Below, piece after piece: positions 1 to 64,000 of a stretch of 64,000 nt of DNA. The notes below the pieces were generated by a model that saw only the letters and a list, made by a program, of their open reading frames with translations, did not search any database and had not been told where the DNA came from. Source of the DNA: Lingula anatina (Eukaryota > Animalia > Brachiopoda); NCBI GenBank assembly GCA_051362555.1, contig CM120642.1:6448001-6512000 (forward strand). Reading direction: 5' to 3'. Position numbers and translations under genes: made by a program. Positions within the stretch are counted from its first letter, which is position 1, and each line of letters begins with the position of its first letter.

Positions 1-356
1 CACAATCTTTTTTTTCTACCAGGTGAAGCACTAGAATCTTTGTTTTGTGGTTACTCGATTCACCTTTCCATAGATAATGATGCACATGCACGGTTAACCC
101 ATTTCTGCTGGTCGTGGTTGCCTGATGACTAATTGACTGGAAATGGCAGTGCAACAATCTACACCAGAATGCAACATGCATAACAAAGTTGGTGCATGCA
201 TGTCATTATCTGGTGAATGACACTACAGAAGGCAAATGACACTACAGAAACTTTGTTTAAGGCCTGCTGAATGACACAAATAAACAGTTTATTTTGGGGT
301 GAAGTCTCTTTTTCCAATCTAGCATATCTAAAAAAATATGACCATAAAAAACTCAC

Positions 357-533
357 ATCTTTCACAATCTGACCACCTTCCCTTTTGTAAAATGTTAACT
401 GCTTCAAGGCATCATCAATACTCATCCCGCGAATCTAAAATAATAAATATTGCAGTATATGAATTAAAATTTTTGCCCAGCTGAGACTTTAATAAGCAAC
501 AGTTGATTGATTCAATTTCATCTGAAGATTCAA

Positions 534-609
<76 letters not shown>

Positions 610-746
610 TAAATAATAAAAATAAATAAATAAAAATAAAATAAAAAACAAAATACAGGAAAGGCAAATTGTTAAGCTGGTAACCCAGCAGTGTCTCTGC
701 AAAAAGGGTCAGTAGACAGATATTGTTCTTTCAACATATGATGTTG

Positions 747-780
<34 letters not shown>

Positions 781-795
781 CTAAATTTCAGGGTT

Positions 796-851
<56 letters not shown>

Positions 852-3800
852 TTTTCTTTCAATTTAAATTTGATGGGTGGAAAATTCAAATCCAGAGTGT
901 GGCCAATTTCTGAGCATAAGAACAGTGCCATGATATCTTTTTCTTATTTCAATCATAAATTTCTCCACCTCCAATGTCCAAAGCACTTTTTCCATTTGAA
1001 AAAAGAAAAAAAAATTCACTCAAAATTATGGTTGATCGCAATCATTTGGTCAAATTTGTCTGGCATAATGGTCTGAATATATTGCGGTAATATGCCAAAC
1101 AATTCGACCAAGATTAATTAATTAATTTCATGGAAATGTCAGTTTGGTCGAATTGATTAAAATACAGCAAATGGAAACCTTTGATATCGTCGGATTGTTA
1201 GGGGTATCTGCCAAAACGTCCATCTTTCCGGAAGTATTGCATTTTACCGGAAGTGTTACGCAAGATAAGCCGCAATTTTCGCCTAACACGTGTTTCAGGC
1301 TTGTTTTATCCTCCTTTTAAAATCTTATTTTGCTGTGTACAATATGTGCTAACATTACTTAACATTAAAAAAGACGACAATGATAATTTCTAATTATATA
1401 TTTCCCTCACCTACGATCATTTTCATGATGCGCTTCAAGAGTGGGACGGGTATTTCCCCAGAGACGGGTGTTGTAAACAAAGGCCGGTCACTTATATTTG
1501 AAACCGGTAGCTTTAGTAGACTTAAACTAGTTATGTGATCTACGTTCGCCCTATTTGAATTTAAATATGACAACTGAAATCAACCGAATTGAAATTTTTT
1601 ACCAGTCTGAGATCAGTTGTTTTCAACCCGCAAGGCTTGCTCAGCGTCGAGGCATAGACGTACTTCTGAAGAAAATTCAATCACCCGTATCAAAGAATAC
1701 CAACTGGCACTCAAACGGAATTCAGTGTAACTTCAAATTACTTATAAGTATTTTATTTAAAAAGCATGTCATATTAAAACATATTGAGAAAAGGCAAAAT
1801 ACGGAGCCTACCTGTGCCGATAGACATACAGTAGGCCTATCTTGCTGGCACTCTTCCGATTTTCTTACTTATATACTCTCGCTGTGCACAAACCACGGTG
1901 CATATTGAAAACCCCACTGATACAACCCGAACGTAAAATAAGCATTTAATTGCCATAATTTTCACAAAACAAGTGCATTTATAATTTGACGCGAGAATTG
2001 AGCACATGCAGAAATGAGACAGGTCTTTACTGGTCTGGTCCAGCATAGCGCAAACCACATGTTAATGAAGACGGTCCCATTTTGGGGGAGGGGGGTCACA
2101 GGAATGGAGTTCTTCGTGGATTACGCTAAATATCATCAACATTTCATGCATCTGGGGAAATAAAAAGTGACTCACAGGTAACGTAAATATCCAGTGGAAC
2201 TCTCTATGAAGCTCTCATGGAGTTAAGGAAGACGTCATTTTTATTGTTGACAAATCAGTTACCCATGTAGGTGAACAGCTACACGTGTTCGTCAGATTTT
2301 GACAGCGCGTGGTATTTGGCGCCAAGAAGTCTGGGCGGTCGATCCCGCTGATCTTTCGGTCGATTGAAGTAAATGTAAGATCTTGCGGTGTTGACTTCAA
2401 GAATGTTTCTCCATCTGCATATATATTTCAATCAAACTTGAAAATAAATTGCTTATTCTTTCCAAACTTTTTATTGCTAGCAAACGCTACATATGGTCTA
2501 TATGAAGGTGTTTTTGACGTATTCTACCCACTGTCGATATTTGGTTTCATCCAGAATGGACCTTTTTTAACCCCCCCCCCCACCTTCCCCAGTTACAGGC
2601 GTGATGAATCAGTCAGCGAGGGCAAGTCTGCTTAATTAGCACAAACTGTATGTCTATAACACTATTTTGTCATCTGGGACAAAGGAAATGACAGGTACGT
2701 CATGCTTCCAGATTAGATCTTCACTTAATAGTTTCTTCCTCATTGACGAGAGCTATTGAAAGGACAACAATTGACAAAGGGCCCGGCATGCAGCATCTAT
2801 ATGACTGGCTTGAAAATTTACCGAGTCTTGCCGACGATGTGGTCGAACAATCGGAACAAGTAAAAAATTCTGTCGCATGATTTTGACGTATGGACTAAAT
2901 GTTTGAGCCCAGAAAAATTAATTTTATAAAATAATTTTTATGGTCGGATTGACTGGGCCCGTCGAAATGCTTGGCACATTACCGTAGTGTATTAAACATG
3001 CTTAATTTGAATCTATATGAACTACCACTCTAGTATTTTTTCAAGATTTAAATAACTGCAAAAACGAAGAATAAATCTATCTATAGATTTTGCATAAATA
3101 AAATAACATAATAAAGAAAATCCAACTCACCAAACAGGCTATATACCACATCTTATCAGGGCTATATTTGATCCTCATACGCCAGTGGTTAATTTCCTGT
3201 AATATACACAGTTTAAGGTAAGTACTGCTAATGTAGTGTTGAGCATGAAAAGGGAACTGTCAACATACTGTTGCATACACAAAGGGGTTCAATATGCTGT
3301 TGAGACATATATTGTGCAAAATAGTTTATTCCACTCTTTTTTAAAGGGAAATTGTGATATATATCAAGGCAATAAATAATATATTTTTTTAATCTATTGA
3401 CATATCATGCTCACAGCTGGTCTTCTCAGTTCTCCTTCTTTTTGAGGTGGGTAGACAATTTCATTCATTCGCTTATAGTATGGTGGATCTTTTGCTTGCT
3501 TCATAATAGTCTTCATTTTTGCATGTTGCTGGTTGCTTGTGTGGAAATAACTGGTTTGTAAAACTGAATTCCCAGCTGCTGCTGATCTGTAAGAAAGCAG
3601 TAAATTTATATAAAGCCAGTCTGTTTCAAAAAGCCTGCTGGCCCTTAGTTCCTAAAAATACTCTGGTTTGAAAACAAAGAGTGGTCATTCACTGAGGAAA
3701 TTTCAATAATATATATAATTCAACTTCAATTATTAAACAATATACAAAAATCACTGATCAGTCAGTCCTTTTCCAATCAAACTTTCAAACACTGCAAGAA

Positions 3801-4020
3801 GTTAACACTTCTTGTTTAAAAGTAACTGAATGTGAAATCAGATGCGTGTTGTTAAATTTAAAGTGAATTTTACTTCAAAGGTTGTATTCCCCGTACAATA
3901 AAATATTCCAATATTCAAAAGAACTTTTTAAACCTGACGATCGATTTCTCACCTGCTTAGTGCCAAGTGTCTCGAAAATAACGATGTCGCTGGACGAATT
4001 CGTGATATTACAGAAGTCAT
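357..4020 (-). CDS. MRPL22: Mitochondrial ribosomal protein L22 (uL22m), 5' part; continues beyond the window start
   Basis: GT-AG exons 4020-3953, 3586-3415, 3196-3131 and 434-357 join in phase: MTSVISRIRPATSLFSRHLALSR...NEIVYPPQKEGELRRPA EINHWRMRIKYSPDKMWYIACL IRGMSIDDALKQLTFYKREGGQIVKD. The IVYPPQ..GE.RRPA, IKYS..KMWY and IRGMSID motifs are typical of metazoan MRPL22, and the N-terminus is an Arg/Ser-rich transit peptide. Confidence 0.93.
533..606. repeat. (TAA)n microsatellite
   Basis: Seen directly; source of the spurious poly-Tyr ORF. Confidence 0.95.
797..848. repeat. (GT)n microsatellite
   Basis: Seen directly. Confidence 0.95.
1080..2989. mobile_element. Putative degenerate non-autonomous CACTA/EnSpm-like DNA transposon in MRPL22 intron 3
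   Basis: 1085-1108 matches the reverse complement of 2961-2984 at 21/24 positions. The right end is ...CCG-TAGTG (CACTA terminus), the left end is TATTG-CGG (decayed), and TA flanks both sides. No transposase ORF. Confidence 0.5.
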
Positions 4021-4561
4021 TTTGTAAACAACATATACATCAGTCTAATAAGTTTGTGTAAATTTGGTAAAAGAAAACCAGTTCATGGTCACATCTTGTC
4101 GGGAAGGTTACCTGCACTTACGACAATACCATAAAGTACTTGTCAAATTAGTCCAGGGATATCTTAGCTCTAAAATAACTGTTTTGGCAAAATGTGCGTT
4201 ATGACATTGCGTATGAAATCTTACATATCTCTGCAGAGTCAGTAAAAACCTAAAACATTTCCATTTCAATCAAGAGCATGTTTTGCGACTATCGTTATAC
4301 GGTAATGCATTCTCACGTTATGCTGCTTAATATCATCAATATTATAAAATGTTTAGTAATATCTATAATGGTAATATATATAATAAATAAATAGATGTTA
4401 TTTCTACAGATGCACGAAAGAAAAAGAAACTCAAAACACAACTCTATATTTAGATTTTTCAGTTCGCGGAGCTATTAATTGTGTGCGTTCTAGTTATTTG
4501 TCTGTTTCCTGTATAAAACATACGAAAAAATTGTCGCTACCGTTACGTGAACAAGTTACTG
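4021..4561. promoter_or_regulatory. Putative bidirectional promoter for MRPL22/FBXO38, including a likely non-coding first exon of FBXO38
   Basis: MRPL22 ATG at 4020 (-). A + strand donor CTG|GTAAGG at 4561/4562 and an acceptor TTTTAG| at 5694 lie upstream of the FBXO38 ATG at 5774. Confidence 0.5.
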
Positions 4562-5131
4562 GTAAGGTCAGTTTTTAAAACAATTTCTAATTGATGTCAA
4601 TGGCTTTTTTTATTCCACTGAGGTTTATATCTGATGTTCAGTTCTGATATCATTTTATGTATCTACTATCAGTTTTGGGTGTATGTATTATGACGTTTTG
4701 AGTTCATCTTCGGTGCAAATTTTAGTAAATATGACTGAGCATTGCAAATTCTGTTGTTGATCCCGAAGAACTAATGGATTGCCTACCACGACAAGGATAT
4801 GGTCATACGTATCATTTGTAGTGGTTCACCTTTTGATTGAAGTTCTGGCCATTTATATCAACATTATGATAATCTATACATATTTATTTATTTGTTTGTG
4901 CTATGTTATAGATACCTGTGCTGTCACTGATTTTACCTTATATGTGAAGGTGTTTATCAATAAAGAATCTGCCTAATCTGGCTGCAACTTTAGTTTACTT
5001 TAGCTTGGACCTTACGAGTCGTAACGAGGTTGTCCTGTATTTTGCTCAGTGGCTTATATGTATACATGCTATTAATTGCCAGGAACTTATGGCAGCTAAG
5101 ACCCGGTAGCACCCTGCGTTACATTATCTTG

Positions 5132-5222
5132 TAGCACAAAATTCATGCATGGTTAGCACTCCTGTTCACGGTCCCTGATATGAAGCTGTATATAGGAGTG
5201 CTAAGGCATGAATTTCGTGCTA
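5132..5222. repeat. Imperfect inverted repeat, probably a MITE remnant, in the FBXO38 5'UTR intron
   Basis: TAGCACAAAATTCATGC..TTAGCACTCCT pairs with AGGAGTGCTAAGGCATGAATTTCGTGCTA. Confidence 0.5.
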
Positions 5223-5773
5223 AAAATTCCGATGCTAGAAATACGGTCCACATCCTGGGAAAACTGAGACCTCTGCTGCACCTTGTAATGCCCCTGATAA
5301 ATCATTTGCAATTGAATTTCTCTTTCAGTAGTTCACACACCAGTTTGATTATGTTTTAGTGTCTTGTTCACAGCTGTGTAGCAGTGCTCATACATATCAT
5401 TCATCAGAAATATCCTATATAGTTTTTAACACAGGCAATTATAAGGCCTTGTGTGTATAAGCTGAAGGCTAAGGCAGTTCTGAATTCAAATTTCAATTAC
5501 TCAAATTGTCACTTATGTTAAGTGGGCATTGATTATAGAGAAGAAAAGTTCCAAATTAGTGCATATTACTTTTTTTCTTTTCTTACCTCACTTTTCTCAC
5601 AATTGAAAGAATATAAATCCACTAGAATTATGATTTTATTCAAGAAAAATGATGATTGTATTATTATCACATTTTTTTCTTTTCTTTTTTTTAGACAATT
5701 ACCACTATCACATTTGGTGATATAAGAGGCAAACCACAATGTCTTAGTAGTTAGTTATCTTGTGTGAATAAAG

Positions 5774-14590
<8,817 letters not shown>

Positions 14591-17145
14591 CTGTGCACAG
14601 GACCTGGAAAAATGTCAGAGAGTATGATGTCACGGACATTTGGACAGATATTTGTGCATACTAGGACTGTGGTATTTTTTTAAAGTCTGAAACTCTTGGG
14701 CTAAGCTTAAGTGGCCAAACCTTGCTTCCGGCTAGGACGTAGCTAGATCGCAGGGAAGAAATCAAGTAATTGGTGAAGAGTTTCTACGTGCTGTTTGCGT
14801 CCTCCAAAAGTTGCACGATGGACATGCTCCTCACGCACGAACTCCCACGTTTTCCCCATTTTTTTTGGCCGTAGACCACACATAGCAACCCGTACATTCG
14901 GTTGGGACCTAGGCTTTAGATAGCCCACTAAACAAATATGACTTTGAAAGCTTCCTAAGGGCTTTTTAGAATGATTTTTCCAATAGTGAATGTAATGGGC
15001 ACATGTGGATGACTAACAGCTCTGGGAAGAAGGATATTTCTTAAGACAATCACAATTTGACCAAAAGGGTTAGTTAAAAGAACACAAAGAGACACTCTTT
15101 ATGAAGTGCAACTTAGTCACCTATATATTGGAAAGCTTAGCCTTTAGCCCCTAAATCAACTTGAGATTCTTTGAGAAATAAAGGCCCCAAATATCCAAGG
15201 ATGGCGAGTACCCTTGGTTTAAGGGATCTGTTAGCTACATCAAGGCATACTACTACAATTTACATCATCATCTATTGTGCCATTTTTCTATATGGTCTCT
15301 CTGTCTTAAATATACAAAGTTCCCCTTTTCCTCTGTAAAACACTATAACAGATAACAAGATGATGATGATCAATAAGGATTTTTAATCCATGTCAGAAGA
15401 GCTAGAACTCCTGTGGAGAAGAATCTTACTAATGAAAAACTCAATATGATGCCAAATATAGAAACAGAAATTGTTTGAATATGTTTATATGCATGTGCAA
15501 TAAAAGCAAAATCTTCCACATTTATGATTATACCTATGTGAGACCATAGTGGAGAAATTAAGGTTATGGTTGCAAAAGTAAAGCTCTCAAAATGTTTGGA
15601 TCTGTTGTTTATTTTCATATATATTTTCCTTTTAACAAGATAATATTTTTAAAGAATGCTAGATGAAGATGTGTACATTGTACATCTCTGTGTGATGTCA
15701 GTGAAATGTAATTTATAGTAAACACCTGGTAGAGCTGAAAGATAAAGAGATTCCATTTCAATATTTCACCGTCTCACAAGACACATCCATCCAGAGATGA
15801 GGATTTAGTTATGAAATATTGGAATGGTAAGAATGGTAAAGCTGCTGTTTAAAGAGTATTTTTATTTTATGTTTGACATGACTGATGAAGTTCCTTGTTT
15901 GATCTATGGTCATCTACGAATCATTTTCCACAATGATAGAACATCTTCAGAGGTGGTAGTCTATATTAGTTATAGAAAAGTGGAATTTTACAATAAAACC
16001 CAACTTTATGTAAACCTCGTATAAGACCAAAAGGCATTGAATGAACAATTTATTTTGGCTGATAATTTGATAACTTTTAGCAGAAATGGGGTAGATTCAT
16101 TTTATTTTGCACAATTGATATAAAATTTGTACAGATTTATGCTCTCTTCAATCAATTATTTGAATTAAAGGGATTTTTCAAGTATGTTGTTGTAACCATA
16201 GAATGTATGTTATAAACGTTATTTATATTTTCAGAGTTGCCAAATTGACAGTACGCCTATTCAAAATGTGTACAACGATTGCATAGTTGTATTAACAATA
16301 GAACAACAGCTATAAGCAGAGGGAGTCCATCCCAAATAATAGGAAGAGCATGCATAGTGTTTGCAGCTCTGTATTTTCACATTATTTTCTCATTTACATT
16401 GTTTCATTTTCTTATGTCGGTGCGGGTTAAGTCGCCCCGAGATCATATATTGTGTCATATATTATGACATATGGAAATTGAAACTTGTAACATATTTAGA
16501 AAAATTAATTGCCAAATATTTGGTTGCTTGCAACCTTATGCGGATAAAATGTAGCTTAGATTATATTACTGTAAATTCAATAAAAATATCAAACGATGTA
16601 TATTATCGTCTTTTCAAGTAGCAAACTTTTTTATTTTAAAAAATTATTTCTACCTTTCATATCGGTAAGATAAATGGGCGACCAAAAACAAACAAACAAA
16701 CAAACGATAGTATGTACACGGAGTAACTACATATCTTTGCTTTCGTCCTAAATACTCCCATAAAATATGACCCAGGTTCTGAGCTATTTCGATATCTTCC
16801 GGTGCACACTCCAGGTACTGACGCGGGTTCTGGGGCACCTGAACATGTATGTACGCACCTGCGCTCAGCCCTCGTGGCATGAATAACACTAGTTTTGTTA
16901 TCTGATTGAAAGACCACTTGGCGCTGGAATGATCGACGCATAACAATGCCAGGCGACTGAATAGAGTCACGTGCCGTGCCGTCACGTCTAATTTTAGAAA
17001 CGGGACTTTATACATGTAACCTGTATTTTTTCAGAGGGTGGCATCAGTTGCGAGGTATTTCTCCTGCATATTCGATTCAGATTGTACAAAAATCAAGCTG
17101 TCCGACAGTAGATGTTATAGTGTAAATTGTCCACCAACGGTATTC

Positions 17146-20100
17146 ATGGTGAGTGAAAAGTTTCAATCTTTGTGGACGCGTGGACGCGTCCAGTTTACAA
17201 GTAGGCTATACGTAGATCAGGCAGCCCAAAGTGAAAGTAACCAGGTGACAATTTTTAAGTTAAATATGTTGTGAATAGACTAATCAGTGCTATCACTGTG
17301 TTGTAACATTTGGTTTCTGTAGCAGTACTTTTACTGTTATTATTTGTCTGACTTGACACAAGGCTGATTCTGGAGAGAAATATTTGAGTTCTTTTTGGGA
17401 ATTCGGGGTCATCGATCAAACAGAAACCACTATAAAACACCGGAAACTGCCGAGTGACGTACCGATTTTTCCCGATGTTCTTATGATATTAATAATTATT
17501 ATTGAGTTGGCCGTACTTGATACGAAGTTCTCGGTCACATTATTGTTATACAAATGTATCTGTAGGACGAATACTCAGTACTTCAGATATCACGTAGTAT
17601 TTACTGTGATAACAACTGAAATCACATTTTCTGGCCGTTGCCGATTAATGATTATCAAGTTTGCTGATAAATAAATACTTCAGTGTTTATTTAAGTTATC
17701 AAATTATGATAAAGCAACATAAGTAGCGCATTGGTAGCAGATGAAAATTTTGTCAGGACAGTCAGTGGAGGGATCAGACTGCCATGTGCAACAGTGGCAT
17801 AGTTAAGTTGAGAACGTACCAAAAAAAAAAAAAAAAAAAAAAAAAGAGAGAGAGAGAGAGAGAAATACCTTGGAACCATAACGATAAGGAAAAACGTGAA
17901 GTACTTAAAGGATTTCGATTCGGTAGCCACACTTTGCATTCATTTCCCCTCACTTTAATTCATTTGGAAGCAAACATTTCCCCACAATGCAGTTATTATT
18001 ATTATTATTCTTTATAGGTAACTGTATAAGAACGACGGCTGGTTAACCGAGTCTAACTAAACCTGTGTAGCATTATGTTTTTCCTTTTTTTAAATAGGAT
18101 TCCAATGAGACGAACACAATTTGCGTATATAACATACCTCCTGGCATCACAAAAGACGACCTTTCCCGACACTTTGAAGAACAAGGGGAGGTAAAGGGAA
18201 TAGCCTTTCCATACAGGCGGCAGAACAACAAAGCAAAAATAACATTTAAAGATGCCACAGGTAACGCTATTTTTTAAAAAAATATATATTTTAAATTAAA
18301 ATATAAAAAATTAGTTTGCTTGCAACTTTATATGGATAAAATCTAGGTTTTCTTCGACCTGAACATATCTTTTACGTGTAACCCTAACAACAATTTCATT
18401 TGTGCGCCACTTTCGCTTTCGTTATATGTCACATTTGGCTCATTCTCGTTTCGTAGGGAATTGCAGGGTTTCATTCTCTGACTATCAGTAGAGCCTTTAT
18501 TGAGGTTTTTGTCCAGAGAGACTGCCAAAATTTAAAATAACAATTTTTTCAGAATCAATACTCCTTTCATGCCTTGCATTTGGATTTAGCGTAGACTTGC
18601 AATTAAATCTACAGAACTTTATCAATGCGAGATAACAACAATGAAAAAATCAAAATGATAAAAATGAGGCTAAATCTGGAACAGGAAAATGACGCTGCAA
18701 TGTGCATAATAAGCTTTTCATTTTTTTCTTGTTAACAGCGGCCGGTCAAGCACTGAAGAATAAAGAGCAAGTGATAAATGGACAGACCTTGATCTTGATA
18801 CCCGAAATTGAAGTGAGTATTGGTGTTTTCCTTTCTGCTTCTCAATGACATTGTTGCTGTTAGTGCGAGTATGAACTTTTAAGTATTGGTCCATTGGAAA
18901 TAGGTCAAGCTGAAAGAAGGTGGCCTCATTTCATTATTCATGATTTATTCTAGGTATCTCAGGACTGTACTGTGACTTTGAATGACAAATGGATGAAACA
19001 GATGAGCAGCCACTTGGAAACAATCACTGAGAAAGCGGCCAACTGTGACGTGAAATTTGAAAAGAACGCGGACCGGAAAACCAGAGTTTCAATGTACAGA
19101 GTTCGTGGTAATTTCTACAGAGTTCAATCTCTCCTTGCCGAGCTTGAAAGTTTGTACGACCACACCGTGGTTTTTAAGGGGCAGTTATTGAAACCAAAGG
19201 AACAGAATGGCGTAAAGGACGCCGTCGCAGCCGAAGGGGCCTCAACAAAAACCAAACCTCCTGAAAAACACGCGCATACCCCACGCCAGCATGATGACAT
19301 GAAACCGATCCAAAATCCCAATTTGCCTTGTGTACAAGTCGTTGGTATCCTGTACCAATACATCAAAACAGCTCGTAGGAGCTGGCTTCAGGATCTGCAA
19401 GACAAGTACGCCGTCAGCATCCTGAGCAAGGACATATTTGCTGGTATAGTAAACCTAAGGTTTCAAGGCGATGACATTGACAAATGCAATTCTGCTAAGT
19501 GTGAATTTTTGGCCCTTTATGACAAAATCTGCTCGTCAGCTTGTGTGGAAGAGATTCCGTTGAAGTTGCAAGATGAAGAACTAAACGTTCTTATCGCGTT
19601 GATACAAGAGGCCATGAAAGAGAAGGACGTTCTTGCCATAGCCATTCCAGGAGCCCAAGCTGTCACGCTGGTTGGTGCATCCGATCAAGTCTGTGAGGCC
19701 AAGAAAATGTGCCAGGAGCACATGGCGAACGCCCATGCTGTGTTTAAGACCCCAGAATCGCCAGATGCGTCCCCAAAAAAGACATCGCCCTACTTTAAGT
19801 ATAAACATGAAGGTGTCTATGGTCGCATGGTATTTGTGACACACCAAGGCATTACCATAAAGATATACCAGGGAGACATAGTGAAAGAACAAACCGATGT
19901 CATTGTCAACGCTGCCAATGAGGCCCTTAATCACGGCGGAGGAATAGCAGAGGTCATCGCCAAAGCAGCCGGCCCCAAACTTGAAGAGGAGTGCAAGAAC
20001 ATCATAAAACAACGCAGGCAGCTGAATGTTGCTGATGCAGTGGCTACAAAGGGCGGTCGACTGCCGTGTACATTTGTCGTCCATGTGGTGGGACCGCGAA

Positions 20101-20986
20101 AATCTGATTACAAAGACGCCACCAAATGTTTCAGTGCCTTGAAACAGGCAGTGGTTAATGTGCTGATGGTGTCTAATAAAACTCTGAAAGCGCGGTCAGT
20201 TGCCATTCCTGCTGTAAGCTCAGGTAAGATGTCTCACATTCAATAGATTCAAGGTTTTGAAAAAATATTTGTTAAGTACAGCGGTTCATCATTTGTGTTT
20301 GGATACGGTTCTATCGGCTTTTAAGCAGCTGTATTTTAATTGTGAATATCCGAAGAAAACAGTCGATTAATAGCACAATATTCATAATATTAACGGCACA
20401 TTTTTATATTGAGCGAACTGTTTATCAAAGCAATATTGTATGATTTACTAATTTTGATGTTTTGCCACAAGTTGTATGCGATTTGAAAAATTAACAGATA
20501 TTTGAAGATAATATGGTAAACAAATCACTCCGAGCATTATCTTGTCGATCTCGTCTTTGTAGGAATTTTCGGGGTTCCATTAGACCAGGTGTGCCGTGCT
20601 TTCTTTGAGGCTATCATTGAATATTCCATGGAATCCAACCAGACCATGCGTTTGAGAGATATCCGCCTGGTCAACATCGGCTATGAAGTCACTTGCTGTA
20701 TGAAAAGCACTTTTCTGGAGCGTTATAATGGTATGTGCTTGCCTTTTGCCTATCCTGAATATTATTTGTAAAAAGAGGCATTCGCAAAAAAATTTTTGTT
20801 AAAAAATGAAAAGTCAAGCGTTATGATTATTTTATGTATTTTGTATAAATAATGATAATAATGAATCGAATCGGTGATAATGATGAATCGAAATTCATTT
20901 AATAGTTGTTCGTTTTTATGTTTTTATGTACAAAAATGATTTAATTTTGCATTGTTCGAAGATTTGATTTTCTCATTTTAGGTTAA
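17146..20986 (+). CDS. PARP9/PARP14-like protein, about 560 aa: N-terminal RRM-like domain, probable KH-like region, one C-terminal macrodomain, no PARP catalytic domain
   Basis: Proposed exons: ATG|GTGAGT 17146-17148 (uncertain), 18098-18260, 18739-18812, 18954-20223, 20563-20730 and 20982-20986 (stop), total 1683 nt in frame. RRM-like TICVYNIPPGITKDDLSRHF; macrodomain IKIYQGDIVKEQTDVIVNAANEALNHGGGIA...VVHVVGP...SVAIPAVSSGIFGVP. Confidence 0.82.
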
Positions 20987-21185
20987 TATTCCATGATTAT
21001 CCGCGAACGAAGCAAAAGGACAATCATGACGTACCGACAGTTTGTGTCCTACTGTGAAGAGCCACATTATTCAAGTGCAACAAAATTGGGATTAAAGAAT
21101 GCTCATGTTAATTACTATTAACGCCTAAGAAAAAACTCGCCTCATAGTATTTGTGCTAGATAAACAATAATTTGAATAATGCGAA

Positions 21186-21187
<2 letters not shown>

Positions 21188-21236
<49 letters not shown>
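21188..21236. repeat. (AT)n microsatellite
   Basis: Seen directly. Confidence 0.9.
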
Positions 21237-21237
<1 letters not shown>

Positions 21238-22870
21238 TGCAAATGTACAGCATTATATCTATATCTGCAATTTTCAAATACCAGAAGATTGCCATCTGCA
21301 ACTCCTATTATCCGTTTTTGTATGTTTATGTTGTGTCATTGGGATTTATGAAGTTGGCTATAAACCTATGGCTTGGAATAATGTGAAAATGACCTATACT
21401 CAGTGGTAACTGTGCATATTCAATTGATTCGCTAGCAGCAAATTGTAACTTAGATTCCACTGTAGACTTCGGTAAGCTATATTTCTATTACCGTTATAAT
21501 AAAGACGTGTAAAGGGGTCTATGGGGACGAAAAACCTGAAGTAATAAAGTTTGTAAAGGAGATTTGGATAGACCAAGGAACACACCAAGCTACCAATACC
21601 ATATCACCGTAAGGACTTTTATACCCTGGCCATTGTCAACTTTTCAGTAATGATTTAACCAAATACATCCAAAGATTCACTTTTAATGCTCTTCTTGAAA
21701 ATGAAAATGTCTTTAAAATTTTTATAAAATGTATTTTAAAATGTTTTAACCTCTGATATTTATTTCTTAGAATTACCATTTTACCATAATTCAATATGTA
21801 CCATCCAACTTTTATAAATAAATAATATTATTATAAATAAAAAATAATAAAAATTATTATTATTGTTAATATTATTATGGACGCCTGATCTTCACTAACA
21901 TCATTAAATCGGTGCAAAAATAACGTGTCAGATTTAGGGATCTAGCAGATGACAGGATTTAATTTTAAACAAAAATTCGGCCAAAAGAAACTCGTGAAAT
22001 CGAATTACTGCTCCAGCGGCGACATGTAGACAAAAATGAGATGAAAGTTTCACTTACTAATTCACTTATTAATTTATGAATTGAACGCCTGTTATGGGAA
22101 GAATTCAGTATGGAAAAAGCAAAATTGCGTGCATGCAAATTGCTTAAAAGACCTGTGATCAAAACACATGCAAAAAAATTAATACCGCAAGTTCACAATA
22201 AATTTGATTGCTTAATTCGTTATATGTGATCATGAACTGGCGATTGGAAAAGGCAGGCACATCAACTCCTGCCTCCAGGAAGGAAATTGCATGTATTATC
22301 GAGTAGAAAATGAGAATGAGAAACACTTATTCCTCACCAGTGGCAAAATATTAAAAGTAGCCAGCATGCTAAATTCATCAAGTACAGAGATACGAATTTA
22401 AATTGGCGGAATGATCAGAGGCTATTTATCCTCCTCAAGTCAAAATTAAAAGTTACTTAAGTTATGCAATGCGCACATCACTTTATACTTTATAATGCTT
22501 CAGACCAATACTTAATCTAAGTGGACTCTTATGGGTTTTTCTGGCCGTATAGTCGATTAACTTTTTTGTCAAAAAGTTTAGACTGATTTTTGAGATACAG
22601 TTCTTTTGTGAAAGAGGCCCAGGCCTGTCAGTTTTTTATGATGGTTTCTGTCATTAGTCATTTTAGCATGTAATGTCTAATACCATTAAGTTCATCATAA
22701 TTCAAATCAATTTAAAAGCTTTTTTCTTCCGATATTATCAGTTGCATTCTTAAAACGGGATTTGGGGGATGACCTTAATTGTATAACTGACTTTGATCGT
22801 GACTAATGCTGTTGAACTGTGTCTGTGGCATACCAAGCGGTATCACTGGGGAGGAGCTGTTCCGCCTCAC

Positions 22871-23126
22871 AGGGTTCATTCCCAATGAAACTATTTGTCT
22901 ACGTAGATCGATCCAACTCTGAGGGGACTCTCACTAAATGCAATCAGCTTACCGGATCAACACGCCTCCTCTTGTTTCCAACATACTCGCATAATAACCA
23001 GCTTTTGTGTATTCTACTCAACCCCAGAAAGCTTGATAATCTGTTAATTTGATTGCATTCAGCGAGGGATCCTGCGGAGTTTGATCGATATATATGTAGA
23101 CCGATAGTTATATTGGGAATGCACCC
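22871..23126. mobile_element. MITE with degenerate terminal inverted repeats of about 75 bp
   Basis: AGGGTTCATTCCCAATGAAACTATTTGTCTAC...AATGCAATCA pairs with TGATTGCATT...GTAGACCGATAGTTATATTGGGAATGCACCCT. Confidence 0.7.
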
Positions 23127-24061
23127 TTACATGAACAGGGGGGAGAGAAAAGCATGATAAATTAAAACTTCAATAAACAAATCCATTGAAAAAGTATTGA
23201 AAGCGTGCATTGTATTACCAAAGCTGAGGAAACCCTGAGAACGCCTGTTCAATACGCTCTCCCTGGACCTGCCGCGCAAAAGATTGCCCCGGCTGTTAGA
23301 TGAAAACATTGGTCTACTTCAGCTTATGATAAATGCATAATTTTGCAATTAGATAGTGTGCATATTCATCAGAAATAGGCCTACCAATGTCTTACCCGCT
23401 CCCTAACCTATTGAACAATAACGGCATTATGTCTGAAAATAGGTAGTTTTGATTTATGCGTGAGAGGTGCCTCAGAAGTTTGTCAGCCAAGGTTGTTGTT
23501 GCCGCCCCCTGGCGTATAGTTAGATTTTTTTTTATTGCATATCTCAAAAAAGTACAGATCTCAACAAAAAATACAAAATTGATAAATAACTAAATAAAAA
23601 TCACACTCACTCTCTCACTCACTCACTCACTCACTCACTCACTCACAAAGGGACACTCAGTCATTTGCAATATATATATAGGTACTGTGTCATTTAAAAT
23701 ATGTGTCAACAACGATATATTGATTACCTAATAGTTAAATACTTAATAATACTTAATAAATAATATGATCTAATACAGATGAAAACAGATATGTGTAGGT
23801 ATAGTTAGATCTTAGTAAACATGCCACTCATCGTAGTATGCCTTATGTCATTTTACGAATTTTGTCAGACGGTATGTCTATGAGTCTTGATCCACCCCGG
23901 GCGTAGTTTACACCACCTTTGATGACTGCATTATGACATGGAATACTGAATGTACACCATTTTTAAAGAAATTTTCTTGACAGATTATATGAGTTTTGCA
24001 AACCATACTAGACTTTGACTGAAATATTAAGTAATTAATTCGTCTAATGGATTCATTCTTC

Positions 24062-24111
<50 letters not shown>

Positions 24112-26622
24112 GAACGTCACAAATATCGTTTACATATCTTAGGAGACGTCTAGGCTGCTGGGTACGCCCCCAGCTTAGTGTTGCTGCTGATATGTGTCGT
24201 TCGGAAATGATATTTGAACTAAGTGTTCTCTAAGGGCACCATCGAGTGTTGATATGTTACCTGAGATACCTTCTCTACCCCCATGGTTAATGACCATCAT
24301 GCCCTCCATCTCTACAACAGTGATTTCATTGTGCCTCGTCATTGCCATTTATTGCAATTCAAATCATGAGATTGAATTCGAAACATGTCTTCCCGATGGC
24401 TGTTTGTTTCTTAGCGTACCGTTCGTTATATGGTTATAATTCAAGACACGCACTTTGTAAGTATGACTATTTTTATAACAAGATGTAGTTTTTGTTCGCA
24501 AGCCGCAGGTCAGCGTGACCCAAACGAAAGTGAACCAGAAGAGAATACAGCTAAAATTAGATATTGTTGAGCACGTACGAGTATTGTTAAGCCTGTCCAT
24601 ATTGCAATTCATAGGCTATAGTTATCAGTTCGCTGGTGGATTACTTATTCATTAACAATTCCATTTGCCATCTTTGATAAGTCATAAAAGATCTGAATAT
24701 TGCAGAAATAAAAACATGCTCACCTTGAAACTAGTTTAAGCACAAATAGATCCAAGAGGGCAGAAAAATCAAACATGCCAGCAAAACTGTAATTCATTAA
24801 GGCTATTGAATGATTCAACATGATATAGTCGTAGTATTAAAGTATATATGTACATTTTGTGATGTTTGTCACAATATGTAAAAAGTGGTCAATATTCAGA
24901 TATTCAAGTCACACAGCGAGTGTAAAATCTCACTCCTACCGCCACGAACTTTTGAACTCAGGAAGGGGTCTAAAGGTCTTACTCTTCTCAATGTATTTGC
25001 CTAGGGTACAGCTAGCGCGCACTGTATGTATTTAAGATTGCGTGCTTTTTGATTTACTTACTGAAGTATAGTTTCTCAGGTCAGTAATGTATTATTGGTT
25101 ATGAAATATGGAATATTTTTTATCATTTTTACAACTTCAACTTTTTGGTTGTTAAGATTAAAAAAAACTTTTCAAAAACATATTTTTTTTCTCGCTTTTT
25201 TAAATCTTGTATGAATATGTCTGCATTATTTTTAATTCGCAAAATACAATCGTTTGAGAGAAGACAATGATAACTGTTAGGGTGTTTGGAGTTTAGAGAT
25301 TTTGCTGCACAAAGGGATACACGCACATGTTAGATAAAAAACGCTTACAATCTTAAAGGAACGACCATATAGTACGGCGCCATTGAACTAGGAGAAAATG
25401 TTTCTGATTACTATATTCACTTGTGGTAATAATGCTATGAAACAAATTCTGTTTCGATGCTTCTATCGAAAGGAGGCCCTTTTTCTATCTCAAGAGTATT
25501 GTAGCATGCTTTCTTTCTTTGTTTTTATTCAAGAGACATAGAAACGGCATCCCAGTGAGCAATATAGTGGATTAAATACATGTATAATTATCACGCAAAA
25601 ATAGAAATAGGAAAATAAACGATAAAAATTTAATCAAAACAACTTTAATTTTTAATCCTAGAAAAAATTCTAATGCCGGGGTATTTTAGCGTGACTACAT
25701 GAAAAGGCATAGTGCTTGGCGATCAAATACTTATATTTTGCTAAAATGTTTATTTAATTCCAAACCGTTCGTATACGTGGCCAGGAAACAAGCCTAAAAT
25801 TAGAAATGAAATAATTTTAGAACATTTTAGAAAATTAGAAATGAATTAAGGGATGCTTATGTAAGTGTGGCATGTTCTTATGGACCACGGTAAAAACGCG
25901 CTTCTTGTTAGTCTTGCTTTCAACTTTTGACTGACAACGGAGCCGCTCGACTAATACGATTCATGTATAAAGATATTGATAACACTAACGACACGCCATT
26001 TATTTTTGTCTCATCCTGATCGAACGTGTTTTCTGTAATTCTTCATCCGACCATACCAAATGGTAACGTTTGATAAGGGACACAGCGTCAGATTGAAATG
26101 ATAAGATAGAAGAAACGACAGAAACACGGCGACTCATTTTTGCTAAGAGTTTAAAAGTAAGGTATCCATGTTACCCTCGGTGACAGGAGAAGGCCGTCTT
26201 TGTCACCTTGGTTTCTGTCGAATAGCTTAGACCAAAGATTGCTTCAATTAAATGTAACCAAATAATTTTCAAATGAAATGCTTATGCCAGAGTACTATCT
26301 TCAAATTACAAAAGTAAGTTTGAGCTTCTTCTTGATTTCAAATCCACCGTCTTATGTCCGCTTATCATAAAAAGTAGGCTATGTCAATATCGGTTTACAT
26401 CATCATCATAAAAATAGATTGGAGCTCAGTGTAACAGTAACATTTTCCTTAATGGGAAGAAACAGCTAGATAACTCCAAATGATGACATCACCTTGACCT
26501 GACATGGGGTTATTGCATGCTTCAATTCTTCATGATTTTATCTTTTTTTCTGTCAAGACAGATCTTGTCACGAAAAAAAAAAAAAAAAAAAAAAAAACGC
26601 TGACGGGACGCCAGCCCGTCTC

Positions 26623-26631
26623 TATATAAAG
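26623..26631 (+). promoter_or_regulatory. TATA box of the small secreted peptide gene
   Basis: TATATAAAG about 70-80 bp upstream of an ATG in good Kozak context (CCACGATG). Confidence 0.7.
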
Positions 26632-26700
26632 AGGTACTGTAGGCGCCTATTCTACGGCAGAAATAAAAGACATCTGTGTCGTCCACCACCACTGACCACG

Positions 26701-26877
26701 ATGAATTTGCTGAAATACCTTTTGGTTTTCATTGTTATCATTGCCGCTGTCGGTGCAGGCTACAGAGGCTACCGCCGTCGTAGAGGGTCTTCTAATGGCA
26801 ATGGGTACAAGCGGCGTTATTACAAGCCTTTTGAAGGTTCAGGAGACGATGTGAAGCGTTACTACTACTTTGGATAG
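26701..26877 (+). CDS. Small secreted Tyr/Arg/Gly-rich peptide precursor (58 aa), function unknown
   Basis: MNLLKYLLVFIVIIAAVGA-GYRGYRRRRGSSNGNGYKRRYYKPFEGSGDDVKRYYYFG*. Clear signal peptide, TATA box and Kozak context; 3'UTR intron 26903-27585 (GAG|GTAAGT ... TTTTATTTCAG|); AATAAA at 27811 and 27883. Confidence 0.85.
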   Translation: MNLLKYLLVFIVIIAAVGAGYRGYRRRRGSSNGNGYKRRYYKPFEGSGDDVKRYYYFG

Positions 26878-29226
26878 TGCCTTATCATAGCAGTTTACTG
26901 AGGTAAGTAAAATAGTTTTTTAGACGTATGTATTTATGGAAAAAGCAGTGACACTCGGCAGAAAAGATAATCATATTTAAGACAGCGATCTACTCATTTT
27001 GCATGTTGTTTTCAACCTCAATTATTGTTTTTAACGCCACGGAGTAGTGTAAACCGAAACTGCTTTGAATGAAGAATATCTTGTACGTGAATTTTTGAGA
27101 AGTTAAGATTTAAAGTATTAAACGCTTTTCCTCATCAAATATATGAGAAATGGTGAATATTACATTAAAACATATGGAGCAAAATTTGGCGACTTACCAA
27201 TCAACTGACGAGATATGTTAGTTAATTTACAAAATTGTTGTTCGCACTAGTTCGCGCTAGTTTGCGCTGTTAAGGGCATGCAATTACATTGTACAGCAAA
27301 AATCAAATTTTCTTGGAAATCAGACCGTTTTCCCTCTATCAAAACGGTGTCCCATCCTCAAAAAAGTTTCACAGAATTACGGTCTTTAAATTTCGAATTC
27401 TAAAATGGGATTATTTATAGCAATTTTCTCAAGGGTTAAAAGTAGGGTAAAATTTGATGATAAAGAAAAATTCCCAGGAAATGATTATAATTTGTTAAAA
27501 AAGAGCTTTCGCGCATTGTCTACAATTAATGTCTTAAATGTTTCTTACAGCAGTTTTTAAAGTAGGCTATTATTTTTTATTTCAGGGATTACAGGGTACC
27601 ACTAGAATTACCTTATCGCAGACTTATATCGCTGTTTATCATCACCAGTGGCAAAACTGTGCATGGACGTACACGGGCATCACGCTTTTGACTGGCTTTC
27701 ATCAAATGTTCCAACTCTGGGTTTGAATGGACAGCCAAACATTTGGCAAATCTTATGAAAAGCCAGACACACTAGTCCGGTGAACGGGTGGAGGCTTATC
27801 CGCAAACGCCAATAAAGACGTTGCCTTTGATGTGCTCTGTTTATTCCGATTCTTGCTTCCTGCGTCTCCCTCAGTTGTATTCAATAAATGATAATTAAAT
27901 TTGCAAAAACTATTGTGCCAATTTCAATTCATTTTTTTGTTCTGTTATGTTTTGTATTCTGTTTTACCTTTATGTATAGTAAGCTTAGAAACGGTTACGC
28001 ACAATAAGAGATGAACTCAGAAATTATGTGAAATTAAATATGAACTATGGAAAACCCAAATATAAATTTTCAATTACTATTTTACACATAATGATTTCAG
28101 ATGATTAAATAATGATGAAAATAATGGTAAGTCAAACGGCGTAGCTATGTTTTACACAGTGTCTACAGTTTTTAAAAAATATATCTTTTACTTTTTTTGT
28201 TTAATCGCCAGCATTGAGACCGTGAACTAAAGTAACTTCTGATAATTAGCATTCGGGTTTGAAAAAAAAAAGAAGAAAAAAAACAAAAAAACAAGCCTAT
28301 CAGACCTGTGGTGTATAAGGATACGGATTAAAAAAAAGAAAAAAGAAAGAAAAAAAAAATAAAGACATTGGCCGCCGAGATTTAGCCTTTTAGAGAACAC
28401 CAAAGCTAAGTGTGGTTATTATTCTTACTGGCAATTACTGTAAAACTTTACACACAAAAGTGTTATGGCATAAAAGAGGCATAAAGGCATAAGTTTGTAG
28501 AAAATGCGTCTTCGTGTAACTTGCAGAAAACAAGTGTAAAGAAGCAAGTTAACTTGTTCCGTGAGACTTTTTTATACCACCATCAAAGATTCTAGTTCTC
28601 CACATCTAGAAATTACGCTCGATATTTACAGAACGCACTTCGATTTGTATATTTTATTAAGTAAAACATTAGTTAGGCACGTTTTCAGAAGGATTAAATC
28701 TGCACCGTTGAAGCCATTCTGTGTGTCGCATCCCTTTTAATAGCTCCTCTACCGCAATCGCTCACACTGGAAGCCTTGCAATATTTTTGAGAATAATGAA
28801 TTTTCGAAATGGTAACAACATTCAAAATGGAAACCCAAAAACATGACAAATATAAGCCAAGTGCCGGATAAGTGTAAAACGCTCATTCAAATTCAGTTAT
28901 ACAATACAATTTTCATTATCATAAACTGATGAATTTATCATGTTTTTAAACTTTGACAAATGAATAGGTCATATATTGTGTTTCAAAATAATAAATGATA
29001 TCATACTGGCTTAGCGTATAGATATACCCATAAATATAAAATGATTTTTGACTTAAATATACGGGCATGCCTAGTGATATTGTTCACAGTGCACAGGTAT
29101 GCTTTTACATGCAAAATAATACTGTAGCATACTTCACCTATTTACAAGAAGATCTCAGGCAAATACACACTTTTAATAAAAATACTTATGAAAGACTATA
29201 CATTTTCCATGCAGTGAAGTCCATTT

Positions 29227-30954
29227 TTAAATGCTGATAGAGTTTGGAATGTGCTCGGGATCCAAGTAAGGGTAGGAGGGATACCGCCTCTTATTCTTAT
29301 CTTTAATTTGCTGGCTCAGCTCAGCCAATTCTTGCCTAAATCTGTGAAGAAAAAAGACAGACATTATATATCTGACTATCAGTAATTTCATTTATAACGC
29401 AAGTAAAAACCAATAATAAACAGAAGAATAACAAATATAAGACAGGTAACCAGAAGTTCTATGTACCCTTGAATAAGTTACATTTTTCACCATCTCATGT
29501 TGGTAATCACAAACATTTATCACATAATATGGGCTTTATATTTCTAATATTATAACAGTATTTTATACAAACGTTTGAAGGAAGCAAAATATTGGTAGTA
29601 TTGTCCTTTCATTAACTACACCGCCTTATACAGTATACGTACGTCTCTGCAGCTTTAACCGAGACGGGATCATAAAGGTATTGCACTTCAAAATCGCCAA
29701 GGCTGTTTGTGCCCTTCTCACTCAAAATCTTGGTGACCACCATAACGTCTAACGTCTGTCTCTTGGAAGACAGGCTCTGCAGGATGTCTTCTTCCGACAG
29801 AGGGTTCTGAGAAAAAAAAAAGAAAGTGGATCCATAGATGTGCACCAATAATCTCGTCATTAACACAGCAAATGTACTTGATTTGCGACAAAGTGTTTCG
29901 TCTTCAGTTCAAACCTGATAATTACAACTGTAAATTATTTGTTACAACTATATGTATGTTAACGCAAGCTGAAACTGATTGTGAAAACATGTTTTCTTGC
30001 CCTCTGATACATTGGATCACTGTTACAGAACTGAAGAAGAGGCCCTTGTTCGATCTAAGTGATCAAGCATTAATATCTTAATCTACATTGAAAGCATGAA
30101 TCACTAAGAAGCGTTAAAGGTACCTTATTTGTTGGCACTTGGCCCTTGATGAATGGCGGGTAGTTGGGCGGAAATGCGTACTCTGCATACTGTGGGAAGT
30201 TAGCTGCGGCATGTCCCACACTAGCCAAGAAAACGACAGAAGTACAGGTCACTATCAGTTCTTCATTACTGCTGAATGTCCCACTTCCAGGTATCCCCTA
30301 AAATAAAAACGATACCAGATGATGTTGATGACGTATTTGAAATTCTGGAAAATAAAATAACGCCATCAGCAGCACTCTCCAGAGTGATCAAGGCGATGAG
30401 TGATGTCCAAAAGCATTCACAATCTTTCGTCGTGGGTACGATGTTGGTTCGTCTGTTTGTTTGTGGTCAAGATATGTTTTTAAATTTCGACGGAAATTTC
30501 CAGACAGTTATTCAGGAGAGAAAAGAAGCATATTAATTTCAAGTAAATCATCCCGTTTTTCTTTTTTTCCTTGGTAAAGGGTCTGCGCTCTTGGAGTGCT
30601 TTCTACTCTTAGCTCAGTGTATATTACTTGGTTGGTGCGACGTTAAACTGTGATAAGACATATCAATTTCAATTAATCACTCATCAACAACCCACCTTGA
30701 TTCCTATTCCTCCTTTCTCTCGCTCCAGTTCCAGCTCCTGCCGCCAGCTCTTCAGTTCGTAATCCTCCAACATTTTCTCTGGTGAATCTGAATACAATAT
30801 GAAACAGGGGGCTATCGATGGGAAGTTTTAAATTACCATCAGGCTACTAGTGGATGTTAAGATTACAAAAGAGAAATGAATGTGATTGAACAACAGCAAT
30901 TTTAAAAAAGACAAAACAAATAAATGACAATCATTTGCTAAATTCATATTTAAC

Positions 30955-30985
<31 letters not shown>

Positions 30986-31438
30986 CGAGTATAAAAGACT
31001 TATGTGAATGCAATTTCAGTCACGACAGTTGAACTACCACACAAGGAATTTGAAAGTGCGCGCGTGCATATACAGGGGGTAAGTAGATGAGTAGATGAGA
31101 AGAAGATAAAGTTTGATTTGAGAAACAAATTAGAAACTATCATATTAAGTATATCTGTACCTTCCTTTACAATGCGTTGTACACACGTCAGGAACTTACC
31201 ATAGAAATGGTTTATGATCTGGCCGACATACTTCTTGATAATCCAATACAAAGGCAGGGCATCCTCGCGGTAGTAAAAGTTTGGAAGCACATTTTCATCC
31301 AGTAGCTGTCAGACAGAATAAGAAATGTTATGAATATCGGGTTGACAGGAACACAGTAATCTACAAATTCTTAGTGTACTATTGCATTGTTGAATATTGT
31401 GGGCTAAATTACCGATACATTTGATTAACGGAGAAATG

Positions 31439-31479
<41 letters not shown>

Positions 31480-31977
31480 AGTTTAGTGTTATGTGTAAAT
31501 GAAAACGGGGAGCCCTGCACTGTTAACATTCTGAAGGAGGGTGAAAGTAATAAAAGGAGCGTTTCACGCTAACAGTGCATTCTGGGGAACACAGAAGCCC
31601 ATGGCCTACTGGTACATGTAGTAATTAATTAAAGCTACTGAATTTCAACTTCAAAACCATTAAGGCATTACTTATCTGTCGTGTTCAGTCAAATTAAAGT
31701 CCCGATGAAAAGTGTTAGGGAACTTAAACTTTGAGGCGTGGACGTTTTTTATCTATTCAATTTAATCTAGCAACTGGGAAAACCCTTGGAGAACTGATAT
31801 ATTGTGGTAGTTGAGGGACATCCATTGCACACGGTTCTGGTCATTAGTCTTATCTTGCAATGGTGAAGAATTCTTTAAGAATTCTTGGATCCAGAAAATC
31901 TTGTCACATTAAAGCCCATTTCTGTCTTACTCAGAAAAAGTTAACCAAACTTTTTGAGTTAGGCTAGCTACAGTGAA

Positions 31978-32016
<39 letters not shown>

Positions 32017-32688
32017 ATACATTTAAAAAAGAACAAACAAACACACGGCGGGAAAAACAATTTTCTTGTTGGGAAAAATTCCTCGTCACTTACTCCTCGT
32101 GCCTCCAAATGTTTCGGCAGAGTGCCATCGATGTCCAGTCGCCAGTCCACAATCCTGTAAAATGATTGCACAGTATACATGTATAATAATGCAATTGTTT
32201 ATGTAAATACATCCAGATGTTGTTTAAAACAAATTTAAGAATGAAAAATTATAATCACATACTGGGCTCCGTAACTCGAAAGCATCGCGAATTGCGATAG
32301 CGATATCACCTTTTATTTCGAAGCTATTATATGGAGCGAGTAAATCCTGAGTTATGGGATAGAGGCGCTTGCACTCGGTCGCAATTTGCGATGCTTTCGA
32401 GTTACGGAGCCCTGAACACTGACGCAAAGGTGGTATGAACGTTGATTCGCCAGCGCCTATCTCTCCTGGACTTTTTCAGGGAACTGAGCTGTGCTCTCTC
32501 TCTCTCTCTCTGTCTCTCTCATATTGCAACTTACGCTTTTGCGACGACATCAAACATGCCCAATCGCCCACTGCTCATAGTTTTATCCACCCAGCCGTTC
32601 TCGCTGACCAACGAACTAACTGCAAGGCTGAAAAATAATAGGAGCACTCGCTGTTTAGGTCACAAAGCAATCGCATTTATTATATACT

Positions 32689-32722
<34 letters not shown>

Positions 32723-34120
32723 GGACACATACAGTGAGAGGAGGTAGGACCCAAGGTGAAGGCATGGCAATTGTGAATGGAAATACATGTACTATACTAT
32801 ACTATACTATACTATACTATACTATACTATACTATACTATACTATACTATACTATACTATACATTTGGCATAAACAATATATCCTTTAATAGTCAAAAAT
32901 ACAGAAGAACGAAATGAAAGGGAGCAAACTTCCGAATATAAAGGTAAACTGCATATTCAGTGATGCGAAATTATGAATCCAAAATCAATCAATCAATTTC
33001 CTTACTCGTTGATGGCGATAAGATAGAGAAAGTGCGGTGCCAGCAGTCTGAAGATCGGGTGAGAAGGAGAAAGGTTCCTGTGGGTCGCCAAGGCAACGCC
33101 TTCGATCAAAAGATGCGTGAACCCTAAATTCAGACAAAAAACAAATCGAACTGACACATTGAATCGACTTAAAATAAAAGCTTAACGTTATATTACAGAA
33201 ACGTTATTAAACAGCTGTTTCCTAATTCAAGCATTGAGACTCTCAAATCACCGCCGATATACTTTCAAGAAGTTAAACGTATTTCTACATTAAGGTTTAT
33301 TCGAATGTGCTTAAACGTTTGTGAGACTTTTCGTGGTGGGTAAAGTTGTGTTTGGCTTTGGATGTACTGACGGATCCAGAGGTCTGGGATTGGGAGGAAA
33401 ACAAAATTTTCTACATGCAGGCTACGAGGATGGAAAATTACTTGGTTTTGTCTCTTTTAGCTTGTTCTGATTTTTTTTGGCAGGGGGGGGGGGGGGGTTG
33501 GAGAGAGCAGGGGGCACCTTCAAAACTAAGGGGAGGGTGTTAAAATGAGTGGCCCAAAGAACCACCTGGATCCGCCATTGCGATGTGTGACCGCCAATAT
33601 TCAAATGTTCACCCACCCAGGTGAGTAACAACCTGATGGAAGGTGGCGTCAGCATTGTTGTAGTACATCTTAGCGTACAGCCAGGTCATAGGGTGGTCAC
33701 TGGGCAAGAACACCTGCATTGAAAAAAACCGTGGCTGCAATAAGATCGATTATAAAAATTATTGCCCAACACCCCCCGCCCCCACCTACCAGTAGGCGAG
33801 ATTTAAATCCATTTAAACAGAACACCTTTGTTAAGAAATTTGATAGATCCAGATATTTACCAGGTTATTACCTGTTCACCTTCACCTGCACAGGTAATTC
33901 AGTTGTGACCAAGTCTGTCAGAGTGAACAGACGAAACAGTCAACAGGTAAATCAGATATCTGGATCTATCATAAATGAAAACATTCTGACTAATATTACA
34001 TTTACTTGGCTTGTGCATGGACCAGTGTTCTACCAAGCATAATAAAAACATGTAAGAGCCACAAGTTAAAATGAATACACTTAATTTAGTATTTAGATTT
34101 TGTTGTTCTAATTTCTTTTG

Positions 34121-34192
<72 letters not shown>

Positions 34193-34720
34193 GCACGTAT
34201 ATCAACCATGCATGTAAATGAAGTCCGTCAAGTAGAAAAACGTGTGTAAATTATACGAACTTGGAACACGTACATTGTACATGAATATTCTTCATGATGG
34301 CTGAGGCTAGACTACAAGCAAAAGGTTTTGTACATGTATTCCGTTCCTGTTTATGAGAAATTATTTGGAATATTCATCAGTCATATTGCTGCGTAGCCTC
34401 TGTCAGGCATGCAAAACCCGTATCAGGTATAACTCAACTACTTCATTCTGGTTCTTGAATGATAGATAACTTTCAAACTGCCACGTTACTATATTTGACC
34501 CCTTTTATTCGGAGAACCTGTGGCCCAAAATAGTAGCAGCTCATGGAGAAAGTTCATAGAGCCATGTGGACCGCGTTAGAGGTATGTCATAATTGATGTC
34601 TTTGTTTATTCAGTTATTTTCTTTGCCTGTATGCAGCCAGATAGATGACTATGGTAGAGGCAGATGGCAGGGTTTGCCTAACAGTTAATTATCTTTGAGA
34701 CCAGTTAGATATATCATGTT

Positions 34721-34754
<34 letters not shown>

Positions 34755-36790
34755 GAGAGTATGTGCGCGTGCGTGTGAGAGAGTGTGTAAATGTGTGTGC
34801 GTGTGTGCATGTGTGTGTGTGTGTGAGTGTGTGTGTGAGAGAGAAATAGAGGGGAGATGGAGAGTGTGTATGTGTGTGTGTGCGCGTTTGTGAGAGAGTG
34901 TGTGTACATATGGTCGCGTGTGTGCATGCGTGTGTGCGTGTGTGTGTGTGTGTGTCTGTGTGAAAGAGATAGAGAGGGGTGGCGTGCTTGAGTACTCATG
35001 TGTAGTCACTTAATTACACGTATCATCACTATCAACGTCATAAAATTATGACAGGAGTGTCCATTGTGGTAAATCTTGGTGTGGTAACAGAACATGTTAG
35101 TAATTTCTTGGTGTTGGTAGATATGAGTCGCCTATTGCCAACCGTTTTAAAATGGGGTAGGTCACACAACTAGAAAAAAAAAAACAATTAGCCAACGTAA
35201 CAAGCCTACGGTGCAAACTAGTTAACAAGGATAAAAGAAGACCAAAATAGTCTTTATGGATTTAAAAAGTACCTAATTATGATAAAAATTAGATAACTAG
35301 AGTGACAAGTAATTGTAATGACCTTGGAGCTAATATCACTTGACTGCTTGACCATGACAAAGTACCAAAATGCATAGGAGAGGGTGTTTAAGTTGGCATA
35401 TCATGAAAACTGGGTAACTTAGAAACTTGTGAGAGGTATCATTTATAATGTTCAAAGGCAAGGCCATTCATTGGCAAAAAGGTTGGAAGTCGTCAGAGGT
35501 CAAGGTCGTGCCTAAATGCCAAGGTCATTCTCGAGAAGGGACCAAAATAGCTTAAAATATAGCATCAACTTTCTTAATTCTTTCAAAAATGAACTTTTTA
35601 TGATTTCTATAGCTCCTACTGAGAACTGCATACCAGAGACCACCTTTGTGAATGTTGCATTTAACTGACCAAGGGTAAAATAATGTATGTCAAGGTCAAA
35701 TTTGCAGCCAAACACCTACAAAAGTGGCATTTCTGATCCTATAACAGTCGAACTAAAGAAATCAAAATGTACAAGATTAAAGTCGTGAAATAAAAACGAG
35801 AGTAATTTGTTGATCATAAGAGGCCAAGGTCATGTTTGTGTGTCAAAGACCGCATTCTCAACGAATTGAGCCAGGCTTTACAAATCCCGAGAACTAAAAA
35901 TGGCGGACGTACATGAAAGAAAAACCGCCTAATCTTTTAATAGTCTCTCCGCCTCTCACACGCCTCCCCACACGTCGTCCCTGCGGGGTACAGTAATTAA
36001 ATCTCGGCTCCGAACATGAATATCTCCGTGAATATCTCTGGTGATATTATCTCCGTAGGTAGTCGATTTATTGCTGCTCTACGGGCCAATTCATTCTTTT
36101 TTCGTCTCTGTTTTGAAAGATAATAGAACAGAAGAGCTTTTTTTCTTTCGATCGCCTTCAGCCGGCATGCTTTCTTCACCACGAGTTTAACTGATGAGCA
36201 TGCGCACTTAATATTTCTCAGGTAGCTTCCGCATGGCGAACGGAGCCGAGATTTAATTACTGTACCCCGCAGCCTGGCTCAATTCGTTGAGAATGCGGTC
36301 AAAGTTAGTCTCGAACTGGGATCAAAATGGTCTTAAATACGTCCAACTATAATTTTCATAGAAAGAAATTATTTATTAAGCAATTTGGTCAAAAGGCAAT
36401 CATTTTAAAGTGGGATTCAACTGAACAAAGGTAAAGGAACTAAGTGTTTAAGTCAAATGGGCACGAACGTAATTAAAACAGTTAAATAAAAAATACCTGA
36501 AATGTCATTTCTCTCAAATTTTACGTACAGATGATGAGGCCTCTTAATAATATATGTGATCAGATTTACGGATTGCATGGCGCAGAATTAGATAATGTCT
36601 TAAGGTTAAACTTAAAACAAGGTCAAACCTAAAATGGCATGTCTCAATATAACTTCAATAAGTAAGACAAATACAACATTCAACCAGATCATTAGTGTAT
36701 TTATCATAATTATTGTTACTTCATGTTCTAACTTCAAGTAAAAGTATTTGAACTCCTTTTGCTAATCAATTGTTCATTTCACAAATTTCT

Positions 36791-36825
<35 letters not shown>

Positions 36826-39800
36826 CAATTGTTCAAAATGCCAGTGTCATCCTGTAAATCTATCTCAGTTTTTCCAATAGTTTGCTGGACCTCTCTTTTT
36901 CATAAAGCCCAGTTTAGAGTACCCCAACATTGCCCTATGGTAAATAAGGCAAGTCACAAATGGGCTGAACCGCCGCCATGAACAATTATATAAAGATGTT
37001 GTTTTTATCACACTTTTTCAAGAAAATGTCGCACAAACATTACTAAGATCACGGAGTAAGCCATCATAACAACAAATTTAAAGAAGGAATATCAATTTAT
37101 CAGAAATTCAATTCAATTTACTGCAAACAAGTTGAAACCATTACAACCTGAATAGTTAACAAAGGATGTTGACAGTCAAATTCTGTTCCACTAAATCATA
37201 CAGCAAAATGATTTACATTGTATGGCCCCGCTTACTCACGGGTGCTTGATGTAATTGAACGAATACTCGACCTGCAAAATATTTCATAACATATATGCCA
37301 GTGATTCATGAATTAAATATTGATTTGAGTCTTATGATTTGCACCGATTTTTTTGTTACATTTTGCATATTTCTGATGTCTGATTTCTCATGGATCTGAA
37401 TATAGGCCTATTAAATAAGACCTGGGGGTGAATTATGAAACTGCCCAAATGTATTAAGAGACATAACCCTGTGATCAAATTTTCGTTTTACACGCGCTTT
37501 ATTCTTGCAACTTTAAATTTTTCACACAGACCCCTTCTGCCTTTTCCGCTATGTGTTCCTAGTGAAAACATATAAGAAAAAATATAAGCTTGCTTTGTGA
37601 TTCCATTGCAATAGTTCAACCCGGAATTATAATTATTTTTTTGCTTCAGATACCCCGCATGCGCAGTCTTATGCGGTATAGATGGTACACCATCGTCTTC
37701 ATTTTCTTCTTCATAACTGCGCTCGCGTTTGTCATCCACAAAATCAGGACGATGAACCAAAAGATGCACAGAACAGAATACTTAGAGGCTGAAAGAGAAA
37801 GCCTCCTGGAGCGCCAGGCAGCCGAGAACGACGATTACAACGTGGAACAAGAAGAGCCCTCCACGCGGCCGCCACCAAAAGATGGAGTTGACATGGACGC
37901 TGGTCACCGAGAATCCCCGCTGGGTAAAGTCAACCAAGGGGACCCTGCAGGAGTGCCGATAATGGGGGATGAGGGCCAGCAACAGTCAGAGGGCCAGTTC
38001 AACCCGGTCTACCAGCCTCTCCAGCCCGAACTTCCAGTTCGACGACAACACCAACAACAGCAACATCTTGCGCAACAACAGCAGCAGCCGATGCTACAGC
38101 ATCCGCACGTGATGCAACTGCAAGTTCCACAACACGGTTATCAGCAAACGCAACCGCAGCAACTGCTGCAGCCAGTGTATCAGCAACAGCAACAACCCGC
38201 CCCTGTTCAAACCTCCACGGCGTTACAAATTACCGCCAAGCAGGCAGAGTTCAGCAACAGAGAATATGAACGCTTTATGGAGATGTTGGAAGAATGGCCG
38301 AGCGACAAACCCAAGGCAACGATCTATTATCTTCTGAACACACAACGCATACATATACGTAGATTCCGTGGTGCAATACAGAGCGTCGATAAATTTTTCA
38401 ATAATCGCTTCCAGTATCCCATTGTGATATTTCATGAGCCCGACCTGTTAGAAAGTCATAAACAAGACATAAAATCATGGACGACGTCAAATGTATTTTT
38501 CCAAATCGTGGAATTTATCATACCGGAGTGGATCAGAATGCCAGCAGAGGACTGGTTGCACACGTGTGTTTTTGCCAGAATGGGGTACCGCCACATGTGT
38601 AGATTTCAAAGCGTTCTCGTCTCCCAGCAACCAATTTTACAACCAATAGAATGGTATTGGCGCCTTGATGATGACTCGAAACTCCTAAATGACGTCACGT
38701 ATGACGTATTTCAGTTTATGCGGGATCGTGATCTGACTTATGCATACATCAGGCTCGTATTTGAGTTCAAACCGGACTGTATAGCTGGCCTAAGAGGAAA
38801 TTCCACAAAGTATGTTCACCAACACCAACTAACACCAACATTCCTTGAGCGCTTGCCAGAAAACTGGAGTCTGTTTAACAACTTTGAAATATCACGGTTC
38901 AGTTTCTGGCGTCGCCAGGATGTGAAGGCGTACCTAAATTATATCGATCACGCTGGCGGCATCTTTTACAACCGCTGGGGAGACGCTCCTATCAAAACTA
39001 CGGCTCTTGCTATATTTGAAAACATTGACAAGATTTTCCAGCTCACCAATGTGCTGTATCAACATAAGAAGTTCAGTATGGAAGAGAACAAAAGGCGCCT
39101 GAAGCCGATTGAATCTTACTTGAAACCGAAAGTTTAGTGAAATGCTCGCCGTGTTTTTTACACTGAAGATGGGTTTTCACATTGAACTTGAATACAAATA
39201 CAAACCTTACTGGTAATAAGGTTGGCGGGAATGTGAGCTCTCACATCTTTTGGCCTTTGTTTTCATTTGAGCCAATTTTTTGTTCCAATAGCTGTTGTGG
39301 TTTCTCATATTTTTCTTAAATAATCTTGTTTGCACTTATTAACCTAATTTATTAATTTTATGTTATGGCAGTTATATAGTTTGGGGGATGTTATATTATC
39401 CCCCCAGTTTTGTAACTTTGTATCTTATTTTCGTCATTAATAAATGAAAATTTTCAGTCCTATATGGACTTATCTTATTTACTTTTGAGCAAAAACAGAG
39501 CTTCGTTGTGCTTTTGAATATTGGGTATATAAATACAAATGCATGATATATATAATGGACATATACATACAAATAAGACTTGAATATAGTTGGTTTTTTC
39601 AATCGAAAGTCAGAATAAATGGATAAAAACAATATAAACAGTAACAATACAATTGGAATTCAACTTTGAGAAACTACCAGCATTCAAGGTGTTGGAAATT
39701 AAGAGATACTTTCCCCTTTTTTAAACCTAAGATTAACAAATTAATTATATCATGTTTTATTTCAAATACCTCCACCCAGATAATTCTTAAATCCAACAGT

Positions 39801-40221
39801 TTTTAAAAATTGCAAATGCGAAATAAGAATTTGAAAACGGTAGGCGTTGATTAGTCAGAAATTAAGAAAATGTAAGCATACGTACTGAATCACCAAAGAA
39901 AATCTATATCCATTGGAGCAGAACACCTTTGTTCAAAATTTTGATAGATCCAGATACTAGCCAGGAAATTACCTGTTCACCTACACCTGCACAGGTAATT
40001 CAGTTGTGACCAAGTCTGGCGGAATGAACAGACGAACCAGTCAACAGGTAAATCAAATATCTGGATCTCTCATAAATGAAAACATTCTGACTAATATTAC
40101 ATTTACTTGGCTTGTGCATGGACCAGTGTTCTACCAAGCATAATAAAAACATGTAAGAGCCACAAGCTAAAATGAATACACTTAATTTAGTATTTAGATT
40201 TTGTTATTCTAATTTATTTTG

Positions 40222-40289
<68 letters not shown>

Positions 40290-40875
40290 GCATGTATATC
40301 AAGCATGCATGTAAATGAAGTCCGTCAAGTAGAAAAACGTGTGTAAATTATACGAACTTGAAACACGTACATTGTACATGAATATTCTTCATGATGGCTG
40401 AGGCTAAACTACAAACAAAAGGTTTTGTATTCCGTTCCTGTATATGAGAATTTATTTGGAATATTCATCAGTCATATTGCTGCGTAGCCTCTGTCAGGCA
40501 TGCAAAACCCGTATCAAGTATAACTAAACTACTTCATTCTGGTCCTTGAATAATAGATAACTTTTAAATTGCCACATTACTATATTTGACCCCTTTTATT
40601 CGGAGAACCTGTAGTCCAAAATAGTAGCAGATCATGGAGAAAGTTCGTAGAGCCTTGCGGACCGCGTTAGAGGTATGTCATAATTGATGTCGTTGTTTAT
40701 TCAGTTATTTTCTTTGCCTGTGTGCAGCCAGATAGATGACTATGGTAGAGGCAGTTGGCAGGGTTTGCCTAACAGTTAATTATCTTTGAGACCAGTTAGA
40801 TATATCATGTTGAGAGAGAAAGAGAGAGAGAGAGATAGGGAGAGAGTATGTGCGCGTGCGTGTGAGAGAGTGTGT

Positions 40876-40908
<33 letters not shown>

Positions 40909-43900
40909 TGTGTGTGTGAGAGAGAAATAGAGGGGAGATGGAGAGTGTGTATGTGTGTGTGTGCGCGTTTGTGAGAGAGTGTGTGCACATATGGTCGCGT
41001 GTGTGCATGCGTGCGTGCGTGCGTGTGTGTCTGTGTGAAAGAGATAGAGAGAGGTAGCGTGCTTGAGCAGTCATGCGTAGTCTCTTGATTACACGTATCA
41101 TCACTATAAACGTCATAAAATTATGGCTGGAGTGTCCCTTGTGGTAAATCTTGGTGTGGTAACAGAACTTGTTAGTATTTTCTTGGTGTTGGTAGATATG
41201 AGTCGGCTATTGCCAACCGTTTTAATATGGGGTAGGACACACAACTAGAAAAATACAATTAGCCAACGTAACAAACCTACGGTACATACTAGTTAACAAG
41301 GATAAAAGAAGACCAAAATAGTCTTTATGGATTTTGAAATTACCTAATTATGATAAAAATTGGATAACTAGAGTGACAAGTAATTGTAATGACCTTGGAG
41401 CTAATATCACTTGACTGCTAATAAAGTTAATCACTTGACTAATTTAAAGTGTGCTGCAGCAGAACGCCGCTCTGACTGGTTTGCAAAGCTATGGGACGAC
41501 AACGGTGGTGGCGACAAACTCAGATTGTTTAAATTATTAAAGTGATAATAACTCTTCGTTTTGGCCAAAAAATGAATTTTCTTGGAGTAAACAACAATTT
41601 TCCCATACTTACCAATGGTTAATGAATCCATTTTTACATTCAAAGTTAGTCCCTGGTTTTTTTCTAAAAAGTTTGGTTTTTTGTTAAAATCTCTTAAGAG
41701 ATTTTAACAGAGTATAGCCATCAATGGAGGTCACGTGGTCTAAAGACAAGCTCAGATATCAGAATAATAGCTATAACAGCCGTTTTTGTGGGAAAACAGA
41801 ATATATTATATTTTTATGAGTCATTCACAATGTTTTTATTGTGAAATACAGATTTCATATACAGAGTTATTATCCCTTTAAGCTCAGAAGTTATAAGTTA
41901 TGCCGAAAAACATCCTTGTCAATTAAACAACAAAGGGCACTTGCTTAAGTAAGGTGTGGGAAGGCCCCACATCGAATAGAAATCGATCGATATGAAAAAA
42001 TATCTATTGTGAAAAAAACTGCCCATTATGTGAATCTGAGTGTATCCACTTCTTTTTGCTATTGCTAGACGTTTTAACAATATTTTGATCTTTTAAATAA
42101 TCAGAACAAGTTTTTATTTTGATTCGTAATGATGACATGATAAATTTACATGTATTTGCCAAGACCTGTTGCCGATTTTTAAAAATGAAACTTAAACGTA
42201 ATTTTTAAATGATATTGAGTCTTTCATACAAGTAGTTCTATATTGAATTATCACGTTTTACTGCTTCTAATTTCGTATTTCTTAACATATGGGTGAGCCT
42301 GAAATAAAATATCTTGAATCTTGAATCTTGGTGAAATGAATGCATGGAAATGGACAGTGGAAATGGTTTTGTGGTATCGATCATTATACACGATGGACAT
42401 TTACCCCCACCCCCTCCCCAACATCTGTTAACCCAGGGTCCTGCTCTATTGTATCGGGAGTGACCGTAGAGTAGCAACCTATTCAGGGGGAGTGGACATT
42501 CTTAGTTGATTCATGTGGTACTTATTTACGTTTGTCGCCAACGGAGGGTATTGGTAGTTTATGAATAGTCTCACCTGTTAACATTGAAGTATCATTATAT
42601 ATGTCTATCATTTTTTAATGAATAAACGTCTGTACGAACGTCCATAGAAAGCTTCATATAATCAGATGGTGATGAATCAATTATCCTGATGCCTTGCAAG
42701 ATTTCCCATTTTACATGCAAGTGGTGGTTTACTGCTTCATGTCTTATTCATTAATGTAAAACGCTGCTTTGCGAAATCCTTTGCTAAATGACGTTTGGGA
42801 ACGACTGAAACAAATCCTTTAATTAAAACGGCTTTATGAGTTTGTTAATATCTTTGTCCAGTGAACCAACGATATTTTCCCATTGAGTTGGAGAAATGTT
42901 AACAAAGGTTTCTGTACTGAATCCGTGGTTTCAATAAGGTCTCAATATGACTTCAATATGTAAAACAAATACAACATTCAACCAGATCATTAGTGTATTT
43001 ATCATAATTATTGTTACTTCATGTTCTAACTTCAAGTAAAAGTATTTTTGTTGAACCCTTTACATTTGAACATCTTTTGCTGATCAATTGTTCATTTCAC
43101 AAATTTCTCAAAAAGAAAAAAAAAGCAATTGTACAAAGTGCCAGTGTCATCCTGTTATTCTCCGATACAGAGTAAGGATGTCGTGAAAGTCCGCGTGTTC
43201 TTGAAGTTTGTACATAAATCCCTGGTTACCATCGACCTGTTCCTAAATAAGAGTCTATCTCAGTTTGTCCAATAGTTTTCTGGACCTCTCTATTTCATAC
43301 AGCCCAGTTTAGAATACCCCAACATTGCCCTATCGTAAATAAGGCAAGTCACAAATGGGCTGAACCGCTGCCATGAAGAATTGTTTTTAGGATGTTGTTT
43401 TTATCACACAGTTTCAAGAAAATGTCGCACAAACATTACTAAGATCACGGAGTAAGCCATCATAAGAACAAATTTAAAGTAGGAACATCAATTTATCAGA
43501 AATTCGGAGACACGAATGAAGCAATTCACTGTAAACAAGTTGAAACCATTATACAACCTGAATAGCTAACAAAGGATGTTGACAGTCAAATTCTGTTCCA
43601 CTAAATCATACAGCAAAATGATTTACATTGTACTGCGCCGCTTACTTACGGGTGCTTGATGTCATTAAACGAATACTCGACCTGCAAAATATTTTATAAC
43701 ATATATGCCAGTGATTCATGAATTAAATATTGATTCTAGTCTTATGATTTGCACCGATTTTTTTGTTACATTTTGCATATTTCTGATGTCGGATTTCTCA
43801 TGGATCTGAATATATGCCTATTAAGTAAGATCTGGGGGTGAATTCTGAAACTGCCCAAATGTATTAAGAGACATAACCCTGTTATCACATTTTCGTTTTA

Positions 43901-46898
43901 CACGCGCTTTATTCTTGCAACTTTAAATTTTTCACACAGGCCCCTTCTGCCTTTTCCGCTATGTGTTCCTAGTAAAAACATATAAGAAAAAATATATAAG
44001 TTTGCTTTGTGATTCGATTGCAATAGTTCAATCCGGAATTAAAATTATAATTATTTTTTTTGCTTCAGCTCGCGTTTGTCATCCACAAAATCAGGACGAT
44101 GAACCAAAAGATGCACAGAACAGAATACTTAGAGGCTGAAAGAGAAAGCCTCCTGGAGCGCCAGGCAGCCGAGAACGACGATAACAACGTGGAACAAGAA
44201 GAGCCCTCCACGCGGCCGCCACCAAAAGATAGAGTTGACATGGACGCTGGTCACCGAGAGTCCCCGCTGGCTATAATCAACCAAGGGGACCCTACAGGAG
44301 TGCCGATAATGGGGGATGAGGGCCAGCAACAGTCAGAGGGCCAGTTTAACCCGGTCCGCCAGCCTCTCCAGCCCGAACTTCGAGTTCCGCCAATGGATCG
44401 TGCGAATCCTGATCGACAACAACACCAACATCTTGTGCAACAACAGCGGCAGCCGATGCTACAGCAGGTTCCACAACACGTTTATCAGCAACTGCAACTG
44501 CAGCAACAGCAGCAGCCAGTGTATCAGCAACAGCAAGAACCCGCCCCAGTTCAAACCTCCGCAACGTCACAAATTACCGCCAAGCAGGCAGAGTTCAGCA
44601 ACAGAGAATATGCACGCTTTATGGAGATGTTGGAAGAATGGCCGAGCGACAAACCCAAGGCAACGTCTATTATCTTCTGAACACACAACGTATACATAGA
44701 TTCCGTGGTGCAATACAGAGCGTCGATAAATTTTTCAATAATCGCTTCCAGTATCCCATTGTGTTGTTTCATGAGCCCGATCTGTTAGAAAGTCATAAGC
44801 AAGACATTAAATCATGGACGACGTCGAATGTATTTTTCCAAATTGTGGAATTTATCATACCGGAGTGGATCAGAATGCCAGCAGAGGACTGGTTGCACAC
44901 GTGTGTTTTTGCCAGAATGGGGTACCGCCACATGTGTAGATTTCAAAGCGTTCTCGTCTCCCAGCAACCAATTTTACAACCAATAGAATGGTATTGGCGC
45001 CTTGATGATGACTCGAAACTCCTAAATGACGTCACGTATGACGTATTTCAGTTTATGCGGGATCGTGATCTGACTTATGCATACATCAGGCTCGTATATG
45101 AGTCCGAACCGGACTGTATAGCTGGCCTGAGAGGAAATGCCACAAAGTATGTTCACCAACATCAACTAACACCAACATTCCTTGAGCGCTTGCCAGAAAA
45201 GTTGAGTCTGTTTAACAACTTTGAAATATCACGGTTCAGTTTCTGGCGTCGCCAGGATGTGAAGGCGTACCTAAATTATATCGATCACGCTGGCGGCATC
45301 TTTTACAACCGCTGGGGAGACGCTCCTATCAAAACTATCGCTCTTGCTATATTTGAAAACCTTGACAAGATTTTCCAGCTCACCAATGTGCTGTATCAAC
45401 ATGATAAGTTCAGAATGAAGGAGAACAAAAGGCGCCTGAAGCCGATTGAATCTTACTTGAAACCGAAAGTTTAGTGAAATGCTTGCCGTGTTTTTTTACA
45501 CTGAAGATGGGTTTTCACATTGAACTTGAATACAAATACAAACCTTACTGGTAATAAGGTTGGCGGGAATGTGAGCTCTCACATCTTTTGGCCTTTGTTT
45601 TCATTTGAGCCAATTTTTTGTTCCAATAGCTGTTGTGGTTTCTCATATTTTTCTTAAATAATCTTGTTTGCACTTATTAACCTAATTTATTAATTTTATG
45701 TTGTGGCAGTTATATAGTTTGGGGGATGTTATATTATCCCCCCAGTTTTGTAACTTTGTATCTTATTTTCGTCATTAATAAATGAAAATTTTCAGTCCTA
45801 TATGGACTTATCTTATTTACTTTTGAGCAAAAACAGAGCTTCGTTGTGCTTGTGAATATTGGGTATATAAATACAAATACATGATATATAATGGACATAT
45901 ACATACAAATAAGACTTGAATATAGTTGGTTTTTTCAATCGAAAGTCCGAATAAAAGGATAAAAACAATACAAACAGTAACAATACAATTGGAATTTAAC
46001 TTTGAGAATCTACCAGCATTCAAGGTGTTGGAAATTAAGAGATACTTTCCCCTTTTTTAAACTTAAGATTAACAAATGAATTATATCATGTTTTACTTCA
46101 AATACCTCCACCCAGATAATTCTTAAATCCAACAGTTTTTAAAAATTGCAAAAGCGAAATAAGAATATGAAAACGGTAGGCGTTGATTAGTCAGAAATTA
46201 AGAAAATGTAAGCATACGTACAACTGAATCACCAAAGAAAATCTATATCCATTGGAGCAGAACACCTTTGTTCAAAAATTTGATAGATCCAGATACTAAC
46301 CAGGAAAATGCACGAAAATGCAGTAGTATCGAAGTAGCAAAAAAGCATTAACGCAGTAGTGGTGTGGAGCATATCTGCAGTAGAAATGCAGCATAGCCTA
46401 CTGCAATTCTACTCCAAAAAGTACATAGGTTTGTACAGAGAGGAGCATTAATGCAGTAGATTAGCAGCATGATAGAAGCATGTTTCAAATATGCTAATTA
46501 GCTCCCAAATCGAAGCAGATTTGAAGCATGTTTGCAGTATGATTGCAGTAGTCTGCTGCGGTTTGCAGTATGATTGCAGTAGTCTACTGCGCTGGAGTAT
46601 CTACTGCGTTTTCTTGCGGGATAGATCCAGATATTTACCAGGAAATTACCTGTTCACCTTTACCTGAACAGGTAATTCAGTTGTGACCAAGTCTGCCAGA
46701 GGGAACAGACGAACCAGTCAACAGGTGAATCAGATATCTGGATCTATCATAAATGAAAACATTCTGACTAATATTACATTTACTTGGCTTGTGCATGGAC
46801 CAGTCTTCTAACAAGCATTATAAAAACATGTAAGAGACACAAATTAAAATGAATGCACTTAATTTAGTATATAGATTTTGTTATTCTAATTTATTTTG

Positions 46899-46994
<96 letters not shown>

Positions 46995-49900
46995 GCATGT
47001 ATATCAAGCATGCATGTAAATGAAGTCCGTCAAGTAGAAAAACGTGTGTAAATTATACGAACTTGGAACACGTACATTGTACATGAATATTCTTCATGAC
47101 GGCTGAGGCTAAACTACAAGCAAAAGGTTTTGTACATGTATTCCGTTCCTGTATATGAGAAATTATTTGGAATATTCATCAGTCATATTGCTGCGTAACC
47201 TCTGTCAGGCATGCAAAACCCGTATCAGGTATAACTCAACTACTTCATTCTGGTCCTTGAATGATAGATAACTTTCAAATTGCCACATTACTATATTTGA
47301 CCTCTTTTATTCGGAGAACCTGTGGTCCAAAATAGAAGCAGCTCATGGAGAAAGTTCATGGAGCCATGTGGACCGCGTTAGAGGTATGTCATAATTGATG
47401 TCTTTGTTTATTCAGTTATTTTCTTTGCCTGCATGCAGCCAGATAGATGACTATGGTAGAGGCAGATGGCAGGGTTTGCCTAACAGTTAATTATCTTTGA
47501 GACCAGTTAGATATATCATGTTGAGAGAGAGAGAGAGAGAGATAGAGAGAGAGGATGTGCGCGTGCGTGTGAGAGAGTGTGTAAATGTGTGTGCGTGTGT
47601 GCATGTGTGTGTGTGTGAGTGTGTGTGTGAGAGAGAAATAGAGGGGAGATGGAGAGTGTGTATGTGTGTGTGTGCGCGTTTGTGAGAGAGTGTGTGTACA
47701 TATGGTCGCGTGTGTGCATGCGTGTGTGCGTGTGTGTGTGTGTGTCTGTGTGAAAGAGATAGAGAGGGGTGGCGTGCTTGAGTAGTCATGTGTAGTCACT
47801 TGATTACACGTATCATCACTATCAACGTCATAAAATTATGACAGGAGTGTCCATTGTGGTAAATCTTGGTGCGGTAACAGAACATGTTAGTAATTTCTTG
47901 GTGTTGGTAGATATGAGTCGCCTATTGCCAACCGTTTTAAAATGGGGTAGGTCACACAACTAGAAAAAAACAATTAGCCAACGTAACAAGCCTACGGTGC
48001 AAACTAGTTAACAAGGATAAAAGAAGACCAAAATAGTCTTTATGGATTTAAAAAGTACCTAATTATGATAAAAATTAGATAACTAGAGTGACAAGTAATT
48101 GTAATGACCTTGGAGCTAATATCACTTGACTGCTAATCAAGTTAATCACTTGGCTAGATTAAAGTGTGCCGCAGCAGAACGCCGCTCTGACTGGTTTGCA
48201 AAGATATTGGACGACAACGGTGGTGGCGACAAACTCAGATTGTTTAAATTATTAAAACAAAGCTAAGAAGTTATAAGTTACGTCGAAAAACATCCTTGTC
48301 AATTAAACAACAAAAGGCACTTGCTAAAGTAAGGTGTGGGGTACGTGGCCCAACTTCGAATAGAAACCGATCTATACGAAAAATTAGCTATTGTGAAAAA
48401 AAACTACCCATTATGTGAATCTGAGTGTATCCACTTCTTACTAAACTGTCCTTTTTTATTGATGAACTTGCTTAACTTTTTGATATTGCGAGACGATTTT
48501 TAAAACAATATTTTGATCTTTTAAATGTTCAGAGCAAGTTTTTTATTTTGATTAGTAATGATGACATAATTAATTTACATGTAGTTGCCAAGACTTGCTG
48601 CCGATTTTTTAAATAATGCTTTATTTTTAAAATGATATTGATTCTTTCATACATGTAGTACTATATTGAACTGTCATGTTTTACTGCTTCTAATTTCGTA
48701 TTTCTTAACATATGGGTGAGCCTGAAATAAAATATCTTGAATCTTGAATCTTGGTGAAATGAATGCGTGGAAATGGACGTCAGAAGTTCGAAATGCACTG
48801 GGGAGCATAGATTTTGTGGTATCGAGCATTATACACGATGGACATTTACCCCTACCCCCTCCCCAGCCTCTATTAACCCAGGGTCCTTCTCTCTTGTATC
48901 GGGGAGTGACCGTAGTGTAACAACCTATTCAGGGGAGTGGACATTCTTAGTTGATTCATGTGGTACTTATTTACGTTCGTCGCCCACGGAGGGTATTGGT
49001 AGTTTATGAATAGTCACACCTGTTAACACTGAAGTATCATTTTATATGTCTATCATTTTTTAATGAATAAACGTCTGTACGAACGTTCATAGATGTAATG
49101 CGCGGGAGGCTTCATATAATCAGATGGTGATAAATCAATTATCCTGATGCCTTGTAAGATTTCCCGTTTTACATGCAAGTTGTGGTTTACTGCTTCATGT
49201 CTTATTCATTAAAGTAAAACGCTGCTTTCGTGTTGTCAAACATCCTTTGCGAAATGATGTTTGGAACGACTGAAACTAAAATGGCTTTATGAGCTTGTTA
49301 ATATCTTAGTCCAGTGAACCAACAAAATTCTCCCAGTGAGGTTGGAGAAATGTTAACTGAATCCGGTCCAGTTTTGGGCCAATATAACCCAGATAATTTC
49401 CCACCGGAATCCACCCATGGCAAAGTACCAAAATGCATGGGAGAGGGTGTTTAAGTGGGCATATCATGAAAACTGGGTAACTTACAAACTTGTGAGAGGT
49501 ATCATTTATAATGTTCAAAGGCATGGCCATTCATTGTCAAAAATTTTGGAATTCGTCAGAGGTCAAGGTCGTGCCTAAATGTCAAGGTCAATCTCGAGAA
49601 TGGACCAGAATAGCTTAAAATATAGCATCAACTTTCTTAATTCTTTCAAAAATGAACTTTTTATGATTCCTATCGCTCCTATTGAGAACTGCATACAAGA
49701 AACCACCTTTGTGGATGTTGTATTTAACTGACCAAGGGTAAAATAATGTATGTCAAGGCCAAATTTGCAGCCAAACACATACAAAAGTGGCATTTCTAAT
49801 CCTATAACAGTCGAACTAAATAAATTCACTGATGGTCAAATCTCTCAAAATGTACAAGATTAAAGTCATGAAATAAAAAGGACAGCAATTTGTTGATCAT

Positions 49901-50504
49901 TAGAGGTCAAGGTCATGTTTGTGTGTCAAAGTTAGTCTCGAAACGGGATCAAAATGGTCTAAAATACGTCCAACTATAATTTTCATAGAAAAAATTATTT
50001 ATTAAGCAATTTGGTCAAAAGGCAATCATTTTACTGTGGGATTCAACTGAACAAAGGTAAAGGAAATAAGTGTTTAAGTCAAATGGGCACAAACGTAATT
50101 AAAACAGTTAAATAAAAAATACCTGTATTGTTATTTCTCTCAAATTTTACGCACCCACATTCACGGATGATGAGGCCTCTTAATAATATGTGAGATCAAA
50201 TTTACGGATTGCATGGCGCAGGATTAGATAATGTCTCAAAGTTAAACTTAAAACAAGGTCAAACCTAAAATGGCATGAAATACACATCACACCATGTTTC
50301 TACAAAAATATATACTCTTGATACAATGATGGAATATTTCAACAGAACATTTCATCCGTGGTTTCAATAAGGTCTCAATATGACTTCAATAAGTAAGACA
50401 AATACAACATTCAACAAGATCATTAGAATATTTATCATACTTATTGTTATTTCATTTCCATTTTAACTCCTTTTGCTGATCGATTGTTCATTTCACAAAT
50501 TTCT

Positions 50505-50555
<51 letters not shown>

Positions 50556-53500
50556 CAATTGTACAAAATGCCAGTGTCATCCTGTTATTCTCCTCTTATT
50601 AGGATGTCGTGAAAGTCCGCGTGTTCTTGAAGTTTGTAGATAAATCTCTGGTTACCATCGACCCGTTCCTAAATAAGAGTCTATTTCAGTTTGTCCAATA
50701 GTTTTCTGGACCTCTCTTTTTCATACAGCCCAGTTTAGAGTACCCCAGCATTGCCCTATGGTAAATAAGGCAAGTCACAAATGGGCTGAATCGCCGCCAT
50801 GAACAATTGTTTTCATCACAGTTTCAAGAAAATGTCGCACAAACATGACTATGAACACGGAGTTAGCCATCAGAACAACAAACTTCAACAAGGAATCTCA
50901 GTTTATCAGAAATTCTGACACACGAATGAAGCAATTGCCTGTAAACAAGCTGATGGATCCATTCTTTGTTGTGTCATAAGAGATTTCTGATGTTCTGTGC
51001 TTTATCTTAGGTCATCATTGAGGAGACGGCCGTTCACTGATTCTAGGTAAAACCAGGTTTTTGACAGGTTGTTGTCACTTAATAATAAAAGTTGCTGACA
51101 ATGCACTGTCCTAACTACATATCTGGTAGGGTATACGAACATCTATGGTGCTGTTACTTTAACGGTGCCACCAGTGTAGATGACTGCAGGGTCCCGTATG
51201 TTACCTTGTAATTGCCTCTGGAATAACTGACTGACAGCGTGAGCCATTTTCATATGTCCTTCCATTTCTGTCCGTCACGTTGCATCCACAAGCACAATTT
51301 CAAATGTGCATTTGAAAGTCCGTGTGCTTGTGTTTCTGCTCATAGGCACATTTTGTATGCCTGACTGTAAACATTGTCTCAAAGCTGCATCAATATACGC
51401 GTTTTTCATAATGTTGCCTTGTGTTTGTGACATTTTGTAACTAAAAATGACATTTAAATATGTTTTTAAGTAAACATTTCTACAAAGTTCAGCAAAAATA
51501 TAGTTACATTTCAAGTCATTGTTGAGTTTGACCTTGACATACGTACATGACCTTGGCCTCTCTTCGCTAACAAAGTATTGTCCTTTTACTTCATAATTTC
51601 AACTTTTTAAATATCATTAGGAAATTTGGCCATTTAACGATATATTTGATTAGTTTGGCATGTAATTTGGGGACCATCAAGCTTACTTTTGTATCTTTTA
51701 AGATGCAAATTTGACATTGACATACATTATTTTATCCTTAGTCAATTAAATGCAACATTCACAAAGGTGGCGTCATGTGTGCAGTTCTCAATAAGAGGTA
51801 TAAAAAAACAAGAAAGTTCATTTTTGAAAGAATAAAGAAAGTTGATGTTGTATTTTAAACTATTTTGGTCCTTTTTCGAAATTGGCCTTGACATTTAGGC
51901 ATGACCTTGACCTCTGATGACGTCCAAACTTTTTTCAAATGAATGGCCATGAACATTAGAAATGATATCTCCCACAAGTTTGTAAGTTACCCAGTTTCCA
52001 TCATATGCCCACGTAAACACCCTCCTCTATGCATTGGCAGCCATTTAGGATTTTTTGGCATGATTTGATTCCGGTGGGAAATAATCTGGGTTTTATTGGC
52101 CCAAAACTGTTGAGAAACCTTTGTTAACATTTTTTTCAAACCTAAGTCGTTTGTTTACTATCTGTACGTATCCCGAGTTTTCCATGCATACATGTACATT
52201 GTTTCGTTAACATTTTGTTATTCGATTATTTTTGTCTTAATTTTAAAACAGCCCAAATGTATTAAGAGACAAAACCCTGTTATCAAATTTTCTTTTCACA
52301 CCCGTTTATTCTAGCGACCTTTAATTTTTCACACAGGCCTTCACTTCTGCCTTTGTTCCTAGTGAAAACAAATATGAAAAAAGATTTTAGTTTGGTAATT
52401 ATATTGTAACAGTTGAACCCGGAAGTAAAATTATAATTATTTTTTGCTTCAGATACCCCGCATGCGCTGTCTTATGCGGTACAGATGGTTCATCATCGTC
52501 TCCATTTTCTTCTTCATAACTGCGCTCGCGTTTGTCATCCACCAAATCAGGATGACGAACCAAATGATGCACAGAATAGAATTTTTAGAGGCTGAAAGAG
52601 CAAGCTTCCTGGAGCGCCAGACAGCCGAGAACGACGATTACAACGTGGAACAAGAAGAGCCCCCCACGTGGCCGCCACCAAAAGATGGAGTGGACATGGA
52701 CACTGGTCACCGAGAATCCCCGCAGGGTGCAGTCAATCAAGACGACCCTGCAGGAGTGCCGGTAATGGGGGATGAGGGCCAGCAACAGTCAGAGGGCCAG
52801 GTCAACTCGGTATACCAGCCTCCCCAGACCGAACTTCGAGTCGTGCCAATGGATCGTGCGAATCCTGATCGACAACAACTCCAACAACAGCAACAGCATG
52901 TTCCACAACACGTTTATCAGCAACTGCAACCGCAGCAACAGCAGCAGCCAGTGTATCAGCAACAGCAACAACCCGCCCCTGTTCAAACCTCCGCAACGTC
53001 ACAAATTACCGCCAAGCAGGCAGAGTTCAGCAACGGAGAATATGAACGCTTTATGGAGATGTTGGAAAAATGGCCGAGCGACAAACCCAAGGCGACGATC
53101 TATTACCTTCTGAACACACAACGCATAAGTAGATTCCGTGGTGCAATACAGAGCATCGATAAATTTTTCAATAATCGTTTCCAGTATCCCATTGTGATAT
53201 TTCATGAGCCCGATCTGTTAGAAAATCACAAGCAAGACATAAAATCATGGACGACGTCAAATGTATTTTTCCAAATCGTGGAATTTATCATACCGGAGTG
53301 GATCAGAATGCCAGCAGAGGACTGGTTGCACACGTGTGGGTTTGCCAGAATGGGGTACCGCCACATGTGTAGATTTCAAAGCGTTCTCGTCTCCCAGCAA
53401 CCAATTTTACAACCAATAGAATGGTATTGGCGCCTTGATGATGACTCGAAACTCCTAAATGACGTCACGTATGACGTATTTCAGTTTATGCGGGATCGTG

Positions 53501-56500
53501 ATCTGACTTATGCATATATCAGGCTCATATTTGAGATCAAACCGGACTGTATAGCTGGCTTGAGAGGAAATGCCACAAAGTATGTTCACCAACATCAACT
53601 AACACCAACATTCCTTGAGCGCTTGCCAGAAAACTTGAGTCTGTATAACAACTTTGAAATATCACGGTTCAGTTTCTGGCGTCGCCCGGATGTGAGGGCG
53701 TACCTAAATTATATCGATCACGCTGGCGGCATCTTTTACAACCGCTGGGGAGACGCTCCTATCAAAACTACGGCGCTTGCTTTATTTGAAAACATTGACA
53801 AGATTTTCCAGCTCACCAATGTGCTGTATCTTCATAAGAAGTTCAGTATGGAAGAGAACAAAAGGCGCCTGAAGCCGATTGAATCTTTCTTGAAACCGAA
53901 AGTTTAGTGAAATGCTCGCCGTGTTTTTACACTGAAAAATGGTTTTCACATTGAACTTGAATACAAATATAAACCTTACTGGTAATAAGGTTGGCGGGAA
54001 TGAGATTTTTCATTTGAGCCAACTTTTTGGTCCAATAGCTTTTGTGGTTTCTCATATTTTTCTTACTTAATCTTGATGCACTTAATAACCTACTTTATTA
54101 ATTTTATGATATTGCAGTTATATAGTTTGGGGGATGTTATATTATCCCCCCAGTTACTTTGTATCTTATTAGTTTTCGTCATTAATAAATAACAATTTTC
54201 AGTCATATGGACTTATCTTATTTACTTTTGAGCAAAAACAGAGCTTCGTTTTGCTTGTGAACATTTGACTATATAAATACAAATATAAACCTTACTAGAA
54301 ATAAGACTTGAATGCAGTTAGTGCTTTCAATTGTAAGTCAGAATAAATGGATTAAAACAATACAAACAGTAACAATACAATTGGAATTTAACTTTGAGAT
54401 ACTACCAACAAGAGAAAAGACCCTTACCAGAAAATCGTATTAGCTCTTCGAGCTTATTTCATTTCATAATTATTGATGAAATGATCAGCGCTCTGTGATG
54501 ATTTCAGTCCCTGTGAAATTTTCCCCTGAACAAATGCTTGTATCGATTTTATGTACAAGGTAAAACATGTAACGGCGATGCATATGTCTTGAAGATGCGA
54601 CCTTAAAGTATACATATATACACGAAATGTTTCATTCATGTAATGTACCAAAAAGATGCAGAGAAAGATTGTAAGATTGCAACAAGAAAGGTGAAGTAGA
54701 GCTGACAGTTAGAAAACTCACCGGATTATTAGGTCCCTTATCCTGTTGGAGTTGAATGGCAACGGGCACCAAACGCTGATTTCCTTTTTGAAAGAACAGT
54801 ACCAGAGGTGCACCGATCTAGAAACAAGAAAGTGCTTGCAAAATCAATGGGAGGTCGTTCAAACCGCTAAATGGTCAGAATTTCAATTAATCTTAAAATT
54901 AATTTTTCTAAAATTCAAATTACTTACCTCAAATGTTTCGTTTTCTGCGCAGAACATTTCCATCACGGCTTTTCAGGAGATATACTTGCCCCCACCTACG
55001 GCCCTAAGGCCTTCCAAGCCAGGATTTTCCCTCCCAAAACTAAATTTTTAACGATTTTGCCCGGGGTAAACGGCATTTTCCCGCCTTTACAACCTTTAAT
55101 CTTCATTTTATGTAACTCTGTGTAGTAAATGTGCAATAGCTCAGTATTGTGTTAGAGAATATCAGTGTTGTGAGTGTTGAGATCTCGGGAGAATACTGGA
55201 GACTTGAAAATAAAGTATGGTGCTGGGAAATCAGACTTGGTGTCTTGTTGGTTTGAATCTAAGAACATCTTAAAGAACACATTGGCGACAAGGAATTATG
55301 GAGGAGGAAGAACCCCAAGCAGTAAACTTGACGCATATACCAACTTTTCCACCTTTCATCATCAGACAGGAACCGAACACCGTCTTTAAAAGATGGGGAA
55401 AATGGAAGGAAAGATTTGAAAACCTCATGGTTGCATTGAACATCAAAAATTCGCAACAGAAGAGAGCCATGCTTTTACATTTAGCTGGTGAGGAATTTTT
55501 AGACATTTTTGAGAATCTGCCAGACAGAGGGGACTGATATGAAGATGCGGTAGCTTCTTTTGGACAGTACGTTTACGTAAGACCTCATCATAATCCTGAG
55601 TTTGAAATTTACAAATTTCGAAGCTGTAAGCAAGAACCTAGTGAAACCATTGATTCATACCATATCAAACTAAGACAAATAGGAGCCAACTGTGGATTTG
55701 AAAATTTGGACAGAGAGGTTAAGTCACAAATTATACAAGGATGTACATCCCATAAGTTGAGAAGAAAAGCTCTTAGTGACCAGACTCTCACACTGAATAA
55801 CTTGCTTACACATGCTAGAGCTTTAGAGCTGTCTGAGCAAAGGTCCCATATTATGGAGGGCGATACCAGTCCTACCACAGTCTATGCCGTGAAAAAATCA
55901 GCACAAGCCCAAGCACCTAAACCACACAAGCCAAGTCATAACAAGTCCAAAACACAGCCAAAACAGGGTTTCAGTGAGTGTTGGTTCTGCGGTGGAGAGT
56001 ACCCACACAAAGGAGTTTGTCCTGCCAAGGGTAAAATCTGCAGAAAATGTAACAAGTTGAACCATTTCCAAATCAAATGCAGAAGTAAAGAGAACAAAAC
56101 AAAACCTGATCATGCTCCTATCAGTACTGTAAATGAAAATAAATGTAGCAAGTATATTATTGCTTTACAGGTTAGCTCACAGTCTATTGACTTTGAGCTA
56201 GATACTGGTGCGTCTGTCACGTTGATTGGTCAAGATTTGCATGAATCAAAGTTCAAAGATCACCCTTTACGTCAATCAGATTTGCATCTCACATCTTATT
56301 GCGGCAATCCTCTTAATTTATTGGGGGAAATAACAGTCACAGTGAGTTACAATGACCAGTCTGTAGACCTACCATTAGTAGTGGTGGAGGGATCTAAACC
56401 TGCATTGTTGGGGCAAAACTGGTTAGAGAAAATAAAGTTAGATTGGTCCAATGTCTTTTCTGTACAGAGTGACCCAAAGTTAAAGTCACTTCTGTCACAA

Positions 56501-59500
56501 TACAAAGATGTATTTGCTCCAAGTCAAGGGTCAATCAAAGGTTTTGAAGCAGATGTTTACATTCCTGAAGGTACAACTCCCATATTCAAGAAAGCTTATA
56601 GTGTACCCTACCCTCTGCAAGATAAGGTCAAATCTCAGCTGTTGGAGGCAGTTGAGAAGGGTCATTATACCAAAGTAGAAAGTAGTACATGTAAGTGGGC
56701 GAGTCCACAAGTCACTGTTGTAAAACCATCAGGGGATCTGAGGTTATGTGGTGACTATAAGGTCACAGTTAATACAGTACTAGACAAAGACCCATATCCA
56801 CTCCCAACTATTCAGTCAGTACTAGCCAAACATGCAAAAGGGAAATTCAGATCTAAAATAGATTTGCGCGAAGCATTTTCCCAGTTAAAATTGAGTGAGA
56901 AGTCAAAACAATATCTCACGATTAACACTTTGATTGGTTTGTTACGCCCAGAGCGAATGCCGTATGGTATTACGACTGCTCCGCAGCAGTTTCAACGCGT
57001 TATGGATCAAGTGTTGGATGGTTTTGAGGAGGCTGCTTGTTCTATTGATGATATACTCATCACTACTGACACAGTAGAAGAACATTACATAGCACTACAA
57101 CGTGTGCTGCAGAGACTCCGTCAGTACAATATCCGTGCGCGTTTGTCAAAGTGTAGTTTCATTCAGAAACGTATTGATATTCTTGGTCATACACTGGATG
57201 AAAGTGGTATACATCCAAGTGCCAAGAACATAGAAAATATCATGAATATGCCCAAGCCTGAAAATGTTTCAGAGCTCAAGTCATTCCTGGGAATGTTAAA
57301 CTTTTATGGGAAATTCATAAAGAACATGTCTACTCAGGTGTCCACACTAAACAGGCTCTTAAGCAAAAATGTAGAGTGGAACTGGACAAAGGAGTGTGAT
57401 GCTGCATTTAATGCTGCCAAGTCTGCTATTTCTGCAGAGTCATGTCTCACACCCTATGATCCAAAACGGCCAATCGTATTAGCTTGTGATGCATCATCAG
57501 TGGGGATTGGTGCAGTCATAAGTCATATTATGGAAGATGGTTCTGAACGCCCCATTGAAACAGCCTCTCGTACTCTTTCTAAAGCAGAAAAGAATTATGC
57601 TCAAATTGAGAAAGAGGCTTTAGCCATCATATTTGGTGTGAAGAAATTCCACATGTATTTATATGGAAGAGAGTTTACTCTTATTACAGACCATCTGCCT
57701 CTTGTGAAAATATTCAATTCACATACTGGTATACCGTCATTAGCTGCAGCTAGAATGCAACGCTGGAGTTTGATTCTGTCAGCTTACAATTACAAGATAA
57801 AATATAGAAAGTCTGCTGACAATGCAAGTGCAGATTGCTTTTCACGGTTACCAAATAAAAATTCTGAGCCTAGTGAGGATAACGAGTTTGTTGTCCATTG
57901 TGTGTCTTTCACAGAAGAATTACCTGTGAAAGCGAGTGATATTAGCAAAGCCACTATGAAGGACCCAGTCTTGTCCAGAGTGTATGATTTCACTCTTAAT
58001 GGTTGGCCAAGCTATGTCAAAGATGATTCTTTGATGCCTTACTTTAGACGCAGAAATGAACTTACTGTTGACCAAGGTTGCATACTTTGGGGATTACGTG
58101 TCATCATACCACCTTGTTATCGTGACCGTTTACTTCGTGAATTACACGAAGAACATCATGGGATTGTTAGAATGAAGTCCTTAGCTAGAGGGTACTTGTG
58201 GTGGCCTGGACTAGATTCTGGAATTGAGTCTTTGGTCTCTGGATGTGATGAATGTCAATCAAACAGAGCCTTGCCAGCTGTTGCACCACTGATCCCATGG
58301 TCTTTCCCTTCACGTGTGTGGGAGAGGGTCCATGTTGATTTCTTTGAGAAAGACAATCGTTCTTATTTGATACTGATTGATGCATATTCGAAGTGGATAG
58401 AAGTAGAAGAAATGCAATCTACTACTGCTTCGAAAACAATTGATGTTTTACGTTCGTGGTTTGCAAGAGCAGTTTTGCCTGAGATTATTGTGTCAGATAA
58501 TGGACCACAGTTTACCTCAGGGGAGTTTCGTAAATTCTGTGAAATGAATGGAATAAATCACAAACTTATACCTCCGTACCATGCAAGCACGAATGGTGCC
58601 GCTGAGCGTTCAGTGCAAGTTATCAAACAAGGGCTAACAAAACATATGTTAGAGAATAGGGAAGGTTCCCGCAGTCCGAGATTATCCCAGTTAATGATGC
58701 TGTATAGAATAACTCCGCATTCAACAACTGGTGTCAGTCCATCTGAATTGTTCATGAAGCGTCAGATTAGGTCAAAATTTTCTCTTTTGAAACCCAGCCT
58801 TTCTATGTCTGTTGAAACAAAACAGGAAAAGCAATGTCAGTATCATGACAAACGTCCCAAGTCGCGTCACTTTAACCTGTATGATAAGGTCAGAGTTCGC
58901 AATTTCAGAGGGGGGCAAGAGAAATGGGTTTCTGGTTGCATTGTGAAAGTTTGTGGACCTCAGACATATGTTGTACAAATTGGCAGATCGAAACGCTTTG
59001 TGCATATTGATCATATAATTGGTCCCACTGTTTCAAATGAAATGCCATTTTCTGATGAAGTTAATGTGACACTACCTTCAAGAGAAAATGTTGAATCTGA
59101 TAATCAAACAAAGACTGAATTTGAGCAACCTGAGCCAAGGTTTTATTCAGAACCTGTTCAAATTGAGCATGAATCAGGTGATACAATGGACAATAGTGAT
59201 GCAAAATTACCTGACAAATCTGAAGCTAGCAGTACATTTGTATCTGATGATGTTGAGGCTAGTCCTACTGTTGATAAACAACCAGTTCGCAGATATCCTC
59301 AAAGGGAGCGCAAAGCACCTGAGAGACTAACTTACACTTGACTGAGAAATATTACTGTCATTAAAATTTTCTAGAGACATATTGTCTTACATGTAAGATG
59401 ACCAAGGACTGTTAAAGGATTAATGAGAACTGTTGATCTGTTTACACTCTGAAGTGATTATTTAGAGTGCCTCTGAGTATTTGTAACATTTTAGTTTATT

Positions 59501-61448
59501 TAGTTTTGTCATTATAAAAGTAAAAAGAAAAAAAATTGCACATTTAAAGTCATTGTGGTGCATATCTCAAGAGGGAGAGATGTAGTAAATGTGCAATAGC
59601 TCAGTATTGTGTTAGAGAATATCAGTGTTGTGAGTGTTGAGATCGATCTCGGGAGAATACTGGAGACTTGAAAATAAAGTATGGTGCTGGGAAATCAGAC
59701 TTGGTGTCTTGTTGGTTTGAATCTAAGAACATCTTAAAGAACATCACACTCTGTTACAATTCTGAGTAAATAGCAAAAGATTAGAAGCACATGTTTTCCA
59801 GATATGCAATTCATTCCATGATACGACTTTCGAGACTCTCGGGTCGTGACCCGCGTTATTTTCACACTGTATCAAGTTGGCCGACTACCGAGGTTGGACA
59901 GGGGGCAGTATTATTTAAGACCGTTTATATTCGTTTTCAAATATTTAATTGTCCTCAGATAAGTTCAACAAGAAACAATTCATGCTTAGATTGCGTTGAA
60001 AATCGTGGCTTGGAAGGCTTTAAGAAAGACGGGTGCATGGGCATGGGAGGTCTCGTCATTTCTGTTAATACATATACTTTCTTCTTTTAACGTAACGCAG
60101 CTGATGTAACTCTTCTCTGATTACACGATCAAATTCATCGTAAAGTATTGTGGTTAACATGCCAACATCAAGATAAAAATCATCACTGCAGTGAGGTCGT
60201 GGCCTTTACTAGGTTAAGGTATTTGAAGCATTGCCACATATCAAGCATGTTGATAACGCAGGGCCTGGTTAGACTGGACTGGTATGTTTCTGGAGGTACT
60301 GGGTACAACTTCGAATGGGTTGAACTCCCAAGACGGAAATGCGTTGGAAATATTAATAATTGTGCCATACATTTTGTCCCTTTTGCGCTTAAAATAAGAA
60401 GTGCAAGGAGTATAACTACATACAGTGTATCTGGGCTTTCTTTGTCCCAGATATGCCCATAAATTATAGCACTGAACTTACCTGCACTCCAATCTTAGTG
60501 TGTATCGTAGGTATGAAAAAGGCAAGATATGTAGTTACTCCGTGCACGTATTATTTCAAGTGTACTGTGTGTAAGAGAAACAAAATGCTGCAATTACCGG
60601 TATCAATTCACTCGACGTACATGTACTTCCGTCTTGGTTAAATATGGCCAACTCATTTGTGAAGGTTCTGTTACACCAAATATTCACCTATATTTTTAAA
60701 GTTCAATCAGGCCAAACCATTTGTAGAGGTTTAATTGGACCAACCCATTTTTTCATTTAAATAAAACTATTTGTGGAAGTTCAATAAGACCTACCCATTT
60801 GTGGAGGGTCAATTTGGACAATCCATTTGAATAGGTTCAATAATGCCAACCCTCTTTGAACTGTGACTATTCCAAAATTGCACCCAATCAGTGACCCACA
60901 CAAGCCTAATACCATGAAGTACAAGAAATGTGATATCCACTTTACCTCAGTTTCTGGATTGTGACGTATGCCTTCCAGAATCTTAAGATCTATTATGAAA
61001 AGCCTTTTGGCATCCAAGGCCTGTTTTAGAGTGAGGCCCTCAAGGAATGGTTCCACCATTTCTGCAGTCACGCCAAACCTTAGGTATTAACGATGAGTAG
61101 TTGATTTATTTAAATATTAAAATAGATAAGGATTGAATTGACCAGTAGTGTTTTATTACCTCCGCCAAGAAGGTTATGTTTTCACCCCTGTTTGTTTGTT
61201 TGTCTGTCATCAACATAACTCAAAAAGTTATGGACCGATTTTGATGAAATTTTCAGGAACTGTCAGAAGTGGGCCAATAATCAATCAATAATCAAAAATA
61301 TCGAAAATTTAGGGGTGAAACGGCACTGGATGGAGACTTTGCTGCCTTGGCGGAGGTCTGCGCTCTCTAAGTGCTTTTCTAGTTGATTATGTTATAAATT
61401 GATTGGAGTGATAAGTTTCGTACTCAAATACACATACATCATATCAAA

Positions 61449-61513
<65 letters not shown>

Positions 61514-64000
61514 GTTCATGCTCATTAACACAGAGCATATTATGATAGTAAGTTTAATGATAATAATAATAATAATTAAATATTTGATAAAAATGCAAAC
61601 AGGTTGTTGAAATTAAACAGCTATACACTCTCTCCCTCAGTCATACTTACTTCTCTGGAATGAAGGAGCATAGAGCAATAAGTATTGTGTTAACGCCAGC
61701 CAAACGTTGGGCACCGAACCACTCGTCATCTCGCCAGTGCAAAATTTGTTCCTGTAGTAATCAACAGAGACGGAACATAAATCGGCATTCATTTTAATGC
61801 TACGATACAGCCAAGTACTTACAATATGTACTGCACTACATGTTACTCGTGTTACTCGTGTGATAATCCACGGTTACATGTATATAGAATGGGGCGTAAA
61901 TTTTCATAAAGATGAAAGAATAATTTTGCATGACACAGTGTGAACTTTTTGTGATGCCTCATATGGTACAAGTTAAGTCATAATAAAATATCTAATTATA
62001 ATAGACAAATGTGTTTATGCATGTATATTACTTGATAGTTATCTCCAAAATAAAAAAAAATGGGATACAAAACATAAAATAAGTCCAACTTAAAATGATT
62101 TAATTATGGTTAAGATATTAATATGATGAGACGAAAATGGAAGAGTCAAATGCCGTATTGCAGGCAAAAAGATCTTTGTCACTTGAATTATCATTTCTCT
62201 CTCTCTCTCTCAAAAAAAAAAAAAATCTTGTGAAATGTCTTTTCCTAGGTATAGTCTAAAACTTTCGCAAATGTAGAACATGTTTTTCTGTCCCGGAGTG
62301 TCCGATTTTGTGGCAGTCTGCGGTATGTGACTTACACTCGGTTTTCCAATGGTGTCGGAGTACAAGGCATAGATATCGTCAAAACTGTCCCATTCTCCAG
62401 ACAGCGTCATCAGACCGGTTAAACCTGCCTGACGACTCAATGTTTTCTTCCGGGATTCTATGTCCCACTGCAATCGAGAAATTATACCATCAAGAGCACA
62501 CATCCCTTCCATAAATAGATAAACAAGCTAAAAGACAAACAAATGGATTGAAATACAAACAAACAAATATAATATAACATTAACACAAATATAGATTCAA
62601 CTGAGTACTATAAAAAGCACAATTTTTCCCAATTGGTTTAATCAGTAATTAATCGGACATCAAAATAACATGTTCGTCTCCATCACAATTACATGTACTT
62701 TTTGCTCCGTCAACCGTAAGTAACATATAATCAGTCATGTTTGTCTCCTTGTTAAGCCATGTGTATCTCGACCTGGATCTTGTGGTCGTCCGAGGGGTCC
62801 TTTTGGACTTCCAGCACTTTCTCAAGCACCGAGTGACCACCAGGCAAAACCGACATGTCCGCCAAACTGCTGGGGAAATAGCTCAACCGCAGCGGATCTT
62901 AGGACAAAGTAGACTAAAATTTTGTTTCCAAAATTTAGACCAATTTTTTGGACTAAAGTCCTTTTGTGAAACAGCTCAACCGCAGCAGGTGGATTCTGGT
63001 TTTCCCCATGAAGATTTTTCCTTTTTTGCTGGTAAGGGTGGTGTGATACTCACACCACGTGCGTGTTTGAGAGTTAAATTAAATTGTTTATATGCAAATG
63101 ATAATAACCAAGAAGGTTATAATTCCTTTTTTTTCTATCTGAAATGAAATTGGAGGCACGATCAAAACACGGTTTCTCCTCTTTCTATCTTGACAAAATA
63201 TATATAAGTTATATATATTTAAGGGGGCACGCACTTGCCTTGTAAGCATCCGACATTGCCTCATCAGCTGGCAACTGGTTCACCTGAACATTGAGAAGTT
63301 ATTCAAAAGAGTAAATGGAATTATGAAAGAAAGCATAGAAATAAACAATATTAAAACTGATAGTGTATTGGTAGATAATGAAATTATAAAGTAAGACAAA
63401 ATGTTAAAAAATATCTACAGAGTGAATTCGTTCACCTGCAGTCTGTCAACAGGCAGCTTGCTATGTTACAACTATAAAACTGTGGTGTGCAATGCATAAA
63501 AACCATACATGTCATAACATAATTCTAAAGTTTAAATGGAGTTATAAAAAAGTCGTTAAAGTATTTCTATTTCTGTTACTACGGCCATGCCAACGGGGAG
63601 CGTATCATTAAACACGTGATAAAATCCGCGTCTCGGATCAACAGAGAAAAATATGTACTGAGATATATAATAAAAAAGGAAGATGATATCATCTAGGTGA
63701 CGATGCCTTTTATATTTTTCTCAGGAGGCAGGGCTTGTAAACGTTAATGCTCAGTTCAATCGTTACATGAGGCCTGTACACGAATCGTCTGCCCTTAGTA
63801 TTATGCGACGATTGCCGGTTGCGAATAATAACCGCCAATTAGTGATTTTGATCTCCGAATTAATGACTCTAACCGCGATTTCATGGTATAGTCGCGAACA
63901 ATATTGGCGTTTATCTATAGATTTCATGCTGTTTACAAAAAGGGTTATTTTCTTCACCACGTCAGTGATGACTTTACCTGTACTGGGAGGCCCGATGCTT
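29227..64000 (-). CDS. Lipoxygenase (arachidonate LOX / AOS-LOX-type LOX domain); 15 exons visible, N-terminus beyond the window end
   Basis: Exons >64000-63978, 63283-63239, 62467-62336, 61751-61651, 61078-60946, 54817-54722, 33713-33617, 33123-33006, 32627-32535, 32154-32094, 31305-31200, 30787-30696, 30297-30124, 29806-29643 and 29341-29227 join in phase (about 515 aa). Motifs: [64 protein letters not shown] and C-terminal IPNSISI*. The iron ligands (3 His, Asn, C-terminal Ile) are intact. Confidence 0.95.
30430..30607 (+). mobile_element. Degenerate Helentron/HINE-like element remnant
   Basis: GTCTGTTTGTTTG microsatellite and a 3' end CCTTGGTAAAGGGTCTGCGCTCTTGGAGTGCTTTCTA resembling the 3' end of the 61153-61384 element. 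Confidence 0.45.
32262..32414. mobile_element. MITE of about 150 bp with TIRs of about 34 bp
   Basis: GGGCTCCGTAACTCGAAAGCATCGCGAATTGCGA pairs with TCGCAATTTGCGATGCTTTCGAGTTACGGAGCCC (one mismatch). Confidence 0.8.
32790..32862. repeat. (ACTAT)n pentanucleotide microsatellite
   Basis: About 14 perfect units, seen directly. Confidence 0.95.
33365..33580. mobile_element. Short non-autonomous element with GGCGGATCCAG-type TIRs and an internal G-run
   Basis: TGACGGATCCAG near 33368 pairs with CTGGATCCGCCA near 33566. Confidence 0.5.
33841..33971. mobile_element. MITE of about 130 bp at the start of each repeat unit (copies near 39942-40072 and 46621-46749)
   Basis: Perfect 16-bp TIR TGATAGATCCAGATAT / ATATCTGGATCTATCA. 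Confidence 0.65.
34543..39137 (+). CDS. GT15-family (Kre2/Mnt1-like) alpha-1,2-mannosyltransferase-like type II membrane protein, copy A, intact, about 508 aa
   Basis: Proposed exon 1 34543-34581 ([13 protein letters not shown]|GTATGT) splices in frame to exon 37650-39137; alternative start at ATG 37659. TM segment [18 protein letters not shown], Gln-rich stem, then GT15 motifs [47 protein letters not shown] and YQH. Confidence 0.9.
35848..36300. mobile_element. Young 453-bp MITE inserted only in repeat unit 1
   Basis: Perfect 30-bp TIR GACCGCATTCTCAACGAATTGAGCCAGGCT and a 3-bp TSD AAA. The empty site TGTGTCAAAGTTAGTCTCG is visible in unit 3 near 49922. Confidence 0.9.
40634..45474 (+). pseudogene. 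GT15 copy B: in-frame 72-bp deletion removing most of the TM anchor, plus a 1-bp frameshift
   Basis: Exon 1 40634-40672 ([13 protein letters not shown]). The acceptor at 44068 is followed directly by CTCGCG (the equivalent of 37650-37721 is missing). GCAACG-TCTAT at 44665/44666 versus GCAACGATCTAT in copy A. The catalytic domain is otherwise open to 45474. Confidence 0.8.
46309..46620. mobile_element. MITE-like element of about 310 bp, rich in GCAGTAG/CTACTGC, at the unit 2/3 junction
   Basis: GCACGAAAATGCAGTAG pairs with CTACTGCGTTTTCTTGC (15/17). Absent at the equivalent site in units 1 and 2. Confidence 0.7.
47345..53907 (+). CDS. GT15-family (Kre2/Mnt1-like) mannosyltransferase-like protein, copy C, intact, about 497 aa
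   Basis: Proposed exon 1 47345-47383 ([13 protein letters not shown]) plus exon 52453-53907; alternative ATG 52462. TM segment [18 protein letters not shown] and the same GT15 motifs as copy A. Confidence 0.9.
49340..50350 (+). mobile_element. AGGTCAAGGTCA-rich interspersed repeat (another copy near 35355-36640; inverted diverged copy near 51520-52142)
   Basis: AACTGGGTAACTTACAAACTTGTG...CAGAGGTCAAGGTCGTGCCTAAATGTCAAGG recurs in unit 1 and as a reverse complement near 51880-52110. Family not determined. Confidence 0.6.
55121..59748 (+). mobile_element. Full-length Ty3/Gypsy LTR retrotransposon (Mag-like), antisense within a lipoxygenase intron
   Basis: LTRs 55121-55281 and 59581-59748 (TG...CA), 5-bp TSD CTCTG (55116-55120 and 59749-59753), PBS TGGCGACAAGG at 55283, and PPT AAGAGGGAGAGA immediately before the 3' LTR. 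Confidence 0.96.
55298..59341 (+). CDS. Gag-Pol polyprotein (Gag-zinc knuckles-PR-RT-RH-IN) in a single frame, with one premature TGA at 55535-55537
   Basis: ORFs 55298-55537 and 55706-59341 are in the same frame and the gap is open apart from the TGA. Motifs: [11 protein letters not shown] / CRKCNKLNH...C, protease LDTGAS, RT SIDDIL, RNase [13 protein letters not shown], integrase HHCC and HVDF/SDNG/AER. Confidence 0.9.
61153..61384 (+). mobile_element. Helentron/HINE (DINE-1-like) non-autonomous element
   Basis: Subterminal inverted repeat ACCTCCGCCAAG (61158-61169) / CTTGGCGGAGGT (61346-61357), (TGTT)n microsatellite near the 5' end, 3' hairpin-like GCGCTCTCTAAGTGC ending in CTAGT, and T-rich flanks. 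Confidence 0.75.

What the first reader, a model, noticed from the sequence alone, without database searches (positions are those of the whole stretch)
33714..54721. Antisense array of three fungal-type GT15 mannosyltransferase genes filling one 21-kb intron of an intact lipoxygenase
Seen: lipoxygenase exons 54817-54722 and 33713-33617 flank a 21,008-bp intron. Almost all of it (from about 100 bp inside one exon to about 300 bp inside the other) is a three-unit tandem array of opposite-strand genes whose TM, stem and catalytic domain sit in one large exon. Established: GYRHMCR, YWR, NFEI and GGxxYxRWGDAP are signatures of CAZy GT15 (yeast Kre2/Mnt1/Ktr), a family best known from fungi and not part of vertebrate or Drosophila glycosylation. 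The metal-binding position here reads RLDDD rather than the fungal RVEPD, pointing to a non-Dikarya lineage. Inference: a horizontally acquired or patchily retained Golgi mannosylation enzyme entered a host intron, gained a short upstream exon and expanded, implying an undescribed animal alpha-mannosyl glycan or glycolipid pathway. Being embedded between spliced host exons argues against simple contamination.
Basis: partly seen in the sequence, partly recalled or inferred. Interest (0 to 1): 0.85.

Follow-up and report, generated by a model that had tools for sequence, protein, structure and literature searches.

The report
Lamp-shell GT15 sugar-transferase array inside lipoxygenase
Three recent tandem copies (two intact, one broken) of a sugar-transferase gene, from a family usually described as fungal, sit backwards inside one intron of an intact lamp-shell lipoxygenase gene; they likely came from an older gene family shared with annelids and flatworms and likely add mannose to Golgi glycans that nobody has yet matched to an enzyme.

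Summary
The host is a Lingula-type lipoxygenase: 14 exons in the window, 507 of 512 residues identical to RefSeq XP_013405846.2. Its intron 33714-54721 is 21,008 bp, and about 98% of it is three tandem opposite-strand GT15 (PF01793) units. Copies A and C are intact type II membrane proteins, with purifying selection on the catalytic domain and RNA reads carrying their alleles. Copy B is a pseudogene.

The 'HGT enzyme entered this intron and gained an exon' story is not supported. A and C are sister to a RefSeq Lingula gene on another scaffold that already has the same upstream exon. Lingula has six annotated GT15 models, and relatives occur in Owenia, Capitella and Macrostomum. The array looks like a recent DNA-level duplication into a roughly 390-bp intron.

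What remains interesting is the branch itself: a spiralian GT15 group with a DXD motif (DDD instead of fungal EPD) and an altered nucleotide pocket, which I did not find described in ten paper searches. Its deep origin (ancient transfer or patchy loss), sugar donor and product are unresolved.

The parts
29227..63295 (-). Host lipoxygenase, 14 exons inside the window (C-terminal 512 aa); PLAT exons lie beyond the window end
   Evidence: the RefSeq match has PF00305 + PF01477; spliced RNA reads at two of its small introns in run X18
54722..54817 (-). LOX exon 5 of the window model (donor side of the large intron)
33617..33713 (-). LOX exon 6 of the window model (acceptor side)
33714..54721 (-). 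21,008-bp GT-AG intron; about 392 bp remain if the array is removed, like neighbouring introns of 301-788 bp
   Evidence: flanks recounted from the printed junction letters: 78 + 314 bp
33792..39901 (+). Array unit 1 (gene A with flanks); begins with a dispersed repeat
34543..34581 (+). Gene A upstream coding exon (13 aa)
   Evidence: matches the N-terminus of RefSeq isoform X1 XP_013387224.1; in-frame splice; no RNA depth seen here
37650..39137 (+). Gene A main exon: TM (aa ~9-30), Q/P-rich stem, GT15 catalytic domain; intact (492 aa from ATG 37659; 508 aa with the upstream exon)
39902..46240 (+). Array unit 2 (gene B with flanks)
40634..40672 (+). Gene B upstream exon counterpart
44069..45474 (+). 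Gene B main exon, pseudogene: 70-bp deletion of start and most of the TM, 1-bp frameshift near 44665
   Evidence: spliced as it stands, it stops after 216 aa
46241..54407 (+). Array unit 3 (gene C with flanks); lacks the last ~220 bp of the unit tail; carries a ~330-bp insertion near its start
47345..47383 (+). Gene C upstream coding exon
52453..53907 (+). Gene C main exon, intact (481 aa from ATG 52462; 497 aa with the upstream exon)
33786..33791 (+). 6-bp word at the left junction, repeated at the right junction (54402-54407) and present inside the unit tail: microhomology, not a new target duplication
   Evidence: picked by eye after the fact

Best explanation
Three tandem copies of an intron-containing GT15 gene fill a once-small lipoxygenase intron on the opposite strand; they likely arose by a recent DNA-level duplication of a resident Lingula gene, and the two intact copies are predicted to be Golgi type II, Mn2+-dependent, retaining glycosyltransferases that likely add alpha-mannose from GDP-mannose to a glycolipid or glycoprotein glycan. 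Shown: the nesting, the intact host frame, the family and fold, A and C intact, B broken, and kinship with other Lingula GT15 genes. Inferred: a segment carrying promoter, upstream exon, intron and main exon was copied into a ~390-bp intron, probably by microhomology-mediated repair, then amplified by unequal crossover or inserted as a tandem. The host still splices the enlarged intron because its own splice signals were untouched and the guests' signals lie on the other strand; the location is incidental. Inferred from Kre2/Ktr4: the first Asp of DDD and the C-terminal His hold Mn2+ and the diphosphate, and the Q/P-rich stem is a spacer. Odds that the donor is GDP-Man: about 0.65. The acceptor is unknown; a mannose-containing glycosphingolipid is my lead candidate (about 0.3).
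For: Copies differ by dS 0.055-0.084 in the catalytic domain. A and C are sister to Lingula P0001 at 100/100. The upstream exon is shared with RefSeq isoform X1 of that gene, which sits on another record beside another GT15. Each unit keeps its intron, so these are not retrocopies. The residual intron is about 392 bp against 301-788 bp for 11 of the other 12 LOX introns. Catalytic-domain dN/dS is 0.30 for A-C (Fisher p=0.006), against 1.3 in the stem. DNA run X1 has depth about 98 on LOX and 272 on the collapsed GT15 exon (2.8x), and one 429-bp contig with no differences crosses LOX exon 6 into unit 1. RNA run X18 has reads with the A/B-type (7 of 20) and C-type (13 of 20) alleles at 38569, 5 of 5 A-type at 38444, plus spliced LOX reads. 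The AlphaFold model (pLDDT 87.7) matches Kre2p, CmsA and Ktr4p at TM 0.80. Ktr4p Tyr235, Met238, Glu262 and His411 map to Y, M, D and H (PMC4546622, passages).
Against: The 21-kb splice itself was not seen in reads: a lay holds at most 20 kb, so it rests on the RefSeq protein. The right junction was not tested. X1 matches the LOX region without differences and may be the window's own source. Two of three RNA runs (X12, X15) had almost no depth on LOX or GT15 exons; none had depth on the upstream exon; strand was not resolved. C-type reads could partly come from the P0001-type paralog, which shares that codon. B also shows dN/dS below 1 in the domain (0.41-0.48), so the selection signal may predate the loss of a copy. 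Several guanine-pocket residues of Ktr4p differ (Arg142 to N, Asn172 to H, Asp173 to E, Trp204 to F, Ser234 to G, Tyr229 to F; read), so the donor is not proven. The parent locus DNA could not be fetched.
Confidence: 0.72

Rival explanations
1. One reading: a foreign GT15 entered the animal genome at this intron, gained its upstream exon here and expanded.
For: The coding region is nearly all in one exon. GT15 was found only in fungi in a plant/animal/fungus survey (PMC5225481, passages). AU tests did not reject tying A, C and P0001 to fungal-type rows (p=0.167) or to prokaryote and viral rows (p=0.102).
Against: Six RefSeq Lingula GT15 models in at least four lineages, about 40% identical between lineages. 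The same upstream exon occurs in a paralog elsewhere. Copies are only 5-9% apart at silent sites. Relatives in Owenia (5), Capitella (1) and Macrostomum (2). The best tree nests the copies among Lingula paralogs, and the constrained trees are 28 and 36 log-likelihood units worse.
Confidence: 0.05
2. Deep origin by one ancient transfer into a stem spiralian from a microbial eukaryote (for example a stramenopile), followed by vertical descent, losses and lineage expansions. Compatible with the best explanation; it concerns the family, not the intron.
For: All named animal hits are spiralians. They share a 100/99 clade with Nannochloropsis-type proteins that excludes fungal-type, prokaryote and viral rows. 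A single animal-like clade of 44 rows is not rejected (p=0.448). Most close relatives have an uninterrupted domain (54 of 80 metagenome loci).
Against: The 50-row clade is an unresolved polytomy; 22 protein rows and 9 loci in it have no taxon name. Absence from other animals was only sampled (best 120 of 150 hits, 11, 30 cluster look-ups).
Confidence: 0.4
3. Deep origin by vertical descent from early eukaryotes or opisthokonts, with loss in vertebrates, insects and most sampled animals.
For: GT15 occurs in fungi, stramenopiles, some prokaryotes (6 loci) and viral contigs (75 loci), so it is old and widespread. Fungi are the animals' near relatives.
Against: Animal rows do not group with the fungal-type rows in the best tree. 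Many independent losses are needed. No named non-spiralian animal appeared in the listed hits.
Confidence: 0.4
4. Assembly artefact or contamination: haplotypes or foreign DNA stitched into the LOX intron.
For: The RefSeq-based collection holds no protein above 90% identity to A or C. The right junction and long-range continuity were not tested.
Against: Units differ by 5-12% with private insertions. Depth is 2.8x single copy and a contig crosses the left junction. Six DNA runs from three studies hold at least half of the sampled words of copy A. Spliceosomal introns are present and the nearest relative is a Lingula gene.
Confidence: 0.05

Closest known systems
Lingula anatina RefSeq XP_013387234.1 / XP_013387224.1 ('glycolipid 2-alpha-mannosyltransferase 2', automatic name)
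   Same: 87-88% identical catalytic domain, same TM, Q/P stem and upstream exon
   Different: Longer stem; lies on a different record from the LOX models, next to another GT15; function not tested as far as I found
Saccharomyces cerevisiae Kre2p/Mnt1p and Ktr4p, Aspergillus CmsA (CAZy GT15; PDB 1S4N, 5A07, 7BOO)
   Same: PF01793, GT-A fold at TM 0.80, YRHMCR, NFEI and RWGDAP motifs, metal His, type II topology
   Different: About 29% identity; DDD (a true DXD) instead of EPD/EPN; several guanine-pocket residues changed; long Q/P stem; animal host
Nannochloropsis GT15 (XP_005856206.1, 1447 aa)
   Same: Nearest named non-animal relative, inside the same 100/99 clade
   Different: Large multidomain protein with a methyltransferase domain
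Nested antisense intronic genes and tandem arrays (general knowledge, recalled)
   Same: Opposite-strand guest genes in a large host intron, host intact, one copy decayed
   Different: Nothing mechanistically new; here the insertion is recent and enlarged the intron about 50-fold

Membership tests
GT15 (Kre2/Mnt1/Ktr, PF01793) | Pfam profile above the curated cut-off | tested here: met
   144-151 bits against 25 for A, B and C
GT15 (Kre2/Mnt1/Ktr, PF01793) | Kre2-type GT-A fold | tested here: met
   Model pLDDT 87.7; top 10 Foldseek hits are Kre2p, CmsA and Ktr4p, TMq 0.79-0.82; the next families score about 0.5
GT15 (Kre2/Mnt1/Ktr, PF01793) | Mn2+ ligands: acidic residue at the EPD position and the C-terminal His | tested here: met
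   Asp for Ktr4p Glu262 and His for His411; both invariant in 20 of 20 aligned rows
GT15 (Kre2/Mnt1/Ktr, PF01793) | Fungal EPD-type motif (typical but variable in the yeast family according to PMC4546622) | tested here: not met
   DDD here; 183 of the stored protein rows among 335 domains read LDDD and 3 read EP. This marks a variant branch; it does not exclude family membership
GT15 (Kre2/Mnt1/Ktr, PF01793) | Type II membrane topology with a lumenal stem | tested here: met
   One hydrophobic segment at aa ~9-30 (KD 2.3-2.5) in A and C, absent in B; Golgi location is inferred
GT15 (Kre2/Mnt1/Ktr, PF01793) | GDP-binding pocket as in Ktr4p | tested here: inconclusive
   Tyr235 and Met238 kept; Arg142, Asn172, Asp173, Trp204, Ser234 and Tyr229 changed (sequence alignment with the residue list)
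GT15 (Kre2/Mnt1/Ktr, PF01793) | GDP-Man alpha-1,2-mannosyl (or mannosylphosphate) transfer | not testable with these tools
   Needs an enzyme assay
Animal lipoxygenase (host) | Open frame with PLAT + LOX domains and C-terminal Ile | tested here: met
   512 aa open, 507 identical to a RefSeq protein with PF00305 and PF01477; the PLAT exons are outside the window
Recent horizontally transferred gene | Nearest relatives are non-animal and the gene is absent from related phyla | tested here: not met
   Nearest relatives are Lingula paralogs, then annelid and flatworm proteins
Ancient transfer into Spiralia | Animal clade nested inside one foreign lineage | tested here: inconclusive
   Polytomy with Nannochloropsis-type rows; AU p=0.448, 0.167 and 0.102

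The most novel reading that the evidence does not exclude
Spiralian animals (brachiopods, annelids, flatworms) carry their own expanding DXD-type branch of the 'fungus-only' GT15 family, acquired once from a microbial eukaryote. It is the missing Golgi alpha-mannosyltransferase for their alpha-mannose-containing glycolipids, and the Lingula array is a current expansion under selection.
Probability: 0.2. Interest if true: 0.72.

Novelty: new variant of a known kind. Interest (0 to 1): 0.45.

Why it matters
GT15 is treated in print as fungal: 'only identified in fungi' in PMC5225481, and absent from humans in PMC11077754 (passages of each read). An intact, transcribed, multi-copy branch in several spiralian phyla means these animals likely have a Golgi glycosyl-transfer step that vertebrates lack (absence from flies is recalled). 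It gives glycobiologists a cloneable candidate for invertebrate alpha-mannosyl glycans. Bivalve glycolipids with Man-alpha1-3-Man are cited in PMC3606520 (passages); that Lingula has such lipids and that their enzyme is unidentified is recalled, not checked. The nesting in the lipoxygenase intron is ordinary genome turnover, and the paralogs are already auto-annotated in RefSeq, which caps the surprise.

Tried and rejected
- No whole genome is held, so the parent locus and copy number elsewhere could not be read.
- The ESM Atlas gave no answer, so there is no cluster-level taxon survey.
- No RNA holder was listed for copy A in the index; raw RNA runs were laid instead. Only 28500-43000 was laid, so B, C, the right junction and the 21-kb splice remain open.
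- Retrocopy origin rejected: every unit keeps its intron.
- Transposon-borne insertion not supported: no terminal repeats or new target duplication were seen at the array ends by self-BLAST and by eye. The 6-bp junction word also lies inside the donor tail.
- A functional link between LOX and GT15 was considered and dropped: the insertion is recent and nothing ties the two pathways.
- The Alvinella paper's 'mannosyltransferase activity' does not come from GT15: no Kre2-type family is among those listed in section 18, and no GT15 term was found in its 2 supplements held as text.
- The 2026 Lingula genome paper (PMC13121700) has no main-text mention of mannosyltransferase, glycosyltransferase or lipoxygenase; its supplements were not read and may list these genes.
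- Ten paper searches listed no paper on animal GT15; the library lacks most subscription journals.
- Tree rows dropped: near-duplicates and domains under 235 aa; long branches P0250, P0229, P0238, P0162, L006 and L059. 67 of about 407 domains were used, with LG+G4 and no mixture model; the bootstrap had not fully settled.
Full report
Observation. The window is animal DNA that matches Lingula anatina proteins. A minus-strand lipoxygenase has 14 exons in the window, giving 512 residues without a stop, 507 of them identical to RefSeq XP_013405846.2. All introns are GT-AG except a GC donor after the first exon seen. Eleven of the other 12 introns are 301-788 bp; the twelfth (6,128 bp) holds an LTR retrotransposon. 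Three tandem plus-strand units fill 98% of the large intron, and each carries a PF01793 domain at E about 1e-42.

Anatomy of the guests. Each unit has a 39-bp upstream coding exon, an intron of 3-5 kb and one large exon with a TM segment, a Q/P-rich stem and the catalytic domain. The upstream exon matches the N-terminus of RefSeq isoform X1 XP_013387224.1 and splices in frame in A and C. B has lost 70 bp covering the start and most of the TM and has a 1-bp frameshift. Silent divergence in the catalytic domain is 0.055 (A-B), 0.078 (A-C) and 0.084 (B-C). dN/dS there is 0.30 for A-C (Fisher p=0.006) against 1.3 in the TM and stem. Removing the array leaves about 392 bp, a normal intron for this gene. 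The same 6-bp word sits at both junctions and inside the unit tail; I read this as microhomology, chosen by eye. About 160 bp of unit tail occur only between units, so either a tandem was inserted with trimmed ends or the ends eroded later; this was not resolved.

Reality and expression. Ten DNA runs hold part of copy A, six of them at least half of the 203 sampled words, from three studies. On 28500-43000, run X1 has depth about 98 over LOX and 272 on the collapsed GT15 exon. One contig without differences runs from 33484 to 33912, across LOX exon 6 into unit 1. X1 may be the window's source. Of three RNA runs, only X18 covered the genes: 8 and 9 reads join two small LOX introns, and GT15 reads reach depth 20 at 38569, 13 with the C-type and 7 with the A/B-type allele; 5 of 5 reads carry A's letter at 38444. 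X12 and X15 were essentially blank on both genes, no run covered the upstream exon, and strand was not resolved. The large splice and the right junction were not tested.

Family and mechanism. PDB sequence hits are Kre2p (E 1e-34), CmsA and Ktr4p only. The AlphaFold model (pLDDT 87.7) matches them at TM 0.80. Using the residue list in PMC4546622 (passages), the Mn2+ ligands Glu262 and His411 map to Asp and His, and Tyr235 and Met238 are kept. The motif is a true DXD (DDD) rather than EPD/EPN, and six pocket residues differ. I therefore commit to a Golgi, Mn2+-dependent, retaining alpha-mannosyltransferase using GDP-Man (about 0.65), with acceptor and linkage open. A glycolipid acceptor is a lead: PMC3606520 (passages) lists Lingula unguis among animals with complex glycosphingolipids and gives bivalve lipids with Man-alpha1-3-Man. 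The corresponding Lingula structure is recalled. The lack of any named mollusc among my hits counts against that particular product.

Origin. The word-based search gave 150 hits, 120 listed; those with a species name are Lingula (3), Owenia fusiformis (4) and Macrostomum lignano (1). A second query added Capitella teleta (1 of 11 hits). The profile-free scan of 1.84 billion representatives found 2,595 at E<=0.001. Look-ups of 30 proteins named three more Lingula GT15 models, a fifth Owenia protein, a second Macrostomum protein, Nannochloropsis and the fungus Coemansia. Pattern scans found 6 prokaryote loci (29-40% identity), 75 viral loci (26-35%) and the best 80 of 448 metagenome matches. Of the 58 metagenome loci with enough flank, 47 are gene-poor (<20% ORF cover), whereas 6 of 6 prokaryote and 74 of 75 viral loci exceed 50%. 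Eleven of 80 have a split, intron-like domain. In a 67-row IQ-TREE tree, A and C are sister to Lingula P0001 (100/100), all Lingula rows group with one Owenia protein and three unnamed rows (89/94), and all named animals share a 100/99 clade with Nannochloropsis-type proteins, apart from fungal-type, prokaryote and viral rows. AU tests reject none of the alternatives tried (p=0.448, 0.167, 0.102), so the deep origin is open. P0001 lies on a 103-kb record with another GT15, while the LOX models lie on 371-kb and 712-kb records. This points to a resident donor locus, though I could not read it.

Comparison with what is known. The array members are GT15 by profile and fold, and a variant by motif and host. 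PMC5225481 (passages) found PF01793 only in fungi among its plant, animal and fungal genomes; PMC3797821 (passages) found no GT15 in its algae; PMC11077754 (passages) notes absence from humans. Ten searches listed no paper on animal GT15, but RefSeq already names the Lingula paralogs automatically. Earlier AI notes in this scan describe prokaryote and phage GT15 branches and a rotifer GT15-like gene; these are leads only.

Verdict. The nesting is a recent, ordinary duplication, not a transfer event. The worthwhile result is the spiralian DXD-type GT15 branch with a testable enzyme. Interest 0.45; new variant of a known kind.

Noticed in passing
window 55121-59748: Ty3/gypsy-type LTR retrotransposon in the neighbouring LOX intron, opposite strand to LOX: 1267-aa open frame with RT, RNase H and integrase, LTRs 97.5% identical, 5-bp target duplication CTCTG. 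A second recent insertion into the same host gene.
   Followed up: partly
window about 46305-46619: A ~330-bp insertion at the start of unit 3, flanked by a ~23-bp imperfect direct repeat and rich in short internal repeats; probably a small mobile element.
   Followed up: partly
window 41537-41880 and 35890-36240: Very high-copy repeats with heavy RNA read depth and many loose ends in all three RNA runs; SINE- or MITE-like.
   Followed up: no
window 49369-49932 and 51531-52109: Inverted copies (77% identical over ~580 bp) inside the intron of gene C.
   Followed up: no
window 5768-6793, 9192-11714, 18954-20246: An F-box protein exon, a long low-complexity Ser-rich frame without a Pfam hit, and a macrodomain-containing exon on the + strand.
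   Followed up: no
P0242 and P0243: RefSeq has two near-identical models of this LOX on different scaffolds, one truncated at the C-terminus; they may be haplotypes. The name 'allene oxide synthase-lipoxygenase-like' is automatic: the proteins have only PLAT and LOX domains.
   Followed up: partly
L001, L003, L127, L154: A small gene-dense prokaryote-type GT15 group, separate from the viral group in the tree.
   Followed up: no
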